DNA from: an uncultured Anaerolineaceae bacterium
Lineage (GTDB): Bacteria; Chloroflexota; Limnocylindria; Limnocylindrales; CSP1-4
Length of the DNA stretch: 64,000 nt
Reading direction: 5' to 3'
NCBI GenBank assembly: GCA_964427285.1
Contig: CAYRTS010000002.1
Coordinates: forward strand, 8,269-72,268
In this document: positions 1 to 64,000 of the stretch, in pieces
Numbering within the stretch: position 1 is the first letter of the stretch
Layout: each line of letters opens with the position of its first letter
Position numbers and translations under genes: made by a program
Notes under the pieces: model-generated
The model's database searches: none
What the model was told of the DNA's origin: nothing
What the model saw: the letters and a program-made list of their open reading frames with translations, nothing else

Positions 1-1
1 C

Positions 2-67
2 GAGATCCGCGACGCCCGCGTTCCGGCGCGAGTGGTCGCCCTGCCGTTCTATCGGAGGCCAGCCTGA
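2..67 (+). CDS. gcvT: aminomethyltransferase (glycine cleavage T protein), C-terminal fragment; the gene starts upstream of the window
   Basis: Frame 2 reads ...EIRDARVPARVVALPFYRRPA*, a typical GcvT C-terminus. The TGA at 65-67 lies 4 nt before gcvH, so the operon context is gcvT-H-PA-PB. Confidence 0.55.
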   Translation, partial: EIRDARVPARVVALPFYRRPA

Positions 68-71
68 CCCG

Positions 72-452
72 ATGGTGCCGACCAACCTGCGCTACACGAA
101 CGATCACGAGTGGGTCCGCGTCGAAGGCGACGTGGCCACCGTGGGGATCACCGCCTACGCGGCCGACCAGCTCGGTGACATCGTGTTCGTCGAGCTACCC
201 GACGTCGGGCGTACCCTCGCCCAGGCGGGCGCCTTCGGGGTGGTCGAATCGGTCAAGGCCGTCAGCGACCTGTTCGCCCCGGTCGGCGGCGAGGTGATCG
301 AGACGAATGGGGCACTGACCGTCAGCCCGGAGCTCGTGAATTCGTCGCCCTATGACGACGGCTGGATGCTGCGCATTCGCATGGCCAACCTCGCCGACCT
401 CGAGGGCCTGCTGGACCCGGCGACCTACGACGCCCTGATCGCGGCGGGCTGA
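72..452 (+). CDS. gcvH: glycine cleavage system H protein (lipoyl carrier)
   Basis: The 126 aa ORF has GcvH-like sequence with a lipoyl-lysine region (VESVKAVSDLFAP). It sits directly upstream of the gcvP subunits. Confidence 0.9.
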   Translation: MVPTNLRYTNDHEWVRVEGDVATVGITAYAADQLGDIVFVELPDVGRTLAQAGAFGVVESVKAVSDLFAPVGGEVIETNGALTVSPELVNSSPYDDGWMLRIRMANLADLEGLLDPATYDALIAAG

Positions 453-461
453 CTTCCCCCG

Positions 462-1889
462 ATGCCCTACGGTCCTCACACCGCGTCCGATCGGGCGCGC
501 ATGCTCGCCGCGCTCGGCCTGACCAGCGTTGATCAGTTGTTCGAGGACATTCCGGCGGAGATGCGGGCATCGACCCTCAACCTCCCGGAACCGGAACCCG
601 AGCTGGAGCTGGCCGCCCGGCTGAGCGACCTGGCCGCCCGCAACCGGGGGGACCTCACTTCCTTCCTGGGGGCCGGCGTCTACCGCCACTGGAGTCCGCC
701 CGCGGTCGACCAGATCCTGCTCCGCGGCGAGTGGTACACGGCATACACGCCGTATCAGCCAGAGATCAGCCAGGGGACCCTCCAGAGCATCTACGAGTAC
801 GAGTCGCTGATCGCGGAGCTGGTGTCACTCGACGTGGTCTCCGCGTCGCATTACGACGGCGCCGCGGCAACGGCCGAGGCCGCGCTGATGACCTGCCGGG
901 CGACTCGGCGTGATCGGGTCCTCGTCTCGCGCGCCGTCCATCCCCACTATCGTGAAACCCTGCGGACGTACTTCAGTGCCGGGCTGGAGGTCGACGAGAT
1001 CCCCCTGGTCAGCGATGGAGACGCTGCGGGCACCACGGATCTGGCGGCCCTGGAGCGGCTGCTCGCCGACCGCGATCGGCCGGTGGCCGGGGTCCTTGCC
1101 GCGCAGCCGAACTTCCTCGGCCTGCTGGAACCCATGCGCGCGATCGGGGAGCTCGCGCACCAGGCCGGGGCGCTGTTTGTCTCGGTCGTGGAGCCGGTGT
1201 CGCTGGCCGTGCTGGCACCTCCGGGCGCATACGAGGCGGACATCGCCGCCGGCGAGGGCCAGCCGCTGGGGATCGCGCCGCAGTACGGCGGTCCCTACCT
1301 CGGAATCCTCGCCTGCACCGATTCGCTCATTCGCCAGATCCCCGGGCGACTGGTGGGTATGACCACGGATCTTGACGGCCAGCGTGCCTTCGTGATGACC
1401 ATGCGAGCCCGCGAGCAGGACATCCGGCGCGACAAGGCGGCCAGCAACATCTGTACCAACCAGGCGCTCCTTGCCCTGGCAGCCTCGGTCTACCTGGCGA
1501 CGATCGGGCCGCACGGTCTTCGTGATGTGGCCGCGCTCGGGGCGGCGCGGGCGGCCGAACTGGAGGCCGCCTTGGCCGGCATCGGTGCGCCGCGGATCCA
1601 CGCCGGGCCATACCTCAATGAGTTCGCCGTCCGGGTTCCGGGAGCGCGCGCCGTCCACCGACGGTTGCTCGATCGGGGCGTGCTGGCGGGGCTCGTCCTG
1701 TCCGAGGTCGAACCGGGCGACCCGAGCCTGGCCGACGCGCTGCTCGTGTGCGCCACGGAGGTCACGACCACGGCCGAGATCGCCCGTTTCGCCGCGGCGC
1801 TCGGGGAGATTCTCGATGGCCGACCGCCCAGCGGGGTGGAGGCGGGAGCGGGAGCCGATCGCCGATCCGTCATGGGCGGTGTGCGATGA
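462..1889 (+). CDS. gcvPA: glycine dehydrogenase (decarboxylating) subunit 1
   Basis: The 475 aa ORF shows GcvPA-like similarity across the N-terminal half of P-protein. The stop overlaps the gcvPB start (ATGA at 1886-1889). Confidence 0.9.
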   Translation: MPYGPHTASDRARMLAALGLTSVDQLFEDIPAEMRASTLNLPEPEPELELAARLSDLAARNRGDLTSFLGAGVYRHWSPPAVDQILLRGEWYTAYTPYQPEISQGTLQSIYEYESLIAELVSLDVVSASHYDGAAATAEAALMTCRATRRDRVLVSRAVHPHYRETLRTYFSAGLEVDEIPLVSDGDAAGTTDLAALERLLADRDRPVAGVLAAQPNFLGLLEPMRAIGELAHQAGALFVSVVEPVSLAVLAPPGAYEADIAAGEGQPLGIAPQYGGPYLGILACTDSLIRQIPGRLVGMTTDLDGQRAFVMTMRAREQDIRRDKAASNICTNQALLALAASVYLATIGPHGLRDVAALGAARAAELEAALAGIGAPRIHAGPYLNEFAVRVPGARAVHRRLLDRGVLAGLVLSEVEPGDPSLADALLVCATEVTTTAEIARFAAALGEILDGRPPSGVEAGAGADRRSVMGGVR

Positions 1890-3385
1890 GCGTGGTCGGC
1901 GCGAAGCTCCAGCCCACGATCTTCGAGCGAGGGCGGCCTGGCCGCGGTGGCGGAAAGATTCCGCATCCGCCAAAGGACGCGCTGGACCGCATCCCGGCCG
2001 ATGCCCGCCGGGAGGTGCCGCCGGCGTTGCCCGAGATGAACGAGCCCGAGGTGGTGCGCCACTACGTGAACCTGTCGCAGCTCAATTACGCGGTGGATAC
2101 CGGCTTCTATCCGCTGGGCTCGTGCACCATGAAGTTCAACCCCAAGCTCAACGAGTGGGCGGCGCGACTGCCAGGTTTCGCCAACCTCCACCCGCTCACC
2201 CCGGACGAAGCGGCCCAGGGCACGCTCCAGCTGCTCTGGGAGCTGGAGGGGGCGCTGTGCGAGATCAGCGGGATGCGCGCGGTGACGCTCCAGCCCGCCG
2301 CCGGTGCCCAGGGTGAGCTGACCGGGATCCTGATGATCCGGGCCTACCACCGCGCGCGCGGCGAGGCCGAACGGGATGAGGTCCTCGTCCCGGACTCCAG
2401 CCACGGGACCAACCCGGCCACCGCGTCCATGGCCGGCTACCGAACGGTCACCATCCCGTCGGCCGCGGATGGCGGCGTGGATCTGGACGCGTTCCGGGCG
2501 GCCCTGGGGCCACGAACGGCCGCGGTGATGATCACGAACCCGTCCACGCTGGGGCTGTTTGAGGCACGGATCGGGGAGCTGCTTGACGCGGTCCACGCAG
2601 CGGGTGCGCTCGCCTACATGGACGGCGCCAACCTGAACGCGATCCTTGGCCGGTTCAAGCCGGGCGAGGCCGGGTTTGACGTCATGCACTTCAACGTCCA
2701 CAAGACCTTCTCGACCCCGCACGGCGGTGGCGGGCCTGGCGCTGGGCCGGTCGGGGTGGGGGAGGCGCTCATGCCCTACCTGCCGGAGCCGCGGGTGCTG
2801 CGTGGCGATGACGGCGCGTTTCGGCTAGAGCGAATGGGCGAGCGGCCCGACTCGATCGGGCGGATGCGCAGTTTCGTGGGCAACACGGGCGTGCTGGTGC
2901 GCGCGTACACGTATATCCGGGCACACGGCGGCTCCGGGCTGCGCGAGGTCAGCGACGACGCCGTGCTCGCGGCCAACTACCTCAAGCACCGGTTGGCGGG
3001 GACCTACGACATCCCCCATGAGCGTGCGTGCAAGCACGAGTTCGTCGCGTCTGCCGCGACACTCAAGAAGCAGACCGGCGTCCGCACCCTGGATATCGCC
3101 AAGCGGCTGATCGACTACGGCTACCACCCGCCCACGATCTATTTCCCGCTGATCGTCGAGGAGGGGATGCTGATCGAGCCGACCGAGACCGAATCGGTCG
3201 AAACGCTCGACGCCTTTGCGGATGCCCTCATCGCGATCGCCGCGGAGGCGCATGCCACGCCCGAGCTGGTCACCGGCGCCCCGCATAGCGCGCCCGTCCG
3301 ACGGCTTGATGAGGCAACCGCGGCACGCCATCCCAACCTGCGCTGGCGCCCGATGGCCGGCAGTGAGACACCGTTCCCGGACTGA
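1886..3385 (+). CDS. gcvPB: glycine dehydrogenase (decarboxylating) subunit 2 (PLP-binding)
   Basis: An ATG at 1886 lies inside the six-frame ORF 1748..3385. The N-terminus MSVVGAKLQPTIFERG and the SSHGTNPA and HFNVHKTFSTPHGGGGPG regions are typical of GcvPB. Confidence 0.9.
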   Translation: MSVVGAKLQPTIFERGRPGRGGGKIPHPPKDALDRIPADARREVPPALPEMNEPEVVRHYVNLSQLNYAVDTGFYPLGSCTMKFNPKLNEWAARLPGFANLHPLTPDEAAQGTLQLLWELEGALCEISGMRAVTLQPAAGAQGELTGILMIRAYHRARGEAERDEVLVPDSSHGTNPATASMAGYRTVTIPSAADGGVDLDAFRAALGPRTAAVMITNPSTLGLFEARIGELLDAVHAAGALAYMDGANLNAILGRFKPGEAGFDVMHFNVHKTFSTPHGGGGPGAGPVGVGEALMPYLPEPRVLRGDDGAFRLERMGERPDSIGRMRSFVGNTGVLVRAYTYIRAHGGSGLREVSDDAVLAANYLKHRLAGTYDIPHERACKHEFVASAATLKKQTGVRTLDIAKRLIDYGYHPPTIYFPLIVEEGMLIEPTETESVETLDAFADALIAIAAEAHATPELVTGAPHSAPVRRLDEATAARHPNLRWRPMAGSETPFPD

Positions 3386-3601
3386 AGGTTGCAGCTTGGT
3401 GCCACGTTGACAGGCGGCCAGCCACTGTGGATAGTGTGCCCAGCGTATCGACCCGAACCGTGCAGCGCCGCGTCTCGCGTTGAACCAGAGGAGTGGGAGG
3501 CTCGTCTCCGGCTACACGCAGTCGCTCAATGTTACGGCCAGCAGCGGGTCATGATCTAACGGCAGATTCCCCGGGACCTCAACCCAATCGGAGGAGAGTT
3601 C

Positions 3602-5365
3602 ATGCAGAAGCGACTTCTGGCCATCCTGGCCACCATCGCCGTCGTCGCGGCGGCCTGCGGCGGTGCCACTGCCAGCCCCAGCGCGGCGCCGGTCGTCACC
3701 GACTCACCAGCGCCCGGCGCCACGGCGGCGCCCGTGACTCCGGCACCAACGGCGGAATCGAACCTCGCCGACGAGCAGATCCTGCGGGTCGACATCTCTG
3801 GCGATCCGCCGACCCTCGATCCATCGGCCGCACAGGACTCGAACTCGCTGACCGTCCTTCGCGCGCTTCATCGACCCCTTGTCTACATCGACAAGGACCT
3901 CAAGATCGTGCCGTCGCTGGCAGAATCCTGGGAGGTCTCACCGGACGCGCAGACGCTGACGTTCCACCTTCGAGACGCCAAGTACAGCAACGGCGACACG
4001 ATTGTCGCCGGTGACCTCGTCTATAGCTGGAGGCGGCTCGTCGACCCGCGGACCGCAGCCCCGTACTCCTACGTCATGGCCGAAGTGGTTGGTGGCAACG
4101 AGCTCCTGGCCATGGCCGGCGCGGATCCCGCCCCGAGCGATGCGGATATCGACGCGGCGCTTGACGCCTTCGGTGTCGCGGCCCCGGATGACAAGACGTT
4201 CGTCGTGACCCTGTCCACGCCGGCGACCTACTTCCTGAGCGCCATGACCCTGTGGGTCACTGTGCCGATCCAGGAAAAGTGGATCACCAGCGAGGGAGCA
4301 ACCGAGGCTGCCAACTACGTCAGCTCGGGCCCGTACATCCTTGACACCTGGGATCACAACAGCGTGATCATCCTGAAGCCGAATCCGAACTGGTACGGCG
4401 AGGTCAAGTCAACGCTGACCGAGATCCATATGTCCATGTCGCCCGAGCCGGCGCAGGCTCAGGCCGCCTACGAGGCTGGCGAAATCGACATGTTCATGCC
4501 GGTCCCCACGGAGGACGTTCAGCGAGTCAAGGACGATCCGGTTCTTGGTGCCGAGTACCAGGAGCAATCCCAGCTCGCCATCACCTACTACAACTACAAC
4601 ACCTTCCAGGACCCGGAGAAGGCGCGCTTCGCCACCCCCGGCCCGACGAAGAACCTGAACTTCCGGATCGCGTTGACCGAGGCGATCGACAAGCAGGCGT
4701 TCAACCTGGCCACCTTCGCGGGGCTTGGCGTGATCGCCAACAGCTTCGTGATGCCCGGCATCCCGGGCTACGACGAGACCATTGACCCGTATCCCTTCAA
4801 TCTCGACTCAGCGAAGGCGCACATGGCCACCGCCCTGCAGGAGCTGGGTGTCGGCAGCGCCGCGGAGCTCGGTGCGTTGAAGTTCGGTTTCAACTCAGGG
4901 TCTGGGCACGAGCCCAGGGTCGCCTTCCTCGCCGAGGCCTGGCGCCAGGCGTTCGGCCTGGAGACCGAGCAGATCGGCAGCGACTTCAGCGTCTTCCTCA
5001 CCCAGCGGACGGCTGGTGAGTACGATATCTCCCGCAACGGCTGGGGTGCCGACTACCCGCATGCGAACAACCAGCTGGCCGGCCTGTTCACCTGCGGCGG
5101 CGGCAACAACGACCAGTCGTGGTGCAACGCCGCATTCGACGCACTCCTGGTTCAGGCAGCGGCCGAGCCCGACCAGGCCGTGCAGGAGGATCTGTACAAG
5201 CAGGCCCAGAAGATCATGATGGAGGATGCGCCGTTCCTCCCGCTGCGATATGCGGTGACCCCGATCGAGATCAAGCCGTACGTCGGCGGCCTGATCCTCA
5301 CGCCGATGGACTCTCAGGTTCCTGGCGAGCATTTCTACGAGACGATCCAGATCCTGAAGCACTAG
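3602..5365 (+). CDS. ABC transporter substrate-binding lipoprotein, family 5 (peptide/nickel, DppA/OppA-like)
   Basis: The 587 aa ORF has a lipoprotein signal (MQKRLLAILATIAVVAAACGG) followed by a low-complexity Ala/Pro linker and then an SBP_bac_5-like body. It is followed by two permease and two ATPase genes. Confidence 0.85.
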   Translation: MQKRLLAILATIAVVAAACGGATASPSAAPVVTDSPAPGATAAPVTPAPTAESNLADEQILRVDISGDPPTLDPSAAQDSNSLTVLRALHRPLVYIDKDLKIVPSLAESWEVSPDAQTLTFHLRDAKYSNGDTIVAGDLVYSWRRLVDPRTAAPYSYVMAEVVGGNELLAMAGADPAPSDADIDAALDAFGVAAPDDKTFVVTLSTPATYFLSAMTLWVTVPIQEKWITSEGATEAANYVSSGPYILDTWDHNSVIILKPNPNWYGEVKSTLTEIHMSMSPEPAQAQAAYEAGEIDMFMPVPTEDVQRVKDDPVLGAEYQEQSQLAITYYNYNTFQDPEKARFATPGPTKNLNFRIALTEAIDKQAFNLATFAGLGVIANSFVMPGIPGYDETIDPYPFNLDSAKAHMATALQELGVGSAAELGALKFGFNSGSGHEPRVAFLAEAWRQAFGLETEQIGSDFSVFLTQRTAGEYDISRNGWGADYPHANNQLAGLFTCGGGNNDQSWCNAAFDALLVQAAAEPDQAVQEDLYKQAQKIMMEDAPFLPLRYAVTPIEIKPYVGGLILTPMDSQVPGEHFYETIQILKH

Positions 5366-5454
5366 TCGCCCAGGGCGACCAGGTCAGTGGGCCGGCCAAA
5401 GGGCCGGCCCACTGACCATCTCACCCCTCCGCCTGTACCGAGGAGGCGACGACC

Positions 5455-6372
5455 GTGATCACCTATCTTGCCCGGCGCATCCTGTGGATCATCCCGGTAC
5501 TGTTCACGGTCTCCATCCTCACGTTCGTCCTCATGCATGCGGTCCCCGGTGGACCGTGGGACCGTGAAAAGGCGCTGCCAGAAGCGGTCCAGGCGCGTCT
5601 CAACGCCCAGTACGGGCTGGACAAGCCGATCTACGAGCAGTACATCCAGTGGGCCGGCGGGTTCATCCAGGGCGACCTTGGACCCTCCTATCGGTTCAAG
5701 GACCGGTCGGTCAATGAGATCGTTGCCGATGGCCTTCCGACCACCATCCAACTCGGCGTCATGGCCTTCCTCCTGTCCGTTCTGGTCGGGATCCCGCTGG
5801 GAATCGTTGGGGCGCTCGGTCACAACCGCTGGCCGGACTACCTGTCCACGAGCATCTCGATTGTCGGTATCTCCACGCCCAGCTTCGTGCTGGCGATCCT
5901 GCTGGTCGTCTTGTTCAGTGTGCAGCTGGGCGTGTTGCCGACCAGCGGTTGGAAGGGCCCGACCTACTGGATCCTGCCCACCGTCGCCCTGGCCGGCTTC
6001 CCGATCGCGGTGATCGCCCGGTACACCCGTGCCTCCATGCTCGAGGTCACCCGCAAGGACTACATCCGCACGGCCATGAGCAAGGGCCTGCGCGATGGAT
6101 CCGTGGTCACCCGTCACATGATCCGCAACGCACTCATCCCGGTGGTGACGATCCTTGGCCCCACCCTTGCCTTCCTGGTCACCGGCTCGTTCATCATCGA
6201 GCGAATCTTCAGCGTCCCGGGTGTCGGCCAGTTCTACGTCACGGCGATCTCGACGCGCGACTACAGCCTGCTGATGGCGATGACGATGCTCTATGCCTTC
6301 GCGGTCGCCTTCCTCAATGTCGTGGTCGATGTCCTGTACGCCTACATCGACCCCCGGATCCGGTACAGCTAG
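5455..6372 (+). CDS. ABC transporter permease (DppB/OppB-like)
   Basis: The 305 aa ORF has multiple TM helices. It has DppB-like N-terminal sequence and the conserved permease region with the EAA-type loop. Confidence 0.85.
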   Translation: MITYLARRILWIIPVLFTVSILTFVLMHAVPGGPWDREKALPEAVQARLNAQYGLDKPIYEQYIQWAGGFIQGDLGPSYRFKDRSVNEIVADGLPTTIQLGVMAFLLSVLVGIPLGIVGALGHNRWPDYLSTSISIVGISTPSFVLAILLVVLFSVQLGVLPTSGWKGPTYWILPTVALAGFPIAVIARYTRASMLEVTRKDYIRTAMSKGLRDGSVVTRHMIRNALIPVVTILGPTLAFLVTGSFIIERIFSVPGVGQFYVTAISTRDYSLLMAMTMLYAFAVAFLNVVVDVLYAYIDPRIRYS

Positions 6373-6383
6373 GAGTCCCGCAG

Positions 6384-7328
6384 ATGGCCACCAACGCCGC
6401 GGTCCAGGGACGAGGCGCCGTCCGGCCCCGTCAGAGTGCTGGTCTGTGGGGCGATGCCTTTGGCCGGCTGCTCAAGAACCGGCTGGCGATCGTCGGCCTG
6501 GTCCTGGTGACGCTGCTGCTGCTGGCCGGGATCTTCGGGCCGATCGTCGCGCCCTGGCCATACCAGGTCCAGGATCTCCAAGCCGTCTTCGCGAACGGCA
6601 ACCGGCCGTTGCCGCCGCTGTCGCCCAACCATCTGCTCGGGACCGACAACCTCGGCCGGGACCTGTTCAGTCGGCTTCTGGACGGTGCCCGGATCAGCGT
6701 GTCGGTGGCATTTGTCGTCCAGATCGTGATTCTCGTCATCGGCGTTCCGATCGGCGCAATGGCCGGTTGGTTCGGCGGGCGGCTGGACAACGCGCTCATG
6801 CGGCTGACTGACGTGATCTATGCTTTTCCGGACCTGCTCTTCATCATCCTGCTGTCGGTCGCCTTCCGCGAGACCTTCTTCGGCCAGGCCCTCGACGGCC
6901 TGCTACTGGTCTTCGTGGCCATCGGACTTACTTCCTGGGTGACGGTCGCCCGTCTCGTCCGTGGACAGCTCCTGTCGCTCAAGGAGACGGAGTTCGTCGA
7001 AGCGGCCAAGGCGATCGGCGTGTCCGATCGGCGGATCGTGACGCGACATCTGCTGCCCAACGGGATCGGGCCGGTCATCGTCGCCGTCACGCTGGGCATT
7101 CCGGGAGCGATACTGGCTGAGGCGACGCTGGCCTACATCGGGATCGGCGTCCAGCCGCCACGCGCGTCATGGGGCAGCCTGATCGCGGAGGGCCAGAAGT
7201 ACGTCCGGTCCGAGCCGCACCTCGTGGTCTTCCCGGCGATCTTCATTGCACTCGCGCTAATCGGGTTCACGTTCCTCGGTGATGGTCTGCGCGACGCCCT
7301 TGATCCCAAGCTGAAGGGCAAGCAATAG
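6384..7328 (+). CDS. ABC transporter permease (DppC/OppC-like)
   Basis: The ATG at 6384 (MATNAAVQG...) lies within the longer frame 5949..7328. The upstream part of that frame overlaps the previous gene and looks non-coding. The C-terminal DppC-like TM core is clear. Confidence 0.85.
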   Translation: MATNAAVQGRGAVRPRQSAGLWGDAFGRLLKNRLAIVGLVLVTLLLLAGIFGPIVAPWPYQVQDLQAVFANGNRPLPPLSPNHLLGTDNLGRDLFSRLLDGARISVSVAFVVQIVILVIGVPIGAMAGWFGGRLDNALMRLTDVIYAFPDLLFIILLSVAFRETFFGQALDGLLLVFVAIGLTSWVTVARLVRGQLLSLKETEFVEAAKAIGVSDRRIVTRHLLPNGIGPVIVAVTLGIPGAILAEATLAYIGIGVQPPRASWGSLIAEGQKYVRSEPHLVVFPAIFIALALIGFTFLGDGLRDALDPKLKGKQ

Positions 7329-7331
7329 CCG

Positions 7332-8435
7332 ATGCAAGTCGACGAAGCGGGGACCGGCTCGGATATGCCCACGATCATCGAATTGTCTTCGGAGGAGGCC
7401 CGGCGGGTCGACGGAGCGGGATCGCCAGGCGCGGGGCCACACAAGGCGAGCAAGCTCCTCCAGGTCCGGGGCCTGTCGACGCATTTCTTCACGCCAGATG
7501 GGGTCGTTCAGGCCGTCGATGACGTCAGCTTCGATGTCGACTACGGCGAGACGCTCGGCCTGGTCGGGGAGTCCGGCTGCGGCAAGAGCGTGACGGCCTT
7601 ATCGGTCGCCAGACTGGTCCCGAGCCCGCCGGGCCGGATCGTCGCCGGCGAGATCCTGTTTGACGGGATCAATCTGCTCAAACTGAACGACGATGAGATG
7701 CGCAAGATCCGGGGAAAGGAGATCGGGTTTATCTTCCAGGATCCGTTGACGAGCCTCAACCCAACACTGACGATCGGCTATCAGATCGCCGAGCCGATCC
7801 GCGAGCATTTGCGTCTGTCGCAAAGCGCGGCCGATGACCGCGTTGTGGAGCTCCTCGGCAAGGTGGGGATCCCGAGGGCTCGCGAGCGGCTGGCGGACTA
7901 TCCGTTCCAGTTCTCCGGCGGGATGCGCCAGCGGGTGATGATCGCAATCGCCCTGTCATGCGATCCCAAACTGATCCTGGCCGACGAGCCGACGACCGCC
8001 CTGGATGTGACGATCCAGGCCCAGATCCTCGAGCTGATCCAGACCCTCTCGGACGAGTTCCACACGGCGGTGCTGATGATCACCCACGATCTGGGGATTG
8101 CTGCCGGGATGTGCGACCGGGTCAATGTCATGTATGCAGGGCGGATCGTCGAGACCGGAACGGTGGACGAACTGTTTGAGGGGCCAAGGATGCCGTACGC
8201 TTGGGGCCTGCTCGACTCGCTCCCGCGGATCGACGACATCCGCGGGGACCGGCTGCGGACCATCGAGGGGCTGCCGCCGCTCCTGATCGCGCCGCCCGAC
8301 GCGTGCCGATTCGCGCCACGCTGCAACTTTGCGCGAGACGTGTGCAGAGCCAGTGAACCGGCCCTGACCAGACACGGCTCAGAGGGCCATCTGGCCCGCT
8401 GCTGGGCGACCGAGGCCGGAGGGTGGATCAGTTGA
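7332..8435 (+). CDS. ABC transporter ATP-binding protein (DppD/OppD-like)
   Basis: The protein has Walker A GESGCGKS, the signature FSGGMRQR, Walker [12 protein letters not shown], and a C-terminal oligopeptide-transporter extension with Cys residues. Confidence 0.85.
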
Positions 8436-9610
8436 CCGCCGCCGACAGCCCCAACACCTTGCGCCCGCACGTCGACGCCAAGCTCGTTGAGGTCGACGAC
8501 CTCAAGGTCCATTTTCCGATCCGCTCGGGCATTTTCAAGACAGTCAAGGGGTCGGTCAAGGCGGTCGACGGTGTCACCTTCGAGGTCCGCCGGGGCGAAA
8601 CATTGGGCCTGGTCGGCGAGTCCGGCTGTGGCAAGAGCACCATCGGACGGGCCATGATTCGGTTGCGCGAGCCGACCAGCGGATCCGTCCGCTTCGACGG
8701 GACCGATCTGGCCAAGCTCGATTCGGGCGCACTGCGCCGAATGCGCCGGAGGATGCAGATCATCTTCCAGGATCCCTACGGATCGCTCGACCCGCGGATG
8801 ACCGTCGGATCGATCGTCAGCGAGCCGATCGAAACCCACCACCTGGCCGAGGGCGCAGCGAAGAAGGAACGGGTGGCGGAGCTGCTGCGCATGGTCGGGC
8901 TCGATCCCGACTACGTGCGGCGGTACCCGCACGAATTCTCCGGCGGGCAACGACAGCGGATCGGTGTCGCGCGCGCACTGGCGGTTGAGCCCGAGTTCAT
9001 CGTCTGCGACGAGCCGATCTCGGCCCTCGACGTGTCGATCCAGGCGCAGGTACTCAACCTGCTGACGGACCTGCGGACGAGCCTGGGACTGACCTACCTG
9101 TTCATCGCCCACGACCTATCGGTGGTCAAGCACATCAGCGACCGGGTTGCCGTGATGTATCTCGGCAAGGTCGTCGAGATCGGTCCACCGGACCAGCTGT
9201 ATGCGGCGCCCGGCCACCCCTACACACGGGCGCTGCTTTCGGCGGTCCCGGTTCCGGATCCCGTGTCGGAACGGAAGCGCAAGCGCGTCATCCTCAAAGG
9301 GGATGTCCCAAGCCCGGTCAATCCGCCGCCCGGCTGCCGGTTCCATACTCGATGCTGGCTGTATGAGCGGTTGGGCCAGCCCGAGAATTGCCGGACGATC
9401 GATCCGCCGTTGGAAGTGCTGAACGGCGAGCATCGTGCGGCCTGCCACTACGCCCACGAAGCGCTCAAGACCGACGTGGGGATCGCGCATCTTGGCGAGA
9501 CGCTGGTTCGCCGCGGCACCCCGGATTCGGCCCTGGCGCTGCTCGCGGCCGGCAAGGCGGACGCGTCGGCCGCCGCACTGAACGCCGGGCCGCCGCCGCA
9601 CCGAATGTAG
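8423..9610 (+). CDS. ABC transporter ATP-binding protein (DppF/OppF-like)
   Basis: A GTG start overlaps the previous gene. The protein has Walker [10 protein letters not shown], the signature [15 protein letters not shown], and Walker [11 protein letters not shown]. Confidence 0.85.
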
Positions 9611-9779
9611 GGGCTGGGTCGCCGGCGGAACGCTGGCTGTAGTTCACGGCGACGTCGTTGACGCCGCCGGATGTTCGGCGACCTCCGCATAACCTCGCCG
9701 TGAGACTGGTACGGAGTGAGACTCGGGCCCACACGGCCAAAACCTGCCGGTGCGGGCTGGAATCGGGACCTGCCTGAGC

Positions 9780-9822
9780 GTGGAGCTGGGGCCGCGAGTC
9801 GAACCAGCGGCCCCAGCTCCAC
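9780..9822. terminator. perfect 16-bp GC-rich hairpin in a convergent intergenic region (candidate bidirectional terminator)
   Basis: GTGGAGCTGGGGCCGC-gagtcgaacca-GCGGCCCCAGCTCCAC lies between the 3' ends of the two convergent ABC operons. There is no flanking U-tract. Confidence 0.5.
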
Positions 9823-10039
9823 CGTAGTAGTCCGTGGGTGCGGTTATGGCGTGGGCCGCCGACCGCACTCACAAGTAACTCATTCGGGAATCACGCCTGG
9901 GGCGGTCCGGAGTGATGCAGCCGCCGAGACCGATGCTGACGCGATCGGCAAGCCTGCAAACATATTCACCACGGGGCAATCGCCGCCGGTCGGCTGTAAC
10001 GGGGCGCCCCGTCCTGCGTCGGGCCACGCCGTCGCCCGC

Positions 10040-11047
10040 TCAGACGGTCGCGCCACCTGGCTGGCGGAAGTGGCAGGCGCATTCGTGACCACCGCCGAGG
10101 TCGATCAGCGGAGGGGTGACCTCCGCACACACGGCGGGTCCGCCCATGTCGGCGCGAAGCGGACAGCGTGGGTGGAAGCGACAGCCCGACGGCGGATTGA
10201 CGGGGCTCGGTACGTCACCCTTGAGGATGACCCGGCGGCGGCGCAACTCTGGGTCGGGGATCGGGATGGCCGACATCAGCGCCTGGGTGTACGGGTGCTC
10301 TTGATGCTCGAACAGCTCGCGCCGATCGGCCAGCTCGGCGATGCGACCCAGGTACATCACCGCGACCCGGTCGCTGATGTGCTCCACCACGCCCATGTTG
10401 TGGGCGACAAACACATAGGTCAGGCGGAGTTCGCGCTGGAGCTGCTTGAGCAGGTTCAGGACCTGCGCCTGGATCGAGACGTCCAGGGCCGACACGGGCT
10501 CGTCGCAGACCACCAGGTCCGGTTCCAGGACCAGCGCCCGGGCGATCCCGATCCGCTGCCGCTGGCCTCCGGAGAACTCGTGGGGGTAGCGTCGCGCGAG
10601 ATAGGGCTGGAGGCCGACCAGGTCCATCATCTTCCGGACCTTCTCGCGCCGCTCCGCGCTGGTGCCCAGCCCGTGGATCCGCAGCCCCTCCCCGATGCTG
10701 TCGCCGATCGCCGTGCGCGGGTCAAGGCTTGCGTACGGGTCCTGGAAGATGATCTGCATGCGCCGGCGGTACGGCCGCAGGGCCGCGCCCTTGAGCGCAG
10801 TCAGCTCCACGCCGTCGAACCGGATGGAGCCCGATGTCGGCTCGATCAGGCGCAGAAGCAGACGCCCGATGGTGGTCTTGCCGCACCCGGATTCACCGAC
10901 CAATCCAAGCGTCTCGCCACGCTGGACCTCGAACGACACCCCGTCGACCGCCTGCACCCAGCCGACGGTCCGTTGCAGGATCCCGCCGCGCACAGGGAAG
11001 TGCTTGACGAGGTCCCGGACCTGGACCAGGGGTGCGGCGTCTGTCAT
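10040..11047 (-). CDS. ABC transporter ATP-binding protein (OppF/DppF-like)
   Basis: The protein has Walker [10 protein letters not shown], the signature [15 protein letters not shown], and Walker [11 protein letters not shown]. The start is chosen at [10 protein letters not shown] (coordinate 11047), so the ATG overlaps the upstream ATPase stop at 11044. Confidence 0.8.
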
Positions 11048-12144
11048 GCGGGTGTGGTCTCCGAACGTGGCAGGGCGTTGCCCGCCTCGTCGTGGTAGAG
11101 CCAGCAACGGACGTCGTGGCCGGCCGCGATCGGGCGGAGCTGCGGATGGCGTTCCAGGGCCTCGGTCACGTTGCGCTCCACGCGGGTGGTGCAGCGCGGC
11201 GCGAACCGGCAGCCTGCCGGCAGGTCGATCAGGTTCGGGACGTTACCGGGGATCGCGGCCAGCTCGTCCGTCACCTGGCCGACGACCGGGATGGAGCCGA
11301 TCAGACCGCGCGTGTACGGATGGACCGGGTCGCGGAACAGCGTCCTGACGTCGGCATGTTCCACGATCTCGCCGGCATACATCACGGCCACGCGGTCGCA
11401 CATCTCGGCGACGACGCCCAGATCGTGGGTGATCAGCACGATCGCGGTACCCGTCTCGTCGCGCAGGGTGCGGATCAGGTCGAGAATCTGGGCCTGGATG
11501 GTCACGTCGAGCGCGGTGGTCGGCTCGTCGGCGATCAGCAGCTCCGGTTCGCAGGCGAGGGCCATCGCGATCATGATCCGCTGGGCCATGCCGCCCGACA
11601 GTTCGTGCGGGAAGTTGCGAAGACGCCGCTCCGGGTCCGGGATCCCGACCATCCGCAAGAGATCGAGGGTGCGGTCGCGCGCCACCCGGCCCTTCAGACC
11701 ACGGTGAATGCGCAGCACCTCCTCGATCTGGGCACCCACGTTCCAGACCGGGTTGAGCGACGATGTTGGCTGCTGGAAGATCATGCTGATCCGCTCGCCC
11801 CGGAGCTTGCGCATCTCCTCGCCGGAGATCTTGAGCAGGTCCCGACCGTCGAAGGTGATCTCGCCCGCTTCGATCCGCCCAGGTTTGGCCACCAGGCGCA
11901 TGATCGACAGGCTGGTCACGCTCTTGCCACAGCCCGACTCGCCGACCAGACCCATGATCTCGCCCCGATCGACGTGGAAGTCGATGCCATCGACGGCGCG
12001 GACGGCGCCATCGCGCGTGTAGAACGACGTGCGCAGACCCTTGACCTCCAACAGCGGACGCCCCCCGCGCTCATGGCGGGGCTTTGGCGCGGGCCTCGGC
12101 GCAAGTTCCTCGATCACCGATGTCGTTGCGTCGAGCGACGTCAT
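11044..12144 (-). CDS. ABC transporter ATP-binding protein (OppD/DppD-like)
   Basis: The protein has Walker [10 protein letters not shown], the signature [15 protein letters not shown], and Walker [12 protein letters not shown]. Confidence 0.85.
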
Positions 12145-13091
12145 CGGTTGAGCCTCGGATCTAGGGCGTCGCGCAAGCCGTCACCGAGCAGGTTGAACGC
12201 GAGGACGCTCAGCGTGATGGCGACGCCCGGGAAGAAGATGAGGTGCGGGGCGGAAAAGAACAGGTTCCGATCATTGGCGACCATCGAACCCCATTCGGCC
12301 AGTGGCGGAGAAGCCGCGAGACCCACGAACGAGAGCGCCGCGACCTCCAGGATCGCGCCACCGATGCCGAGCGTCGCCACAACGATGAGGGGAGTGAGCG
12401 CATTGGGCAGGACCCGACGGCTCAGGATCCCCGCCGGCGACTCGCCCAGTGCCCGCGACGCCGTCACGAAGTCCGTCTCGCGGACCGAGAGCACCGAGGC
12501 ACGCATGACCCGCGCATAGACCGGGATGGACACGATACCGATGGCAAACATGCCGTTGATGAGACCCGTTCCCAGCACGGTCACGATCGCGATCGCGAGG
12601 ATCAGGCTGGGGAAGGACAGGACGACGTCCATGATCCGCATCAGGATGTTGTCGGTTCGTCCACCGGCGTACCCCGCGATGGCACCGATCAGCGTCCCCA
12701 GGATGATCGCGAACCCGACCGTCGCAAGGCCGATGAACAGCGAGATCCGCGACCCGTGGACGACGCGGCTGAACTCGTCTCGCAGGTTTGAATCGAGGCC
12801 CATCAGGTGCTGGGGTTGATCCGCCGGGCATCCCAGCAGATGGATGCACGGCGATTGGCCGCGCTTGCCCGGCGAGTTGAGGTCCAGCATCGAGACATTG
12901 GGTTCATACGGCGCGATCAGCGGCGCGAAGACGGCGACGAACAGGAGGATCGCGAGCAGGATCAGTCCAACGACCGCGGTACGTTGCCGCAGGACGTTGC
13001 GGATCGCCTCGCGACGGGGCGACGAGACGGCCAGGGAGGCTTGCGGATCGGCGATGTCCGGCCCGAGGAGTCCGACTGAACCCGTGCTCAT
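12141..13091 (-). CDS. ABC transporter permease (OppC/DppC-like)
   Basis: The 316 aa ORF has six predicted TM segments and the conserved permease core. It overlaps both neighbouring genes by 4 nt. Confidence 0.85.
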   Translation of the reverse strand: MSTGSVGLLGPDIADPQASLAVSSPRREAIRNVLRQRTAVVGLILLAILLFVAVFAPLIAPYEPNVSMLDLNSPGKRGQSPCIHLLGCPADQPQHLMGLDSNLRDEFSRVVHGSRISLFIGLATVGFAIILGTLIGAIAGYAGGRTDNILMRIMDVVLSFPSLILAIAIVTVLGTGLINGMFAIGIVSIPVYARVMRASVLSVRETDFVTASRALGESPAGILSRRVLPNALTPLIVVATLGIGGAILEVAALSFVGLAASPPLAEWGSMVANDRNLFFSAPHLIFFPGVAITLSVLAFNLLGDGLRDALDPRLNR

Positions 13092-14164
13092 GTCAGGCGA
13101 ATCCGCGGATCGAGGAACGCGTACGACACATCCACGATGAGGTTGACGACCAGGTAGGCGACCGCGACGACGATCGTCACGCCCTGGATGACGATGTAGT
13201 CACGACCCGTGATCGCCTCGAACAGGGTCTTGCCCATCCCGGTGAGGTTGAAAATCGTCTCGGTCAGGATGGCGCCCGAGAGAAACGCCCCCAGCGACAG
13301 GCCGATCACCGTGACCACCGGCAGCAGGGCGTTGCGCATCCCGTGGCGGAGCACGACGGATCGCTCCCGCAGGCCCTTGGCGCGTGCGGTCCGGACGTAG
13401 TCAAGGCCCAGCACTTCGAGCAGGCTGGAGCGCGTCATCCGGGCGATGATGGCGAGCGGGATCGTGCCCACCGCGATGGCCGGCAGGATCATGTGGCGGA
13501 CAGCGTCGACAAACGCCGCCCATTGGCCGGTCACGAGGGTGTTGAACAGGTAGATGTTGGAGATGAAGTCGAGGACCGCGCGTGGTGCACCGTCGAGCGC
13601 GAGCAGGCCCCATGACTCCGCGAGCGGGATGACGCTCACGCCGGGCGACAGCCGCCCCGACGGGGGCAACGTGAACGGGGTGTCCGCCAGGATCACCGCG
13701 AACGTGAACGCGAGGAACAGGCCCAGGACGAAGACCGGCGTAGAGACGCCGAGGTTGGCGACGATCATCGTGCCGACATCGACCGGGGAGTTCCGCCGGG
13801 TGGCGGACAGGAGCCCCAGGCTCACGCCAACGATGGTCGCAAACAGCATCGCCGCGATGGTCAGCTCGGCGGTCACCGGGAGCCGCTCCAGCAACAGGTC
13901 CGCAACGGGCCGTCCGAACCGGATGGAGCTCCCAAGATCGCCCTGGACGAGGGCCCCGGCGTAGATCACGAACTGTTCGTAGATCGGCTTGTCCAGGCCA
14001 TAGCGCTGCTCGAACGCAGCACAGATCTCCGGGGTGGCCTTCTCGCCATAGGTTGCCGTGCACGGGTCGCCGGGAATGACCCGGGCGAGCACGAACACGA
14101 GCAGGACGATCCCGATCAGGACCGGAATGCTGGAGATCAGGCGGCGGATGATGAACCGGGTCAT
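13088..14164 (-). CDS. ABC transporter permease (OppB/DppB-like)
   Basis: The 358 aa ORF has an MTRFIIRRLISSIPVLIGIVLLVFVL N-terminus typical of OppB/DppB. Confidence 0.85.
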   Translation of the reverse strand: MTRFIIRRLISSIPVLIGIVLLVFVLARVIPGDPCTATYGEKATPEICAAFEQRYGLDKPIYEQFVIYAGALVQGDLGSSIRFGRPVADLLLERLPVTAELTIAAMLFATIVGVSLGLLSATRRNSPVDVGTMIVANLGVSTPVFVLGLFLAFTFAVILADTPFTLPPSGRLSPGVSVIPLAESWGLLALDGAPRAVLDFISNIYLFNTLVTGQWAAFVDAVRHMILPAIAVGTIPLAIIARMTRSSLLEVLGLDYVRTARAKGLRERSVVLRHGMRNALLPVVTVIGLSLGAFLSGAILTETIFNLTGMGKTLFEAITGRDYIVIQGVTIVVAVAYLVVNLIVDVSYAFLDPRIRLT

Positions 14165-14257
14165 CCGGAGACGGTGCCTCGACTGGGTCTGCCGCTGTAT
14201 GGGATAGGCGAAGGGCGCCGCCGTTGGCGGCGCCCTTCGCGCTGGGGTCGAGGAGGG

Positions 14258-16027
14258 CTATCCGGCCGGCGGGTTGAGGAACCCACTGAACAGGCCGGGG
14301 AAGTACGTGAACGAATTGTCGCGGCCCTTGTGCAATGGATGCGCGGCATCCCATTGGACGGCGTAGCTGAGGACGACGTCGTTCGCGTCGAGGATCGATC
14401 CGTCGTGGAACGAGACGTTCTGGCGCAGCGCGCATGTCCAGACGGTCAGTTCCGGGTTCGGCTCGCACTTCTCGGCCAGGGACGGGATGGCTGCCGTGCC
14501 GGCCGTCTCGTAGGCGTAGAGCGACTCCATGATCTGCTCGCAGACCCGCAGGGCCTCGCCGTCCGACTCGTCGGCGCAATACAGTCCCGGCGGCTCGGCG
14601 TTCTGCATCCAGACGAACTGGGTGCGATCACCCGGGATCATCGGTGCGAATTCCTCGTTGCCCAGCGGAGACGCATGGGCGTTCGAAACATCGGCCCGAT
14701 AGGCGACCGCGGATCCGCCGTGGACCACCGGGATCATCGGCACGTTGGCCCTGATCGCGTTGTTGGCGGCCACGTACGACGGCTCGCGAAGGGCGTCCGT
14801 GAGACCGGCGCCGCCTTCGGCCAGGGCGCCGGTGATATCGGTGAACTTGTCGCCGAACTGCTTGGATGAGCCGGCGCCAAAGTGGAAGTCGAGGAAGTTG
14901 GTCACGTCCGGATAGTCGGCGCCCCAGCCGAGCAGGTGCAGGCCGTCAAGCGCGCCAGCGTCCGCGTTGTCCAGGAAGGTCCCGGATTCCTGCTCGACGA
15001 TCTCGACGTCGATGTTGAGGTTGTTCTTGAGCTGAGCCTGGATGTCCGTGCCGACGACGACCGGGTCAGGCAGGTAGCCGCGGACCACGTTGCGGTAGTA
15101 GAGCTTGGTCGAGAAGCCGTCGGGGAAGCCGGCCGCAGTCAGGAGATCCTTGGCAGCCGCGACATCGAAGTCGTACCACGCATCACCGGCGCATCCGTTC
15201 GGGATGGAGCACGGTGTGAAGTGGCTGGCGACCTCGGACCCGGATGGGTAGAAGGTGTTGACGATCCGGGAGCGGTCGATCGCCATGGCGATGGCCTGGC
15301 GGACCCGGACATCGGTGAACGGGGCGTACGTGTTGTTCATGCCGATGTACATCACGTTGAGGCCCTCGCGGGGCTTGAGCTGGAGCTCTGGGTTGTCGAT
15401 GACCGTGGCGAAGTCGGTCGGCCCGACGTTATCGATGGCGTCGACGCTGCCGGCCTGAAGCTCAACGAGCCGCTGCGCGGCCTCCGCGCCCCAGCGCACG
15501 ATCAGCTTCTCGGTCTTGGCGTCGGGACCCCAGTAGTTGTCGTTCCGAACGAGGGTGATGTCCGAGCCGCGGTTCCAGGCCTCCAGCTTCCAGGGCCCGG
15601 TGCCGTTGAGTTCGGACACGATCGCCTGGTTGTCCGCCTTGGCCGGGTCAATCTTCGATTCCAGCCACGCCGTGTCGTTGATCGCGAACGAGGTGAACGC
15701 GATCTTGGACAGGAAGGCGACGTCCGGGTTGCACAGTTCGAACACGACGGTATTGGCGTCCGGCGCGCTGATCCGCTTGAAATTGCCGGTGTAGGGATCC
15801 GTGCCGCAGGGAGCCTCGCCGGACTCCGGATAGGAGGCTCCGACGTACGGAGCATCGGTGGCGGCTGGCGCGGCGGTGGCGGGGGCCGCTGTGGCGGGTG
15901 CCGCGGTGGCGGGTGGTTCGGCGCTTGGCGCAACGGATGGCGCGCCGCCGCTGCAGGCCGTGAACACGATCGCCACGGTTGCGGCCAGCGCCGCGAGCCT
16001 GGGCGACCAGATGCGTGATCGGGTCAT
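14258..16027 (-). CDS. ABC transporter substrate-binding lipoprotein, family 5
   Basis: The start is chosen at MTRSRIWSPRLAALAATVAIVFTACSGG, which carries a lipobox. An Ala/Pro/Thr linker follows, then an SBP_bac_5-like body. This is the first gene of the minus-strand operon. Confidence 0.8.
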   Translation of the reverse strand: MTRSRIWSPRLAALAATVAIVFTACSGGAPSVAPSAEPPATAAPATAAPATAAPAATDAPYVGASYPESGEAPCGTDPYTGNFKRISAPDANTVVFELCNPDVAFLSKIAFTSFAINDTAWLESKIDPAKADNQAIVSELNGTGPWKLEAWNRGSDITLVRNDNYWGPDAKTEKLIVRWGAEAAQRLVELQAGSVDAIDNVGPTDFATVIDNPELQLKPREGLNVMYIGMNNTYAPFTDVRVRQAIAMAIDRSRIVNTFYPSGSEVASHFTPCSIPNGCAGDAWYDFDVAAAKDLLTAAGFPDGFSTKLYYRNVVRGYLPDPVVVGTDIQAQLKNNLNIDVEIVEQESGTFLDNADAGALDGLHLLGWGADYPDVTNFLDFHFGAGSSKQFGDKFTDITGALAEGGAGLTDALREPSYVAANNAIRANVPMIPVVHGGSAVAYRADVSNAHASPLGNEEFAPMIPGDRTQFVWMQNAEPPGLYCADESDGEALRVCEQIMESLYAYETAGTAAIPSLAEKCEPNPELTVWTCALRQNVSFHDGSILDANDVVLSYAVQWDAAHPLHKGRDNSFTYFPGLFSGFLNPPAG

Positions 16028-16194
16028 GCCGTGCGTCTCCTCCACTTGCGCCCCGTCCCGGACAGAAATGGTTCACGCGTCCAGCAACGCGGGGCATTGA
16101 TGATCGCGCCACCCTCCTCGGTTCGCGCGAAGTGCCCGGAACACTAGCACCGGCCGGAACCGCCGTCACCCCCTGTCTCGCGTATCCTCCGGCG

Positions 16195-17130
16195 ATGGAT
16201 GTCGTTCGCGTTGCGCTCGCGCAGATCGCGCCGGCGCTCGGCCAGCTTGACCCGAATGTCGCGCGTCATCTCGAGATCCTCGCCGACGCCCGCGAGCGGA
16301 AGGCGGATCTGGTCGTGTTCCCGGAGCTGGGGCTGACCGGGTACCTGCTCCAGGACCTGGCCGGCGAAGTAGCGATGCGCCTGGACGACCCACGCCTCGC
16401 CGACCTGGCTGCCGCCACGAGCGGGCTGTCAGCGGTCATTTCGTTCGTCGAGGAGTCGATCGATCATCGATTGTTCATCTCGGCCGGCCTCTTCGAGGAC
16501 GGTGCCATGCGCCACGTCCACCGAAAGCTCTTCCTGCCGACCTACGGCCTCTTTGACGAGCGTCGCTTTTTTGCTGCTGGGGACGGGCTGCGGGCCGTCC
16601 CGTCGCGGCTGGGAGCCGGGATCGGGCTTGCGGTCTGCGAGGACTTCTGGCACCTGGCCGTTCCCCAGCTGCTGGCACTGGACGGTGCCCAGATCCTGAT
16701 CAATGTCTCGTCGTCTCCCGGGCGCGATCTGGCGGCCACGAACGAGGTGGGTCTCGGGACGGCGACCTCGTGGCGGACGCTGATGCGGACCTATGCCCAG
16801 CTGACGACCTCGTTTGTCATCTTCTGCAATCGTGTCGGGGTGGAGGAATCAATCTCGTTCTGGGGCGGCTCGGAAGTGATCGCCCCGACCGGGCAGGTGC
16901 TCTTCAGCGCGCCGCTCTACGACGAGGGCCTGTTCACGGTCGACATCGCGCTCGCGGACATCCGGCGCGAGCGGATCGCGCTGCCGTTGCTGCGCGACGA
17001 GCGACCGGAGCTCCAGGCGCGCGAGCTGGACCGGATCGTGGCGGAGCGCGCCGGCATGGCGCCAGATTCGACCGATGGTGCGACAACTGTGACCGCCATG
17101 ACCGCCATGACCGCCCCGACCGAGCCATGA
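16195..17130 (+). CDS. carbon-nitrogen hydrolase (nitrilase superfamily); probable glutaminase subunit of glutamine-dependent NAD+ synthetase
   Basis: An ATG at 16195 (MDVVRVALAQI...) has a Glu-Lys-Cys triad context: FPELG, HRKLFLP, AVCEDFW. It is immediately followed by nadE. The C-terminus carries TAMTAMTAPTEP repeats. Confidence 0.8.
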   Translation: MDVVRVALAQIAPALGQLDPNVARHLEILADARERKADLVVFPELGLTGYLLQDLAGEVAMRLDDPRLADLAAATSGLSAVISFVEESIDHRLFISAGLFEDGAMRHVHRKLFLPTYGLFDERRFFAAGDGLRAVPSRLGAGIGLAVCEDFWHLAVPQLLALDGAQILINVSSSPGRDLAATNEVGLGTATSWRTLMRTYAQLTTSFVIFCNRVGVEESISFWGGSEVIAPTGQVLFSAPLYDEGLFTVDIALADIRRERIALPLLRDERPELQARELDRIVAERAGMAPDSTDGATTVTAMTAMTAPTEP

Positions 17131-17146
17131 TGGGCCGGACCGAGCC

Positions 17147-18040
17147 GTGACCGCTCCGACGGAGCCCTTCGAGCTGCCGACCGAACTGGCGATCGACACG
17201 GACATCGCCCGGCGGGTGATCGCCGAGTTCATCCGCGGGCAGCTCCGCCAGGCGGGGTTCGAGCGGACCGTGCTCGGGCTCTCGGGCGGGGTCGATTCGG
17301 CCCTGGTGGCGTATCTCGTGGCCGAGTCAATCGGCGCCGAACGACTGCACGCCGTGTTGATGCCGTATCGGACCTCATCGCCGGCCTCGCGCGCCGACGC
17401 CGAGACGGTGGTCGCCGCGCTCGGGTGCTCGAGCGAGGTCGTTGAGATCAGCGCCATGGTGGACGGCTACTACGGTGCCGCGCCCACCCCCGGTGCCGCC
17501 GGGCCCGAGGGCCTTGGCGCGGCCAGCCTCCGTCGCGGCAATTTTGCGGCCCGCATGCGCATGGCCGTGCTGTACGACCGCTCGGTGACGTTTGGCGGCC
17601 TCGTCGTCGGGACCGGCAACAAGACCGAGGCCCTCATCGGCTACACGACCCTCTTTGGCGACTCGGCCTGCGCCTTCAACCCGATCGGTGACCTGTACAA
17701 GAGCCAGGTCCGCCAGCTGGCGGTGGCGGTCGGCGTCCCGGACGCGATCGTCCGCAAGGCCCCCAGCGCGGACCTGTGGCCGGGCCAGACCGACGAGGGC
17801 GAAGGCGGGTTCAGCTACCCGGCACTTGACCGGCTCCTGTTCTGGCGGATCGACAAGCGCCGGTCCGTCGACGAGATGGTGGCGATGGGATTCGACCGGG
17901 CGAACGTGGATCGGGTGGACCGGCTGGTGGCCGGGGCCGAGTTCAAGCGGCAGGTGCCGCCGATCGCCAAGCTCGGGCCGCGGACGACCGGCGTCGACTA
18001 CCTGTATCCGCGCCGCCGTCCGGGGTCCGCGCGCGGGTGA
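17147..18040 (+). CDS. nadE: NH3-dependent NAD+ synthetase domain protein
   Basis: The 297 aa ORF has a GTG start, the PP-loop SGGVDS, and NadE-like sequence throughout. The N-terminal TAPTEP repeats the C-terminus of the upstream ORF. Confidence 0.85.
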   Translation: MTAPTEPFELPTELAIDTDIARRVIAEFIRGQLRQAGFERTVLGLSGGVDSALVAYLVAESIGAERLHAVLMPYRTSSPASRADAETVVAALGCSSEVVEISAMVDGYYGAAPTPGAAGPEGLGAASLRRGNFAARMRMAVLYDRSVTFGGLVVGTGNKTEALIGYTTLFGDSACAFNPIGDLYKSQVRQLAVAVGVPDAIVRKAPSADLWPGQTDEGEGGFSYPALDRLLFWRIDKRRSVDEMVAMGFDRANVDRVDRLVAGAEFKRQVPPIAKLGPRTTGVDYLYPRRRPGSARG

Positions 18041-18951
18041 CCGGAGGTAGCGTCGGGGCAACGGTGAAACCGCTCGCGGATCCGGCTGGCACGCTATTTG
18101 TCGTCTCTACGCCGATCGGCAACCTCGGCGACATCACGTTGCGTGCCATCGAAACCCTGCGGGCCGTCCCACTGATCGCCGCGGAGGACACCCGGCTGAC
18201 CCGGCGGCTGCTCGACCGCCACGCGATCGAGGGGCGAATGACCAGCTTCCACGCCCGGAGCGCGCCCGGCCGCCTGGAGGCCCTGCTGGCGCACCTGCGC
18301 GTTGGAGCCGACCTCGCCGTTGTGACGGATGCGGGCACGCCTGGAGTGAGCGACCCCGGCGCGGATCTCGTGGCCGCGTGGGCTGGGGAGGGCGGCCTGG
18401 TCGTGCCGATCCCCGGGGCTTCGGCGGTGCTGGCTGCGGTCGCGGCGAGCGGCGTGGCCGGTCCGCGCTGGGTCTTTGAAGGATTCCTGCCTCGATCCGG
18501 CCGCGACCGGAGAGCGCGACTGGCGGCCATCGCGGCCGATCCGCGGGGCGCCGTTGTCTACGAGGCGCCCGGCCGCATGGCCGCCACGCTTCGGGACCTG
18601 GCGGCCGCCTGTGGACCGGAACGTCAGGCCGCCGTCTGTCGCGAGCTGACCAAGCTCCACGAAACGGTCGTCCGCGGGTCACTGGGCGACCTGGCCAGCG
18701 CTGCCTCAGTTGGCGAGATCCCGGCCCGCGGGGAGTTCGTGCTGGTGGTTGGGATGGCCGGCGACGACGTGTTGACCGCGGCACGCCTGACCGGTGGCGG
18801 GCCTGATCCGGAGGCCGCGGTGAGCGAGGCCCTGGCCCAGGTGGAACACCTGGTGGCGGATGGGATACCGCGCGGGGAAGCTGCCCGGCAGGTCAGCGCG
18901 GCGACCGGGATCCCTCGTCGCCGACTGTACGAGACGGACGTACGCCGATGA
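18037..18951 (+). CDS. rsmI: 16S rRNA (cytidine1402-2'-O)-methyltransferase
   Basis: The protein contains LFVVSTPIGNLGDITLRAIETLRAVPLIAAEDTRLTRRLL, typical of the RsmI tetrapyrrole-methylase-like fold. Confidence 0.85.
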   Translation: MTGGSVGATVKPLADPAGTLFVVSTPIGNLGDITLRAIETLRAVPLIAAEDTRLTRRLLDRHAIEGRMTSFHARSAPGRLEALLAHLRVGADLAVVTDAGTPGVSDPGADLVAAWAGEGGLVVPIPGASAVLAAVAASGVAGPRWVFEGFLPRSGRDRRARLAAIAADPRGAVVYEAPGRMAATLRDLAAACGPERQAAVCRELTKLHETVVRGSLGDLASAASVGEIPARGEFVLVVGMAGDDVLTAARLTGGGPDPEAAVSEALAQVEHLVADGIPRGEAARQVSAATGIPRRRLYETDVRR

Positions 18952-19679
18952 CGCGAGCGTCGCAGCCAGGACCCGGCCGGGCGCCACGGGCGCCACGGGA
19001 GATGGTGCTCGTGCCCGCCGGTCCCTTCCTGATGGGGAGCGACGAGTTCGAACGCGAGGGACCGCCCCACATGGTGAACCTGCCGGAATTCTGGATGGAC
19101 CGCTTTCCGGTCACAAACGCCGACTACGACACCTTCGTCCGGGAGACCGCACACCGGAGCCCGGTGGATTGGCGCGGTGGTCCGGCGCCGGGCGATCGGC
19201 TCGATCATCCGGCGCAGGTGACGTGGACAGACGCGACCGCCTACACGGCATGGGCCGGGGTCCGACTCCCGACGGAGGCCGAATGGGAGAAGGCCTCGCG
19301 TGGGACGGACGGCCGCCGGTATCCATGGGGCAACACGTGGGACGGCACACGGGCCCTGACCTGGGAGACGTCCGCGGCGACCGGTCAGCGGACCGAGCCT
19401 GTCACGGCTCGCCCCGCTGGCGCCAGCCCGTACGGCTGCGAGCAGATGGTCGGGATGCTGGAGGAGTGGACGGCGGACTGGTATGACGCCTACCCGGGAA
19501 GTCCCTACCGGAGTCTCACCTACGGTGAGCGGGTTCGCGTCCTCCGCGGCGGTGCCTGGCTGTTCACCCAGACCCACGCACGGTGCGCCTATCGCTGCTT
19601 CGAGTTGCCAGACCGGCCACCGGCCGAGATGGAGGTCCTGGGCGCCCCAACCTTTCGATGCGCGATCGACGCGGGATGA
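18948..19679 (+). CDS. formylglycine-generating enzyme (FGE/SUMF1) family domain protein
   Basis: FGE-sulfatase-like motifs are present: MGSDEF, RLPTEAEWEKA, RGGAW. The true start may be the internal MVLVPAG at 19002. Confidence 0.7.
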   Translation: MTRASQPGPGRAPRAPREMVLVPAGPFLMGSDEFEREGPPHMVNLPEFWMDRFPVTNADYDTFVRETAHRSPVDWRGGPAPGDRLDHPAQVTWTDATAYTAWAGVRLPTEAEWEKASRGTDGRRYPWGNTWDGTRALTWETSAATGQRTEPVTARPAGASPYGCEQMVGMLEEWTADWYDAYPGSPYRSLTYGERVRVLRGGAWLFTQTHARCAYRCFELPDRPPAEMEVLGAPTFRCAIDAG

Positions 19680-20383
19680 CCAGCCCGTGGCGCCGAGCCG
19701 CCACCGTCCCGATGATCCTGATCCCCGCCGGCCCGTTCACGATGGGCAGCGACGAATTCGACATGGAGGCGCCGCCACACCTCGTGGAGGTGCCCGCGTT
19801 CCAGATCGACCGATACCCGGTGACGGTGGCGGCCTACACCGAATTCGTGGACGCGACCGGCCATCCGGCCCCCGAGGAGTGGCAGGGCGGCCCGCCGCGC
19901 GACCGGCTCGACCATCCGGTAGACCGGGTCTCCTGGTTCGATGCCGAGGCGTTCGCCGCCTGGGCAGGCAAACGCCTGCCCACCGAGGCGGAATGGGAAA
20001 AGGCGGCCCGTGGCACGGACGCCCGGCGCTGGCCGTGGGGGAACCGTTTCGAGGAGTCCCGCTGCGACGTCTGGGACCACGCCCTCATCCTGGAGATCAC
20101 CACCGTCTCCGTTGACCGGCACCCTGACGGCGCGAGCCCCTATGGAGTGGAGCAGATGGGCGGCAACGTCGAAGAGTGGGTCCGCGATGTGTTCCGCCCG
20201 TATCCCGGCAGCCGGCACGTGTCTGCATCGGCAGACGGTGACTTCCGCGTCCTGCGCGGCGGCTCGTGGTTCTTCACCCAGGAACATGCCCGCTGCGCAT
20301 ACCGGAAGCCCGCGCGCCCGGACTTTACCGGCTGGTCGCAGGCGGGCGGTCCTGGCTTCCGCTGCGCCCAGGACATCGGCTGA
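19676..20383 (+). CDS. FGE/SUMF1 family domain protein (tandem paralog)
   Basis: This is a paralog of the preceding gene (MGSDEF, RLPTEAEWEKA, RGGSW). Its ATG overlaps the upstream stop (ATGA). Confidence 0.7.
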   Translation: MTSPWRRAATVPMILIPAGPFTMGSDEFDMEAPPHLVEVPAFQIDRYPVTVAAYTEFVDATGHPAPEEWQGGPPRDRLDHPVDRVSWFDAEAFAAWAGKRLPTEAEWEKAARGTDARRWPWGNRFEESRCDVWDHALILEITTVSVDRHPDGASPYGVEQMGGNVEEWVRDVFRPYPGSRHVSASADGDFRVLRGGSWFFTQEHARCAYRKPARPDFTGWSQAGGPGFRCAQDIG

Positions 20384-20624
20384 ATCTGCCCGACAGAATC
20401 GCCTCCAGAATCCACTGGCATTTCATTCGGCGAGGCGCTACCGTAGCGCGAAGCGTGGCGACCTCAAGTCATCATGCTGGTGCATCCGGGCCTGCGGTGA
20501 GTGAGCCCAACTCACAGCCGTAACCTCCGGAGTGGGTCGCGATCACCCTGGATGCACGCGAGAGTACGGGCGATCGCGTCCGAGGGTGACGGGACGCCCC
20601 GGCAGTTGGAGGGTTGAGGGAACC

Positions 20625-21326
20625 ATGTCTGTGGCCTCTGTCTCGAGATCCGCGTCGATGCGGATCCCGCTGACGTATGTGGTGACGCTCGTCCCCGTGG
20701 CGGCGGCACTCAACATCGTCGGCGGAACCATCAACACGGCGCTCAAGCTGCCGACCTTCCTGGACATGATCGGGACGGCGGTCGCCGCGATCGTGCTCGG
20801 ACCGTGGTGGGGCGCCCTTGTCGGCGTCATCACCAACGTCGGCGGTTCGTTCATCAACGGGCCGATCGGCATCCCCTTCGCCCTGGCAAACGTCGCCGGA
20901 GCGCTCGTCTGGGGGTATGGCGTTCGCTCATTCCGGATGGGTTCGTCGCTACCGAAGTTCTTCCTGCTCAACGTCATCGTGGCGCTGGCCGTCTCGGCCG
21001 TCGCCGCGCCGATCGTCATCTTCGTGTTCGGTGGGTCGACCGGACACTCATCGGATGCCATCACGGCGGCGTTCGCCCAGGCCGGCAACGACCTGATCAC
21101 GTCGGTGTTCGCCTCGAACGTGATCGTGTCGCTCGCGGACAAGATCATCGCGGGCTTCGTCGGTCTCTCGATCATCGCAGCGCTTCCGGCGAACCTGACA
21201 TCCGGGTTGACCCTGCCCGAGGCCACCGGGATGCGCGGCGTCATGCTCGCGCTCGGCGGCGTCCTCATCGGCGTGGTGCTCGTGCTCGTGTACGTGTTCA
21301 TCCTCGCGCCGGCACCCGCCGCCTGA
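20625..21326 (+). CDS. polytopic membrane protein; candidate ECF transporter substrate-capture (S) component
   Basis: An ATG at 20625 is preceded by GGAGGG. The roughly 234 aa protein has five to six Gly-rich TM helices. It is followed by EcfA1, EcfA2 and EcfT. The substrate is unknown. Confidence 0.55.
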   Translation: MSVASVSRSASMRIPLTYVVTLVPVAAALNIVGGTINTALKLPTFLDMIGTAVAAIVLGPWWGALVGVITNVGGSFINGPIGIPFALANVAGALVWGYGVRSFRMGSSLPKFFLLNVIVALAVSAVAAPIVIFVFGGSTGHSSDAITAAFAQAGNDLITSVFASNVIVSLADKIIAGFVGLSIIAALPANLTSGLTLPEATGMRGVMLALGGVLIGVVLVLVYVFILAPAPAA

Positions 21327-21359
21327 CCCGCCGACCAGACCCGAACCTAGGAGAACGAC

Positions 21360-21587
21360 ATGAGTGGACAAGACTCGAACAACGAACGGACTGTCGGGCC
21401 GCGCGAGGGGCTCGGTGCCGGGATCGTCGCGCTGGGGATCCTGTCGATTGCCCTCCCCGGGGTCGTCGACCAGCTCCCGTCGGTCGCCAACGGCGGCAGT
21501 GCGGCGGCCGTGCTGTACGGCATGAGCGTGTTGATCGGCATCTTCGTGATCATCGCGGGAGTGATGACCTTCGTCGTCAAGGACTGA
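21360..21587 (+). CDS. small membrane protein (2 TM)
   Basis: The 75 aa ORF has two hydrophobic helices and lies between the S-component and the ATPases. It has no recognisable family. Confidence 0.4.
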   Translation: MSGQDSNNERTVGPREGLGAGIVALGILSIALPGVVDQLPSVANGGSAAAVLYGMSVLIGIFVIIAGVMTFVVKD

Positions 21588-21622
21588 CGAACGGCGCCGC
21601 AGCGTCGGCGCTTCGCGATCGA

Positions 21623-21659
21623 CCCCCGCCCCGTCGGCCATTGGTTGCCGGGGCGGGGG
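21623..21659 (+). terminator. GC-rich hairpin between the S/small-TM genes and the ECF ATPases (candidate partial terminator or attenuator)
   Basis: CCCCCGCCCCG-(15 nt loop)-CGGGGCGGGGG is followed by TTCGCAT. Confidence 0.35.
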
Positions 21660-21696
21660 TTCGCATACAACGCAGGTACGTGATCGAGGCTGCACG

Positions 21697-22539
21697 GTGT
21701 CCGACGACCCCATCATCTCCATCTCAGACATGGGCTTTACCTATGCCCAGGGCGCCCGACCGGCCCTCTCGGGGATCAACCTGGAGATCGCCCGCGGCGA
21801 GTACGTGGCCGTCATGGGCCTCAACGGCGCCGGCAAGACCACGCTCGGTCTCTGCCTGAACGGGATCATTCCGCACATGCTGATGGGTGAGCAGACCGGC
21901 CAGGTCCGCGTCGATGGCAAGGACCCGGGCATCGTGGTGGTGCGTGAGATGGCCCGGACCGTCGGGATCGTCTTTGACAATCCGGAGTTCCAGATGAGCC
22001 AGATCACCGCCGCTGAGGAAGTGGCGCTCGGGCTCGAGAATCTTGGCGTTCCAGCGGAGGAGATGCCCGAGCGCATCGCCGCAGCGCTTCGACTGGTGGG
22101 CCTCGACGGCTTCGAGGAGCGCGCTCCGATGGGGCTGTCGGGCGGGCAGCAGCAGCGGTTGGCGATCGCCGCCGTCCTGGTCATGCGTCCGTCCATCCTG
22201 TTCATGGATGAGCCGACGTCGAACCTGGATCCGCTGGGCAAGGATGAGATCTTCGAGATCGCCCGGCATCTCAACCGAGAGGAGGGGATGACCGTGATCG
22301 TCGCCGAGCACGAAGTGGAGGTCCTGGCCGAGTACGCCGACCGGATCGTCGTCCTCCACGAGGGTCGGATTGCGATGCAGGGGACGCCGGCGGAGGTGCT
22401 GAGCCGCGTGGCGGAGCTCGATGCGCTGGGTTTGCGGACGCCCCAGGTGACGGAGTTCGCCCATGCCCTGTCAGGCGCGTCCGCGGACCTCCCGGTCACG
22501 ATGGATGGCACGCTGCGCTGGCTGGAGGCCCGGGCATGA
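21697..22539 (+). CDS. ecfA1: energy-coupling factor transporter ATPase
   Basis: The protein has Walker A GLNGAGKTT, the signature LSGGQQQRLAIA, and Walker B LFMDEPTSNLD. Confidence 0.85.
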   Translation: MSDDPIISISDMGFTYAQGARPALSGINLEIARGEYVAVMGLNGAGKTTLGLCLNGIIPHMLMGEQTGQVRVDGKDPGIVVVREMARTVGIVFDNPEFQMSQITAAEEVALGLENLGVPAEEMPERIAAALRLVGLDGFEERAPMGLSGGQQQRLAIAAVLVMRPSILFMDEPTSNLDPLGKDEIFEIARHLNREEGMTVIVAEHEVEVLAEYADRIVVLHEGRIAMQGTPAEVLSRVAELDALGLRTPQVTEFAHALSGASADLPVTMDGTLRWLEARA

Positions 22540-23357
22540 CCGGCGGCGCGTCCATCATCAGCGTCCAGGAGGCGCGTTACGTCTACAAGCACGGCAACGT
22601 CGTCGCGCTGGAGGGACTGTCGGTCGAGATTGCCGCGGGCGAGCTCGTTGGGGTGATGGGCCAGAACGGCTCTGGCAAGACGACGCTCACGAAACTGCTG
22701 AACGGGCTCCTGAAGCCGACCTCGGGCCGGGTGATCGTCGACGGACGGGATACGGCCCAGCACACGGTGCAGGCGATGGCGGCGCACATCGGCTATGTCT
22801 TCCAGAACCCGAATCACCAGCTGTTCGCGACCACCGTGGCTGAAGAGCTGGCCTTTGGACCGCGCAACATCGGCTGCCCGCCCGCCGACGTCGAGGAGCG
22901 CGTGGCGGAGGCGGTCGAATTCTTCGGGCTCCGCGAGATCCTCGCGCTCCATCCGTATCGAATCAGCTTCCCGCTGCGCAAGCTGGTCGGGATCGCCTCG
23001 ATCTTCACGATGCGGCCGAAGGTGTTCATCCTCGATGAGCCGACGACCGGCCAGGACCATCGAACCACCAGCGTGATCGACCGCCTGATCGTGCGCCTCG
23101 CGGAGCGCGGGGACACCGTCCTCTGCGTCTCCCATGACATGCCGCTCATCGCCCACGTGGCGCAGCGGGCGTTGGTGATGTGGAACGGAGAGTTGATCGC
23201 GGACGGCACCCCGCGCGAGGTCTTCGCGGACAAGGCCGTGATGGATCGAACCCATCTCACGCCACCGCAGGTCACCCGGCTGTCGATGCGAATGCCCGGG
23301 CGGGCTGGCCGTCCCGCCGCCTTGTCGGTCGCCGAACTGGTCGCGGAGTCGCGCTGA
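22536..23357 (+). CDS. ecfA2: energy-coupling factor transporter ATPase
   Basis: The protein has Walker A GQNGSGKTT and Walker B LDEPTTGQD. It overlaps the previous gene by 4 nt. Confidence 0.85.
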   Translation: MTGGASIISVQEARYVYKHGNVVALEGLSVEIAAGELVGVMGQNGSGKTTLTKLLNGLLKPTSGRVIVDGRDTAQHTVQAMAAHIGYVFQNPNHQLFATTVAEELAFGPRNIGCPPADVEERVAEAVEFFGLREILALHPYRISFPLRKLVGIASIFTMRPKVFILDEPTTGQDHRTTSVIDRLIVRLAERGDTVLCVSHDMPLIAHVAQRALVMWNGELIADGTPREVFADKAVMDRTHLTPPQVTRLSMRMPGRAGRPAALSVAELVAESR

Positions 23358-24250
23358 TGCAGGGCGTCAATGTGTCGGTCACGCACGTTCGCGGGACCTC
23401 CTGGCTCCACCGGCTCAACCCCATCTCCAAGCTGGCCTGGCTGCTGGCGGTCACGCTGTTTGCCTTTGCCTCGTACAACCCGATCCCGCTCTTCCTGATC
23501 GCCATCGCCGGGCTGGTCCTGGGCACCACGGCCGGGATTCTCAAGCCGCTGATGCGGATCCTCGTGGTCTTTGCGCCCCTGACGGCGTCGATGATCGTGA
23601 TCCAGACGATCGCCCCGGCCATCTGCGGCGATGCCTGCACGGCGGTGGTCCAGCTGGGTCCGTTCACGCTCTACCAGGAGGGGATGTCGCACGGCCTCTC
23701 GCTGGTTTCCCGCGTCCTGTCCATGGAGATCGTCGCGCTGGGCGTGCTGATGACGACCCATCCGTCGGACCTGTTCGCCTCCTTTGCCAAGCTCCGGGTT
23801 CCGTACATCCTCAACTTCATGGTCTCGATGACGCTCCAGCTCATTCCGGTCCTCCAGCGCGAGGTCTCGGTTGTGCTCTCGGCGCAGAAATCGCGTGGGA
23901 TGAAGAGCCGGGGGTTCGGTTCCATCGTTCCATCATTCGTTCCCGTCTTCGCCGGCGCCTTCGAGCGTGTGCAACAGCTCTCGATCAGCCTGGAGTCGCG
24001 CGCCTTTGGCTCGGCCGGTCTCAAGACCTCGTATCGCCAGGTCCGATTTGGCCCGGTGGACGCTGCGATCGCCATCCTCGGGCTGGCGGTTGGGGCCGTC
24101 GGCGTCTACGTCGGCCTGACGTTGTGGAGTGCTGACCTGACACCTTCCGTGGTTCTGCCGGTCGCAGTCATGCTGGCAATCTTCCTCCTCTCGGCGGTCC
24201 TGTTCATCGGCGTGCTCGCGGCGGCGATCCTGGCCATCGCCCGGTCCTGA
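23357..24250 (+). CDS. ecfT: energy-coupling factor transporter transmembrane (T) component, CbiQ family
   Basis: An ATG at 23357 overlaps the ecfA2 stop (TGATG). The MQGVNVSVTHVRGTSWLHRLNPISKLAW N-terminus is typical of EcfT/CbiQ. Confidence 0.8.
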   Translation: MQGVNVSVTHVRGTSWLHRLNPISKLAWLLAVTLFAFASYNPIPLFLIAIAGLVLGTTAGILKPLMRILVVFAPLTASMIVIQTIAPAICGDACTAVVQLGPFTLYQEGMSHGLSLVSRVLSMEIVALGVLMTTHPSDLFASFAKLRVPYILNFMVSMTLQLIPVLQREVSVVLSAQKSRGMKSRGFGSIVPSFVPVFAGAFERVQQLSISLESRAFGSAGLKTSYRQVRFGPVDAAIAILGLAVGAVGVYVGLTLWSADLTPSVVLPVAVMLAIFLLSAVLFIGVLAAAILAIARS

Positions 24251-24261
24251 GCTGTCCCGCC

Positions 24262-25095
24262 GTGGCCGCGATGGACCCGAGCCCGACCGAGCCCCAGCAT
24301 CACATCGCCCTGCGCCGGGGCGATGTTGGGCGCTACGTCCTGCTGCCCGGCGATCCCGGTCGTGTGGAGGTCATCGCCCGGCACTTCGATGACCCGGTCT
24401 TTGTGGCCACCAATCGTGAGTTCGTGACCTGGACGGGGACCCTGGACGGCGTTCCCGTTGCCTGTACTTCTACCGGGATCGGCTGCCCGTCGACCGCGAT
24501 TGCCGTTGAGGAGCTTGTGGCCATCGGCGCCGACACGTTTATCCGGGTCGGCACCTCGGGCGCGATCCAGCCGGACATCGTCACCGGTGAGCTGGGGGTC
24601 ATCACCGGGGCGATCCGCGATGAGGGGACGAGCCACCAGTATCTGCCGCCGGAGTATCCGGCCGTCGCCGACATTGACGTGACGGCGGCGCTGCGGGCGG
24701 GCGCACTGGCGAGTGGCCACACGTTCCGGCTCGGGATCGCGCAGTCCAAGGATTCGTTCTTCGGCCAGCACGCACCCGATCGGATGCCGGTGGGGCCGGA
24801 GCTGCACCGGCGCTGGGCGGCCTGGATCGCTGGCGGTGCGATCTGCTCGGAGATGGAAGCCGCCGCGCTGTATATCGTGGCCGCGACCCTTCGCGTTCGC
24901 GCCGGCGGGGTGATGCTGATCTTCGGCGACCTTGGCGGTCGACCGATGACGCCCGAGGAGCAGATCGCGGGCGATATCGAGCGGGTGATCGAGGCGTCGA
25001 TCGCGGGCCTCCGGATCCTCATCGCCGAGGATGTCGCGCGGGATCGGGAGCTTGCGGGTGCCCGGGGCGCCGGGAGCGAGCGGGTGGCGGGATGA
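24262..25095 (+). CDS. uridine phosphorylase-like nucleoside phosphorylase (PNP/UDP family 1)
   Basis: The protein aligns closely with E. coli Udp: LLPGDPGRVE, REFVTWTG, STGIGCPSTAIAVEEL, RVGTSGAIQP, SEMEAAAL. Confidence 0.8.
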   Translation: MAAMDPSPTEPQHHIALRRGDVGRYVLLPGDPGRVEVIARHFDDPVFVATNREFVTWTGTLDGVPVACTSTGIGCPSTAIAVEELVAIGADTFIRVGTSGAIQPDIVTGELGVITGAIRDEGTSHQYLPPEYPAVADIDVTAALRAGALASGHTFRLGIAQSKDSFFGQHAPDRMPVGPELHRRWAAWIAGGAICSEMEAAALYIVAATLRVRAGGVMLIFGDLGGRPMTPEEQIAGDIERVIEASIAGLRILIAEDVARDRELAGARGAGSERVAG

Positions 25096-25958
25096 CCGAC
25101 GACGTGATGCACCACATCGCCCTCCGCCGCGGCGATGTGGGCCGGTACGTGCTGCTGCCCGGGGACCCCGGACGCTGCGAACGGATTGCGCGCCACTTCG
25201 ACGACGCGCGCCTGGTCGCCCGCAATCGCGAATACGAAACGTGGACCGGGTCGCTGGACGGCGTCCGGGTGTCGGTCACCTCGACCGGAATAGGCTGCCC
25301 GTCGACCGCCATCGCGGTGGAGGAGCTGCTCCAATGCGGCGCGGACACGTTTATCCGGGTCGGGACCGCCGGTGGGATGCAGCCGGGGATGGTGACCGGC
25401 GAACTGGCCAACGTGACGGCGGCGATCCGCGACGAGGGCACCACGAGCCACTACCTGCCCATGGCCTTTCCGGCGATTGCGGATCTTGACGTCGTCCTCG
25501 CCCTGCGTGAGGCGGCTCGCCGCACGGGAGCCCGCGTGCGCGAAGGCGTCAGCCAGTCGAAGGATTCGTTCTACGGCGAGATCGAGCCTGGGCGGATGCC
25601 GCTGCGCGAACGACTCGAGGAGCGCTGGGCCGCGTTCATCGCCGGTGGTGCCATCTGCTCGGAGATGGAAGCCGCCGCGATCTTCATCATCGCCTCCATC
25701 CATCGAGCTCGCTCCGGCGGGATCATGGCCTGTGTCGGCAATCCGGACATGACGGAGGGGGAGGTCGCCGCGTCTATGGCCGGTTTCGATCTCGACGAGG
25801 TCATTGCGACCGCGGTCGAAGGGCTGCGGGTGCTGATCGAGCGTGACGGGGCGGCCGGGGCGTCCGGGTCGGCCGGGGCGGCCGAGCGCGGTGCGATTGC
25901 CGGGCGCGGCGCGACAGCGAAGCGGCTCGCTGGTCCGTCGGTCTCACCCTCTCGCTAA
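25092..25958 (+). CDS. uridine phosphorylase-like nucleoside phosphorylase (tandem paralog)
   Basis: This is a paralog of the previous gene with the same motifs. It overlaps that gene by 4 nt. Confidence 0.8.
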   Translation: MTDDVMHHIALRRGDVGRYVLLPGDPGRCERIARHFDDARLVARNREYETWTGSLDGVRVSVTSTGIGCPSTAIAVEELLQCGADTFIRVGTAGGMQPGMVTGELANVTAAIRDEGTTSHYLPMAFPAIADLDVVLALREAARRTGARVREGVSQSKDSFYGEIEPGRMPLRERLEERWAAFIAGGAICSEMEAAAIFIIASIHRARSGGIMACVGNPDMTEGEVAASMAGFDLDEVIATAVEGLRVLIERDGAAGASGSAGAAERGAIAGRGATAKRLAGPSVSPSR

Positions 25959-25960
25959 TC

Positions 25961-27202
25961 GTGGATGCCGATCTGGAGATCCCGTTCAACCCGGTGGACC
26001 CGCGGTTCATCGCCAATCCCTACCCGGCCTATGAGCGGGTTCGCGAGTCCGGCGCCGTCTGGCATCCCGAAGGCGATCACCTCTGGTACCTGACCCGCCA
26101 TGCGGACGTCCATTCCGCCTTCCGCGACCGTCGACTCGGGACGAACTTCCTGCATCGGTACACCCCCGAGGAGCTAGGCCTCGCGCCCGGAATCCCGGTC
26201 TGGCGCGATCCGCGCTGGCAGGACTTCGCCGCCTTCGAGCGCTGGGAACTCCTGAATCTCGAACCCCCGGTGCACACCCGTCTGCGTCGCCTCGTGACCG
26301 AGGCGTTCACGCCACGGAGCATCGAGGGGCTGCGCCTCGACATCTTCGGGCGGGCTCGGGCGCTGTTGGAGCCCGGCCGCCAGGCTGGATCGATCGACCT
26401 CGTCAACGACTATGCGCAGCAGTTCTCGCTCGGCATCATCTGCGACCTCATCGGCGTGGCGCCGGCGGATCGGGAGACCATCAAGCGCCTGTCCGATGAC
26501 ACCGTGGCGATGTACGAGCCGGCCCCATCGGAGGCCCAGCGGATCGCGTCCGATACCGCCGCCGGGGATTTTCGTCGGTATCTGCTCGACGTGGTCGCCA
26601 TCCGCCGCCGGACTCCCGCCGCCGACCTGCTGACCGCACTTCTCGATGCGACGGTCGAGGGTGAGCGCCTCAGCGACGACCAGATCGTGTCCACGGCGAT
26701 GGTCCTGCTGATGGCCGGGCATGAAGCCACGGTCAACGCCACGACCAACGGGATTGCCGCGCTGGCGGCGCATCCGGACGAGTGGCAGCGGATCCGCCGG
26801 GGGGAGATCTCGCCACGCGCGGCGATCGAGGAGATCCTGCGCTTCGATCCGCCGCTCCAGTGGTTCGAGCGCTGGGTGCTTGACGCCGGGTTCAGCGTGG
26901 ACGGCATCGAGATCCCGGTCGGGTCGCGGGTGGCCCTGGTGCTGGCCGCGGCCAACCGCGACCCACGGCGCTGGGCCGACCCGGACCGGTTCGACATTCG
27001 GCGTGCTGACGCGGGCCATCTGTCGCTCGGTGGCGGCATCCACTTCTGCATCGGCGCGCCACTGGCCCGGATGGAGCTCGAGGCGACCCTCACCGAGCTG
27101 GCGCGCACGGAGGCGGAGCTGGTCATCCTTCCACCGACGGTGCGTCGGCCCACCTTCCAGTTCCGGGGCTACGAGCGGCTCGAGATCGCGCTGACCAACT
27201 GA
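25961..27202 (+). CDS. cytochrome P450
   Basis: The protein has the heme-binding loop FGGGIHFCIGAPLAR, an EILRF (ExxR) motif, and an AGHEAT I-helix. It starts 3 nt after the preceding stop. Confidence 0.9.
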   Translation: MDADLEIPFNPVDPRFIANPYPAYERVRESGAVWHPEGDHLWYLTRHADVHSAFRDRRLGTNFLHRYTPEELGLAPGIPVWRDPRWQDFAAFERWELLNLEPPVHTRLRRLVTEAFTPRSIEGLRLDIFGRARALLEPGRQAGSIDLVNDYAQQFSLGIICDLIGVAPADRETIKRLSDDTVAMYEPAPSEAQRIASDTAAGDFRRYLLDVVAIRRRTPAADLLTALLDATVEGERLSDDQIVSTAMVLLMAGHEATVNATTNGIAALAAHPDEWQRIRRGEISPRAAIEEILRFDPPLQWFERWVLDAGFSVDGIEIPVGSRVALVLAAANRDPRRWADPDRFDIRRADAGHLSLGGGIHFCIGAPLARMELEATLTELARTEAELVILPPTVRRPTFQFRGYERLEIALTN

Positions 27203-27210
27203 CCCGGGGC

Positions 27211-27270
27211 GGTCGCCCCCCGGTACCTCCGGTCGCCCCCCGGTACCTCCGGTCGCCCCCCGGTACCTCC
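27211..27270. repeat. perfect 3 x 20-bp tandem repeat (GGTCGCCCCCCGGTACCTCC)
   Basis: This is a direct tandem repeat in the convergent intergenic region between the P450 and the MFS gene. A fourth partial unit follows. Confidence 0.9.
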
Positions 27271-27307
27271 GGTGCCGATTTCCGCGGTCGGGGTTGGACT
27301 GGCGGCT

Positions 27308-28528
27308 TTAGGCCGGCATCGCCCGGGTCCGCCATCGCCCGCGAAGGTCGGTGACGATCGCCACGATCGCTGCGAGCACGCCGAGCGGGATGACGATCAG
27401 CCGCGCGGCGTCGGCCCCGAACACCGTCACCGCCGACCCGGCCAGCGCCGCGCCGGCCGCGATCCCAAGGGCCGTTGCCGACACGAGCAGCGAAAACGAC
27501 GATGTCCGGGAGTGGCCGGGGGTGATCTCCGCAACGTACGCATTCGACTGGATGAATGTCGGGGCGATCGCGGCACCGGCGAGCGCAGCCGCCACGACAA
27601 ACGGGGCGTAGCCACCAACCAGGGCCATGGGCAGGACGCCCGCGGCGTAGACGACCATCGAGATCGTGAATCGTCGACGAGCTGGGGTCCGCCACGTCCG
27701 GGCCCCGACGAGGATGGCGCCGACGAGGCTCGCACCCGAATTGACGAAGAAGACCAGCGCAGCCCCTTCCGGGACCCCGATCGCCGCGGAGTACGCCAGC
27801 TGGAGGACCTGCACGGCACCCAGGGCCCCACCAAGACAAGCGACCGACACGAGGACGCCCGGACCCGCCGGGAAGCGTGGCCGCCAGCCGGTGATTCCAT
27901 CGCCATGCGGGTGCGGAGCCGGAGCCGGCAGGCTCCAGCGCGAGGTGATCCCCCACACGCCGATCAAGCCCAGGCCCATGGCCACGACAATGGGGAGTCC
28001 GGCGAACCAGGCCGTGGCCAGGATCGCCACCGCGGACGGCCCGATCAGGAACGAGAGCTCGTCGTTGATCGATTCCAGCGCCTGTGCCGAGGCGAGTCGT
28101 CCTTCGCGGTCGTCGAGCGCTGCCCAACGAGCTCGCGTGAACGCTCCGGTGTTCGGCAGCACAGCGCCGACCATGGCCGCGAGCAACACGTATAGCGGTG
28201 TCACCCCAATCGTCAACAGGCTGACCACGGCGAGCGCCGCGGCCGCGGTCGCGACGACCGAAAGCAGACGGGCCAGTGGAAGCTGCCCCCGCCGGTCTGC
28301 GATCCGCCCGATCGCGGGGCCAACGACCGCGGTCGCGACGGCCATCGCCCCCGCCGCAAGCCCACCAAAGGCGTAGCCGGTCTCCGGATCCACTGCCGCG
28401 GCCGCGGCCACGAAGGCGACCGACAGCATGGACATCGGCGCTCGGCCGATGAGTCCGAACCCGATGAGGGTCTTGCCGCCGGGCTGATCCAGCGGCCCGG
28501 CAAAGCCGGCAAGGAGTCGGGGCATCAA
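27308..28528 (-). CDS. MFS transporter
   Basis: The 406 aa ORF has about 12 TM helices and MFS-type loops (GRIADRRG). Confidence 0.8.
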   Translation of the reverse strand: MMPRLLAGFAGPLDQPGGKTLIGFGLIGRAPMSMLSVAFVAAAAAVDPETGYAFGGLAAGAMAVATAVVGPAIGRIADRRGQLPLARLLSVVATAAAALAVVSLLTIGVTPLYVLLAAMVGAVLPNTGAFTRARWAALDDREGRLASAQALESINDELSFLIGPSAVAILATAWFAGLPIVVAMGLGLIGVWGITSRWSLPAPAPHPHGDGITGWRPRFPAGPGVLVSVACLGGALGAVQVLQLAYSAAIGVPEGAALVFFVNSGASLVGAILVGARTWRTPARRRFTISMVVYAAGVLPMALVGGYAPFVVAAALAGAAIAPTFIQSNAYVAEITPGHSRTSSFSLLVSATALGIAAGAALAGSAVTVFGADAARLIVIPLGVLAAIVAIVTDLRGRWRTRAMPA

Positions 28529-28537
28529 CCCAACCCC

Positions 28538-29533
28538 TCAGTACATCGTCGTCCGGGTCAGGTGATGCGGCCAGAACGTCGCGTGGTAGGTCTTCCACAG
28601 CCGGTAGTCCACCTGCGGGATCACCAGCTGCTTGTCGGCCGGGCGCAGTTCGTTGATGGCGTTCGTGAGAAGCGCCGTCGCGTAGATCGTGTGGGCGCGC
28701 AATTCGATCTCGTCCGGGCTGTCTCGCGGGATCATGACCCCGCTGTTGATCCTGGCCTCGAGATCCGGGGTGTACTCGGTGATGCCCATGAGGCGCAACG
28801 CGACCGGGACGATGTAGTCGGCAAAGGCCGTCGCGCGCGAGAGGTCCCGAAGGCCGGTTTGACCGAGACGCACGTAGACCGCGTGGAGCGACCAAAGGCT
28901 GAGTTGGGCCAGCTTGTAGAACTGGACCCGGTGGCCGTCATAGGTGCTGCTGTCCTCGAACCGCGGGAAGTCGGCGAGGAGGCGTTCCAGCATCCCGTTA
29001 CCATCGGCGTAGAGCGCGCGCTCGCAGCCGTTGGCCCAGACGTGGAACCGACCATTGAACCGCGCCACCAGCGTTGCGCCGATCTCGTTGAGGATCGCGA
29101 CCCGCTCGTCGAGCATCGGCATCTCGATGGTGCCGTCGAACAGCCGCGCGAGGTCCGCCCGTGTCACCGACGCCATCCACGAGCCCTCGAGGATCGGCTC
29201 CCCGGCCTTGAACGCCCGGTGAACGCAGGCCAGCATGGCCTCCGAATCGACGTAGCGGGTGCCGTTGTAGTCGGCCTCGAACTTGACCGACGTATCGAAA
29301 TCGGTGAACGCAAAATTGAGGGCTGATTCCAGCATGACGAGATCCGTCAGCACGTCCGGGTCATGTCCGAAGTCGAACAGGAACGATCCGTCTGGAAGCC
29401 CGAATTCCTCGTACGCCATCCAGCCGGCGACCCGCCGAATCCCATCCTGCGAGGTGCGGACGTTCCGGGACGCCTCGATCACCGGCAACGTGGACGACAG
29501 GACCTGGCTATCCCAATGGTCGATCGGGTGCAT
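28538..29533 (-). CDS. queuosine-salvage family protein (DUF2419; Qng1/C9orf64-like queuosine 5'-phosphate N-glycosylase family)
   Basis: An internal ATG (MHPIDHWDSQ...) is chosen as the start. The protein has the length and conserved blocks of the Q_salvage family: FDFGHDPDVLTDLVMLESALNFAF, HRVQFYKLAQLSLW, DYRLWK. It lies directly upstream of, and co-directional with, the MFS gene. Confidence 0.65.
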   Translation of the reverse strand: MHPIDHWDSQVLSSTLPVIEASRNVRTSQDGIRRVAGWMAYEEFGLPDGSFLFDFGHDPDVLTDLVMLESALNFAFTDFDTSVKFEADYNGTRYVDSEAMLACVHRAFKAGEPILEGSWMASVTRADLARLFDGTIEMPMLDERVAILNEIGATLVARFNGRFHVWANGCERALYADGNGMLERLLADFPRFEDSSTYDGHRVQFYKLAQLSLWSLHAVYVRLGQTGLRDLSRATAFADYIVPVALRLMGITEYTPDLEARINSGVMIPRDSPDEIELRAHTIYATALLTNAINELRPADKQLVIPQVDYRLWKTYHATFWPHHLTRTTMY

Positions 29534-29751
29534 GCACTCTCCCTGCAGGCCGGACCGCCGGCCACTCCGGGCCGTCGGGAGACCCGACGACGGCGCAACG
29601 ATACGGGAGCGAGTGGCCAAGCGCCGGGTCAGCAGCCCGGACACGCCCGTGCTGGTTCCAGGCGGACACGCCTCCACGCGGTTTGCGCGGGGTCACTGGC
29701 CGGCCTCACCATGTTGGTCCACGCTTGATCGGTTGCAGGAGGACTGGACTG

Positions 29752-30687
29752 GTGGATCGCCCGGGGATCGTCGTGGTCGGCAGCACCATGATCGATCTGG
29801 TCGCGTACGCCGATCGACTGCCGGGTGACGGCGAGACGGTCGTCGGTAGTGGTTTCCGGTCCGGGTTCGGGGGCAAGGGCGCCAACCAGGCGGTCATGGC
29901 CGCGCGCTTCGGGGCCGCGGTCGCGATGGTCAACGCGGTCGGCGACGACGACTACGGAACGGCGACGCTCGCCAACCTCGCGGGGGAGGGGATCGCCACG
30001 GAGTACGTGGTTCGCGTCCCTGGCTCCTCGGGCGTCGCCCCGATCTGGGTCGATGGGAACGGGTCCAACCGGATCATCATCGTCCCGGGGGCGAACCTCC
30101 ACGTGCCTGCTGCGCTGGCCGTTAACGCGGTTGAGCGGCTCCGGCCCGCCGTCGTGATCGGGCAATTCGAGATTCCGCAGGCAGTGACGGCGGCCGGGTT
30201 CGCGGCGGCGAGGCGCGTTGGCGCGGCGACGATCCTCAATCCGGCCCCGGGAGCCTCCATTGACCCGGAGCTGCTGGCAGTAACGGACTGGCTGGTCCCC
30301 AACGAAACCGAGTTCGCGATCATCGCCGGCGAATCGTTGGGCAGCGACCCGGCGGACGAGGCCGAACGGATCGTGGCGTTTGGCCGCCGAGTCGGGGTCT
30401 CGCTCGCCGTCACGCTTGGCGAGCGGGGAGTCGCGCTCCTGACCGGAGGCGGGCCGCTTATTCGGATCCCGGCACCGGCCGTCAGACCTGTCGACACGAC
30501 TGGGGCAGGCGACGCGTTCGTTGGCGCGTTTGCGGTCGGGCTGGCGATGGGCAGGACCCCAGAGTCGGCCGCTCGCCTGGGCTGTGCGGCAGCATCGGAC
30601 AGTGTGACCCGGCCGGGGACGCAGGCCTCGTACGCCGACCCAGCGGGCGCGGCCGCCCTCCTCGCGGCCACGGCGACTGCGGTTTGA
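29752..30687 (+). CDS. rbsK: ribokinase (PfkB family)
   Basis: The protein has IVVVGSTMIDLV and GGKGANQAV near the N-terminus and a DTTGAGDAFVGAF anion hole near the C-terminus. A GTG start is chosen at 29752; the ORF could instead begin at the ATG at 29683. Confidence 0.7.
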   Translation: MDRPGIVVVGSTMIDLVAYADRLPGDGETVVGSGFRSGFGGKGANQAVMAARFGAAVAMVNAVGDDDYGTATLANLAGEGIATEYVVRVPGSSGVAPIWVDGNGSNRIIIVPGANLHVPAALAVNAVERLRPAVVIGQFEIPQAVTAAGFAAARRVGAATILNPAPGASIDPELLAVTDWLVPNETEFAIIAGESLGSDPADEAERIVAFGRRVGVSLAVTLGERGVALLTGGGPLIRIPAPAVRPVDTTGAGDAFVGAFAVGLAMGRTPESAARLGCAAASDSVTRPGTQASYADPAGAAALLAATATAV

Positions 30688-30730
30688 CGATCCCGGGCAG
30701 GTCGCGTCAGCAGACCGATACCATGCCGAC

Positions 30731-31855
30731 GTGACCGCTCAGACCTCGCCCGCGCCTCGTTCCGGCCTGCCGGTCCTTGGCCAGCTGACCCCGGTGGGCC
30801 GGGCGGCGCTGCTGGTCACGGGCGTGGTCAGCGTCGCGGCGATCGTCCTTGATTTCGGCCTGCACGCCGACCCGACACTCCTGTTCGTGGTGTCGGCAAC
30901 GGCCATCCTCGGGCTGGCCTGGGTGGTCGGCCTGTCGACCGAGCGGCTCGGCTCGCTGACCGGCCCGCAGGTCGGCGGCATCCTGAACGCGACCTTTGGC
31001 AACATCGCGGAGCTGATCATCGCCTTCTTTGCGCTCCAGGCCGGCTTGATCGAGGTCGTGAAGGCGTCCCTGACCGGATCGATCATCGGCAACCTGCTCC
31101 TGGTCATGGGCGCCAGCGTCCTGTTCGGCGGCCTGCGCCATGGGACCCAGTCGTTCAGCCCGAAGATCGCCGGATCGAACGCTGCGTTGCTCGTGCTCGC
31201 CCTGATCGGGCTGTTCATCCCGGCGGTGTTCGCGCTGACCAACAGCGATCAAGCGCAGGCCACGATCACCGAGGAGTCCGTCCTCGTGGCGCTGGTCCTG
31301 ATGACTGGGTATGTGATCTCGTTGATCTACCAGTTCACCAACCCGGAACGCACGCTTGGTGGGCACGGCGAGCCGGAGGGCCATGCCGGCCCGGTCTGGA
31401 GCGGTCGGGTCGCCATCGCGGTCCTGCTCGGTGCCGCGGCGCTGCTGGCGGTGCTCTCGGAGATCCTCGTCAGCTCGATCGAGCCGTTCGTCGACACCTT
31501 CGGGCTGTCTGCCTTCTTTGTCGGCGTGGTCCTGATCCCGACCATCGGCAACCTGGCCGAGCACCTGGTCGCCGTCCAGCTGGCCTGGAAGAACAAGATG
31601 GAGTTCGCCATGGCGGTGACCTTCGGGTCGAGCCTCCAGGTCGCCCTGTTCGTGGCGCCCCTGCTGGTCCTCATCGGCGTGGCCATCGGCCAGCCGATGG
31701 ACCTGGTCTTCACGCCTCTCGAGATTGCGGCCGTCGCGGCCGCCGTCGGGATCAGCGCCCTGATGGCGATCGACGGCGAATCGAACTGGCTCGAGGGCGC
31801 CTTGCTCATTCTTGTCTACGTGATCCTGGCGGTGTCCTTCTTCGAGTTCACCTGA
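30731..31855 (+). CDS. Ca2+/H+ antiporter (CaCA family, ChaA/CAX-like)
   Basis: The protein has 11 TM helices and two alpha-repeats (GNIAELIIAFFAL and GNLAEHLVAV). Confidence 0.8.
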   Translation: MTAQTSPAPRSGLPVLGQLTPVGRAALLVTGVVSVAAIVLDFGLHADPTLLFVVSATAILGLAWVVGLSTERLGSLTGPQVGGILNATFGNIAELIIAFFALQAGLIEVVKASLTGSIIGNLLLVMGASVLFGGLRHGTQSFSPKIAGSNAALLVLALIGLFIPAVFALTNSDQAQATITEESVLVALVLMTGYVISLIYQFTNPERTLGGHGEPEGHAGPVWSGRVAIAVLLGAAALLAVLSEILVSSIEPFVDTFGLSAFFVGVVLIPTIGNLAEHLVAVQLAWKNKMEFAMAVTFGSSLQVALFVAPLLVLIGVAIGQPMDLVFTPLEIAAVAAAVGISALMAIDGESNWLEGALLILVYVILAVSFFEFT

Positions 31856-31871
31856 GTCGACTCTGCTTGAG

Positions 31872-31904
31872 CGGCGGCGGTGCAGAGGGGGTGCACCGCC
31901 GCCG
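31872..31904. terminator. 13-bp perfect hairpin between convergent genes (bidirectional terminator candidate)
   Basis: CGGCGGCGGTGCA-gaggggg-TGCACCGCCGCCG lies between the antiporter (+) and ssb (-). Confidence 0.5.
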
Positions 31905-31917
31905 AAGATGAAGGCCG

Positions 31918-32394
31918 TCAGGCCGCCTGGGCCTCGGCACCCTCATCGAGGTCGTCATCGTCGTCCGACGACTCCGAATCGAAGGTGCCGGCTGGGATCG
32001 GCTCCGATGCCGGGGCCTCGTCGAGAGCATCCGCCTGGGAGGCCAGCGAGTCGGCGGCCTGCTGGGCCTCGTAGTCCTTCTTCTTCCGACCGGACAGCAT
32101 CTCGACGTGAGATGCCACGATCTCGGTCTTCCAGTGGCGAAGGCCACGCTCGTCATCCCACGAGCGAGTCTGGAGTCGCCCTTCGATGGCGACCTGCTGG
32201 CCCTTGCCGAGGTAGCGACCGGCGATCTCCGCCAGGCGCTCCCACGTGACCACCGCGTGATATTCGGCCTTCTCCTTGCCGTGGCCGATGAATTCATTGC
32301 TGGCCACGGTGAACGTCGTGACGTTCTTGCCGCTGGCCAGACCGCGCATTTCCGGGTCGCGTGTGAGGCGCCCCGTGAGCAGGACCTTATTCAC
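31918..32394 (-). CDS. ssb: single-stranded DNA-binding protein (standalone paralog, atypical C-terminal tip)
   Basis: The gene starts at GTG after GGAAGGAG. The OB-fold core is NKVLLTGRLTRDPEMR...HAVVTWERLAEIAG...GQQVAIEGRLQTRSWDD. The acidic tail ends DDDDDLDEGAEAQAA rather than DDDIPF. Confidence 0.85.
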   Translation of the reverse strand: MNKVLLTGRLTRDPEMRGLASGKNVTTFTVASNEFIGHGKEKAEYHAVVTWERLAEIAGRYLGKGQQVAIEGRLQTRSWDDERGLRHWKTEIVASHVEMLSGRKKKDYEAQQAADSLASQADALDEAPASEPIPAGTFDSESSDDDDDLDEGAEAQAA

Positions 32395-32530
32395 GGTCCG
32401 ATCTCCTTCCCGGTCGGTCGGCTGCGCCGATCTCGACCCTGCGTCTCCGGCGGGATGACAAGATCAAGGTAGCGACGACCTCTGCACTGGCACGTATCGA
32501 GGTCTTATCCGGCGATCAACCGTGGAAGCG
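32340..32530 (-). repeat. copy A of a roughly 190-bp duplicated segment: the ssb promoter, about 90-nt leader, and first 18 codons
   Basis: This segment aligns with 34410-34600 and has conserved blocks, including a 26/26 match GGTCGAGATCGGCGCAGCCGACCGAC and GGGAAGGAGATCGGACC. It contains a -35 TTGATC / 17 nt / TACGTG on the minus strand. Confidence 0.7.
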
Positions 32531-32579
32531 ATGCCGTCAGACGTGATCTCTCGCGGGCGCGTCGATCGGGCCGTCCGGC

Positions 32580-33032
32580 CTACCGCACGCCGGCGAGGAT
32601 CTCCATGAACTCGGGGACGGTCAGTCCACCGACGCTGATGCTGTACAAGTGGCACGGTTCATCCACCGAGGCTTCCTGCCAGATGACGGCAAGTTCATTG
32701 AGCGATGCTTCGCGGAAGATCTCCGCATCATGGCCCCGGACCATGACCCGCTGGCCTGTGGGCATGCCGCCGATTGGGCCTGGACTTCCTGACACGAATG
32801 CCAGGAACCGGCCATCCGGATGCCTGTAGATCACAGTGTCCGCAAGGAAGTCCTCGCCCGCCTCGACCGAGGAGCGTTCGGCGATCTCGAAGCCGGATGG
32901 GATAACCGTCGGGTTGAGCAGCGGGCAGATTCGGGGTGAGATTGGCGGCCCCGGCGAGGTGCTCGCCGGGGCCGCGCAGCCCGCCAGCACCAACGCCAGC
33001 AGGCCGCCAAACAGGCGTGAGCGACCCGTCAC
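32580..33032 (-). CDS. hypothetical lipoprotein
   Basis: The 150 aa ORF has a signal peptide and lipobox (LALVLAGCAAP). It is the last gene of the M15-peptidase operon. I found no family match. Confidence 0.45.
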   Translation of the reverse strand: MTGRSRLFGGLLALVLAGCAAPASTSPGPPISPRICPLLNPTVIPSGFEIAERSSVEAGEDFLADTVIYRHPDGRFLAFVSGSPGPIGGMPTGQRVMVRGHDAEIFREASLNELAVIWQEASVDEPCHLYSISVGGLTVPEFMEILAGVR

Positions 33033-33784
33033 TCCTGAAATGGTGCCGGATCGGCAAGCGGCTCCTCAAGCGGGCCGCTGCCGTCAGGATGGCTTTCCTG
33101 ACCGAGCCCGACGAAACCGCCACCAAGCTTGTGCACGCGAAGCACGGTGAGATCGGCGACGCCCGCCGCTCGGGCAAAATCGATGAACTCCGCGGCGCCG
33201 AGCTTTGTTCGAAACGCCGTCAGGGTCAGGAAACGACCGGGCCTGAGGCTGAATGTCGGGGTCAGTCGCCCGGCGAGGTTCGCTCTTGCGCATGGACGGA
33301 ACCCTGGCGTGCCGCACCCGACTTCGTCTTTCGCGGCAAGGAATGGTCTGATTGCCGCCCTGCTGACGTACCTGAGGTTGACGGTCTGATACGCCTTCAC
33401 CTCGGAGAGGCCGCGAGGACATTCCATCCCGGTTTCGCGCCGCCACTCTGCACACGGGACCACGCGCAGATCGGCTGATGTCTGTTCGTAGACGCCCACA
33501 ACAGCGTAGTTGTCGGACTCATCGATGTAGAAGCCCTGCAGGTGACCGAACGAGCGCTGGGCACCAGCAGCGGCGGCCTCGGCCTCAGCGCGCGAGCCGT
33601 AGTCGCCGCCGATGACGATCAACAGTGTCTCACCGACGCCGGAGTTTGGGACGAGCGTGCCAGCATCGATCGCGGGAGCCGGCTGCTCCGGATTGCCTCC
33701 CAGGACGATCCCCGTCGTGGAGCCGGCAACGGCGATGGCTACCATCGGCAGGAAGAGCCGAAGTCGTCGTGGAACGCGTCGCAT
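33029..33784 (-). CDS. secreted protein of unknown function (possible SPOR-like domain)
   Basis: The start is chosen at MRRVPRRLRLFLPMVAIAVAG, which looks like a signal peptide. The segment LLIVIGGDYGSRAEAEAAAAGAQ...YAVVGVYEQ resembles a SPOR beta-alpha-beta-beta fold, which is speculative. It overlaps the downstream gene by 4 nt. Confidence 0.4.
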   Translation of the reverse strand: MRRVPRRLRLFLPMVAIAVAGSTTGIVLGGNPEQPAPAIDAGTLVPNSGVGETLLIVIGGDYGSRAEAEAAAAGAQRSFGHLQGFYIDESDNYAVVGVYEQTSADLRVVPCAEWRRETGMECPRGLSEVKAYQTVNLRYVSRAAIRPFLAAKDEVGCGTPGFRPCARANLAGRLTPTFSLRPGRFLTLTAFRTKLGAAEFIDFARAAGVADLTVLRVHKLGGGFVGLGQESHPDGSGPLEEPLADPAPFQE

Positions 33785-33794
33785 CGTGCTCACC

Positions 33795-34391
33795 TCAATA
33801 TCCCGTTGCGTACTGGAAGTGCATCGCGTCTCCAAACGTGATGCCCCATTTCCAGCCGTGTTGTTGAAAGATTTCGGCCACCCGTGGATCGATCGAGTGG
33901 TTGTGTTTGTGTGTCCCGCCGATGTGTTCGTATGCCGAGTTGATATCGATCGCGATGCCCCACGAGTGGGTGCTTCGGACCTGCGTCCCGTCGATGTACT
34001 TGCAGATGTACCCCCAGATCCCGTGTTTAACGGGCTTGTGCTCGTTGGTCACGTGACCTACGACATCCCACCAGAGGTTGGTCGAGAGTCCACCGTTCCC
34101 GACGTACCAGCCCGGCACCGCCTTGCCGCCAAGCTTCTTGTGGAAGTTGACGTTGTATGCCACTCCGTCGTCCCAAGCCACCCACTGGAAGCGGTTGAAG
34201 TTCTTGTCCGTGCCGAGGCACGGCTCGCCGAACGTCGCCTTGATGGCGGCAATGCCGTTGGGGACCGTCGGATAGCCATCGTGACGGTGGGTCCAGCCGG
34301 CGTTTGCTGAGTGTCCGGCGAACGCTGAGCCGACGAAGACGAACAACGCCATCGTCGCGATCCCGATGGAGCGTCGCGTGAGGCGCTTCAT
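33795..34391 (-). CDS. secreted peptidase M15 (D-Ala-D-Ala carboxypeptidase/hedgehog-type Zn peptidase fold)
   Basis: The protein has a signal peptide (MKRLTRRSIGIATMALFVFVGSAFAG). It has motifs HSWGIAIDIN and DAMHFQY, typical of the Peptidase_M15_3/VanY-like fold. Local GC is lower than the surroundings. Confidence 0.65.
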   Translation of the reverse strand: MKRLTRRSIGIATMALFVFVGSAFAGHSANAGWTHRHDGYPTVPNGIAAIKATFGEPCLGTDKNFNRFQWVAWDDGVAYNVNFHKKLGGKAVPGWYVGNGGLSTNLWWDVVGHVTNEHKPVKHGIWGYICKYIDGTQVRSTHSWGIAIDINSAYEHIGGTHKHNHSIDPRVAEIFQQHGWKWGITFGDAMHFQYATGY

Positions 34392-34468
34392 CTGACGGTC
34401 GTCCGCTGCGTTGTGGTGCGCATCCCGGCGTCTCGCACGGGGCGCTCCGTGAACAGGACCGTGTGCAT
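34388..34468 (-). CDS. 26-codon upstream ORF (ssb N-terminal remnant) translationally coupled to the M15 peptidase gene
   Basis: The peptide MHTVLFTERPVRDAGMRTTTQRTTVR* follows the same GGAAGGAG RBS as ssb. Its stop overlaps the peptidase ATG (ATGA). Its N-terminus is homologous to SSB's VNKVLLTGRLTRDPEMR. Confidence 0.45.
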   Translation of the reverse strand: MHTVLFTERPVRDAGMRTTTQRTTVR

Positions 34469-34600
34469 TGGTCCGATCTCCTTCCCGTCGGTCGGCTGCG
34501 CCGATCTCGACCTTCCAATTCCGGCGGGATGAGAACGTCAGACTAGCCAGGGACTCTGCACTCGCACGTATCGGCGGCTTATCAGGTTGTCAACCGCCTC
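34410..34600 (-). repeat. copy B of the duplicated ssb 5' segment (promoter, leader, uORF) upstream of the M15 peptidase operon
   Basis: This aligns with 32340-32530. It carries a -35 TTGACA / 17 nt / TACGTG on the minus strand at 34593-34565. Confidence 0.7.
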
Positions 34601-34808
34601 GGCCCAGCGATCACGCGCGACGGGCGGCCGATCGGCGCTGCTATACTCCGGCCCTCCTCAGAACGCGCGGGCGAGCCCGTCAACCAGGAGGTCAGCGATC
34701 GCGCTTACAGGGCGCATCGGTCGTCCCGTGAGGCGCCCGAGCGACCAGTCGACAGCGATCCGCCGAACGCTCGGTGGGTCCACGAGGGAGTGGTCTACCC
34801 GGTTCCCG

Positions 34809-34833
34809 GGCCCCCAGGCGAGGGGCCTTTTTT
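34809..34833 (+). terminator. hairpin plus T6 intrinsic terminator inside the purA 5' leader (attenuator candidate)
   Basis: GGCCCC-caggcga-GGGGCC-TTTTTT lies 46 nt upstream of the purA start. No + strand gene lies upstream, only a candidate -10 TATACT at 34642. Confidence 0.5.
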
Positions 34834-34879
34834 CATGGTCCCGGACGCGGCGCGCAAATCGCGCAGGAGACGCGTCCTG

Positions 34880-36220
34880 ATGCCGGCCACCGTGATCGTC
34901 GGGCTCCAGTGGGGCGACGAGGGCAAGGGCAAGATGACGGACTTCCTGGCCGAGGGGGTGGCCATGGTCGTCCGCTACCAGGGTGGCGACAACGCCGGAC
35001 ACACCGTGGTCAAGGGTGACGAGGTCTTCAAGCTCCGCCTGACGCCGTCGGGCGTGCTTTACCCGCACATCACGTCGGTGATCGGCAACGGCGTCGTGGT
35101 CAACCCGGTCACCCTGATCGACGAGCTGGACATGCTCGCCGCGCGTGGCATCGACGTCGCCCGCGTCCGCGTGAGCCGCAGCTCGCACGTGATCATGCCG
35201 TACCACGTGGCCCTGGACGTCGGCAACGAGCTCCGCCTGGGCGACGCAAAGGTGGGCACGACCGGGCGCGGGATCGGGCCGACGTATGGCGATCGGGCCT
35301 GGCGGATCGGCCTGCGCATGGAGGACCTCCTCGACCCGGCGATCCTGCGCGAACGGATCGGCCGTGCGCTGCCCGACAAGAACCTCCTGCTCGAGGCGAT
35401 GGGCTGCCCAACCTTTGAAGTCGAACCTCTGGTCGTGATGGCGGCGACCTGGGGCGAACGCCTCCGCCCCCATCTTGATGACACTACGTGGCTGGTCCAG
35501 GGCGCCCTCGCCCGTGGGGAGCACGTGCTCCTGGAAGGTGCCCAGGGGACGCTCCTGGATCTCGATCACGGGAGCTACCCGTTCGTGACGTCATCGAATC
35601 CGGTCGCCGGCGGCGCCTGCACCGGCGGGGGGATCGGGCCGCTCCAGGTGGACGAGGTGATCGGGGTCATCAAGGCCTACTCAACCCGGGTCGGCTCCGG
35701 ACCCTATCCGACCGAGCTGCACGACGAGATCGGGGCCGGGATCGCCTCGCGCGGCCACGAATTCGGGACGGTCACGGGGCGGCCGCGGCGGGTCGGCTGG
35801 CTGGACGTGGTGCCGCTGCGCTATGCCGTCGCCGTCAACAGCGTCAGTTCGATCACCCTCAACAAGCTCGACATCCTCTCTGGCATCGAAACCATTCGCG
35901 TGTGCGTTGCCTACGACCTTGACGGTCAACGGGTCGAAACCTGGCCATCGAGCGGCGCCTCGCTCGCCCGGGCCACCCCGATCTACGAGGACTTCCCAGG
36001 CTGGAACGAGCCGATCCACGATGTCCGGTCGCTGGCCGACCTGCCCGAGAACGCCCGGCGTTACGTCACCGCCATCGAGACCCACGCGGGCGTCCCGATC
36101 ATCTTCGTATCCGTCGGCCCGGAGCGAACCCAGACGATCGAGCGGGCCTGGCGGCCGATGCGGGGACGGTCCGGCCTCGCCGGCGGGATGTCCGGCGGGC
36201 AGCCCGGGGGGGTCGGGTGA
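34880..36220 (+). CDS. purA: adenylosuccinate synthetase
   Basis: The N-terminus is MPATVIVGLQWGDEGKGKMTD, the canonical PurA P-loop start. The ORF is full length. Confidence 0.9.
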   Translation: MPATVIVGLQWGDEGKGKMTDFLAEGVAMVVRYQGGDNAGHTVVKGDEVFKLRLTPSGVLYPHITSVIGNGVVVNPVTLIDELDMLAARGIDVARVRVSRSSHVIMPYHVALDVGNELRLGDAKVGTTGRGIGPTYGDRAWRIGLRMEDLLDPAILRERIGRALPDKNLLLEAMGCPTFEVEPLVVMAATWGERLRPHLDDTTWLVQGALARGEHVLLEGAQGTLLDLDHGSYPFVTSSNPVAGGACTGGGIGPLQVDEVIGVIKAYSTRVGSGPYPTELHDEIGAGIASRGHEFGTVTGRPRRVGWLDVVPLRYAVAVNSVSSITLNKLDILSGIETIRVCVAYDLDGQRVETWPSSGASLARATPIYEDFPGWNEPIHDVRSLADLPENARRYVTAIETHAGVPIIFVSVGPERTQTIERAWRPMRGRSGLAGGMSGGQPGGVG

Positions 36221-37620
36221 GCCTGATCGCCCCGACCCGAACCCTCATCGTGGGGAGTGGCGGCCGGGAACATGCGCTGGCCTGGAAGCTCGCCTCGGAG
36301 CCGGGTGGCAACGAAGTGATCGTCGCGCCAGGCAGCCACGCGATCGGCGCCGAGCCCCGCGTGCGATGCCTCCCCGGCGTGAGCCCCCTGGATCCCGAAG
36401 CGGTCGTGGCGGCAGCGCGGCGAGAGGCCGTGGAGCTGGCGATCATCGGACCGGAAGCGCCACTTGCCGCGGGAGTCGCCGACGCCCTGCGCGCGGCTGG
36501 CATCGCGGTGTTCGGCCCATCGGCGGCAGCCGCTCGAATCGAATCGAGCAAGGCGTTCTGCCACGAGATCGCGGCCGCGGCCGGGGTCCGGATGGCCGTG
36601 GCGCGAGCGTTCCGCGACCCCGAGACAGCCCGGGCCTTTGCCGCTCAACTGGCGTCCGGGGGCCACGGTGTCGTGGTCAAGGCGGACGGCCTGGCTGCCG
36701 GCAAGGGTGTGACCGTGTGCGACTCGCTGGACGAGGCCGAACGCGCGATCGTTGAGCTTTTCGCGCTCGTCCAGGGAGTTGGCGCCCGGACCGACTCGGC
36801 AAGCACTGGCGCGGCGAGCACGGGCGCGGCTGGCGCGGAGTCGATTGTCGTGATCGAGGAGCGACTGGCCGGTCCCGAAGCAAGCCTGATCGCCCTGACC
36901 GACGGCCGTGATGTCGTGGCCCTGCCCATCGCCCGCGACCACAAGCGCCTGCGCGACGGGGACGAGGGGCCGAACACGGGCGGAATGGGCGCATTCAGCC
37001 CGCTGCCCGATCTGCCCGATGACGAGGCCGAGCGCCTGTTCGACGCCTTCCACACCCCCATCCTCGCGGAGCTTGCCCAACGGGGAACGCCGTTCGTCGG
37101 CGCGCTGTACGCGGGGCTGATCCTGACCGACGATGGGCCGGTGCTGCTCGAATGCAATGCCCGGTTTGGTGATCCGGAGGCCCAGGCCATCCTGCCGCGG
37201 CTGGCGGTGGCGCTCGGACCCTGGCTGCTCGCGGCCGCCCAGGGCCGACTCGGCTCCGCACTGGCGACCGCCCGGATCACGGGTTCCCGCCTGCCGACGA
37301 TGCCGGGTGCCACCGTCGCGATCGTGCTGGCTGCCGCCGGATATCCGGACCGGCCGCGATCCGGCGACCCGATCACGGGGCTGCGCGAGGCGGCGGCCAG
37401 CGGGGCGCTGCTCTTCCACGCCGGAACCTCGCGGGACGACGACGGCACGGTCCGGACGACCGGCGGACGGGTGTTGTCCATCGTGGGCCGGGGCCCGGAT
37501 CTCGACGCCGCCCACAGGGCCGCGACCGGCGCGGCGGACCTGATCGATGCGCCTGGACTGCAGCGCCGGCGCGATATCGGCTTCCATCACGCGCCGTTCC
37601 CGGTTAGCTCGGCCCGATGA
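36217..37620 (+). CDS. purD: phosphoribosylamine--glycine ligase
   Basis: The N-terminus is MSLIAPTRTLIVGSGGREHALAWKL, with an ATP-grasp core. There is a low-complexity insert (STGAASTGAAG). Confidence 0.9.
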   Translation: MSLIAPTRTLIVGSGGREHALAWKLASEPGGNEVIVAPGSHAIGAEPRVRCLPGVSPLDPEAVVAAARREAVELAIIGPEAPLAAGVADALRAAGIAVFGPSAAAARIESSKAFCHEIAAAAGVRMAVARAFRDPETARAFAAQLASGGHGVVVKADGLAAGKGVTVCDSLDEAERAIVELFALVQGVGARTDSASTGAASTGAAGAESIVVIEERLAGPEASLIALTDGRDVVALPIARDHKRLRDGDEGPNTGGMGAFSPLPDLPDDEAERLFDAFHTPILAELAQRGTPFVGALYAGLILTDDGPVLLECNARFGDPEAQAILPRLAVALGPWLLAAAQGRLGSALATARITGSRLPTMPGATVAIVLAAAGYPDRPRSGDPITGLREAAASGALLFHAGTSRDDDGTVRTTGGRVLSIVGRGPDLDAAHRAATGAADLIDAPGLQRRRDIGFHHAPFPVSSAR

Positions 37621-37630
37621 GGCGGGCCAC

Positions 37631-38935
37631 ATGATCCGTCGCTACACACTCCCTGAGATGGGCGCGATCTGGTCCGACCAGGCTCGCTTCGAGGCCATGC
37701 TGCGCGTGGAACTGGCGGTCGCGCGAGTGCAGACAGCCCGGGGAGCGATCCCGCAGTCGGCCCTGACCGCCCTCGAATCGCGCGCCCGCGTCGATATCGA
37801 TCGCATCGCCGAGATCGAGCGGACGACCGACCACGACGTGATCGCGTTTGTCAGCCAGATCGCCGAAACGGTCGGACCTGAGGGGCGGTTCCTCCACATG
37901 GGCCTGACCAGCAGCGATGTGGTCGACACCGCCCTCGCGCTCCAGCTTCGGGCGGCCGGAAAACGGCTGCTGCTCGATGCCGACGGGCTTCTCGGCGCGG
38001 TCGTCGCCCGCGCACGGGCCGAGGCGGACACGGTGATGATGGGGCGAACACATTCGGTGCATGCGGAGCCGACGACACTTGGTCTCAAGCTGGCCGGCTG
38101 GGCATTCGAAGTTGATCGGGGCCGGATGCGCCTCGCGGCCGCCGTGGACGAGATCGGAACGGGCAAGATTTCCGGGCCTGTTGGCACCTACTCCCACCTG
38201 GCCCCCGATGTCGAGACGGAGGTCCTGGCGGCCCTCGGGCTGCATGCGGATCCGGTGAGCACGCAGATCGTCCAACGCGACCGGCACGCGGCGCTGCTCA
38301 CGGCGATCGCGATCCTGGGCGGTTCGCTGGAGCGTTTTGCGACGGAGGTCCGCAACCTCCAGCACTCCGAGATCGGCGAGCTCCAGGAGCCGTTCAAGCC
38401 GGGCCAGAAGGGCTCGTCCGCAATGCCCCACAAGCGCAACCCCATCCTGTCCGAGCGGATCGCCGGTCTGGCCAGGCTCCTGCGCGGCTACGCCCACACC
38501 GCGCTCGAGGACCAGCCGCTCTGGCACGAGCGAGACATCAGCCATAGCAGCGCCGAGCGGGTGATCCTGCCCGACGCGACGATCGTGCTGGACTACATGC
38601 TGGTGCGCATGGCGGGGCTCGTCGAGGGGCTGGTGGTCCGGCCCGATCGAATGCGCGAGAACATCGAGCGCGGCTACGGCCTGCATGCCTCGTCGCGGGT
38701 GCTGAGCCTCCTGATCGAGTCGGGTCTCGCGCGCGACGATGCCTACGCGATCGTCCAGCGCGCGGCGTTGCGAGCGGCGGACGATCGGGTGCCGCTGCGC
38801 GGGCTGCTGGCGATCGATGCCACCGTCGCCCAGCGGGTGCCCCTGGCAACGCTGGACGCCTGTTTTGACGACACGGCGTTCCTGGCCCACGTGCCGCAGG
38901 TGATGGCGCGCCTGGATCGACTCAATGCTCGCTGA
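37631..38935 (+). CDS. purB: adenylosuccinate lyase
   Basis: The N-terminus is MIRRYTLPEMGAIWSDQARFEAMLRVE. The fumarate-lyase signature GSSAMPHKRNP is present. Confidence 0.9.
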   Translation: MIRRYTLPEMGAIWSDQARFEAMLRVELAVARVQTARGAIPQSALTALESRARVDIDRIAEIERTTDHDVIAFVSQIAETVGPEGRFLHMGLTSSDVVDTALALQLRAAGKRLLLDADGLLGAVVARARAEADTVMMGRTHSVHAEPTTLGLKLAGWAFEVDRGRMRLAAAVDEIGTGKISGPVGTYSHLAPDVETEVLAALGLHADPVSTQIVQRDRHAALLTAIAILGGSLERFATEVRNLQHSEIGELQEPFKPGQKGSSAMPHKRNPILSERIAGLARLLRGYAHTALEDQPLWHERDISHSSAERVILPDATIVLDYMLVRMAGLVEGLVVRPDRMRENIERGYGLHASSRVLSLLIESGLARDDAYAIVQRAALRAADDRVPLRGLLAIDATVAQRVPLATLDACFDDTAFLAHVPQVMARLDRLNAR

Positions 38936-39977
38936 GTCCTTCCTGCGTTCCGGCAAGGTCCGCGACCTGTATTCCGTGCCGGGTGGAAGGCTCGTCCTGA
39001 CGGCGTCGGACCGGATCTCGGCCTTCGACGTTGTCCTGCCGTCGCTGGTCCCCGACAAGGGACGGGTGCTCACAGGACTGTCCCGTTTCTGGTTTGCCGA
39101 AACCGCGGGGATCGTGCCGAACCACCTGCTGGACACCGACGTCGAGGTGCTGCTCCAGGCATTCGCCACGCCGGCGTCCTCAGATGTCGGGCTTTCGCTT
39201 GACGACCTCCGCGGCCGGATCATGATCTGCCGTCCGACGCAGGTCGTCCCGATTGAGGCCGTCGTCCGCGGCTACCTCGCAGGTTCCGGCTGGAAGGAGT
39301 ACCGCGAGCGGGGGACCGTGTGCGGGATCTCGCTGCCGGCCGGGCTTCGTGAGGGCGATCGGCTGCCGGAGCCGATCTTCACGCCGGCCACCAAGGCCGA
39401 GGCCGGCGCCCACGACGAGAACCTCAGCTTTGACGCGATGATCGAGTACGTCGCGGCACAGTCGCTTGATCCGGCGTGGGCCGGGCCGCTGGCCGAGGCG
39501 ATCCGCCAGCGCGCGCTGGCGCTGTTCGGGTATGGGGCCGCGATCGCCGCCCGGCGCGGGATCCTGCTGGCCGACACGAAGTTCGAATTCGGGCTCGCGG
39601 TGCCAGGCCTTGAAACCGCGGGCGGTCGATCCGAAGATGGCCTGATCACGTTGCGACCGAACCTTGACCCCCGCTCGGAGATGATCCCCGATGGCTGGCC
39701 CGAGTCCAGCCTGATCCTGATCGATGAGGTCATGACCCCGGACTCGTCGCGGTTCTGGGACGCGGCGTCGTACGAGCCCGGTCGGCCGCAGGTCAGTTTC
39801 GACAAGCAGTTCGTGCGCGACTGGCTGGAGACGCAAGACTGGGACAAGGCCGCGCCCGGGCCGGAGCTGCCAGCGGAGGTGATCGAAGGCACTCGCGCCC
39901 GCTACATCGAGGCCTACGAGCGGATCACTGGCGCCAGCTTCAAGCGCTACCTGGAGGAGGACGTGATCGCCCCATGA
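38925..39977 (+). CDS. purC: phosphoribosylaminoimidazole-succinocarboxamide synthase
   Basis: The protein has GKVRDLYSV and LVLTASDRISAFD, typical of SAICAR synthetase. Confidence 0.85.
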   Translation: MLAESFLRSGKVRDLYSVPGGRLVLTASDRISAFDVVLPSLVPDKGRVLTGLSRFWFAETAGIVPNHLLDTDVEVLLQAFATPASSDVGLSLDDLRGRIMICRPTQVVPIEAVVRGYLAGSGWKEYRERGTVCGISLPAGLREGDRLPEPIFTPATKAEAGAHDENLSFDAMIEYVAAQSLDPAWAGPLAEAIRQRALALFGYGAAIAARRGILLADTKFEFGLAVPGLETAGGRSEDGLITLRPNLDPRSEMIPDGWPESSLILIDEVMTPDSSRFWDAASYEPGRPQVSFDKQFVRDWLETQDWDKAAPGPELPAEVIEGTRARYIEAYERITGASFKRYLEEDVIAP

Positions 39978-40279
39978 CCAGCTTCCGGTTCGCCGTCAAC
40001 GTCACCCCCAAGCCCGGCATCCTGGATCCCCAGGGTCGGGCGGTGGAGGGGAGTCTCGGTCACCTCGGGATCAGTGGTGTCAGCGGCGTGCGGGTCGGCC
40101 GCCGGGTCGAACTGACGGTGGACGCCGCCGACGTGGCGTCGGCCAGGGTGGTCGTGGAGCGCCTGGCCGGGGAGTTGCTGTCCAACCCCCTGATCGAGGC
40201 GTACGAGATCGCGCCGCTCGGCGCCGCCTCATCGATCGTCGGCGTGGCGGGCAAGCCTGACGTGGCGGGGCAGGCCTGA
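39974..40279 (+). CDS. purS: phosphoribosylformylglycinamidine synthase subunit PurS
   Basis: The protein contains FAVNVTPKPGILDPQGRAVEGSL. It is a small PurS-like gene located between purC and purQ. Confidence 0.8.
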   Translation: MTSFRFAVNVTPKPGILDPQGRAVEGSLGHLGISGVSGVRVGRRVELTVDAADVASARVVVERLAGELLSNPLIEAYEIAPLGAASSIVGVAGKPDVAGQA

Positions 40280-40280
40280 C

Positions 40281-41027
40281 GTGGCGGTCCGGATCGGGGT
40301 CGTCGTCTTCCCTGGCAGCAATTGCGATCGTGACACCCTGCATGCCCTGGACCTCGCCGGCGCCGAGGCCGTGAGCCTGTGGCACGAACAGGCGACGCTT
40401 GGTGGCGTCGCGGCGGTGGTCCTGCCGGGCGGCTTCGCGTACGGCGACTACCTGCGGGCCGGTGCGATCGCCCGGTTCAGCCCGATCATGCGGGCGGTTG
40501 CCGCGTTTGCGGCCGGCGGCGGCCTCGTCCTGGGGATCTGCAACGGCTTCCAGGTCCTCGCCGAGGCGGGTCTCGTGCCTGGCGCGCTGCTGCGCAACGC
40601 GTCCCTTCGCTTCGTCGCCAAGGAGGTGTCGATCGCCCCTGTGCGACTCGATACGGCGTTCACCCACGCCCTGGCTTCGCGGAGCCCGTTGCGCATGCCG
40701 GTGGCCCATGGCGAGGGCTGCTTTTACGCGGACGAGGTGACCCTCGATGCCCTCGAGCGCGACGGAGCGATCCTGTTCCGTTACGTCGATGCGGCCGGTG
40801 CCCCCGCTCAACCTGGCGCCCCGGCGAACCCCAACGGCTCCCTCCGGGCGATCGCCGGGGTCCTCAATGCAGCCGGCAACGTGGCCGCACTGATGCCGCA
40901 TCCCGAGCGGGCGGCCGAGGCGATCCTTGGCTCCGACGACGGGATGGGGATCATCCGCTCACTGGTCGAGAGCGCAGCGCGCGCGACCAACGTGGCCCGA
41001 AACCCGGTCGGAGCGGGCACCCGATGA
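40281..41027 (+). CDS. purQ: phosphoribosylformylglycinamidine synthase glutaminase subunit
   Basis: The N-terminus is [18 protein letters not shown], with a class-I glutamine amidotransferase triad (GICNGFQ, MPHPER). Confidence 0.9.
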
Positions 41028-43348
41028 CCCTGGCCGAGCGCCCGGTCGAGCCGCTCCATCGCCGGCTGGGCGTCACCGACGAAGAACTGACTGCCATTCG
41101 CGACCGGCTTGGTGGCCGCGAGCCCAACGACCTCGAGCTCGCCATGTTCAGCGTCATGTGGAGCGAGCACTGCTCGTACAAGAGCTCGAAGCCCTTGCTG
41201 CGCACCCTGCCGACCGCGGGCGCCGGCGTGATCGCCGGTCCGGGTGAGAACGCGGGCGTGATCTCGATCGGGGACGGGCTGGCGGTCGCGTTCAAGATCG
41301 AGTCGCACAACCATCCGTCCGCGGTCGAGCCATATCAAGGCGCCGCGACCGGCGTGGGTGGCATCCTGCGGGACATCTTCACGATGGGCGCACGACCGAT
41401 CGCCATCCTCGATGCGCTTCGGTTTGGCGATCCGGCAAGCCCACGAACACGCCACCTCGTCGACGGTGTCGTCCGCGGCGTCGGCGGGTACGGCAACTGC
41501 GTCGGCGTCCCGACGGTCGGCGGCGAGCTGGTGTTCGATCCGAGCTACGGGGGCAATCCGCTGGTCAACGTGATGGCGATCGGGTTGATGGAGGAGCGCC
41601 TGCTGACCCTTGCGGCGGCCCCCGGCCCGGGCAACCTGGTCGTGCTGTTCGGCTCGACGACCGGCCGTGACGGGATCGGTGGGGCCTCCGTACTCGCGAG
41701 TGCCACGTTCACGGACGACGACCCGTCGAAGCGCCCGAGCGTCCAGGTCGGCGACCCGTTCGCCGAGAAACTGCTGATCGAAGCGTCGCTCGAGCTGATC
41801 GAACGCGGTCTCGTCGAGGGGCTGCAGGACCTGGGTGCCGGCGGGATCACGTGTGCCACCTCGGAGACCGCGGATCGGGCGGGTACCGGGATCGTGATCG
41901 ACCTGGACGCGATCCCGCGCCGTGAACCCGGGCTTGAACCGTTCGAAGTGCTCATCTCGGAATCGCAGGAGCGGATGTGCGCGGCCGTTCGCCTGGACCG
42001 TTGGCCGGCGGTCCGCGAGGTGTGCGAACGCTGGGGCCTCCCGGTGGCGGTGATCGGACGGGTAACCGCGGACCGCGACATCGCCGTTGTCTCCGGCGGC
42101 CTGGACGCCGACGGCCGACCGGCGACGGGTGCGCTCGAGCTCGCCCGGATCCCGGCCAGCGCGCTGACCAGCGATGCCATCGTCCACGACCGGATCGCGC
42201 TGGCCCCGACCCATCGACGGTTGGCGCCCGCCCCCGGGGCAGCAGCCGCCGCCACGGACAACCTGCCGGAGCACGGGATGGACCCGGGGGCCGTGCTCCT
42301 GGCCTTGCTCGGCTCGCCCAATCTCGCCAGTCGGCGCCCGGTGTTCGAGCAGTACGACTCGACAGTCGGGGCAGGCACGGTCACCGGGCCGGGTCGCGGT
42401 GCCGCGGTCATCCGGATCAAGGGAACCACCAAGGCGCTCGTCGCCTCGACCGACGGCAATCAGGCGGTCGGGCAACTCAACCCGTGGCTGGGCGCCGCGC
42501 TGTCAGTCGCGGAGGCCACCCGCAATGTGTCGATCACCGGTGCGCGCCCGCTTGGTGTGACGAATTGCCTCAACTATGGCGACCCGACCCGCCCGGAGGC
42601 GTTCTGGCAACTGCGCGAAGGGGTCCGGGGCCTTGGTGACGCCTGTCGCGCCCTCGGCGTGCCGGTCACCGGCGGCAACGTCTCGCTCTACAACGAGTCG
42701 CCGGCCGGCGCCATCGCCCCCACGCCAGAAATTGGCGTCGTGGGGCTGCTCGACGACGTGGCCCGTCTCGTGGGGCCAGCGTTCCGGGCGGCCGGGGACG
42801 TGGTCCTGCTGGTTGGCGACGCGACGCCCGGGCTGGCCGGATCCGCCTACGCCACGCTTGCCGGCACCACCTCCGAGGACGGCCCGCCGGACCTGGACCT
42901 CGCGCGTGAAGCCGCGCTCCAGGCGTACGTCCTCGACGCGATCGGGCGTGGCCTGGTGGCCTCGGCCCAGGACGTCTCCGGCGGCGGGCTGGCGGTTGCG
43001 CTGGCCGAGTCCGCGATGTGGGGCGGCGTCGGAGCCTCGGTCAGGGTTGCGCTCGCGGCCTCGCCGGCCGTCGTCCTGTTTGGCGAGAGCCCGTCCCGGC
43101 TCGTACTGAGCAGTACGGTCGCGCAAGCTCCGGTGCTGGAGTTGCTTGCCCGCCAGCACGGCCTGCCCGTGGAGCGTGTCGGCGTCGTGGGCGGCAGCGC
43201 ACTCGTGATCGAATCAACCGGGGCCGGCCCGCTCGGAGCCGCCGAGGAGCGTGGCAGCCGGGTGGCCGACGCCCTCGAGGTTTCGCTGGTGGACCTGCGT
43301 CGCGCCTGGGACCACGGTCTCTCGCGGGCGCTCGGCTGGGAGGGCTGA
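41024..43348 (+). CDS. purL: phosphoribosylformylglycinamidine synthase subunit PurL
   Basis: An ATG at 41024 overlaps the purQ stop (ATGA). The protein has [18 protein letters not shown] and tandem AIRS-like domains. Confidence 0.9.
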
Positions 43349-43351
43349 GCG

Positions 43352-44818
43352 ATGTGCGGCGTTTTCGGGGCCGTGCTCCCGGGGGGTGAGCCAACGGACG
43401 CGGCCTCCGTGGCGGCGCTGGGCCTGTTCGCCCTCCAGCATCGTGGCCAGGAATCGGCCGGGTTGGCGGTCAGCGACGGCGAGCAGCTCATGCTCTACAA
43501 GGACCTCGGGATGATCAGCACCGTGCTCGACGAGCGCCGCTTGCCCAGCCTGCGCGGCCAGTTGGCCATCGCCCATTGTCGCTACTCGACCACCGGCTCG
43601 ACCATCTGGGAAAACGCCCAGCCAACGTATCGTCTCGGGCCGCGACGCGCGCTGGCCATCGGGCACAACGGCAACCTGGTCAACACCCGGGACCTGCTGA
43701 GCCAGCTCCAGGGCGGCCGGACGCGGCTGCCCGCGTCTACTGACACGGAGCTGCTCACCGCGCTGCTTGCGGACGAGCCGGCCGCCGACACCGTGGAGGC
43801 CCTCCGCCAGGTGCTCCCACGGGTTCGGGGCGCGTACAGCCTGGTCGTGCTCGATGAGCGTCGGGTCATCGGGGTGCGCGACCCATTCGGGTTCCGGCCC
43901 CTGGTGCTCGGGCGGCTGACGCGCCCGCTCGTGGGTGGCCGCGACGATGGACTGTGGCGCGACGACGACGCCACGACCGGTTGGTGCCTGTCGTCGGAGA
44001 CGGCCGCGCTCGACATCGTGGGCGCCGAGTACGTGCGCGACGTCGAACCGGGCGAGCTGGTCATCCTCGAGCCGGGACAGTCGCCGCGGTCCGTCCGCTT
44101 CGCGGCGGCCACGCCGGCGCTGTGCGTCTTCGAGCTGATCTACTTCGCGCGGCCGGACTCGTATATGGAAGGGCGCAACCTGTATGAGGCCCGTCGCCAG
44201 ATGGGGATCCAGCTGGCGTCCGAGCATGCGGTCGACGCGGACCTCGTGATGCCCGTGCCAGACACCGGCGCTCCGGCTGCCGCTGGCTACGCCGAGGCGT
44301 CCGGCATCCCGTACCGCGAGGGGATGTATCGCAACCGCTACGCCGGCCGAACCTTCATTCAGCCGTCCGCCGGGCTGCGTCACCGCGGTGTGACGATCAA
44401 GCTCAATCCGCTGCCGGCGGTGGTCGCCGGCAAGCGGCTGATCGTCGTCGATGACTCCATCGTGCGCGGCACCACGACCAAGCGGATCGTCGACCTGTTG
44501 CGTCGCGCCGGGGCGACCGAGGTCCATGTCCGCATCAGCGCGCCGCCGATCTACCACCCGTGCTTCTACGGGATCGATACGCAGGTCGAGACGGAGCTGA
44601 TCGCGGCGACCCACACGGAACCCGAAATCCGGGACTTCATCGGGGCCGATTCACTTGGCTACCTGTCGATCCGGGGGGTGCTCGCGGCACTCGAGCTGCC
44701 GTATGAGCGGTTCTGTTTCGCCTGCTTTGACGGCAAGTACCCGGAGCCCGTCCCATATGATCCGTCGCGCCGCAAGTTTGTCCTCGAGGAACCCGTGGGT
44801 GCCGCACCCGGTGGCTGA
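43352..44818 (+). CDS. purF: amidophosphoribosyltransferase
   Basis: The N-terminus is MCGVFG, an Ntn Cys. It has LQHRGQESAGLA and a PRTase domain. Confidence 0.9.
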   Translation: MCGVFGAVLPGGEPTDAASVAALGLFALQHRGQESAGLAVSDGEQLMLYKDLGMISTVLDERRLPSLRGQLAIAHCRYSTTGSTIWENAQPTYRLGPRRALAIGHNGNLVNTRDLLSQLQGGRTRLPASTDTELLTALLADEPAADTVEALRQVLPRVRGAYSLVVLDERRVIGVRDPFGFRPLVLGRLTRPLVGGRDDGLWRDDDATTGWCLSSETAALDIVGAEYVRDVEPGELVILEPGQSPRSVRFAAATPALCVFELIYFARPDSYMEGRNLYEARRQMGIQLASEHAVDADLVMPVPDTGAPAAAGYAEASGIPYREGMYRNRYAGRTFIQPSAGLRHRGVTIKLNPLPAVVAGKRLIVVDDSIVRGTTTKRIVDLLRRAGATEVHVRISAPPIYHPCFYGIDTQVETELIAATHTEPEIRDFIGADSLGYLSIRGVLAALELPYERFCFACFDGKYPEPVPYDPSRRKFVLEEPVGAAPGG

Positions 44819-46010
44819 GGGACGGGCGGCCTATCGACGGTCCGGCGTTGATGTCGCGGCCGGGGAGCGGGCGGTCGACCTGATCCGCGGCCACGTTGAA
44901 TCGACGCGTCGGCCCGAGGTGCTCGGCGGACTGGGCGGCTTCGGCGGCGCGTTCGCGATCCCCGACGGCTACCGCGAGCCACTCCTCGTCGCCTCGACCG
45001 ACGGGGTCGGCACCAAGACGGCCATCGCCACCCGGGTCGGGCGGTTCGATACGATCGGGATCGATCTTGTGGCCATGTGCGTCGACGACGTCGTCTGTAC
45101 GGGCGCCGAGCCGCTGGCCTTCCTGGACTACGTCGCCGTCGGGGAACTGGACCCGGTCGCCGTTGCGGAACTGGTCAGCGGCGTGGCGGTGGGCTGCCGC
45201 GCCGCGGGCTGTGCCCTCGTGGGCGGCGAGACGGCGGAACACCCGGGGCTGATGACAGCCGACGCCTTCGACCTGGCCGGGACGGCGATCGGGGTCGTCG
45301 AGCGCACCCGGGTCATCGACGGCTCCGCGGTGCGGGCCGGTGACGCGATCGTCGGTGTTGCCTCGTCAGGTCTGCACGCCAACGGCTACTCGCTGGTTCG
45401 CGCGCTGATGGCCGAGTGGGACCTGGACCTCGCCGAGCCCTACCAGGCGCGACTTCGTCGAACGCTCGGGGATGCCGCTGCGACGTCTGCCCTGGAAGGC
45501 GCGGAGCATGAGGCGATGGCCACGCTCGGCGAGGTGCTCTTGACCCCGACCCTGATCTATGCCCGGGCCATCCTCGCCGTTCGTCAGACGCTGGTGGGCC
45601 TGGGCTGGGATCTGCATGGCCTCGCGCACATCACCGGTGGGGGCCTGCCCGGCAACGTGCCACGGGCGCTGCCGGCCGGACTGGCGGCCCGACTCGACCC
45701 CTCGCGCTGGGTGATGCCGTCAGTTATGCGGCTCATCGGCGCCCTGGGTGGCTTGGATGACGCGGAGCTGCGCGCGACCTTCAACGGCGGTCTCGGGATG
45801 ATCGCTGTCGTGCCACTGGTCGCAACTGCGGCCACGATTGCTGCGCTCGGACAGCACGGTTTCGTCGGGATCCAGGTCGGCGAGGTCGTCGACGCGGTGC
45901 CCCCCGCCGCGGACCCGGGTGCCGCGATCGCCCCTGATGCCGCGGCCGTTCCGCCCGCCCGCTACATCGAGGGGCCGCTGGAGGGCCTGCCCGCGGAGCT
46001 CGCCCGATGA
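44811..46010 (+). CDS. purM: phosphoribosylformylglycinamidine cyclo-ligase (AIR synthetase)
   Basis: GTG starts at 44811 or 44799 overlap the purF stop. The sequence YRRSGVDVAAGERAV...VASTDGVGTK is typical of PurM. Confidence 0.8.
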   Translation: MAEGRAAYRRSGVDVAAGERAVDLIRGHVESTRRPEVLGGLGGFGGAFAIPDGYREPLLVASTDGVGTKTAIATRVGRFDTIGIDLVAMCVDDVVCTGAEPLAFLDYVAVGELDPVAVAELVSGVAVGCRAAGCALVGGETAEHPGLMTADAFDLAGTAIGVVERTRVIDGSAVRAGDAIVGVASSGLHANGYSLVRALMAEWDLDLAEPYQARLRRTLGDAAATSALEGAEHEAMATLGEVLLTPTLIYARAILAVRQTLVGLGWDLHGLAHITGGGLPGNVPRALPAGLAARLDPSRWVMPSVMRLIGALGGLDDAELRATFNGGLGMIAVVPLVATAATIAALGQHGFVGIQVGEVVDAVPPAADPGAAIAPDAAAVPPARYIEGPLEGLPAELAR

Positions 46011-48250
46011 CTGGACGGATCGCCGTCGGCGTCTCGGGCGGGGGCTCGAATCTGCGGGCCATGGCCGCCGCGGCCGAGCGTCGCGAGCTTGGCGGGGAGA
46101 TCGCGCTGGTCTTCGCCGATCGAGCCTGTCCGGCGCTCGACTGGGCCGCGGAGCAAGGGATCGACACCGCGCTGGTGCCCCGCGGCGATGACCTGGCACT
46201 CACCGCGACGCTGGAGGCTGTCCGGGCGGACGTCGTCGTCCTGGCGGGATACATGCGGATCATCGGCCCGGCCATGCTGGCGGCATTCGGCGGCCGGATC
46301 CTCAATACCCATCCATCGCTCCTGCCGGCCTTCCCCGGGGCGCATGCAGTGACTGACGCCATCGCCCACGGCGTGACCGTAACCGGCTGCACCGTTCACC
46401 TGGTCGACGCGAGCCTCGACGGCGGCCCGATCATCGTCCAGGAGGCGGTGCCGGTTCTCCCCGGCGAAGATGCTGAGACCGTGCACGACCGGATCCGCGC
46501 GGTCGAGCACCGACTCCTGCCCCGCGCCGTCGCCTTGCTGCTGGCGGGCGCGCTCTCGGTTGCGCCGGATGGACGGCACGTGATCGCGGACCTGGGACTG
46601 GCCGATGCGCGCGTCCCGCTGCCGCGACGCGCGCTCCTGTCCGTCTCCGACAAGTCGGGACTCGTGGACCTCGGTCGGGGACTCGTCGCCCGTGGGTTCG
46701 AGCTGGTGTCGACCGGCGGGACGGCGAGGGCGCTGCGCGACGGGGGCCTCCCGGTCACCGATGTCGCTGCGGTCACGGGATCGCCACAGATGCTCGACGG
46801 CCGAGTGAAGACCCTCCATCCGCGGGTGCATGCCGGCCTCCTGGCCGATCACCGGCTGGCTGATCACCGGCATCAGCTGCTGGGCGCCTGGATCGCACCG
46901 TTTGAAGTCGTGGTCGTCAACCTCTACCCGTTCGCGGCGGCGCTGGAGCGGCCCGGCATCACGCTGGACGAACTGATCGAGGAGATCGACATCGGCGGGC
47001 CGTCGATGGTCCGGGCGGCCGCCAAGAACCACGCCAACGTCGCGATCGTCACATCGCCCTCGCGTTACGCCGCGATCCTGGCGGCCCTCGACGCCGACGG
47101 CGGGATCGATGCCGGCCTCCGTCGCGCCCTCGCGCTCGAGGCGTTCGCCGTTAGCGCGGCCTACGATGCGCGGATCGCCGCGGAGCTCCCGGGCCGGATG
47201 GCCGCGGCGGGTCTCGAACTCCCCGACGAACCCGGGTTGCCCGGGGCCTCCGACCCGTATCCGCCGACGCTGACGGTCTCGCTCGACAAGGTCGAGACGC
47301 TCCGTTATGGCGAGAACCCGCACCAGCCCGCAGCACGCTACCGACGTCCGGGGACGACTCTCGACGATGGGCTGTTCGGCGTTGAGCGGATGCCGCTCCA
47401 GGGCAAGACCCTGTCCTACAACAACGTGCTCGACGCCGCCGCGGCATCAGGGCTGGGTCGCGCACTCCGCGGGCCTGCGGTGGTCATCGTGAAGCACACG
47501 AACCCGTGCGGCGCCGCGGAACGCGCCAACCTTGCTGATGCGTGGGCCGCGGCGCTTGGAGCGGACCCGGTGAGTGCCTTCGGCGGAGTGGTGGCGGTCA
47601 CCCGCGAGGTCGATCACGAGATGGCCCTCGCGTTCACCTCCATCTTTCTGGAGATCGTCATCGCTCCCGCGTACACCGCCGACGCGCTGGTGGTGCTGGC
47701 CACAAAACCCAACCTCCGGGTCCTCGTCGACGAGGCGCTCGCCGCCGATGCGCCCGTTGCGGCCGGCTCTACCTCGCCAACCGACGCCGTCCGGAGCGCT
47801 GGTGGCGCTGTCCTCGTCACGGCACCGGACACGAGCACCGACGATCCCGGCACGTGGACCTGTGCGACACCTCGAACGCCGACCGACCGGGAGCGGGAAG
47901 ATCTCGATCTCGCCTGGCGCCTCGTCCGGGGTATCACCTCGAACGCGATCGTCCTCGTCAAGGATTGCCGCCTCATCGGGCTGGGGAGCGGCCAGACCTC
48001 GAGGGTCGACGCCGCGCGGCAGGCCGTCGCCAAGGCCCGTGCCATGCTCGGCGAGGCGTCGACCGTGGGCGCGTCGTGCGCCAGCGATGCCTTCTTCCCG
48101 TTCCCCGATGCCGTCGAGGTGTGCCTGTCGGCCGGCGTGACCGCCGTTGTCCAGCCCGGCGGCTCCATGCGCGATGCAGAGGCGATCGCCGCCGTGGACG
48201 CCGCCGGCGGCACGATGCTGATGACCGGGATCCGCCACTTCCGCCATTGA
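46007..48250 (+). CDS. purNH: fused phosphoribosylglycinamide formyltransferase (PurN) and AICAR transformylase/IMP cyclohydrolase (PurH)
   Basis: This is a single 747-codon ORF with no stop. Residues 1-200 are PurN (NTHPSLLPAFPG, folate-binding). An ADLGLADARVPLPR linker follows. Then comes PurH with an MGS domain (RALLSVSDKSGLVDLGRGLVARGFELVSTGGTA) and AICARFT (GSGQTSRVDAARQAV). Confidence 0.8.
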   Translation: MTGRIAVGVSGGGSNLRAMAAAAERRELGGEIALVFADRACPALDWAAEQGIDTALVPRGDDLALTATLEAVRADVVVLAGYMRIIGPAMLAAFGGRILNTHPSLLPAFPGAHAVTDAIAHGVTVTGCTVHLVDASLDGGPIIVQEAVPVLPGEDAETVHDRIRAVEHRLLPRAVALLLAGALSVAPDGRHVIADLGLADARVPLPRRALLSVSDKSGLVDLGRGLVARGFELVSTGGTARALRDGGLPVTDVAAVTGSPQMLDGRVKTLHPRVHAGLLADHRLADHRHQLLGAWIAPFEVVVVNLYPFAAALERPGITLDELIEEIDIGGPSMVRAAAKNHANVAIVTSPSRYAAILAALDADGGIDAGLRRALALEAFAVSAAYDARIAAELPGRMAAAGLELPDEPGLPGASDPYPPTLTVSLDKVETLRYGENPHQPAARYRRPGTTLDDGLFGVERMPLQGKTLSYNNVLDAAAASGLGRALRGPAVVIVKHTNPCGAAERANLADAWAAALGADPVSAFGGVVAVTREVDHEMALAFTSIFLEIVIAPAYTADALVVLATKPNLRVLVDEALAADAPVAAGSTSPTDAVRSAGGAVLVTAPDTSTDDPGTWTCATPRTPTDREREDLDLAWRLVRGITSNAIVLVKDCRLIGLGSGQTSRVDAARQAVAKARAMLGEASTVGASCASDAFFPFPDAVEVCLSAGVTAVVQPGGSMRDAEAIAAVDAAGGTMLMTGIRHFRH

Positions 48251-48282
48251 CATCTTGATGCACATGGGCGATGCTTTGATGC

Positions 48283-48528
48283 ATGCGAACGACTGTGAAC
48301 ATCGATGCGGGGCTGCTGATCGAGGTCAAAACCGTCGCGGCACGATCAGGCCGCACGCTGAGTGCGGTGGTTGAGGACGCGGTCCGCGCTTCGATGGCAC
48401 GGCGGCGAGACGGCAACCGTTCGATGGTGCCGCCACTTCCCACGATTTCCGGGGGGGGACTCCAGCCTGGTGTCGACCTGGACGACAGCGCGGCTCTGCT
48501 GGACCTGATGGAGGGGACTTCGCCCTGA
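48283..48528 (+). CDS. vapB: type II antitoxin, ribbon-helix-helix (CopG/VapB-like)
   Basis: The 81 aa ORF has an RHH-like N-terminus (MRTTVNIDAGLLIEVKTVAARSGRTLSAVVEDAV). It lies immediately upstream of a PIN-domain gene. Confidence 0.7.
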   Translation: MRTTVNIDAGLLIEVKTVAARSGRTLSAVVEDAVRASMARRRDGNRSMVPPLPTISGGGLQPGVDLDDSAALLDLMEGTSP

Positions 48529-48962
48529 TCCTGCTGGATGTCAATGTCATCGTCTACGCACTGCATGATGGGATGCCGGACCACCAACGCTACCGTGGCT
48601 GGCTCCACGCAGCGTTTGCCGCAGACGATCCCGTCGGCCTCTCTGAACTCGCCCTGAGTGGCTTCGTCCGGATCGTCACGAACCCGCGTGTCTTCACGAC
48701 CCCGACTTCGGCAACCGTTGCATTGGACGCTGTGGACGAGTTGCGCGCCCAGCCCAGCGCCATGATCGTTGCTCCTGGCGATCACCACTGGCCCACGTTT
48801 CGGCGCTTGTGCATCGCGTCCGGCGCCCGAGGCAACATCGTGGCAGATGCCTACCATGCGGCGCTGGCTATCGAATCGGGCGCGGAGTTCATCACCACGG
48901 ATCGGGACTACAGCCGCTTCCCAGGCCTCCGCTGGCGACACCCGTTTCAGCCGGCGTCGTAA
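48525..48962 (+). CDS. vapC: PIN-domain ribonuclease toxin VapC (probable non-ATG CTG start overlapping the antitoxin stop; the first in-frame ATG at 48573 would remove the first catalytic Asp)
   Basis: The sequence ILLDVNVIVYA...LSE...ADAYHAALA...TTDRDF gives the four acidic PIN residues. The frame is open from 48375, and no ATG, GTG or TTG lies upstream of LLDVN. Confidence 0.6.
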   Translation: MILLDVNVIVYALHDGMPDHQRYRGWLHAAFAADDPVGLSELALSGFVRIVTNPRVFTTPTSATVALDAVDELRAQPSAMIVAPGDHHWPTFRRLCIASGARGNIVADAYHAALAIESGAEFITTDRDYSRFPGLRWRHPFQPAS

Positions 48963-49000
48963 GGCGGAAGCGCGCTCGCCGCTGCTACCATCGCGCTCCC

Positions 49001-50650
49001 ATGACCGACCGAGCGTCCCGCCCCCGCTTTTACCTGACGACGGCCATCGCCTATGCCAACAACAAGCCCGGACTGCACACGCTCTACGAGGTGATCGGCT
49101 CGGATGTGATCGCGCGCTGGCACCGCATGAAGGGCGACGACACGCGGTTCCTGACCGGTACGGACGAGCATTCGATCAACATCGCCCAGGCGGCGGTCGA
49201 TGAAGGTCGGAGCGCGCGCGCGTTCGTGGACGAGAAGGTCGGGTACTTCAAGGCGGCCGAGGACGCCCTGGCGATCTCCCCCGACCGATTCATTCGGACG
49301 ACGGACCCCGACCACTTCCGGTCCGCACAGGAGATGGTTCGGCGAGCGCACGCCAATGGCGATATCTACCTGGGCACGTATGAGGGCTGGTATTGCCCAA
49401 GCGAGGGGTTTCGGAACGCCACGGATGTGCAGGAGACCGCGCGCGGCACCATCTGCCCCAACCACCCGGAGGTCCCGCTCCAGTGGCTGACCGAGCGTAA
49501 CTGGTTCTTCCGCCTGTCGGCCTACCAGGAGCGCCTTGAGCGGCACTACGCCGAGCACCCCGGGTTCGTTCAGCCGGATTTCCGCCGAAACGAGATGCTC
49601 GGGTTCATCCGGAATGGCCTCGAGGACTTCTCCATCTCACGCGAGCGCACGCCGGGCGACTGGGGGATCCCGTTCCCGATCGCCGAGAACGGCGAGACGT
49701 CGCTGCGTGAGGACGGCAGCTGGGACCCCGAAGCGGGCAAGATCTACGTCTGGTACGACGCCCTGATCAACTACATCACCGGCGCCGGCTTCCCCGACGA
49801 CCCGGCGGCGTTCGAGCGCTGGTGGCCGGCCGACCTGCACGTGATCGGCAAGGACATTGCGAGGTTCCACACGATCTTCTGGCCGGCCATGCTCTGGAGC
49901 GCAGGGCTGGCGGCACCGCGGGCGGTCTGGGTCCACGGCTGGCTGCTGGCGGCCGGCGGCGAGCGGATGAGCAAGAGCCGCGGCAACTTCCTCGATCCAA
50001 ATGACTTCGTGGCCGCGTTCGGGGCGGATGGCGCGCGCTATGTCGTCCTGCGCGAGGTGCCGTTCGACCGCGACGCCGAGGTGTCGTGGAACTCCTTTGT
50101 CCGTCGCTACAACGCGGACCTGGCGAATGACTTTGGCAACCTGCTCAATCGCACCGTGTCGATGACCAACCGATACTTCGACGGGGAGCGGCCTCCGCCC
50201 GGACGGGATCCCCGCCTGGCCGCCGTCGCCGCCGACGCCCTGCGTATCTACGCCGAACGACTGGAGGCATGCCTCCTCCATGAGGCGTTGGCCACCCTCT
50301 GGACGCTGGTTGAGAATGGCAATCGGATGGTTGACGCCGAGAAACCATGGGAGCTGGCGAAGGCCGCGAAGGCCGGCGACGAGACAGCGGCCCAGCAGTT
50401 GCAGGACGTGCTCGGCGACCTGCTCGAGCTGTGCCGACTGATCGGCCTGGCTGTCGCGCCGTTCATGCCTGGAACCGCGCCCCGTGTGATGGCGCAGCTG
50501 GGATACGCATACCCGTACCTCGCGGACGGCAATGGCGGCCCCGCAATCCTTCAGGAGCTCGTCTGGGGCGCCCACGCTGCCGAGGTGGGCCGAGTCACGA
50601 TCGCGGAACCACTCTTCCCACGCCTCGACCTCGACCCGCCGCCAGCGTAA
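49001..50650 (+). CDS. metG: methionine--tRNA ligase (short form, no Zn knuckles, no C-terminal tRNA-binding domain)
   Basis: The protein has MetRS-like sequence throughout, with RMSKS at the KMSKS position. It is followed by tatD. The HIGH position reads PGLHTLYE instead of PHxGHxYE. Confidence 0.8.
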   Translation: MTDRASRPRFYLTTAIAYANNKPGLHTLYEVIGSDVIARWHRMKGDDTRFLTGTDEHSINIAQAAVDEGRSARAFVDEKVGYFKAAEDALAISPDRFIRTTDPDHFRSAQEMVRRAHANGDIYLGTYEGWYCPSEGFRNATDVQETARGTICPNHPEVPLQWLTERNWFFRLSAYQERLERHYAEHPGFVQPDFRRNEMLGFIRNGLEDFSISRERTPGDWGIPFPIAENGETSLREDGSWDPEAGKIYVWYDALINYITGAGFPDDPAAFERWWPADLHVIGKDIARFHTIFWPAMLWSAGLAAPRAVWVHGWLLAAGGERMSKSRGNFLDPNDFVAAFGADGARYVVLREVPFDRDAEVSWNSFVRRYNADLANDFGNLLNRTVSMTNRYFDGERPPPGRDPRLAAVAADALRIYAERLEACLLHEALATLWTLVENGNRMVDAEKPWELAKAAKAGDETAAQQLQDVLGDLLELCRLIGLAVAPFMPGTAPRVMAQLGYAYPYLADGNGGPAILQELVWGAHAAEVGRVTIAEPLFPRLDLDPPPA

Positions 50651-50893
50651 CCGCCAGCCGGCAGCGCATCGGCCGATTCACTCAGGTCCGTATCGACGTG
50701 CCGGATCAACTCCAGGTGGCATCATCGGCACGAATGTGGATGGCCGACGCCCCACGCCGCACCCTGGTCAATCGGCCACGCTGACTCGTACCAATCACGA
50801 AACTCACAGTTCACAGTTGACCCAAACTCCCGGCCGGCACCCGGAACGGTCGAGCGCAGGTGCAAAGCTGCCGCCCACACGTACCATGCGCCG

Positions 50894-51748
50894 GTGCCCC
50901 TCATCGACAGCCATTGCCATCTCAACGCTGACCGATTCGATGGTGATGTGGAGCTGGTTCTTGGAGGCGCCCGACTCGCCGGCGTCGAGCGGATCCTCGT
51001 CCCTGGTTGGAACCTCGCGTCGAGCGAGCGTGCCCTTGGCCTGATCGACCGATACCCATCGCTCGACGCGGCGGTCGGTGTCCATCCACATGACGCGGCC
51101 AAGGTGGACAGCACGGATTGGGCGCGGATCGTCAAGTGGGCCGCAGACCCGCGGGTGGCTGCGATCGGCGAAACCGGGCTCGACTACGACCGCGTCTTCA
51201 GCCCGATCCCGGACCAGGTCACCAACCTGCGCCGCAATCTCCAGCTGGCGCTCGAGACTGGCAAGCCGGCCATCCTTCACTGCCGATCGAGTCCCGGTCG
51301 GCGCGATGCGCAGGACGCCATGGTCGAGGAACTCAGGCGGGCCGGGATCGGTACCGCCAGCTGGGCCAGCGCATTCGGCGAGCGGCCAGCGGCCGTCATC
51401 CACTCCTATTCCGGACCGATGGATTACGCCAGGACTGTCATCGATATGGGTCTCGCCGTCAGCTTCTCGGGCCTGGTGTTCAGGACCGGTGAGGAGGCCT
51501 CCGCCGAAGCGGCCGCCCTGGTCGCACCGGATCGCCTCCTGATCGAGACCGATTCTCCGTTCCTGTCCCCACCTGGCGCTCCGCGCCGGCGCAACGAACC
51601 CGAGTGGGTCACCATCACGGCGGCCTGGCTGGCCGAGCAACGCGGTACCTCGTTGGACACCGTGGTCGCCGGCCTCGTCCCGGCCTACGACCGGGCGTTT
51701 CCGCGAAACGGCCGCGCGGCCATCCCATCGGCGAGCGCCGCAGGCTGA
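50894..51748 (+). CDS. tatD: TatD family metal-dependent DNase/hydrolase
   Basis: The N-terminus is [11 protein letters not shown]. Further motifs are [15 protein letters not shown] and HSYSG. Confidence 0.85.
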
Positions 51749-51765
51749 CGTGCGGTGGGGGGCGG

Positions 51766-51795
51766 TTGACAGGCACGCCCCCAGTTCGCTACTCT
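51766..51795 (+). promoter_or_regulatory. sigma-A type promoter of groESL
   Basis: -35 TTGACA (51766-51771), an 18 nt spacer, and -10 TACTCT (51790-51795) lie immediately upstream of CIRCE. Confidence 0.5.
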
Positions 51796-51799
51796 CCGT

Positions 51800-51826
51800 T
51801 TGGCACTCGCACCCCGAGAGTGCCAG
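51800..51826 (+). promoter_or_regulatory. CIRCE operator (HrcA binding inverted repeat)
   Basis: TTGGCACTC-N9-GAGTGCCAG matches the CIRCE consensus TTAGCACTC-N9-GAGTGCTAA at 14 of 18 positions. The arms GGCACTC and GAGTGCC form a perfect palindrome. Confidence 0.85.
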
Positions 51827-52005
51827 CATCGCGACCCACCGAGTCCGACCGACGCCGGGATCACCGGCCGGAGGTTCGCACGGCCCTCGCGGTGCCGACA
51901 TCGAGGTTCAAGGGAACGTCAGAACTCCGGCCCAAACCGGCCTGTTGGCGGTCCCGCACATCGAAGCCCGACGGTCGGCCCTGGCCGTCACAGGAGGAAT
52001 GCACG

Positions 52006-52347
52006 TTGGCCAAAGCCACTGCGACTGCGACAGCGACGAAAGCCGCTCCGATCTCGACCAAGCTGCGCCCCCTCGGCGATCGCGTGGTCATCAAGCCGAG
52101 CGCCCGTGAGGAGATGACCAAGAGCGGCATCGTCCTTCCGGACACCGCCAAGGAGAAGCCCCAGGAGGGCACGGTCATCGCCGCCGGCCCCGGCCGGATC
52201 CTCGATGACGGCAAGCGCGAATCGATGGACGTCAAGGCCGGAGACAAGGTCCTCTACGCCAAGTACGCCGGCACCGAATTCAAGATCGATGGGGACGAAC
52301 TCCTCATCGTCAGCCAGAAGGACATCCTGGCGCTCGTCGAGGGTTGA
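52006..52347 (+). CDS. groES: co-chaperonin GroES with N-terminal Ala/Thr-repeat extension
   Basis: A TTG start lies 8 nt after AGGAGG. The product is (M)[62 protein letters not shown]... No ATG is available upstream of the conserved core. Confidence 0.8.
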
Positions 52348-54033
<1,686 letters not shown>

Positions 54034-54061
54034 TCCGACCCGTTCGCAACGTTCAACGCTC

Positions 54062-54094
54062 GATGAGGCCCCCGGCTCCGCCGGGGGCCTCATC
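54062..54094 (+). terminator. intrinsic terminator hairpin after groEL
   Basis: GATGAGGCCCCCGG-ctccg-CCGGGGGCCTCATC is a 14-bp perfect stem. It lies 29 nt after the stop, and the U-tract is weak. Confidence 0.6.
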
Positions 54095-54220
54095 GATTCC
54101 GGCCGGCACGACCCCTGGCCGCTGGACTATCGGCTGGTTGACAGGACGCACCGGCACGCCGACATTGACACCGGAAGTCAATCCGTCGACTGCCTCCAGA
54201 TCGACATACCGAGGTGCCAG

Positions 54221-55021
54221 ATGTCTCGCTTTTCTCGCTCCACGTCCGCCGCGCTCGCTCTGTTCGTCGCCGTCTCCCTTGTTCTGGGTGGCTGCGGCAG
54301 CGCGGCGCTTCCGGAATTGACGGACCCGACCGCCATCATCACTGCGGCGCTCAAGGCCACCGAAGGCGCCAAAAGCGTTCATCTTGAGGCCACCGTTGAG
54401 GGCTCGATCACTGCCGATCTGTTCGGGACCGGGGACTCGGGCGCGGCGATGACCCTCACCGGTACGTCACTCGCGGCCGACGTCGACATGACCGGCGGCA
54501 ACATGCACGCGACGTTCGCCGTTCCCGCCCTGCTCGGGTTGACCGGCGAGCTGATCCAGATCGGCACGACCTCGTACGTGAAAACGTCGCTGGGCGGTCC
54601 GCTGTTCGAGGTGACGGAGGACTCCACGGGCGAGCTTCCAATCGACCCATCCAACCCGACCGCCATCGTTGATGGTCTCGGCGACTTCCTGCTCAACGAC
54701 GCCGTCAATCCGGTCAAGGGCGAGGACGTCGCATGCGGTAGCGCGAAGTGCTACGCGGTCACGATTGAGCTCACGCCCGAGGCGCTGGCGGCACTGGACC
54801 CGACCGGTGCGGCGGCCGAGGAGTTGCCCATCGATCTGAGTGCCGGCACCGCGACGATCACGGTCCGGGTCGACAAGAACACCTACCGTCTAGCCGGGAT
54901 CAGCATCGTCGCCGCCGCTGGTGACCTGGGATCGTTGACCCTGGAACTGATCCTCTCCAAGTGGGACGAGACGGTCACGATTGCGGCGCCGGCGGCCGAT
55001 CAACTGGCTCCGGCCTCGTAA
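54221..55021 (+). CDS. lipoprotein, LppX/LprAFG (LprG-like) family candidate
   Basis: The protein has a lipobox (LVLGGCGS). Its size (266 aa) and beta-rich composition fit the LprG-like family. The assignment is by resemblance only. Confidence 0.45.
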   Translation: MSRFSRSTSAALALFVAVSLVLGGCGSAALPELTDPTAIITAALKATEGAKSVHLEATVEGSITADLFGTGDSGAAMTLTGTSLAADVDMTGGNMHATFAVPALLGLTGELIQIGTTSYVKTSLGGPLFEVTEDSTGELPIDPSNPTAIVDGLGDFLLNDAVNPVKGEDVACGSAKCYAVTIELTPEALAALDPTGAAAEELPIDLSAGTATITVRVDKNTYRLAGISIVAAAGDLGSLTLELILSKWDETVTIAAPAADQLAPAS

Positions 55022-55088
55022 CCATCTGCGCGGCGATGCGACTGCGTCCGATACGGCCCGGTGCAGAGCCCACACCTACAATGGATGG

Positions 55089-57815
<2,727 letters not shown>

Positions 57816-57822
57816 ATGCGGA

Positions 57823-58524
57823 TCAGGGAAGCGCTCCGGCGGCCTCCAGGAGGTCCGCGGTCTCCAGGTGGCCGCGAGTCCGGGCGTGCGCCAGGGGCCG
57901 CACCCCGTCGCGGTCCGCCAGGTTCACGTCTGCCCCGTGGTCGATGAGCAGCGCCACGATGGCCTGGTGGTCAGGGCCGCCATCGGATAGGAGGATGGCC
58001 TCGAGCAGTGCCGTCCAGCCGAGCCGATTCACGTGGTTGACGTCTACGGCCGTCTCGGTAAGGAGGTAGCGGACGACCTCCACGTGACCGCGCTCGGAGG
58101 CCGGGATGACCGCCACGCCGCCGTAGCGGTTCGTGATCGACGGGTCGGCGCCGGCCTCGTTGGCCAGCCGGAGGATGTCGAGCAACCCCTCGGCGCCGGC
58201 GTACAGGAACGGGTTATCGAGCTTGTCGTCCTGGAGATCGACATCGGCACCGGCCTCGAGCAGCGCGCGGAACGCATCGGTCAGGTGTGCTTCGGTCGTG
58301 ACCATCAGCGGCGTCCGACCGGTGGCGTCGCGGGCATCGACATGCGCGCCGTCGGACAACGCGGCGTGGATCGCAGCGAGGTCGCCCGCGGCCGCCGCAG
58401 AAAAGAGCTGCTCATCCATCGCTTGTCCTCCCCGTTGGACGGCTGGTCCTCCGCACCCGGCGCCCGCGACGCTCAAGCTGAGCACCACGGTCGCGATCAG
58501 CCCGCGTCGATCCATCCAGTTCAT
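57823..58524 (-). CDS. ankyrin-repeat lipoprotein
   Basis: The start is chosen at MNWMDRRGLIATVVLSLSVAGAGCGG, which carries a lipobox. At least five ANK repeats follow (GRTPLM..., NPFLYAG..., GGVAVIPAS..., GWTALLEA..., GVRPLAHA...). Confidence 0.7.
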   Translation of the reverse strand: MNWMDRRGLIATVVLSLSVAGAGCGGPAVQRGGQAMDEQLFSAAAAGDLAAIHAALSDGAHVDARDATGRTPLMVTTEAHLTDAFRALLEAGADVDLQDDKLDNPFLYAGAEGLLDILRLANEAGADPSITNRYGGVAVIPASERGHVEVVRYLLTETAVDVNHVNRLGWTALLEAILLSDGGPDHQAIVALLIDHGADVNLADRDGVRPLAHARTRGHLETADLLEAAGALP

Positions 58525-58673
58525 GGTAGCGAGATGCGACGCGGCCACGGGCGGACATGCTTCGCGGATTCCGTTGACCCCGGGCCCGCCGCCGAAACCG
58601 GCCGAATTCATCCCCGGGTTCGACCGATCAACGACCTGGAAGCGGCGATGCATCGGGTTCGGTACCCTCGTAG

Positions 58674-61899
<3,226 letters not shown>

Positions 61900-62529
61900 G
61901 CTGGGTCACCGCGGCACGGGCGGCGGCCCAGTCGGGCTGATCACCGAAGACGATGCCGTCGGTTCCCCAGCGGCGGATCTGGGTCATCGCGTTGACGATC
62001 GCATCGTGCGCCAGCGCACGCCCGCGCCCGGCCTGGACCTGCCCGCTCACGAGGTAGCGTCGAACGACGTCGAATGGCGCGGACCACTGGCCGATGCGAA
62101 TGGTGTCGCCCTGCCGCAGCGATTCGAGCCAATCGTCGTCGCCAACCGGATGCCTATCGTGCTCGGCCTGGTGTCGGACGAGATCCACACGGTGGCCGGT
62201 TCGATCGAGGCTCGCGAGTCGCCCGTCGTCATCGACTGTCTGGTAGCAGACCGGGCACGACGGCAACTCGACGTGGGTGGGGGGCGGCTCCCCGTACGGG
62301 AGTCCACAGCGACGACAGAACGTCGCCTGGCTTCGACCGGCGGGTGTCCCGCACCCAAGACAGGCCGTCTCGATGAGCAAGGTCAATGTGCCGCTCCACT
62401 GATCATATCCGTGTTGTGGTCGCCGAAGCATGCCCGGGCGGCCATCGGCGCACCATGGCCTGATCGGGTCATTCGCGAGCCGCCAGTGGGGTCATCGACC
62501 CGGCGAGACCATCGCAGATTGTCGCTGGG

Positions 62530-63342
62530 TCAGCCTACCGCGTGATCAAACTGACCCCAGATCGCCTCGGGCCGCCAAGCTGGCATCTCACCGCGGATCA
62601 GGCGCGGCGCCTGCCAGGCAGCGACCCAGCCCTCGCCCAGCAATCGGTCGAGGCCGACCCGGTTGGTCTCGAGGACGCCCGCCCGGATACGCTTGCCAGA
62701 ACCCGCCGCCAGCCGTCGCGCTTGCAGGATGGCGAGGGCGTCGTCGGCGTTAGGGGCGATCGTTGCGCCGCCGCCCCACGGCGCCCGGATCACGAAGCCA
62801 CCCAGGGTCCCATCGTGGCGCTCGAGGCAGCGGGTGGTGTCCGGCGCGGCGAGCGCGCTCAGCATGTGCGCGCGGTCCTCGCCGGTCACAACCCCGTCCA
62901 GCACCAGCATGGCGGTGAGGTCGGACGGCTGGAACGGACGGATCCGTTCATCCGGATCGCCAGTCGCCAGCCCCGCTGCCTCCATCGTCCGATACCGGTC
63001 CTGGACCCGAAATCCGAGTCGTTCGTAGAGCGGCTGTCCGGCTTCGGTGGCAACCAGCACGAGCGTTGCGCACCCGGCGGCCTCCGCGACCTCGATCGTC
63101 GTCTGCGTCAGGGCCGTGCCGAGTCCCTGCCCGCGCCACGCCGGATCCACCCAGATCGTGCCGATCCAGCCGACCGACCCGTTGATCGTGGCCATCCCGG
63201 TCCCGACGATCGTCCCGTCGGCGTCGGCGACGAGCGGCCGGCAACCCGGGTGGCCCGTGCTCCACGCCAGCCTGGTGCGGCGATCGCCCCAACCGGAGCG
63301 GCCGATGGCGTTTGCGGCGGCTTCGACATCGGCGTGCGTCAT
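62530..63342 (-). CDS. GNAT family N-acetyltransferase
   Basis: The start is at MTHADVEAA. It has an acetyl-CoA motif WVDPAWRGQGLGTAL and an additional C-terminal domain. Confidence 0.65.
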   Translation of the reverse strand: MTHADVEAAANAIGRSGWGDRRTRLAWSTGHPGCRPLVADADGTIVGTGMATINGSVGWIGTIWVDPAWRGQGLGTALTQTTIEVAEAAGCATLVLVATEAGQPLYERLGFRVQDRYRTMEAAGLATGDPDERIRPFQPSDLTAMLVLDGVVTGEDRAHMLSALAAPDTTRCLERHDGTLGGFVIRAPWGGGATIAPNADDALAILQARRLAAGSGKRIRAGVLETNRVGLDRLLGEGWVAAWQAPRLIRGEMPAWRPEAIWGQFDHAVG

Positions 63343-63404
63343 GGGGCGGATCAGCGGGGTCGGCACAGGGCGATCGTAGCGGGCGCGTCGGATATGATCG
63401 AGCG

Positions 63405-63701
63405 ATGGCCACGCTCTCCCGTTCGGACGTCGAGCACGTCGCTCATCTGGCACGGCTTGGGCTGACCCAAGTCGAGTTGACGCAACTCGAAGGGCAGCTC
63501 AACCACATCCTGGATCAGTACGCGATCCTCGCCGAACTGCCGACCGATGACATCGCCCCGACCGCCCAGACCATCGAGCTCGAGAACATCCTGCGCGAGG
63601 ATGTCGTGCGCCCGTCGCTGCCCGTGGAGGCGGTCCTCGCGAATGCACCGGCACGGCAGGGGGACTTTATTGTGGTGCCGGCCATCCTCGACGAACGCTG
63701 A
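63405..63701 (+). CDS. gatC: Asp-tRNA(Asn)/Glu-tRNA(Gln) amidotransferase subunit C
   Basis: The N-terminus is MATLSRSDVEHVAHLARLGLTQVE, with an ...IVVPAILDE C-terminus. gatA follows directly. Confidence 0.85.
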   Translation: MATLSRSDVEHVAHLARLGLTQVELTQLEGQLNHILDQYAILAELPTDDIAPTAQTIELENILREDVVRPSLPVEAVLANAPARQGDFIVVPAILDER

Positions 63702-63710
63702 GTCTGCCCG

Positions 63711-64000
63711 ATGACCGACCTGACTCGCCTCCACGCGCACGAGATGGCTGGGCTTTTGCGGTCGGGCCAGGTTTCGTCACGTGACCTCACCGAGGCGCAC
63801 TTGCGTGCCGCCGAGCGCGACAACCGGGCACTCAACGCCTGGCTGACGATCGACCGTGATCGGGCGCTCGCCGAGGCCGATGCCGCAGACTCGCGGCTGG
63901 GGGCGGCCCGGACGGACGGGGCCAGGGCCCTCGACCGGTTACGCCCCCTGCTGGGTATCCCTGTGGCGCTCAAGGATCTCGTGTCCGTCAAGGGCGGGCA
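63711..64000 (+). CDS. gatA: Glu-tRNA(Gln) amidotransferase subunit A, N-terminal part (continues beyond window)
   Basis: An ATG at 63711 starts MTDLTRLHAHEMAGLLRSGQVSSRDLTEAHL...IPVALKDLVSVKG, the amidase signature region. Confidence 0.8.
   Translation, partial: MTDLTRLHAHEMAGLLRSGQVSSRDLTEAHLRAAERDNRALNAWLTIDRDRALAEADAADSRLGAARTDGARALDRLRPLLGIPVALKDLVSVKGG

Follow-up and report, generated by a model that had tools for sequence, protein, structure and literature searches.

Does a junction at which two adjoining genes could be joined by the collapse of a short tandem repeat mark a fused NAD+ synthetase gene that has recently come apart, or have the two genes been separate all along? This question is raised by a nitrilase-like gene (nit) and an NAD+ synthetase gene (nadE) that lie side by side in a window of 64,000 nt, the whole stretch of DNA that was analysed. 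Comparison of homologues places the lineage of the window in the phylum Chloroflexota, class Limnocylindria, a largely uncultured class of soil and freshwater. Both genes are on the + strand: nit extends from ATG 16195 to TGA 17128-17130 in frame 1 (311 amino acids, with the tail ...TVTAMTAMTAPTEP), and nadE extends from GTG 17147 to 18040 in frame 2 (297 amino acids, with the N-terminus (M)TAPTEPFELP). The gap between them is 16 nt, and nadE is shifted by +1 relative to nit. An initial annotation of this DNA had given these gene ends, the frame shift, and the identities of the genes as C-N hydrolase and nadE; the positions and frames are confirmed in the sequence, and Pfam agrees on the identities (PF00795 and PF02540). 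Frame 2 has a stop codon at 17108-17110, and GTG 17147 is the sole start codon ahead of the conserved FELPTELAID block. We consider it highly probable that the locus is an ancestral two-gene NAD+ synthetase operon, in which the nit/nadE overlap unit was tandemly copied by slippage in the lineage of the window.

The locus belongs to the known "type C" (clustered) two-subunit NAD+ synthetases, as found in Thermus thermophilus (TTC1538/1539). Nit contains a CN_hydrolase domain (Pfam PF00795, 1.3e-35), and among NCBIfam models it is best matched by the N-terminal half (positions 4-247) of the fused NAD+ synthase model PRK13981. In the PDB, its best counterparts are G domains, those of the fused NAD synthetases 5kha, 4f4h, and 3n05, which rank above other CN-hydrolases, and its Glu-Lys-Cys triad is found in FPE, HRKLFLP, and AVCED, aligned with fpel, nkhnlp, and licedi of 5kha. 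The best 120 Nit homologues are all stand-alone proteins of 298-348 aa with PF00795 alone. NadE has an NAD_synthase domain (PF02540, 1.1e-70) as its only significant Pfam domain apart from a weak P-loop match (PF03054). On the NCBIfam model of stand-alone NadE, PRK13980, it scores 300 bits (cutoff, 255 bits). Its scores on the fused models PRK13981 (206 bits; cutoff, 479 bits) and PRK02628 (51 bits; cutoff, 473 bits) are far under the respective cutoffs and also under its score on the stand-alone model. The best solved structures for NadE are those of single-domain NadE (1xng, 3p52, and 2e18). Alignments with the single-domain structures stop at residues 271-275 and those with the fused 3n05, 5kha, and 4f4h reach residues 288-292; the C-terminal ~20 residues of NadE (~272-292, PPIAKLGPRTTGVDYLYP...) align only with the C-termini of these fused enzymes. 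The window NadE thus has the extended C-terminal loop that is a signature of two-component enzymes (PMC3376133). The best 120 NadE homologues are 295-310 aa long, with the exception of one protein of 482 aa (P0121); PF02540 is present in all of them, PF03054 in a few, and a CN_hydrolase domain in 0 of the 120. Both nit and nadE are under purifying selection (dN/dS of NadE versus relatives, 0.05-0.11; dN/dS of nit and nadE between the genomes with three junction units, 0.05-0.21 at dS of ~0.24-0.3).

In T. thermophilus, TTC1538 (S) and TTC1539 (G) co-purify at roughly 1:1, and glutamine is used (De Ingeniis et al. 2012, PMC3376133). As in the window, a stand-alone NadE adjoins a nitrilase-like gene homologous to the G domain of the fused enzymes, and the S subunit has an extended C-terminal loop. 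By homology to Thermus, Nit and NadE of the window would also be expected to form a 1:1 glutamine-using complex. In such a complex, Nit, as the nitrilase-like glutaminase (G) subunit, would supply ammonia, and the stand-alone NadE would amidate deamido-NAD. The Thermus pair differs from the window in belonging to a different phylum, and the tandem 20-nt and 9-nt repeats and the mini-ORF are features of the window's junction. The fused NAD+ synthetases (PDB 3n05, 5kha, 4f4h, and 3dla; PRK13981 and PRK02628) are built of the same two modules, likewise with G preceding S; on 3n05, the alignment of Nit spans residues 5-304 and that of NadE residues 314-576. Their S module has the C-terminal loop that is also seen in the window NadE. 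However, these enzymes are one polypeptide, whereas the window encodes two polypeptides in different frames, and stand-alone NadE models and structures give the window's S module better scores than fused ones do. In the genome table of PMC3376133, those Chloroflexi that are listed have fused or single-domain forms. The likeness to the fused NadE of Actinobacteria, which the initial annotation had drawn, does not hold for a lineage of the Chloroflexota.

Comparison with orthologous loci had been proposed as a check on whether relatives are fused or split, and it gave a one-sided answer: nit and nadE are separate in all 81 related loci (Limnocylindria, Chloroflexota), and fused relatives were not found. 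The nit stop overlaps the nadE start in 69 of the 81 loci (ATGA in 52 and GTGA in 17), and the Nit tails and NadE heads that flank the overlap in relatives are unrelated in sequence to those of the window. Three MFD-series MAG contigs (L073, L023, and L084) contain nit-nadE read-through ORFs. We rejected these ORFs as true fusions, because a conserved Nit tail and an RTGA are retained in another frame and a single upstream frameshift therefore explains the read-through; we suspect an indel error in the assemblies. No genuine nit-nadE fusion was found among the 81 related loci. The two-gene layout with a 4-nt ATGA or GTGA overlap is the ancestral state in Limnocylindria, and the two-subunit form, which is known from Thermus and a small number of other groups, is standard across this class of Chloroflexota. 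It follows that adjoining nit and nadE genes should not be annotated as a broken or recently split NAD synthetase on the grounds that collapse of a repeat could join them.

The sole unusual feature of the locus is the tandem-copied stop/start overlap, which leaves a 7-codon mini reading frame. The 20-nt and 9-nt tandem repeats described initially are both recovered by Tandem Repeats Finder, with three units each. The 20-nt repeat (period 20 x 3.2 copies, 17104-17166, 74% matches) is not due to chance: the period-20 self-match is 29/40 at the junction, compared with a window mean of 10.8 (sd 3.0), and it is equalled at just one other locus in the 64 kb. On the + strand, unit A (ATGACCGCCCCGACCGAGCC, 17107-17126) supplies the final codons of nit, MTAPTE(P); unit B (ATGATGGGCCGGACCGAGCC, 17127-17146) lies within the mini-ORF at 17127-17150; and unit C (GTGACCGCTCCGACGGAGCC, 17147-17166) provides the nadE start and first codons, (M)TAPTEP. 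Pairwise identities of the three units are 16/20, 13/20, and 17/20, the last value being that of units A and C. The 9-nt repeat (period 9 x 2.9 copies, 17090-17115, 100% matches) is made up of the three tandem units GTGACCGCC ATGACCGCC ATGACCGCC at 17089-17115 of the + strand, of which the first, GTGACCGCC, has an initial G instead of A. These units encode VTA-MTA-MTA within the non-conserved tail of Nit, and each of them reproduces the initial 9 nt of the 20-nt unit.

The copy numbers of both repeats vary among close relatives, in keeping with the earlier proposal of slipped-strand duplication, at a site prone to slippage, as the origin of the repeats. The 20-nt unit is present once in the outgroups L006, L011, and L041, twice in L001, L003, L004, and L005, and three times in the window, L002, and L102. 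A further contig (P0005) has the same 16-nt nit/nadE gap, as judged from gene coordinates, and the copy number of the 9-nt unit ranges from 3 to 5 among the relatives P0002-P0005. Unit C sits where relatives and outgroups have the ATG or GTG start of nadE (MTA[PT]TEPFELP). Every member of the close clade has unit A, which is missing from the three outgroups, whose Nit tails read ...RLRVADGGDR or similar. Unit C is the original junction unit, and unit A stems from an old duplication of the nadE 5′ end. Unit B is 18/20 identical between the window and L102 and is distinct in sequence from units A and C, which indicates that it was inherited. L002 and the L001 group lie at about equal distances from the window; unit B may have arisen once, with a later loss in the L001 group, or repeatedly. 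The two-unit relatives still have two genes with an ATGA overlap and different frames, and the nit/nadE frame relation is -1 in these relatives and +1 in the window.

We propose that the 20-nt unit, which consists of the overlap and the first nadE codons (RTGACCGCNNNGACCGAGCC), would have undergone at least two tandem duplications through replication slippage. Of the extra copies, the older would have been absorbed by the 3′ end of nit, where it became the Nit tail (...MTAPTEP), and this tail would then have been lengthened by the 9-nt sub-repeats. The younger extra copy would have given rise to the 7-codon mini-ORF between nit and nadE. This is the order of duplication and absorption events that we infer for the junction. 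With one, two, and three units, the junction forms a small, clean natural series, which shows slippage at an ATGA overlap making mini-ORFs and possibly feeding new C-terminal tails to the upstream gene.

The initial annotation had favored another history, a recent gene fission in which a fused Nit-NadE gene was split by the slippage insertion of two 20-nt units. Its arithmetic is correct, in that deletion of 40 nt joins the nit and nadE frames and yields an in-frame ...MTAPTEPFELP... fusion, and the order of nit followed by nadE is the domain order of the fused enzymes. That the join is in frame is an automatic outcome, since nit (in unit A) and nadE (in unit C) read copies of one sequence in the same frame. 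Against this history, which we regard as very improbable, relatives that are without the newest unit remain two genes with an ATGA overlap and different frames; the 69 overlaps in related loci are flanked by unrelated tails, an observation that the initial annotation had itself named as one that would speak against its proposal; the only read-throughs are frameshifts; and the window NadE falls in the stand-alone family. Still less probable is an artefact of assembly or sequencing, also considered in the initial annotation, in which the contig would carry a wrong repeat copy number and the real junction would be different. Short tandem repeats can be miscounted, but the units here are imperfect (65-85% identical) and, at 20 nt each, well inside single reads. 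Moreover, the three-unit layout recurs in independent assemblies of other samples, with diverged unit sequences in L002 (ERZ25039478) and L102 (ERZ28573521) and, by its gene coordinates, in the P0005 contig (ERZ1305449), and its presence in three such assemblies argues against an artefact.

We assign an equally small probability to programmed +1 ribosomal frameshifting in 17111-17127, through which a fused Nit-NadE protein would be made from the two frames. Frame 2 is open from 17111, and a +1 shift ahead of the nit stop would fuse the two products. Nevertheless, the programmed site that had been suggested finds no counterpart in the data: inspection of 17107-17130, which includes ACC GCC CCG ACC GAG CCA TGA, revealed no slippery or shift-prone motif, and no stimulatory RNA structure was found, the fold of the junction RNA being unremarkable (minimum free energy of -30.2 kcal/mol, z = -0.04 versus shuffles). 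The Thermus enzyme is known to function with separate subunits, and, given that the frame relation differs between the two-unit relatives and the window, no single frameshift mechanism is conserved.

A feature unmentioned in the initial annotation is that unit B amounts to a complete ORF of 7 codons, ATG ATG GGC CGG ACC GAG CCG TGA (17127-17150, + strand; seen in the sequence and confirmed by script), which encodes MMGRTEP. Through its ATG at 17127, the mini-ORF shares an ATGA with the nit stop, and through its TGA at 17148-17150, it shares a GTGA with the nadE start. In the window, nadE is at +16 nt relative to nit with no direct overlap, and nit/mini-ORF and mini-ORF/nadE form 4-nt overlaps each. 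ATGA (-4 nt) overlaps are known from gene pairs coupled by termination-reinitiation (Huber et al. 2019 and 2023, PMC6728339, PMC10666635), and such an arrangement has been linked to coupled translation of complex subunits. Genes of heteromeric complexes show an enrichment of overlaps, and a gap of +14 nt lowers reinitiation by 40-80% (PMC10666635). Similar to the coupled pairs, the two subunit genes of a single enzyme are joined in the relatives of the window by the canonical -4 overlap, and the ends of the window mini-ORF each form such an overlap. Unlike the coupled pairs, the window genes are 16 nt apart and overlap twice, serially, via the 7-codon ORF. We found no description in the literature of a serial double overlap through a 7-codon ORF.

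A ribosome that ends nit could reinitiate on the mini-ORF and then again on nadE. We judge the chances to be about evenly divided between such a relay of reinitiation from nit to nadE through the mini-ORF and independent initiation at the nadE GTG. A more far-reaching proposal, that the mini-ORF is a working relay and the 20-nt unit is a copy-number switch that sets the tightness and ratio of Nit/NadE co-translation, is possible but rather unlikely. If the relay were true, repeated cycles in which the junction is duplicated and a mini-ORF forms and is then absorbed would also account for the derivation of the Nit tail from the nadE 5′ end, and serial stop/start overlaps would represent a general way to keep coupling after expansion of a junction. 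In that case, the mini-ORF would also provide a simple natural test case for the distance dependence of translational coupling.

Slightly short of an even chance, in our estimation, is the alternative that slippage left unit B behind as a harmless remnant whose mini-ORF has no role, and that translation of nadE starts independently, in the ordinary way, at GTG 17147 or follows rescanning over a short range. A 20-nt period yields the relay geometry automatically: because 20 = 3 x 7 - 1, a mini-ORF of this kind overlaps the nit stop with its start and the nadE start with its stop of its own accord, and, with the period being 2 modulo 3, selection is not needed to explain the geometry. The peptides of the mini-ORFs, of which three sequences are known in all, differ among the window (MMGRTEP), L102 (MIGPTEP, with 18/20 nt identical to the window's), and L002 (MTVRTEP). 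The mini-ORF is missing from L001, L003, L004, and L005, and the loss or absence of unit B in equally close relatives has no visible effect on nadE. In contrast, the window, L102, and L002 share an unchanged 3′ half of unit B (GACCGAGCC + RTGA) despite dS of ~0.25, which is less expected of a spacer without a role. The predicted Shine-Dalgarno pairing upstream of the window nadE is weak (-3.2 kcal/mol), which also speaks against independent initiation. Yet the pairing is equally weak in many relatives with a plain overlap and therefore does not discriminate between the readings; across 70 loci, it ranges from 0 to -12 kcal/mol, and the overlap and gap forms are not separated by it. Finally, gaps of 14-20 nt strongly lower reinitiation in tested gene pairs, so that one would expect a 1:1 complex to require some compensation.

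Bridges that start on a stop and stop on a start also occur in other expansions of the nit-nadE junction, namely in L054 (14 nt), L066 (65 nt), and L007 (257 nt), and in L060 two chained ORFs bridge the junction in the same manner. Two further loci, L057 (48-nt gap) and L049 (CTG at the overlap), are without a complete ORF chain. Selection for an unbroken ORF chain in the longer inserts was not significant when compared with dinucleotide shuffles, of which 26% (L007), 37% (L060), and 85% (L066) have a complete chain. Complete chains are thus common by chance in this G+C-rich DNA, which is a further point in favor of a mini-ORF without a role. An Rfam search of the ~240-nt L007 insert gave no match at E <= 1, and the core motif of this insert is present in no other fetched locus, nor in the window. 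A metagenome scan for the pattern CGAGCCRTGA-N10-CGAGCCRTGAC returned 17 matches, of which 0 are at a nit-nadE junction (tblastn), and it thus added no three-unit example. Start-on-stop, stop-on-start bridges are also seen at unrelated metagenome gene pairs (L098 and L094).

Within the window, nadE is followed on the + strand by a gene for an RsmI-like TP_methylase (18037-18951; Pfam PF00590, 8.3e-28), whose GTG overlaps the nadE stop (GTGA), and by a gene of the FGE-sulfatase family (18948-19679; Pfam PF03781, 1.2e-49), whose ATG overlaps the stop of the rsmI-like gene (ATGA). A scan of 15900-19100 revealed no promoter-like site and a single terminator-like match, at 16424-16437 inside nit, which is no excess over shuffles (mean of 1.0). 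The two junctions downstream of nadE are also RTGA overlaps, and the synteny of nadE and the RsmI-like gene is matched in relatives.

The carbon-nitrogen hydrolase gene (nit; PF00795, 1.3e-35) and the NAD synthetase gene (nadE; PF02540, 1.1e-70) lie side by side on the + strand of the window as a 311-codon ORF from ATG 16195 to TGA 17128-17130 and a 297-codon ORF from GTG 17147 to 18040. The gap between them is 16 nt, and nadE is read one frame over from nit. GTG 17147 is the sole usable nadE start, situated between a frame-2 stop (17108-17110) and the conserved FELPTELAID block. Tandem Repeats Finder places a 9-nt array at 17090-17115 (2.9 copies) and a 20-nt array at 17104-17166 (3.2 copies, 74% matches); the latter contains, in register at 20-nt spacing, unit A (ATGACCGCCCCGACCGAGCC, 17107-17126), unit B (ATGATGGGCCGGACCGAGCC, 17127-17146), and unit C (GTGACCGCTCCGACGGAGCC, 17147-17166). 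Period-20 self-similarity at the junction is 29/40, while the window averages 10.8 (sd 3.0); the 64 kb match this value only once more, at 27213-27272, where cggtcgccccccggtacctc stands in three perfect tandem copies of 20 nt, beginning ~10 nt past a TGA stop at 27201-27203. ORF reading, Tandem Repeats Finder, and self-similarity bear out the ORFs, frames, and both tandem arrays described in the initial annotation, except that the first copy of the 9-nt repeat begins with G and is not identical to the others.

The initial annotation had read this junction as the recent fission of a fused NAD synthetase gene. Homologues of the two proteins do not agree with that reading. PF00795 is the only domain in the 120 best Nit homologues (298-348 aa). 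Among the best 120 homologues of NadE, PF02540 is present in 120/120 (PF03054 too in a few) and the CN_hydrolase domain in none; these proteins are 295-310 aa long, except for the 482-aa P0121. The named matches belong to Chloroflexota/Candidatus Limnocylindrales. Scanning a single genome from each species yielded 80 related loci, almost all of them labeled Limnocylindria/Limnocylindrales, Chloroflexia, or Chloroflexota, with a few metagenome-assembled genomes (MAGs) under other names. The nit stop and nadE start overlap by four bases in 69 of the 81 two-gene loci (52 ATGA, 17 GTGA; RTGA hereafter), and one further locus has a TTGA overlap. The Nit tails and NadE heads around the overlap bear no relation to their counterparts in the window (e.g., ...PIGFRKRAGR*, followed by MTASTPAFELP). 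Split relatives with unrelated flanking sequence are what the initial annotation had named as the sign of an ancient two-gene arrangement, and on these comparisons the split is not recent.

Three MFD-series MAG contigs (L073, L023, and L084) had appeared to carry fused or read-through nit-nadE genes, and we rejected them. In all of them the RTGA overlap and the conserved tail are still present but in a different frame, and a frame error of one base farther upstream is enough to explain the read-through; we suspect assembly indels. At an RTGA junction, one indel suffices to mimic a fused gene. P0121, encoded on a 1915-nt JGI contig, scores 751 bits, more than near-identical homologues of full length do, pointing to internal duplication or mis-joining of the ORF.

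NadE scores 300 bits (cutoff, 255) on PRK13980, the NCBIfam equivalog of stand-alone NAD+ synthase, and a lower 206 bits on the part of the fused model PRK13981 that covers the synthetase. Its closest solved structures are the single-domain enzymes 1xng, 3p52, and 2e18. Alignments with single-domain structures stop at residues 271-275, whereas those with the fused enzymes 3n05, 5kha, and 4f4h reach 288-292. De Ingeniis et al. (PMC3376133) distinguish two-component, glutamine-using enzymes from ammonia-only ones by a signature element, an extended C-terminal loop carried by an enzyme that otherwise has a single domain, and the C-terminal extension of the window's NadE is the same feature. The top NCBIfam match of Nit is the glutaminase half of a fused NAD synthase model; the glutaminase domains of 5kha, 4f4h, and 3n05 rank above all other nitrilase-family structures, and the Glu, Lys, and Cys motifs of Nit align with these domains. 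In Thermus thermophilus, adjacent synthetase and glutaminase genes (TTC1538/1539) encode a tight ~1:1 complex that uses glutamine (PMC3376133). Given these family matches and this precedent, the locus fits a "type C" two-subunit NAD synthetase, and we infer by homology that Nit and NadE would form a complex and use glutamine in this organism. Such enzymes have been known since 2012, and the genome table of that study shows its Chloroflexi with fused or single-domain forms (PMC3376133); the two-subunit form seen throughout the class Limnocylindria thus adds a further member to a known enzyme type.

The junction itself is best described as stuttered, a minor evolutionary curiosity. Aligning it among close relatives yields a copy-number series of the 20-nt unit. 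The outgroups L006, L011, and L041 (80-82% nucleotide identity) have the nadE head unit alone (ATGACCGCNNCGACCGARCC), and the 20 nt preceding it lack similarity. L001, L003, L005 (about 92-94%), and L004 (84-87%) have an extra unit upstream, which nit reads in the same frame (...(M/T)TEP*), and their genes overlap by ATGA or GTGA. Three units are found in the window, L002, L102, and, judged by its 16-nt gap, the contig of homologue P0005. The 9-nt sub-repeat (xTA) occurs in 3 to 5 copies. All repeats lie outside the conserved protein parts; alignment to fused enzymes ends at Nit residue 294, and NadE aligns only from residue 9.

In the three-unit genomes, the extra middle unit is a 7-codon mini-ORF, which the initial annotation left unremarked. 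Unit B of the window reads ATG ATG GGC CGG ACC GAG CCG TGA (MMGRTEP*); its ATG (17127) shares ATGA with the nit stop, and its TGA (17148-17150) shares GTGA with the nadE start. The corresponding peptides are MIGPTEP* in L102 and MTVRTEP* in L002. As 20 is 21 minus 1, duplicating 20 nt at an ATGA junction is bound to yield a 7-codon frame with start on stop and stop on start. Between the window and L102, the middle unit is identical at 18/20 positions, and it is unlike the flanking units; therefore this copy was inherited, not re-created. The window is about equidistant from L002 (92.6/93.1% nucleotide identity) and the L001 group (91.6-92.2/93.6-93.8%), so one gain followed by a loss is not separable from two gains. 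The 3' half of unit B (GACCGAGCC plus RTGA) is invariant in three genomes at dS ~0.25, a weak hint of constraint.

We infer that replication slippage would have doubled the junction unit, that one early copy may later have been joined in frame to nit, and that a second round of slippage would have produced the present mini-ORF. Nit in the window's clade is 12-35 residues shorter than in the outgroups, which fits deletion of an old tail. In most Limnocylindria Nit proteins (e.g., L014, L021, and L025-L028), the CN-hydrolase domain is followed by a conserved motif (...GAEPGLDVAPGDRTPRPIGFR...) in the tail, which might help Nit dock to NadE; this motif is gone from the window's clade, where the repeats make up the tail instead.

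Removal of 40 nt does join the two genes in frame, which had been taken as evidence of fusion. However, one and the same sequence is repeated as units A and C, each in its own ATG/GTG frame, so their collapse must join the frames, and the natural form one unit shorter is no fusion but an ordinary ATGA overlap. A miscount of repeat copies during assembly is also unlikely: the units are short and imperfect, and three further assemblies of other samples have the same three-unit layout with diverged unit sequences. Purifying selection acts on nit and nadE alike, with dN/dS of 0.05-0.21 at dS ~0.24-0.3 in comparisons of three-unit genomes with each other and with two-unit genomes. Programmed frameshifting is argued against by the lack of a slippery motif at the junction on inspection, by an RNA fold no better than that of shuffled sequences (z = -0.04), and by a nit/nadE frame relation that varies among relatives.

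The operon runs nit, nadE, rsmI-like, FGE-sulfatase, with an RTGA overlap at every junction, between nit and nadE by way of the mini-ORF. A scan of 15900-19100 revealed no promoter-like site and one terminator-like match (16424-16437, inside nit), which was not above shuffles. RTGA-type overlaps have been linked to termination-reinitiation coupling, with enrichment among genes for heteromeric complex subunits, and a +14 nt gap cuts reinitiation by 40-80% in tested gene pairs (PMC10666635). Since the mini-ORF begins on the nit stop and ends on the nadE start, a ribosome could move from nit through the mini-ORF to nadE by two reinitiation steps. Shine-Dalgarno pairing is uninformative. We consider a functional relay and plain independent initiation about equally probable.

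The same start-on-stop and stop-on-start geometry spans other nit-nadE junctions, in L054 (14 nt, 5 codons), L066 (65 nt, 22 codons), and L007 (257 nt, 86 codons); L060 has two chained ORFs, and the exceptions are L049, with CTG at the overlap, and L057, with no chain. Shuffling inserts of equal length still completes a chain in 26-85% of trials, which tempers this pattern. In L066 (3452-3517), 33- and 32-nt copies of the nadE head form the 22-codon bridging ORF, and in L054 (3494-3508) and L049 (3467-3481) 14-nt units form 5-codon ORFs, the L049 start having decayed to CTG. These three expansions, in other Limnocylindria species, are independent. Between nit and nadE, two Limnocylindrales MAGs have an orthologous ~240-nt insert in common (L007, 3449-3705; L060, 3199-3436), crossed in both by RTGA-chained ORFs from nit stop to nadE start. 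Its copies are 72% identical, with indels that are not multiples of three and low translated identity; it has no Rfam match, and its core motif occurs in no other fetched locus, nor in the window.

Next to nit-nadE, the rsmI-like methylase (18037-18951) and FGE-sulfatase (18948-19679) genes overlap by ATGA in the window (junction, 18937-18951). In L001 (about 5700-5760), L003, and L005 (92-94% identical), the ATGA is lost and there is an indel of 2 nt, which leaves one 546-aa ORF of TP_methylase plus FGE-sulfatase, a real fusion/split polymorphism. In two unrelated gene pairs from JGI metagenomes, an RTGA junction has likewise been duplicated in tandem over 20 nt, with a 7-codon mini-ORF as the result (gene names read from translations). 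In L098 (12392-12422), a putative Obg-like GTPase gene ending ...TFIWGEP* is followed by VTMWGEP* and a ProB-like start; in L094 (10745-10775, the same as L087), a putative GlcF-like gene ending ...YDREP* is followed by MTTPNEP* and a gene starting MTTPNAA.

Follow-up and report, generated by a model that had tools for sequence, protein, structure and literature searches.

Layout of the locus

What would a bacterium take up and break down with a locus in which an ECF importer, two uridine phosphorylase paralogs and a cytochrome P450 lie beside a Qng1-like protein, an MFS transporter and a ribokinase? The locus belongs to an uncultured Chloroflexota genome and lies within a 64,000-nt stretch of DNA, referred to here as the window. 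A previous, sequence-only reading took it to be an import-and-degradation locus for nucleosides, and this is supported by the present analysis. Pfam and NCBIfam profile searches recovered all of the genes named in that reading, in the order and on the strands given, and upheld the family assignments. The gene arrangement is far from chance, and the same gene families co-occur, in shuffled orders, in three phyla. We consider it rather probable that the region serves to scavenge and catabolise ribonucleosides, as an island composed of two modules that are also found separately elsewhere.

The forward run consists of eight genes (ECF S, a small 2-TM protein, EcfA1, EcfA2, EcfT, UPa, UPb and P450) rather than the nine first counted. 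Three junctions are wider than the 0–4 nt originally described, namely 33 nt between the S gene and the small ORF, 109 nt between the small ORF and EcfA1, and 11–20 nt between EcfT and UPa; the others measure −4, −1, −4 and +2 nt. Calling these genes “fused into one operon” is too strong because the 109-nt gap carries a G+C-rich hairpin (21622–21660, + strand; 12+5 bp stem), and expression of the S and small genes may differ from that of the remaining genes. The 113-nt region enclosing the hairpin folds at z = −3.4, and the equivalent junction in four related loci holds hairpins of 11–16 bp that differ in sequence. A terminator scan did not call the hairpin because it is without a T tract; attenuation or stabilisation of the mRNA are possible roles. 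The 241-nt intergenic leader/promoter region of the S gene (20384–20624, + strand) is conserved relative to three sister loci and not relative to locus L008. It had no match in an Rfam search and did not fold better than shuffled sequences (z = −1.15), and a riboswitch is not supported. Neither a LacI regulator nor an operator or riboswitch was identified in the window.

The ECF importer and the uridine phosphorylase pair

The first gene encodes an ECF S component of the CD3073 type (20625–21326, + strand; PF12822, E = 1.6e-4; NCBIfam NF045596, E = 2e-32). It covers positions 2–172 of the 174 in NF045596 (“CD3073 family ECF S”), scoring 112 bits where the cutoff is 180, and has about 6–7 hydrophobic segments. 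FolT structures are matched weakly, and the QueT/QrtT models in Pfam and NCBIfam are unmatched. The proposal that this protein is an ECF component was borne out by the profile search, which places it within a dedicated S-A-A′-T set. A literature search gave no substrate for the CD3073 family; nucleoside specificity is predicted for the window protein, whose slot is taken in other phyla by a PnrA/Bmp ABC importer. Next lies a conserved protein of 75 aa, predicted to contain two membrane helices (21360–21587, + strand), for which a Pfam search gave no match. A gene of 66–78 aa occupies the equivalent position in seven related loci, including L007, L008, L095 and L096, and tblastn detected the protein in many S-centred loci at 32–82% identity. 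EcfA1 (21697–22539, + strand; PF00005, E = 3e-27; TIGR04520 ECF_ATPase_1, E = 1e-75) overlaps EcfA2 (22536–23357, + strand; PF00005, E = 2e-28; TIGR04521 ECF_ATPase_2, E = 3e-68) by 4 nt. The start of the transmembrane coupling component EcfT (23357–24250, + strand; PF02361 CbiQ, E = 8.5e-28) shares 1 nt with the EcfA2 stop, in agreement with the gene calls of a sister locus.

UPa (24271–25095, + strand; alternative GTG start at 24262) is a uridine phosphorylase of the UP-2 (Streptococcus pyogenes) type (PF01048, E = 8e-35), and its score against TIGR01718 is 278.6 bits (cutoff 280.3). Its paralog UPb (25092–25958, + strand; PF01048, E = 3e-37) is a variant of the same type. The S. pyogenes enzyme (3QPB) is the top structure for both (E = 5e-76 and 2.5e-72, respectively). 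UPa retains the canonical site, SKDSFFGQH, with the Lys/Gln/His triad aligned, whereas UPb reads SKDSFYGEI, in which Gln is replaced by Glu and His by Ile. Tran and colleagues reportedly found in 2011 that SpUP activity is lost in His169 mutants. The base specificity of UPb is probably altered, judging from this signature, and the two paralogs might form a hetero-oligomer. The GE[VIL] signature is kept in every UP pair, be it from Chloroflexota, acI or metagenome loci, and wherever a contig holds both genes the GQH type precedes the GE[VIL] type.

The P450, MFS and ribokinase genes

A CYP107P2-like cytochrome P450 (25961–27202, + strand; PF00067, E = 4e-24) starts 2 nt downstream of UPb. Its motifs AGHEAT, EEILR (ExxR) and HFCIGAPLA (FCIGAPLA) are intact, and no ferredoxin or reductase gene was found within the locus. 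The P450 and MFS genes converge on a gap that holds a 20-nt tandem repeat (27210–27273; 3.2 copies, TRF score 128, 100% matches). The MFS transporter (27308–28528, − strand; PF07690, E = 9e-14) has many hydrophobic segments and possibly serves base efflux or nucleoside/base uptake. The PfkB-family ribokinase (29752(29683)–30687, + strand; PF00294, E = 3e-59) scores 268.6 bits against TIGR02152, below the cutoff of 299.65. Its identity is upheld by the conserved ribokinase motifs GGKGANQ, the E of QFEIP, NETE and DTTGAGD, and ribokinases lead its structure matches (human 2FV7, E = 5e-52). The divergent promoter region that separates it from the Qng1-like gene (29534–29751) contains a Shine-Dalgarno sequence, AGGAGG, 9 nt ahead of the ribokinase GTG at 29752; no sigma-70 consensus was found in this intergenic region.

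Two modules in related genomes

Comparison with about 170 related loci separates two modules. Module A is the ECF set, S-(small 2-TM)-EcfA1-EcfA2-EcfT, followed by UPa (GQH) and UPb (GE[VIL]). A metagenome locus was considered informative if at least 900 nt followed EcfT; 25 of 27 such loci carry a UP gene downstream of EcfT, within 200 nt in 23, and the G+C content across S-centred metagenome loci ranges from 38 to 71%. Co-conservation of ECF-S with the Udp pair, left for testing by the sequence-only reading, is strong.

Module B consists of the Qng1-fold glycosidase (Q_salvage, or Qsal) and the ribokinase, frequently with the MFS transporter. In a set of 80 Qsal-centred genome loci, drawn from Chloroflexota, Acidimicrobiia and acI/Actinomycetes and many of them on short contigs, PfkB lies next to or near the Qsal gene in 50 and an MFS gene follows it in 34, which upholds the co-conservation of DUF2419 with both; a UP or IU-nucleoside hydrolase (IUNH) is present in 41, a PnrA/Bmp-type ABC importer in 30, LacI in 16 and ECF in 10. 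The link of the P450 to these genes, proposed for the window, recurs in 19 of the 80, acI Actinomycetota included. The five acI loci with a full ±10 kb all contain PfkB, MFS, Bmp ABC, UP and IUNH, and further genes of the acI island encode an aldehyde dehydrogenase and an adenosine deaminase as well as DeoC-like (aldolase) and NDT-like proteins. In sponge-symbiont loci, a Qsal-like gene is paired with a PF02578 YfiH/FAMIN-family gene.

In Acidimicrobiia and acI, module B lies behind a PnrA/Bmp-type nucleoside ABC importer, whose SBP is PnrA-like (PF02608), and LacI, together with IUNH. Locus L018 has the order PfkB<>LacI-Bmp ABC-Qsal-MFS-IUNH, and L016/L008 the order PfkB<>LacI-Qsal-ECF-UPa-UPb-MFS; the LacI proteins of L018 and L016/L008 are 62% identical. 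In Chloroflexota, the ECF system stands in for the PnrA/Bmp importer.

Loci L095, L096 and L007 have the order ECF-P450-PfkB, with the P450 stop overlapping the PfkB start in L095 and a spacing of 1 nt in L096, and L014 has the order RsmI-P450><Qsal<>PfkB. Even in such trimmed variants the P450 still adjoins UPb, PfkB or Qsal, and it could be a lineage-variable accessory oxidase.

The Qng1-fold glycosidase and its substrate

The profile search of 28538–29533 (− strand) confirmed Q_salvage membership (PF10343, E = 2e-51), and the protein aligns over its full length with StQng1 (7UK3, E = 3e-42). Residues were compared by alignment to the S. thermophilus and human Qng1 proteins, with roles taken from PMC9881137. 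The catalytic core, made up of K199, D231, Y232, N72, D298, W302 and the C-terminal Tyr, is retained, as are F75, E267 and H316. The queuine-pocket residues (W48G, H53D, Y93S, W94E), the proton-relay residues (D69S, D207S) and the 5′-phosphate ligands (K233I, Q306H) are replaced, and A/S206 is changed to W. The Q_salvage catalytic residues, on which the earlier label depended, are in part retained (D231, K199, N72) and in part lost (D69, D207), which leaves the earlier reading half refuted on this point. Replacements at the queuine pocket, A/S206, D69/D207 and K233/Q306 are conserved across a subfamily that is split from other full-length family members by score (at least 287 bits versus at most 208) and for which at least 432 genome loci gave matches. 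For this enzyme, the label “queuosine salvage / Qng1-like” is not supported; since the residues that recognise queuosine are absent, another nucleoside is probably its substrate. K80 and H306 might bind phosphate, and a nucleotide substrate is therefore possible.

Salvage of queuosine or another 7-deazaguanine, in which the ECF and/or MFS transporter would import queuosine, queuine or preQ1/preQ0 ribosides, PfkB would phosphorylate the nucleoside and the DUF2419 protein would free the base for tRNA-guanine transglycosylase, is unlikely. PF10343 membership, the intact catalytic core and base anchoring by D298/W302 are consistent with it. Qng1-family genes are reported to cluster with MFS genes and PF12822 S components, and an unexpected preQ0/preQ1 transporter to lie beside one qng1 gene (PMC11130926). 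Gut Actinomycetota reportedly encode bTGT and are predicted to salvage queuine (PMC11130926), so a 7-deazaguanine substrate is possible. The kinase that makes Q-5′-MP is still unidentified (PMC9881137), and the PfkB family includes nucleoside kinases. Against this stand the subfamily-wide replacements, given that Ala substitutions at D69, D207 and K233 impair StQng1 function (PMC9881137), the failure of QueT/QrtT profiles to match the S component, and the motifs and nearest structure of PfkB, which are those of ribokinases. The recurring neighbors (UP, IUNH, adenosine deaminase, DeoC-like aldolase and PnrA-type ABC) belong to general nucleoside catabolism, and no tgt, que or other Q-specific gene occurs in the annotated neighborhoods or the scanned window genes.

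Proposed pathway

The ribonucleoside island that we favor would operate as follows, with substrates and directions of transport predicted from sequence and gene context. The module A importer would take up ribonucleosides and hand them to the two UP-2-type phosphorylases, UPa acting as an ordinary uridine phosphorylase and UPb, with its changed base-contact pair, probably on another base; both would yield base and ribose-1-phosphate. The glycosidase still has its catalytic HhH machinery as well as the Asp for reading a guanine-like base edge, and is missing the queuine pocket along with most of the 5′-phosphate site; it may hydrolyse a nucleoside of guanine type, perhaps a modified one, to base and free ribose. 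The divergent ribokinase would convert this ribose to ribose-5-phosphate, and the adjacent MFS transporter could move a base or nucleoside. As other genes drop out, the P450 remains attached to the glycosidase, the ribokinase or UPb; its role, in the version we favor, would be the oxidative removal of a modification, regenerating ribose or a standard nucleoside. Counting against the island are the scores of the S component and the ribokinase, which fall under the curated NCBIfam cutoff and the TIGR02152 cutoff, respectively, the lack of a P450 redox partner (ferredoxin or reductase) in the locus and of a LacI gene, operator or riboswitch in the window, and the possible phosphate binding by K80 and H306. 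Modules A and B are, moreover, mostly found apart, and in Chloroflexota they may adjoin for reasons of common regulation or convenience and not because they form a single pathway.

It is quite improbable that the locus merely joins two unrelated neighbors, an ECF-UP-UP(-P450) operon for pyrimidine-nucleoside uptake and a glycosidase-MFS-ribokinase unit with an unconnected substrate. Qsal, MFS and P450 are missing from most S-centred loci, ECF is missing from most Qsal-centred loci, and the window units are convergent and divergent and not co-transcribed. However, in L008/L016 and L101 a single LacI precedes Qsal, ECF, UPa and UPb, all on the same strand, a run that in L016 includes MFS too; in Limnocylindrus, S and Qsal diverge from one intergenic region and UPa lies beside PfkB; and elsewhere the Bmp-type importer shares one strand run with Qsal-MFS-IUNH.

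NAD-precursor salvage, with ECF import of nicotinamide or nicotinate riboside (nicotinamide riboside is cleavable by nucleoside phosphorylases), release of the pyridine base by the phosphorylases and completion of NAD by the CN-hydrolase and NadE, can be given almost no credence: CN_hydrolase-NadE-RsmI does lie directly upstream in the window and in five related loci, just 10–26 nt before the S gene in L095 and L096, but this synteny is limited to a single lineage of Limnocylindria, NAD genes are missing from many other contexts in which the ECF-UP-UP operon and the Qsal-PfkB pair occur, and the stretch mixes unrelated functions, as the presence of RsmI in it shows.

Comparison with known systems

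The ribonucleoside island shares components with several known systems. With Qng1/QNG1 (7UK3/7U91; human 7UGK), its glycosidase has in common the Pfam family, the HhH fold and the catalytic core, in which the active site is completed by the carboxylate of the C-terminal Tyr; unlike Qng1, it has as partners, in place of tgt, a ribokinase and genes of general nucleoside catabolism. Streptomyces avermitilis CYP107P2 (8YHN) is by far the nearest solved P450 to both the window enzyme (323 bits versus 208 for the runner-up) and that of the acI island (343 versus 235). CYP107P2 is an orphan whose native substrate is not known; its only demonstrated ligands are monoterpenes, and a related enzyme is able to dealkylate 7-ethoxycoumarin (PMC11214959); the window P450, in contrast, is embedded among nucleoside and ribose genes.

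The queuosine locus of Clostridioides difficile, which comprises the ECF S component QrtT, the nucleoside hydrolase QueK, and QueL (PMC11130926, PMC9881137), likewise combines an ECF-type importer with a nucleoside-cleaving enzyme, and in many related loci the Qsal-like gene has a member of the IU-nucleoside-hydrolase family as its neighbor. No QueL-like gene was noted in the annotated neighborhoods. Here, unlike in C. difficile, the S component is of the CD3073 type rather than QueT/QrtT, the locus has a dedicated ECF module of its own (S, A, A′ and T), and the cleaving enzymes are UP-2 phosphorylases.

In the LacI-controlled PnrA/Bmp nucleoside ABC operons, the importer holds the same position beside Qsal-MFS-IUNH/UP and the ribokinase. 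The Chloroflexota loci differ in having an ECF importer, and the window locus in the absence of a LacI gene; by analogy, the window locus appears to work as these nucleoside operons do.

Gene content and surroundings of the island

Genes in the window, which has a G+C content of about 68%, were defined by GC3-guided ORF calling together with profile searches. The forward run begins with a dedicated (group I) ECF set, encoded together in the order S-small-A1-A2-T (PF12822, two PF00005, PF02361). It comprises the S component (20625-21326, +), a 75-aa protein predicted to have two membrane helices (21360-21587, +), EcfA1 (21697-22539, +; PF00005, TIGR04520), EcfA2 (22536-23357, +; PF00005, TIGR04521) and EcfT (23357-24250, +; PF02361). 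The PNP_UDP_1 phosphorylases UPa (24271-25095, +) and UPb (25092-25958, +) follow, and then a P450 (25961-27202, +). Convergent to this run are an MFS transporter (27308-28528, -) and a PF10343 Q_salvage (DUF2419, here Qsal-like) protein (28538-29533, -; PF10343 E 2e-51), and divergent from that pair is a PfkB kinase, whose likely start is a GTG at 29752 after an AGGAGG box. The window type is thus ECF-UPa-UPb-P450><MFS-Qsal<>PfkB. Both ORF calling and profile searches agree with the genes and coordinates of the sequence-only reading; it had counted nine genes in the forward run, where we count eight, and had put every junction at 0-4 nt, where three are longer (33 nt, 109 nt and 11-20 nt).

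Close homologs come from MAGs labelled Chloroflexota, Candidatus Limnocylindria or "Chloroflexia". The upstream side of the island has two ABC systems for oligopeptides, followed in the list of genes by a CN-hydrolase, NadE, RsmI and two FGE-sulfatase-like ORFs. The latter are tandem FGE-sulfatase/EgtB-C-like ORFs (18948-20383) between RsmI and the ECF operon, and in a sister locus their slot (L005:7025-9726) holds a gene for a 621-aa PfkB-PNP_UDP_1 fusion and a further PNP_UDP_1 gene. Downstream are a Na/Ca exchanger, SSB and then, about 4 kb from the island, a de novo purine biosynthesis cluster (purA, purD, purB, purC, purS, purQ, purF and purM at 34790-48250), within which a 747-aa PurN-MGS-PurH fusion is also encoded.

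The 109-nt gap between the small ORF and EcfA1 contains a strong G+C hairpin (21622-21660, z = -3.4). Hairpins are found at the equivalent junction in four relatives (L005:10955-11055, L008:10955-11050, L015:17620-17760 and L017:9725-9838), and over these five loci, the window included, the structure is kept and the sequence differs. This suggests that expression of the S and small genes differs from that of the rest of the run, and the hairpin may be an intra-operon attenuator or stabiliser. A riboswitch in the 241-nt leader was considered and rejected, as no Rfam family was found there at gathering or E-value thresholds and the fold does not surpass that of shuffled sequence (z = -1.15); conservation of the leader is confined to close relatives. 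Scans for sigma-70 promoters and intrinsic terminators gave no result exceeding shuffle expectation. Where the P450 and MFS genes converge, the space between their stop codons contains a perfect 20-nt tandem repeat (CGGTCGCCCCCCGGTACCTC) in 3.2 copies (27210-27273). Six loci of Limnocylindrus and Aquidulcis (L024, L038, L041, L042, L046 and L049) have a promoter-like box, TTGACA-N17-TAACCT, in the intergenic region that the divergent S and Qsal genes share (around 9700-10000 in each locus). The same region has a conserved leader hairpin, whose loop is GCGTTGT and in which changes appear to be compensatory.

The Qng1-fold glycosidase

The Qsal-like protein aligns over its full length with Qng1 of Streptococcus thermophilus (StQng1; 7UK3, E 3e-42) and also with human QNG1. 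Roles of individual Qng1 residues are known (Hung et al. 2023, PMC9881137), and we tabulated them, in StQng1 numbering, for the window protein, 10 close homologs, 109 family representatives and StQng1. The catalytic core is retained. In the alignment to StQng1 the HhH catalytic residues Lys199 and Asp231 are present, as are Y232, N72, F75, E267, D298, W302, H316 and the C-terminal Tyr. The C-terminus reads ...TTMY (compare the Tyr323 carboxylate of StQng1), E267 and H316 of the ribose site are unchanged, and the 7-deazaguanine anchor D298, the stacking W302 and the aliphatic L203 are all in place.

Other parts of the site are replaced. The cyclopentenediol pocket P46, W48, H53, Y93, W94, W299 becomes P, G, D, S, E, Y, a change common to the subfamily. 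In the proton relay D69-N72-D207, which is linked to the queuosine side-chain amine, N72 is kept and both Asp residues are Ser; subfamily members have S, A or G at position 69 and S, T or M at position 207. The 5'-phosphate site R80, K233, Q306 reads K80, I233, H306, with I233 invariant in the motif AFADYIVP, and there is a new Trp at position 206. Canonical Qng1-like representatives in the same table retain the published residues. The expectation that the Q_salvage catalytic residues would be conserved therefore holds for K199, D231 and N72 and fails at D69 and D207. The pattern points to a Qng1-fold glycosidase that would still read a guanine-like base edge and is not built for queuine, and one that probably holds no 5'-phosphate either.

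The whole pattern recurs throughout the subfamily, which is well set apart, its full-length representatives scoring at least 287 bits versus at most 208 for other full-length family members. By their residue signatures, the PF10343 representatives P0241-P0390 divide the Q_salvage family into three clades or more: a canonical Qng1 clade (D69/Y93/W94/D207/K233), the window clade (S/A69, S93, W206, S/T207, I233, H306) and a third, large clade (N69, A93, M207), in which the queuine-pocket pattern is absent too.

Importer, phosphorylases, ribokinase and P450

The S component matches PF12822, NF045596 (the CD3073 family) and, weakly, the FolT family; in the same profile searches it matched none of the QueT/QrtT models. 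Against NF045596 it scores 112.2 bits (E 2e-32, model positions 2-172 of 174; curated cutoff 180 bits), and on these scores it is a predicted relative, not an equivalog.

The best structure match for both phosphorylases is the Streptococcus pyogenes uridine phosphorylase 3QPB (SpUP, UP-2 type). Its uracil contacts are Lys162, Gln168 and His169 (SpUP numbering). The UPa site, SKDSFFGQH, keeps the Lys and the Gln-His, and UPa scores 278.6 bits against TIGR01718 (cutoff 280.3). In the UPb site, SKDSFYGEI, the Lys is kept, Gln is replaced by Glu and His by Ile; the GE[VIL] signature is present in every UP pair examined. The base specificity of UPb is likely to differ, and a UPa/UPb hetero-oligomer is possible. 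In four low-G+C metagenome loci (L157, L160, L175 and L152), three UP paralogs follow EcfT, the middle one having a different site such as GQM.

The best structures for PfkB are ribokinases (human 2FV7, E 5e-52). All ribose/ATP motifs are present (GGKGANQ, the Glu of QxExP, NxxE, and DTxGAGD with the catalytic Asp), and the score against the TIGR02152 equivalog is 268.6 bits (cutoff 299.65). If the glycosidase releases free ribose, a ribokinase is a fitting partner for it, and such release agrees with the missing phosphate ligands.

The P450 has an intact heme-thiolate loop (HFCIGAPLA), ExxR motif (EEILR) and I-helix motif (AGHEAT). Streptomyces avermitilis CYP107P2 (8YHN) is far closer to it than any other solved P450, and the P450 of the island in acI, an Actinomycetota group, is likewise much the closest to 8YHN. 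CYP107P2 is an orphan enzyme (PMC11214959). No ferredoxin or reductase partner was found among the locus genes or in the immediate flanks. At the same syntenic site in sister Limnocylindria genomes the locus is trimmed to ECF-P450-PfkB, with the P450 stop overlapping the PfkB start in one (L095) and 1 nt between the two genes in another (L096); a second trimmed form is RsmI-P450><Qsal<>PfkB. These loci tie the P450 to the ribokinase and the glycosidase and not to the phosphorylases alone. For the Qng1-like, UP, ribokinase and P450 proteins, matches to solved structures were decisive in setting the predicted fold.

Conserved neighbourhoods

Centred on the Qsal-like gene, a scan using one genome per species and the subfamily alignment gave at least 432 stretches encoding a relative of the query. 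The best 80 of these, from Chloroflexota, Acidimicrobiia, acI/Actinomycetes and a few other groups, were searched by tblastn with window and reference proteins. A ribokinase-like PfkB occurs in 50 of the 80, a UP or IU-nucleoside hydrolase (IUNH) in 41, an MFS in 34, a PnrA/Bmp-type ABC importer in 30, a P450 in 19 (acI included), LacI in 16 and ECF in 10, counts that are lower bounds because many of the contigs are short. The proposed DUF2419-MFS neighbourhood is thus conserved beyond the window.

In Acidimicrobiia the arrangement is PfkB<>LacI-Bmp ABC-Qsal-MFS-IUNH. To this set acI adds, by Pfam, UP(GE[VI])-UP(GQH), further IUNH genes, a DeoC-like aldolase, an aldehyde dehydrogenase, a P450 and an adenosine deaminase; acI islands also have an ORF for a 153-aa nucleoside 2-deoxyribosyltransferase-family protein antisense between the Qsal-like and MFS genes (L073:10993-11454, -). 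One Chloroflexota MAG has PfkB<>LacI-Qsal-ECF-UPa-UPb-MFS, and Limnocylindrus has P450-UPb-ECF<>Qsal-MFS><IUNH-UPa-PfkB. In sponge symbionts the divergent neighbour of the Qsal-like gene belongs to PF02578 (YfiH/FAMIN family); in the Acidimicrobiia among them (L071:9139-9918, with equivalents in L074-L093), this Cu-oxidase_4 gene has a dCTP deaminase nearby. These architectures place the Chloroflexota ECF system in the slot of a known nucleoside importer type of other phyla, and in one Chloroflexota case it stands behind a homologous LacI gene (62% identity).

A second scan, of metagenomes with the S-component alignment, gave 80 loci, and 27 of them, in which the sequence runs on for 900 nt or more past EcfT, are informative. 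The suggested association of ECF-S with Udp recurs here, a UP gene following EcfT in 25 of the 27 and at most 200 nt away in 23 of these. On contigs with room for two UP genes, the GQH type leads and the GE[VI] type is last. The G+C content of these loci ranges from 38 to 71%. On this evidence ECF-UP-UP is itself a conserved operon. Some loci additionally carry PfkB and IUNH genes, and in two (L106 and L135) a ribokinase-like PfkB directly follows EcfT with no phosphorylase or P450 between them.

Interpretation

The best reading of the island is a modular ribonucleoside scavenging system. Its nucleoside theme is drawn from the context conserved in three phyla, and we infer the substrates of its individual components. 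The sequence-only reading had raised queuosine salvage. The PF10343 fold and core fit it, as do the reported clustering of Qng1-family genes with MFS and PF12822 genes and the presence of bTGT in gut Actinomycetota, which are predicted to salvage queuine (PMC11130926). This alternative is weakened by the residue pattern of the Qsal-like protein, with its lost queuine pocket, by an S component outside the QueT/QrtT families and by the general catabolic gene context. Neither tgt nor que genes were found among the window genes scanned, nor tgt in the annotated neighbourhoods. A lack of queuosine in Actinobacteria does not count against this alternative, given the gut Actinomycetota of PMC11130926. 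A NAD-precursor reading drawn from NadE synteny is rejected because that synteny is lineage-specific.

Ribonucleoside scavenging could take a more specialised form, which we think unlikely, as a dedicated route for modified ribonucleosides from RNA turnover that ordinary salvage enzymes handle poorly. In that case the Qng1-fold enzyme would cleave guanosines with modifications such as methylation or a small substituent at position 7, and the base accepted by the GE[VIL] phosphorylase would be a pyrimidine other than uracil. The P450 would act in demodification, oxidatively regenerating ribose or a standard nucleoside to feed the translationally coupled ribokinase; candidate reactions are 2'-O-demethylation, so far attributed to 2OG oxygenases (PMC12709175), and hydroxylation of 5-deoxyribose. 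In a sub-variant PfkB would be a nucleoside kinase making a 5'-monophosphate substrate, a parallel to the still-missing kinase of the Qng1 pathway.

Significance and comparison with known systems

Nucleoside uptake and catabolism clusters as such are well known. In the literature that could be searched, no description was found of the non-queuosine Qng1 subfamily, of the ECF-UP-UP operon, of the ordered GQH / GE[VIL] phosphorylase pair or of the recurrent CYP107P-like P450; searches on "CD3073", ECF with uridine phosphorylase, PF10343 subfamilies and P450 action on 2'-O-methyl nucleosides found no relevant report. The Qsal-like subfamily has matches in 432 or more genome loci. Bacteria that are abundant in freshwater, soil, sludge and sponges contribute many of them, with Limnocylindria, acI/Planktophila, Microthrix and Acidimicrobiia among the hosts. 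Some members are publicly annotated "queuosine salvage protein", a label that residue pattern and gene context indicate is probably wrong, and such mislabelling would bear on reconstructions of queuosine makers versus users. Nucleosides would be a new substrate class for an uncharacterised ECF S family, UPb a new specificity among UP-2 phosphorylases, and the island a first physiological context for orphan CYP107P P450s. Nucleoside scavenging is also relevant to the ecology of streamlined aquatic bacteria.

Parts of the island can be compared with three known systems. In the PnrA/Bmp-type ABC importer loci of Acidimicrobiia and acI, the importer holds the slot that ECF holds in Chloroflexota. 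The QueT/QrtT queuosine-precursor S components differ from that of the window, which has no profile match to them. Qng1/QNG1 is matched by the window protein in fold and catalytic core, whereas its queuine pocket, relay Asp pair and phosphate ligands are replaced.

Follow-up and report, generated by a model that had tools for sequence, protein, structure and literature searches.

Two copies of the 5' part of ssb, the gene for single-stranded DNA-binding protein (SSB), lie close together in the genome of an uncultured soil Chloroflexota, one at ssb itself and the other at the head of an operon for a secreted peptidase. The locus raises the question of whether the second copy serves the operon as promoter and leader or is only a scar of the event that brought the operon there. 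The window, the whole 64-kb stretch of DNA that was analysed, belongs to an Anaerolineaceae bacterium that GTDB places in the Limnocylindrales; all features described below are on its minus strand unless stated otherwise. Copy A (32317..32522) comprises the ssb promoter region, 5' UTR and codons 1-26, and runs on into an intact ssb gene (31918..32394), whose 158-aa product matches the Pfam SSB family (E = 9e-33). Copy B (34388..34596) is a paralogue of ssb positions -128 to +78, is located directly 5' of the peptidase gene, and has orthologues in the related loci L085/L086 and L087.

The duplication of the ssb promoter, leader and first codons, proposed in a first-pass annotation, is real. In a MAFFT alignment of both minus-strand regions, the repeat extends over about 205 nucleotides at about 78% identity, and blastn aligns copy A with copy B over 180 nucleotides at 77.8% identity (E = 3.6e-34). 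The coding homology, given earlier as 18 codons, is longer than that: the similarity reaches ssb +78, which is codon 26. The identical leader blocks noticed at the outset, GGTCGAGATCGGCGCAGCCGACCGAC (32413-32438 and 34487-34512) and CGGGAAGGAGATCGGACC (32395-32412 and 34470-34487), are each present at these two places only within the window, with about zero occurrences expected from shuffles, and the shuffles gave 0 shared-block matches, which rules out low-complexity GC-rich sequence as the source of the similarity. A covariance model run over all 64 kb with its filters off scores the two copies at 95.6 and 59.9 bits. Pattern, nhmmer and covariance-model searches found no third copy in the 64-kb window, the next-best covariance-model match (16 bits) lying inside a long ORF. 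The homology of copy B runs right up to the peptidase start codon. This junction is clearest in L087, where GAACGTCAC is followed by ATG, versus GAACGTCAC followed by GACG in ssb. Four sequencing runs yielded independent Logan contigs with the repeat layout, one of which (L001) carries copy B, the operon, copy A and ssb together, and the same layout is present in a diverged relative, so an assembly artefact is excluded.

Throughout the order, ssb has the same neighbours, in the arrangement purA, a variable gap, ssb and a gene for a CaCA exchanger. Copy A is 89-94% identical to ssb upstream regions in close relatives, and because the leader is found 5' of ssb in approximately 80 species-level Limnocylindrales genomes with conserved synteny, copy A is, to judge from this distribution, the ancestral ssb promoter and leader.

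Three genes are located between the two copies. The first (33795..34391) encodes a secreted zinc peptidase of the Peptidase_M15_4 family, with 198 amino acids and an N-terminal signal peptide (Pfam E = 4.8e-13; 49.9 bits, cut-off 25), whose H/D/H metal-site residues H142, D149 and H191 do not vary among 16 homologues. The second (33029..33784) encodes a 251-aa protein that is predicted to be exported or membrane-anchored. It is a conserved partner of the peptidase, which its gene follows in 68 of 80 metagenome loci, and no family was recognized for it: there is no Pfam match even at E <= 10 and no PDB sequence match, so that an earlier "SPOR-like" label finds no support in either search, and the AF2 model (pLDDT 36.5) is unusable. 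The third gene (32580..33032) encodes a predicted lipoprotein of 150 amino acids with the lipobox VLAGC; its start and the stop of the 251-aa gene overlap, and homologues are present in L085, L090 and L096. The operon is absent from all of the approximately 80 ssb loci with leader synteny, and the peptidase and 251-aa pair is widespread without an ssb leader (80 metagenome loci and L088), so the operon is evidently an insertion at the ssb locus. In P0003 the operon adjoins a different gene, and L169, a 77% relative, has a short ssb-like stretch at the peptidase start.

Partial duplicates of the ssb 5' part also occur, in the same orientation, in four related genomes (L010, L012, L025 and L084), where they have differing boundaries and are associated with other cargo or none. 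In L010 the two copies hardly differ in leader and coding part, but their promoters share only about 80% identity; the copies in L012 are 100% identical. Because the L010 cargo is on the opposite strand and the upstream copy in L012 is without a leader, duplication is better regarded as a by-product of insertion, and is not itself evidence of co-option. The event in the window most likely belongs to a recurrent class within the Limnocylindrales, in which the insertion would be anchored on ssb and completed by an illegitimate join in the 5' part of the recipient ssb. The only survivors would be products that restore an intact promoter, leader and ssb.

The leader carries a hairpin (32412..32438 in ssb; GGUCG-AGA-UCGGC-GCA-GCCGA-C-CGACC) whose 3' base is 3 nucleotides before the ribosome binding site, and the copy B hairpin (34487..34512) has the same sequence except for a 1-nucleotide deletion at the 3' foot. 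The GGTCG/CGACC pairing had been picked out from the window alone, and covariation in 77 orthologous ssb leaders bears it out. The hairpin folds in all 62 distinct orthologous sequences (mean -17.3 kcal/mol), 90.8% of alignment cells are paired (sliding the partner gives 57% at most), eight pairs have changed on both sides, and the covariation score was reached by 0 of 500 shuffles. The leader hairpin is thus a real RNA structure with compensatory changes. The Shine-Dalgarno sequence AAGGAG follows at 32403..32408 in ssb, which starts with GTG at 32392-32394, and at 34478..34483 in copy B. Rfam 15 has no family match in the window at the gathering threshold, and only chance-level matches at E <= 10 within 31800-35000; the order-wide ssb leader hairpin is previously undescribed. 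Upstream of purA there is a separate conserved structured RNA of about 185 nucleotides, which likewise has no Rfam match.

The likely -10 element of ssb is TACCTT (32466..32471) in the context TCGCTACCTT, with a transcription start predicted from conservation at about 32458. At the aligned position relatives keep an extended -10 of the form (T)TGCTAnnnT, and the purA-upstream RNA has an invariant TGCTATACT promoter whose form matches it. The likely -10 of copy B is TAGTCT (34540..34545), with a predicted start at about 34532; L087 has TGCTAGTCT. The -35/-10 pair proposed in the first-pass annotation does exist (TTGAyn-17-TACGTG, at 32514-32519 and 32491-32496 in copy A), but the element that relatives conserve is the extended -10 TGCTAnnnT, 20 nucleotides downstream. 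The pair falls within a series of upstream motifs, spaced about 10-12 nucleotides apart and common to both copies and close relatives: TTGATC, GATAAG, GATACG and GTGCAG in copy A (32482..32519), and TTGACA, GATAAG, GATACG and GTGCAG in copy B (34556..34593). A second promoter and a regulator site are candidate roles for these motifs. On its upstream side, copy B is bordered by the purA-leader RNA, which is on the opposite strand and has its -10 only 45 nucleotides from the edge of B. This divergent transcription leaves no other promoter space, so the operon promoter should be within or adjoining copy B. An ACGCAG block that is nearly invariant among ssb leaders has been lost from copy B in both the window and L087, and copy B may therefore lack some regulatory inputs that ssb has.

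Copy B and the operon are found together in three lineages (the window, L085/L086 and L087), the only three available for comparison. Between the window and L087, copy B is identical at 60 of 63 promoter positions (95%), at all 64 positions of the 5' UTR, and at 63 of 77 positions of the upstream ORF (uORF) that remains from the ssb coding region. Neutral divergence between the same two genomes is 16%, with 33 of 206 fourfold-degenerate sites differing, and at this rate the probability of zero changes in the 64 sites of the 5' UTR is approximately 1e-5. The near-frozen state of 5' UTR and promoter, set against this divergence, shows that purifying selection keeps both in copy B. The idea that leader conservation in excess of the coding part would be a sign of function is borne out (5' UTR 100% identical, versus 18% differing in the uORF), and the same pattern is seen between copies A and B of the window, which are 92% identical in the UTR versus 60% in the coding part. 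In the comparison with L085, identity is 81-91% over copy B and the codons of the signal peptide, versus 56-80% over the remaining cargo. Because 5' UTR and promoter are conserved, and the start, length and ATGA of the uORF are kept in all three lineages, co-option of copy B as the promoter and leader of the operon is well supported by comparison. The re-use of an ssb-type promoter and leader by the peptidase operon, as first proposed, holds on this evidence.

The explanation that we consider probable, taken as a whole, is that copy B is a captured ssb expression module of the operon, with coupling through the uORF. A cassette of the peptidase, 251-aa and lipoprotein genes would have come to sit between two ssb 5' regions, of which the upstream one, with its promoter, 5' UTR of about 64 nucleotides and first 26 ssb codons, became copy B. 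Transcription would start from the ssb-type extended -10, and the operon mRNA would bear the ssb leader, in which the stable hairpin stands just 5' of the AAGGAG ribosome binding site. Ribosomes would initiate at the remnant ATG (34468), read 26 codons without conserved meaning, stop at the UGA of AUGA, and could then start anew at the peptidase AUG. In this way the cell-wall operon would receive the promoter strength and the initiation properties of ssb. We infer the transcription start, the translation of the uORF, the coupling and any co-regulation with ssb.

The part that the uORF plays is the point on which the most serious alternative differs. The SSB-remnant uORF (34388..34468) starts with ATG, translates to MHTVLFTERPVRDAGMRTTTQRTTVR, and ends in a TGA that overlaps the peptidase ATG (34389-34391) as ATGA (34388-34391). 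This SSB-derived frame ending on the peptidase start, described from the window alone, is the same in all three B lineages (window, L087 and L085), with 26 codons, the ATG, the strong ssb ribosome binding site, the overlap exactly on the peptidase start, and no indel in 81 nucleotides. It is nevertheless possible, although we doubt it, that copy B supplies only a promoter and 5' UTR, that the peptidase initiates on its own, and that the remnant ORF is irrelevant and the ATGA a by-product of the junction. The uORF drifts at the neutral rate (18% versus 16% at fourfold sites, window versus L087) and its peptide is not conserved, since 10 of 12 codons that differ between the window and L086 are changed non-synonymously; in ATGA, the A is set by the second codon of the peptidase, which is Lys/Arg; and in L169, the peptidase ATG is about 19 nucleotides past the ssb-like start region, with its own AGAGG about 9 nucleotides upstream and without a long uORF. 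Against this alternative are the features kept in all three lineages, the improvement of the start codon from the GTG of ssb to ATG in the B copies, and the apparent lack of a good Shine-Dalgarno sequence before the peptidase ATG. The only motif there is a weak GGA(C), 10-13 nucleotides away, which might let the peptidase initiate independently. An open frame of 26 codons in such GC-rich DNA could also have been kept by chance, with a probability of about 0.1-0.3 by a rough estimate. Translational coupling from the uORF to the peptidase is therefore a plausible, though putative, component of the captured module.

An unlikely reading is that copy B is a decaying recombination scar without function, and that the operon is transcribed from elsewhere. 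Equivalent scars do occur, as the opposite-strand cargo of L010 and the leaderless upstream copy of L012 illustrate, and the loss of the ACGCAG block and the 60% identity of the coding part could be signs of decay. However, a scar would not be expected to remain identical at 64 of 64 and 60 of 63 positions of 5' UTR and promoter where neutral sites have diverged by 16%, or to persist in three lineages with cargo proteins that have diverged by as much as 34%, and the interval between copy B and the divergent purA-leader promoter is too short to hold another one.

Gene conversion between direct repeats 2 kb apart, rather than selection, might also keep blocks of A and B identical, and runs of 26 and 18 identical nucleotides inside a repeat that is otherwise 78% identical would fit such a process. 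This is very improbable as the cause, because the B copies of the three lineages share derived states versus all A copies at the block edges, namely the 1-nucleotide deletion (CCGA-CGGG) and the change of GTG to ATG. Moreover, the A and B hairpins of L085 have each changed independently, and the conservation of the B 5' UTR spans genomes; conversion from A cannot explain B-specific states.

A mobile promoter cassette, MITE or att duplication of an integrative element, which direct repeats flanking a 1.9-kb cargo and the varying gene content of the purA-ssb gap might suggest, is the least probable reading, because pattern, HMM and covariance searches find only two copies in the 64-kb window, both located at ssb, any extra copy in a relative likewise adjoins ssb, no terminal inverted repeats were found at the repeat and no integrase or transposase in any cargo examined, and the duplicates have boundaries that vary by genome (-128..+78, about -150..+135, -185..+120 and -21..+60). 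A search of 2.9 million viral contigs did not find the leader, and phage protein matches to the peptidase concern the generic catalytic domain only.

As a captured module under selection, copy B indicates that promoter capture by duplication has occurred in nature, in a soil Chloroflexota that is uncultured. Such capture is best known from laboratory evolution; here it appears both natural and evolutionarily stable, and selection can be read from the sequences, with the captured promoter and 5' UTR frozen and the coding remnant drifting. A newly placed operon may thus gain a whole expression module in one step, including promoter, structured leader, ribosome binding site and start codon, and a relic ORF could persist as a coupling device. 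The recurrent duplicates suggest ssb as a recombination anchor that repeatedly produces spare modules. A broader and rather speculative proposal, which we would not expect to hold in full, is that in Limnocylindrales foreign or shuffled genes enter repeatedly at the ssb 5' end, each time leaving a spare promoter-leader-start module, and that the module recruited here ties an operon for septal or cell-wall hydrolysis to a leader regulated post-transcriptionally, possibly by SSB, thereby linking wall remodelling to replication status.

Several elements of the locus resemble known systems. In trp operons, translation is coupled through overlapping stop and start codons (AUGA). The uORF and peptidase share with these the 4-nucleotide overlap, a strong Shine-Dalgarno sequence for the upstream ORF, and a downstream start whose own Shine-Dalgarno sequence appears weak at best, but here the upstream ORF, 26 codons long, is what remains of another gene, and its peptide is not conserved. 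Homology-facilitated illegitimate recombination is reportedly known from natural transformation (from work attributed to de Vries and Wackernagel in 2002 and to Prudhomme et al. in 2002). A homologous anchor with one illegitimate junction would yield the order recipient ssb 5' part, cargo, promoter-leader-ssb, and the L010 pattern, with a promoter about 80% identical and the rest nearly identical, is the one expected if its copies came from two lineages. This mechanism is suggested by architecture only, and the 100% identity in L012 would fit equally well an event within one genome or population.

Single-strand-binding proteins of phages T4 and RB69 act on autogenous translational operators in gene 32 (PMC535899). 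The ssb leader resembles these in being a conserved 5' leader of an SSB gene with a folded element beside the initiation region; it has no sequence or structural similarity to them, however, and is a simple GC-rich hairpin instead of a pseudoknot with an A/U-rich tract. That SSB binds its own leader here is purely conjectural. The rpsF (S6:S18) leader motif of rpsF-ssb-rpsR operons is likewise a conserved structured leader upstream of an ssb-containing unit, found in many phyla (PMC3854524). In contrast, the ssb gene described here is monocistronic with its own promoter, and Rfam scans gave no match to its leader.

The closest parallel is the rnk-citT module of Cit+ E. coli from the Lenski experiment, which arose through promoter capture by duplication (PMC5918244, PMC4718724); "promoter capture" has also been described for a transferred gene (PMC6614815). 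As in rnk-citT, a duplication sets a promoter and a 5' gene fragment before a gene lacking them, and leaves a truncated remnant ORF. In rnk-citT, the duplication switches on the downstream gene, whereas function at the ssb locus is read from conservation. The present case also differs in being natural and old, with three lineages and a remnant coding part only 60% identical to its source, and in having as its donor an essential gene that still possesses a copy for itself. Finally, what appears to have been captured here is not a promoter alone, but an entire structured 5' UTR with its ribosome binding site, followed by a remnant that ends in an ATGA overlap.

Copy A, comprising the ssb promoter, leader and first 26 codons (32317-32522), and copy B, its duplicate ahead of an M15 peptidase operon (34388-34596), are both on the minus strand and can be aligned without difficulty. 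A blastn comparison of the two covers 180 nt at 77.8% identity (E = 3.6e-34), so the duplication proposed in the first-pass annotation is real. That proposal placed its limit at 18 ssb codons; homology does extend into the coding part, but the repeat spans positions -128 to +78 relative to the ssb start. The blocks described there as identical each have exactly two occurrences in the 64-kb window and none in shuffled sequence. In L087, a relative that carries the operon, copy B reads GAACGTCAC followed by ATG, versus GAACGTCAC followed by GACG in ssb; the junction therefore directly abuts the start codon of the peptidase. An unfiltered covariance-model search of the entire window scores the two copies at 95.6 and 59.9 bits. 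The next match (16 bits, 60317-60378) sits within a long ORF and was rejected as noise. The locus is reproduced in four independent Logan assemblies, with copy B, the operon, copy A and ssb on one contig, and its structure is not an assembly artefact.

By its SSB relatives the window belongs to Candidatus Limnocylindrales (Chloroflexota). The gene order purA (divergently transcribed), variable gap, ssb and CaCA exchanger is conserved in 80 species-level genomes, and the same leader precedes ssb in every one of them. The regions upstream of ssb in the closest relatives share 89-94% identity with copy A, and approximately 79% with copy B. Copy A is thus the orthologous ssb control region and copy B the paralogue. 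None of the 80 purA-ssb loci has the peptidase, 251-aa protein or lipoprotein gene in its gap. The peptidase and its 251-aa partner are a widespread gene pair, with both present in 68 of 80 metagenome loci at 41-58% identity. In these 80 loci neither ssb nor its leader was found near the pair, and the scan of metagenomes for peptidase relatives gave only distant ones (at most 58% identity) and no further copies of B. In other contexts the pair occurs at 72-73% identity at the locus L088 and on contig P0003, where it adjoins an oxidoreductase gene. Because the operon is absent from the 80 loci and the pair is common elsewhere, the operon was inserted in this lineage, between the purA leader and ssb. 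In most relatives (approximately 49 loci; for example, 354-2147 of L012) the immediate upstream neighbour of ssb is a GGDEF-HD (diguanylate cyclase/phosphohydrolase-like) gene that ends 300-900 nt upstream of ssb; this gene is absent altogether from the window. No tRNA or tmRNA gene usable as an integration target was found.

Copy B and the operon are present in two further lineages. L087, from a JGI sample, has 95% amino acid identity to the window in the peptidase and 89% in the 251-aa protein (partial), with purA, SSB and the lipoprotein not covered. L085/L086, from two SRA runs and an ENA assembly, has 95.5% identity in PurA, 93.7% in SSB, 74% in the peptidase, 66% in the 251-aa protein and 71% in the lipoprotein. 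In all three B copies 1 nt is deleted at the base of the leader hairpin and GTG has become ATG with an extra base; neither state occurs in any A copy. These derived states imply a single origin of B and no homogenisation with A since, and on them gene conversion was rejected as the cause of the similarity between the copies.

The window's copies A and B are 71% identical in the promoter, 92% in the 5' UTR and 60% in the coding part, so the leader is indeed more conserved than the coding part, as the annotation had noted. Between the window and L087, copy B matches at 60 of 63 promoter positions, at all 64 positions of the 5' UTR and at 63 of 77 in the remnant of ssb coding sequence. At 4-fold degenerate sites of two downstream genes, 33 of 206 differ (16%). 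With this divergence, the probability of no change in 64 UTR sites is approximately 1e-5, and the remnant, unlike the 5' UTR, is changing at the neutral rate. In L085, copy B is 81% (promoter), 88% (5' UTR) and 84% (remnant) identical to that of the window. A sliding comparison with L085 gives 81-91% identity over copy B and the signal-peptide codons, versus 56-80% in the rest of the cargo. At 4-fold sites purA and ssb differ by 21-23% and the cargo by 40-62% (window 32580-34320 against L085 680-2491). This far deeper divergence suggests either later exchange of the cassette between lineages by way of its conserved flanks, or unusually fast evolution of these secreted proteins. Upstream of B is a divergently transcribed RNA whose -10 element lies 45 nt from the edge of B; as judged from the sequence, there is no place for an operon promoter other than B. 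We conclude that the promoter and 5' UTR of copy B are kept by selection, probably as the expression signals of the operon.

The remnant ORF extends from 34468 to 34388 on the minus strand. It begins with ATG and has 26 codons, and its TGA overlaps the peptidase ATG as ATGA, just as predicted in the annotation. Each of the three lineages retains the strong ribosome-binding site of ssb, the ATG, exactly 26 codons without an indel, and termination on the peptidase ATG. Substitutions among the three peptides (MHTVLFTERPVRDAGMRTTTQRTTVR, MHTVLFRARPARNAGTRTALHGTNVT and MDTVLFRERPARSAGRRTTLQRTSVT) are mostly nonsynonymous, which indicates that the peptide's own sequence is not what matters. As the peptidase start is preceded, at 10-13 nt, by no more than a weak GGA motif, the simplest reading is that ribosomes would terminate the remnant ORF and re-initiate at the AUGA. 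Alternately, an open frame of 26 codons might have survived this divergence by chance in GC-rich DNA. We estimate that this is improbable, though not negligibly so, and because of it we infer, and do not assert, that the remnant ORF and peptidase gene are translationally coupled.

The ssb leader has the consensus CCCGCCG-(N)-ACGCAGGGUCG-(variable stem-loop)-CCGACCGrG-AAGGAG-(N8)-GUG at its 3' end, on the basis of 77 distinct orthologous leaders. In each of its 62 distinct versions, the central part folds into a 10-12 bp hairpin at one and the same position (mean, -17.3 kcal/mol). The default RNAalifold consensus is in a shifted register; the hairpin was specified by hand and then tested. In the alignment, 90.8% of cells are paired, versus no more than 57% with the partners shifted by one to three columns. 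Changes on both sides occur in 8 of 16 pairs, and the covariation score was reached by none of 500 shuffles. Variants of the inner stem include UCGGC/GCCGA, CCGGA/UCCGG and CCGGU/ACCGG, and those of the outer stem GGUC/GACC, GAUC/GAUC and GGCC/GGCC; neither the loop nor the bulge is conserved. Around the start codon, another small helix (GGACC/GGUCC) hardly varies, so covariation is uninformative. Long-range helices (CCCGC with GCAGGG, and CCCG with CGGG beside the ribosome-binding site) were rejected, because either one side varies uncompensated or both are invariant. No credible Rfam family was found for the window as a whole, for 31800-35000 or for 34600-34880. The hairpin ahead of ssb is a new motif. 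An ACGCAG block is nearly invariant in ssb leaders, and is replaced by UUGGAA in copy B of the window and L087; that of L085 still has ACGCAA. Apparently, whatever acts on this block in ssb is dispensable for the operon.

Relatives conserve an extended -10 element, (T)TGCTAnnnT, approximately 7 nt before UCAUCCCGCC. The putative -10 elements that align with it, both on the minus strand, are TACCTT (32466-32471) in copy A and TAGTCT (34540-34545) in copy B, where L087 reads TGCTAGTCT. The invariant promoter of the adjoining purA-leader RNA, TGCTATACT, has the same extended -10 form. A scan for the sigma-70 consensus found no promoter. The TTGAyn-17-TACGTG pair that was originally proposed is present in both copies, but it was set aside as a conserved promoter: its "-10" ends in G, relatives keep neither the T at the last -10 position nor the "-35", and TGCTAnnnT is kept further downstream. 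GATAAG, GATACG and GTGCAG motifs, approximately 10-12 nt apart in the upstream stretch, are conserved among close relatives and in copy B; they might bind a regulator or act as a second promoter.

An arrangement of a partial ssb 5' copy, cargo, and then promoter, leader and intact ssb recurs in four other Limnocylindrales genomes, in the same orientation and just upstream of ssb. In L010 (4700-6000), positions of approximately -150 to +135 relative to the ssb start are duplicated, and the 0.95-kb cargo contains a DUF4760 gene on the opposite strand. In L012 (2100-6120), positions -185 to +120 flank 3.4 kb of cargo; the copies are 100% identical, indicating a recent event, and the upstream copy lacks 101 bp, including the leader and start. 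L025 (5859-6053) has an in-frame 81-bp tandem duplication (-21 to +60) without cargo; SSB would gain 27 residues from it if translation began at the first start codon. L084 (1139-1740) has only an upstream fragment (codons 4-51), 0.34 kb from ssb. The L010 and L012 cargos have no counterpart that would point to a donor in the other loci compared.

In L012, the GGDEF-HD gene is still contiguous with the partial ssb copy, implying that cargo and a fresh promoter-leader-ssb 5' unit were inserted within ssb. The L010 copies are near-identical in leader and coding sequence and only approximately 80% identical in the promoter, a pattern that would be expected for two orthologues from different lineages. 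The origin that we tentatively favour, with considerable doubt, is recombination anchored in ssb. The incoming DNA would consist of cargo, ssb promoter and ssb, with its homology anchor in the conserved ssb gene; the other end would join illegitimately inside the recipient's ssb 5' region, and only products with an intact ssb would be viable. Other possible origins are a tandem duplication with a later deletion, and the Campbell-type integration of a circle that had been excised. Site-specific integration and transposition are excluded. The MITE or promoter cassette that had been suggested was rejected, as were an integrative element and a phage origin: the boundaries differ in every genome, no cargo encodes an integrase or transposase, no third copy in the window or other copy away from ssb was found (nhmmer profile; covariance model over the window), and the leader was not found in viral contigs.

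Similarity to ssb also occurs at peptidase starts. In L169 (200-260), whose peptidase is 77% identical, 35 nt spanning the peptidase ATG resemble the ssb start region (CCGTGcAAAGAGGTCCTGCTGATGAGGCGACTAAC versus CCGTG-AATAAGGTCCTGCTCACGGGGCGCCTCAC), with a score reached by 1 of 2000 shuffles. Codons 2-7 of the window's peptidase (GCGCCTCACGCGAC; K/R-R-L-T-R; 34371-34391) resemble ssb +24 to +39 (SSB codons 8-13, G-R-L-T-R-D; 32355-32371; p approximately 0.03). These matches may reflect a second, older or deletion-derived ssb junction, or microhomology used in recombination.

The first gene of the operon encodes a Peptidase_M15_4 protein with a signal peptide and invariant zinc ligands; phage proteins match only approximately 60 residues of its catalytic domain. 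The third has the lipobox VLAGC. The 251-aa protein between them was called SPOR-like, and this label finds no support: Pfam and PDB sequence searches gave no recognisable family, and a single-sequence AF2 model was unusable. SSB in the window (C-terminus at 31918-31990, minus strand) and in relatives ends in an acidic tail, DDDDDLDEGAEAQAA, without the canonical D-D-D-I-P-F tip, through which SSB binds its partners in model bacteria. The genes for SSB (stop at 31918) and the CaCA exchanger (stop at 31855) converge on a perfect 13-bp inverted repeat, CGGCGGCGGTGCA-N7-TGCACCGCCGCCG (31872-31904), that is probably a terminator hairpin shared by both, though without a T-run.

The purA-upstream element (34639-34835, plus strand) is a non-coding element of approximately 185 nt directly upstream of purA. 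Its promoter is at 34639-34647, the RNA at approximately 34654-34835, and the terminator stem at 34808-34828, followed by a T-run; the purA ATG is at 34880. The element is 96-98% identical to that of L086, compared with 92% for purA itself at the nucleotide level, and it adjoins purA, with its invariant promoter, in approximately 47 or more related loci. The stem of the intrinsic terminator covaries, and RNAalifold predicts 43 pairs, 11 with compensatory changes; no Rfam match was found. Because the terminator is only 45 nt from the ATG of purA, and purA is followed by purD-purB-purC-purS-purQ-purL in a relative, the element looks like a candidate leader or riboswitch of a purine operon, or perhaps a small RNA. 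In many relatives (L045, L011, L042, L021, L028, L034, L031, L029, L037, L008, L019, L053 and L082), an extra 100-150 nt or so between this terminator and the purA start contain a recurring sequence of the GCGCTCGCTC..GTGCTCGCC type in either orientation, which might represent a small repeat element.

The rnk-citT module of Cit+ E. coli is a case of promoter capture by duplication (PMC5918244). The present case is probably of the same kind, but it is natural and long-lived, what it takes from an essential gene is an entire structured leader with the initiation region, and its selective maintenance is legible directly in the sequence. It also appears to combine promoter capture with AUGA translational coupling of an ordinary kind. 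The ssb leader hairpin is placed similarly to the autoregulatory operator of the T4 gene 32 SSB (PMC535899), a likeness in position only that indicates neither homology nor protein binding, and it is distinct from the S6:S18 leader that rpsF-ssb operons carry (PMC3854524).
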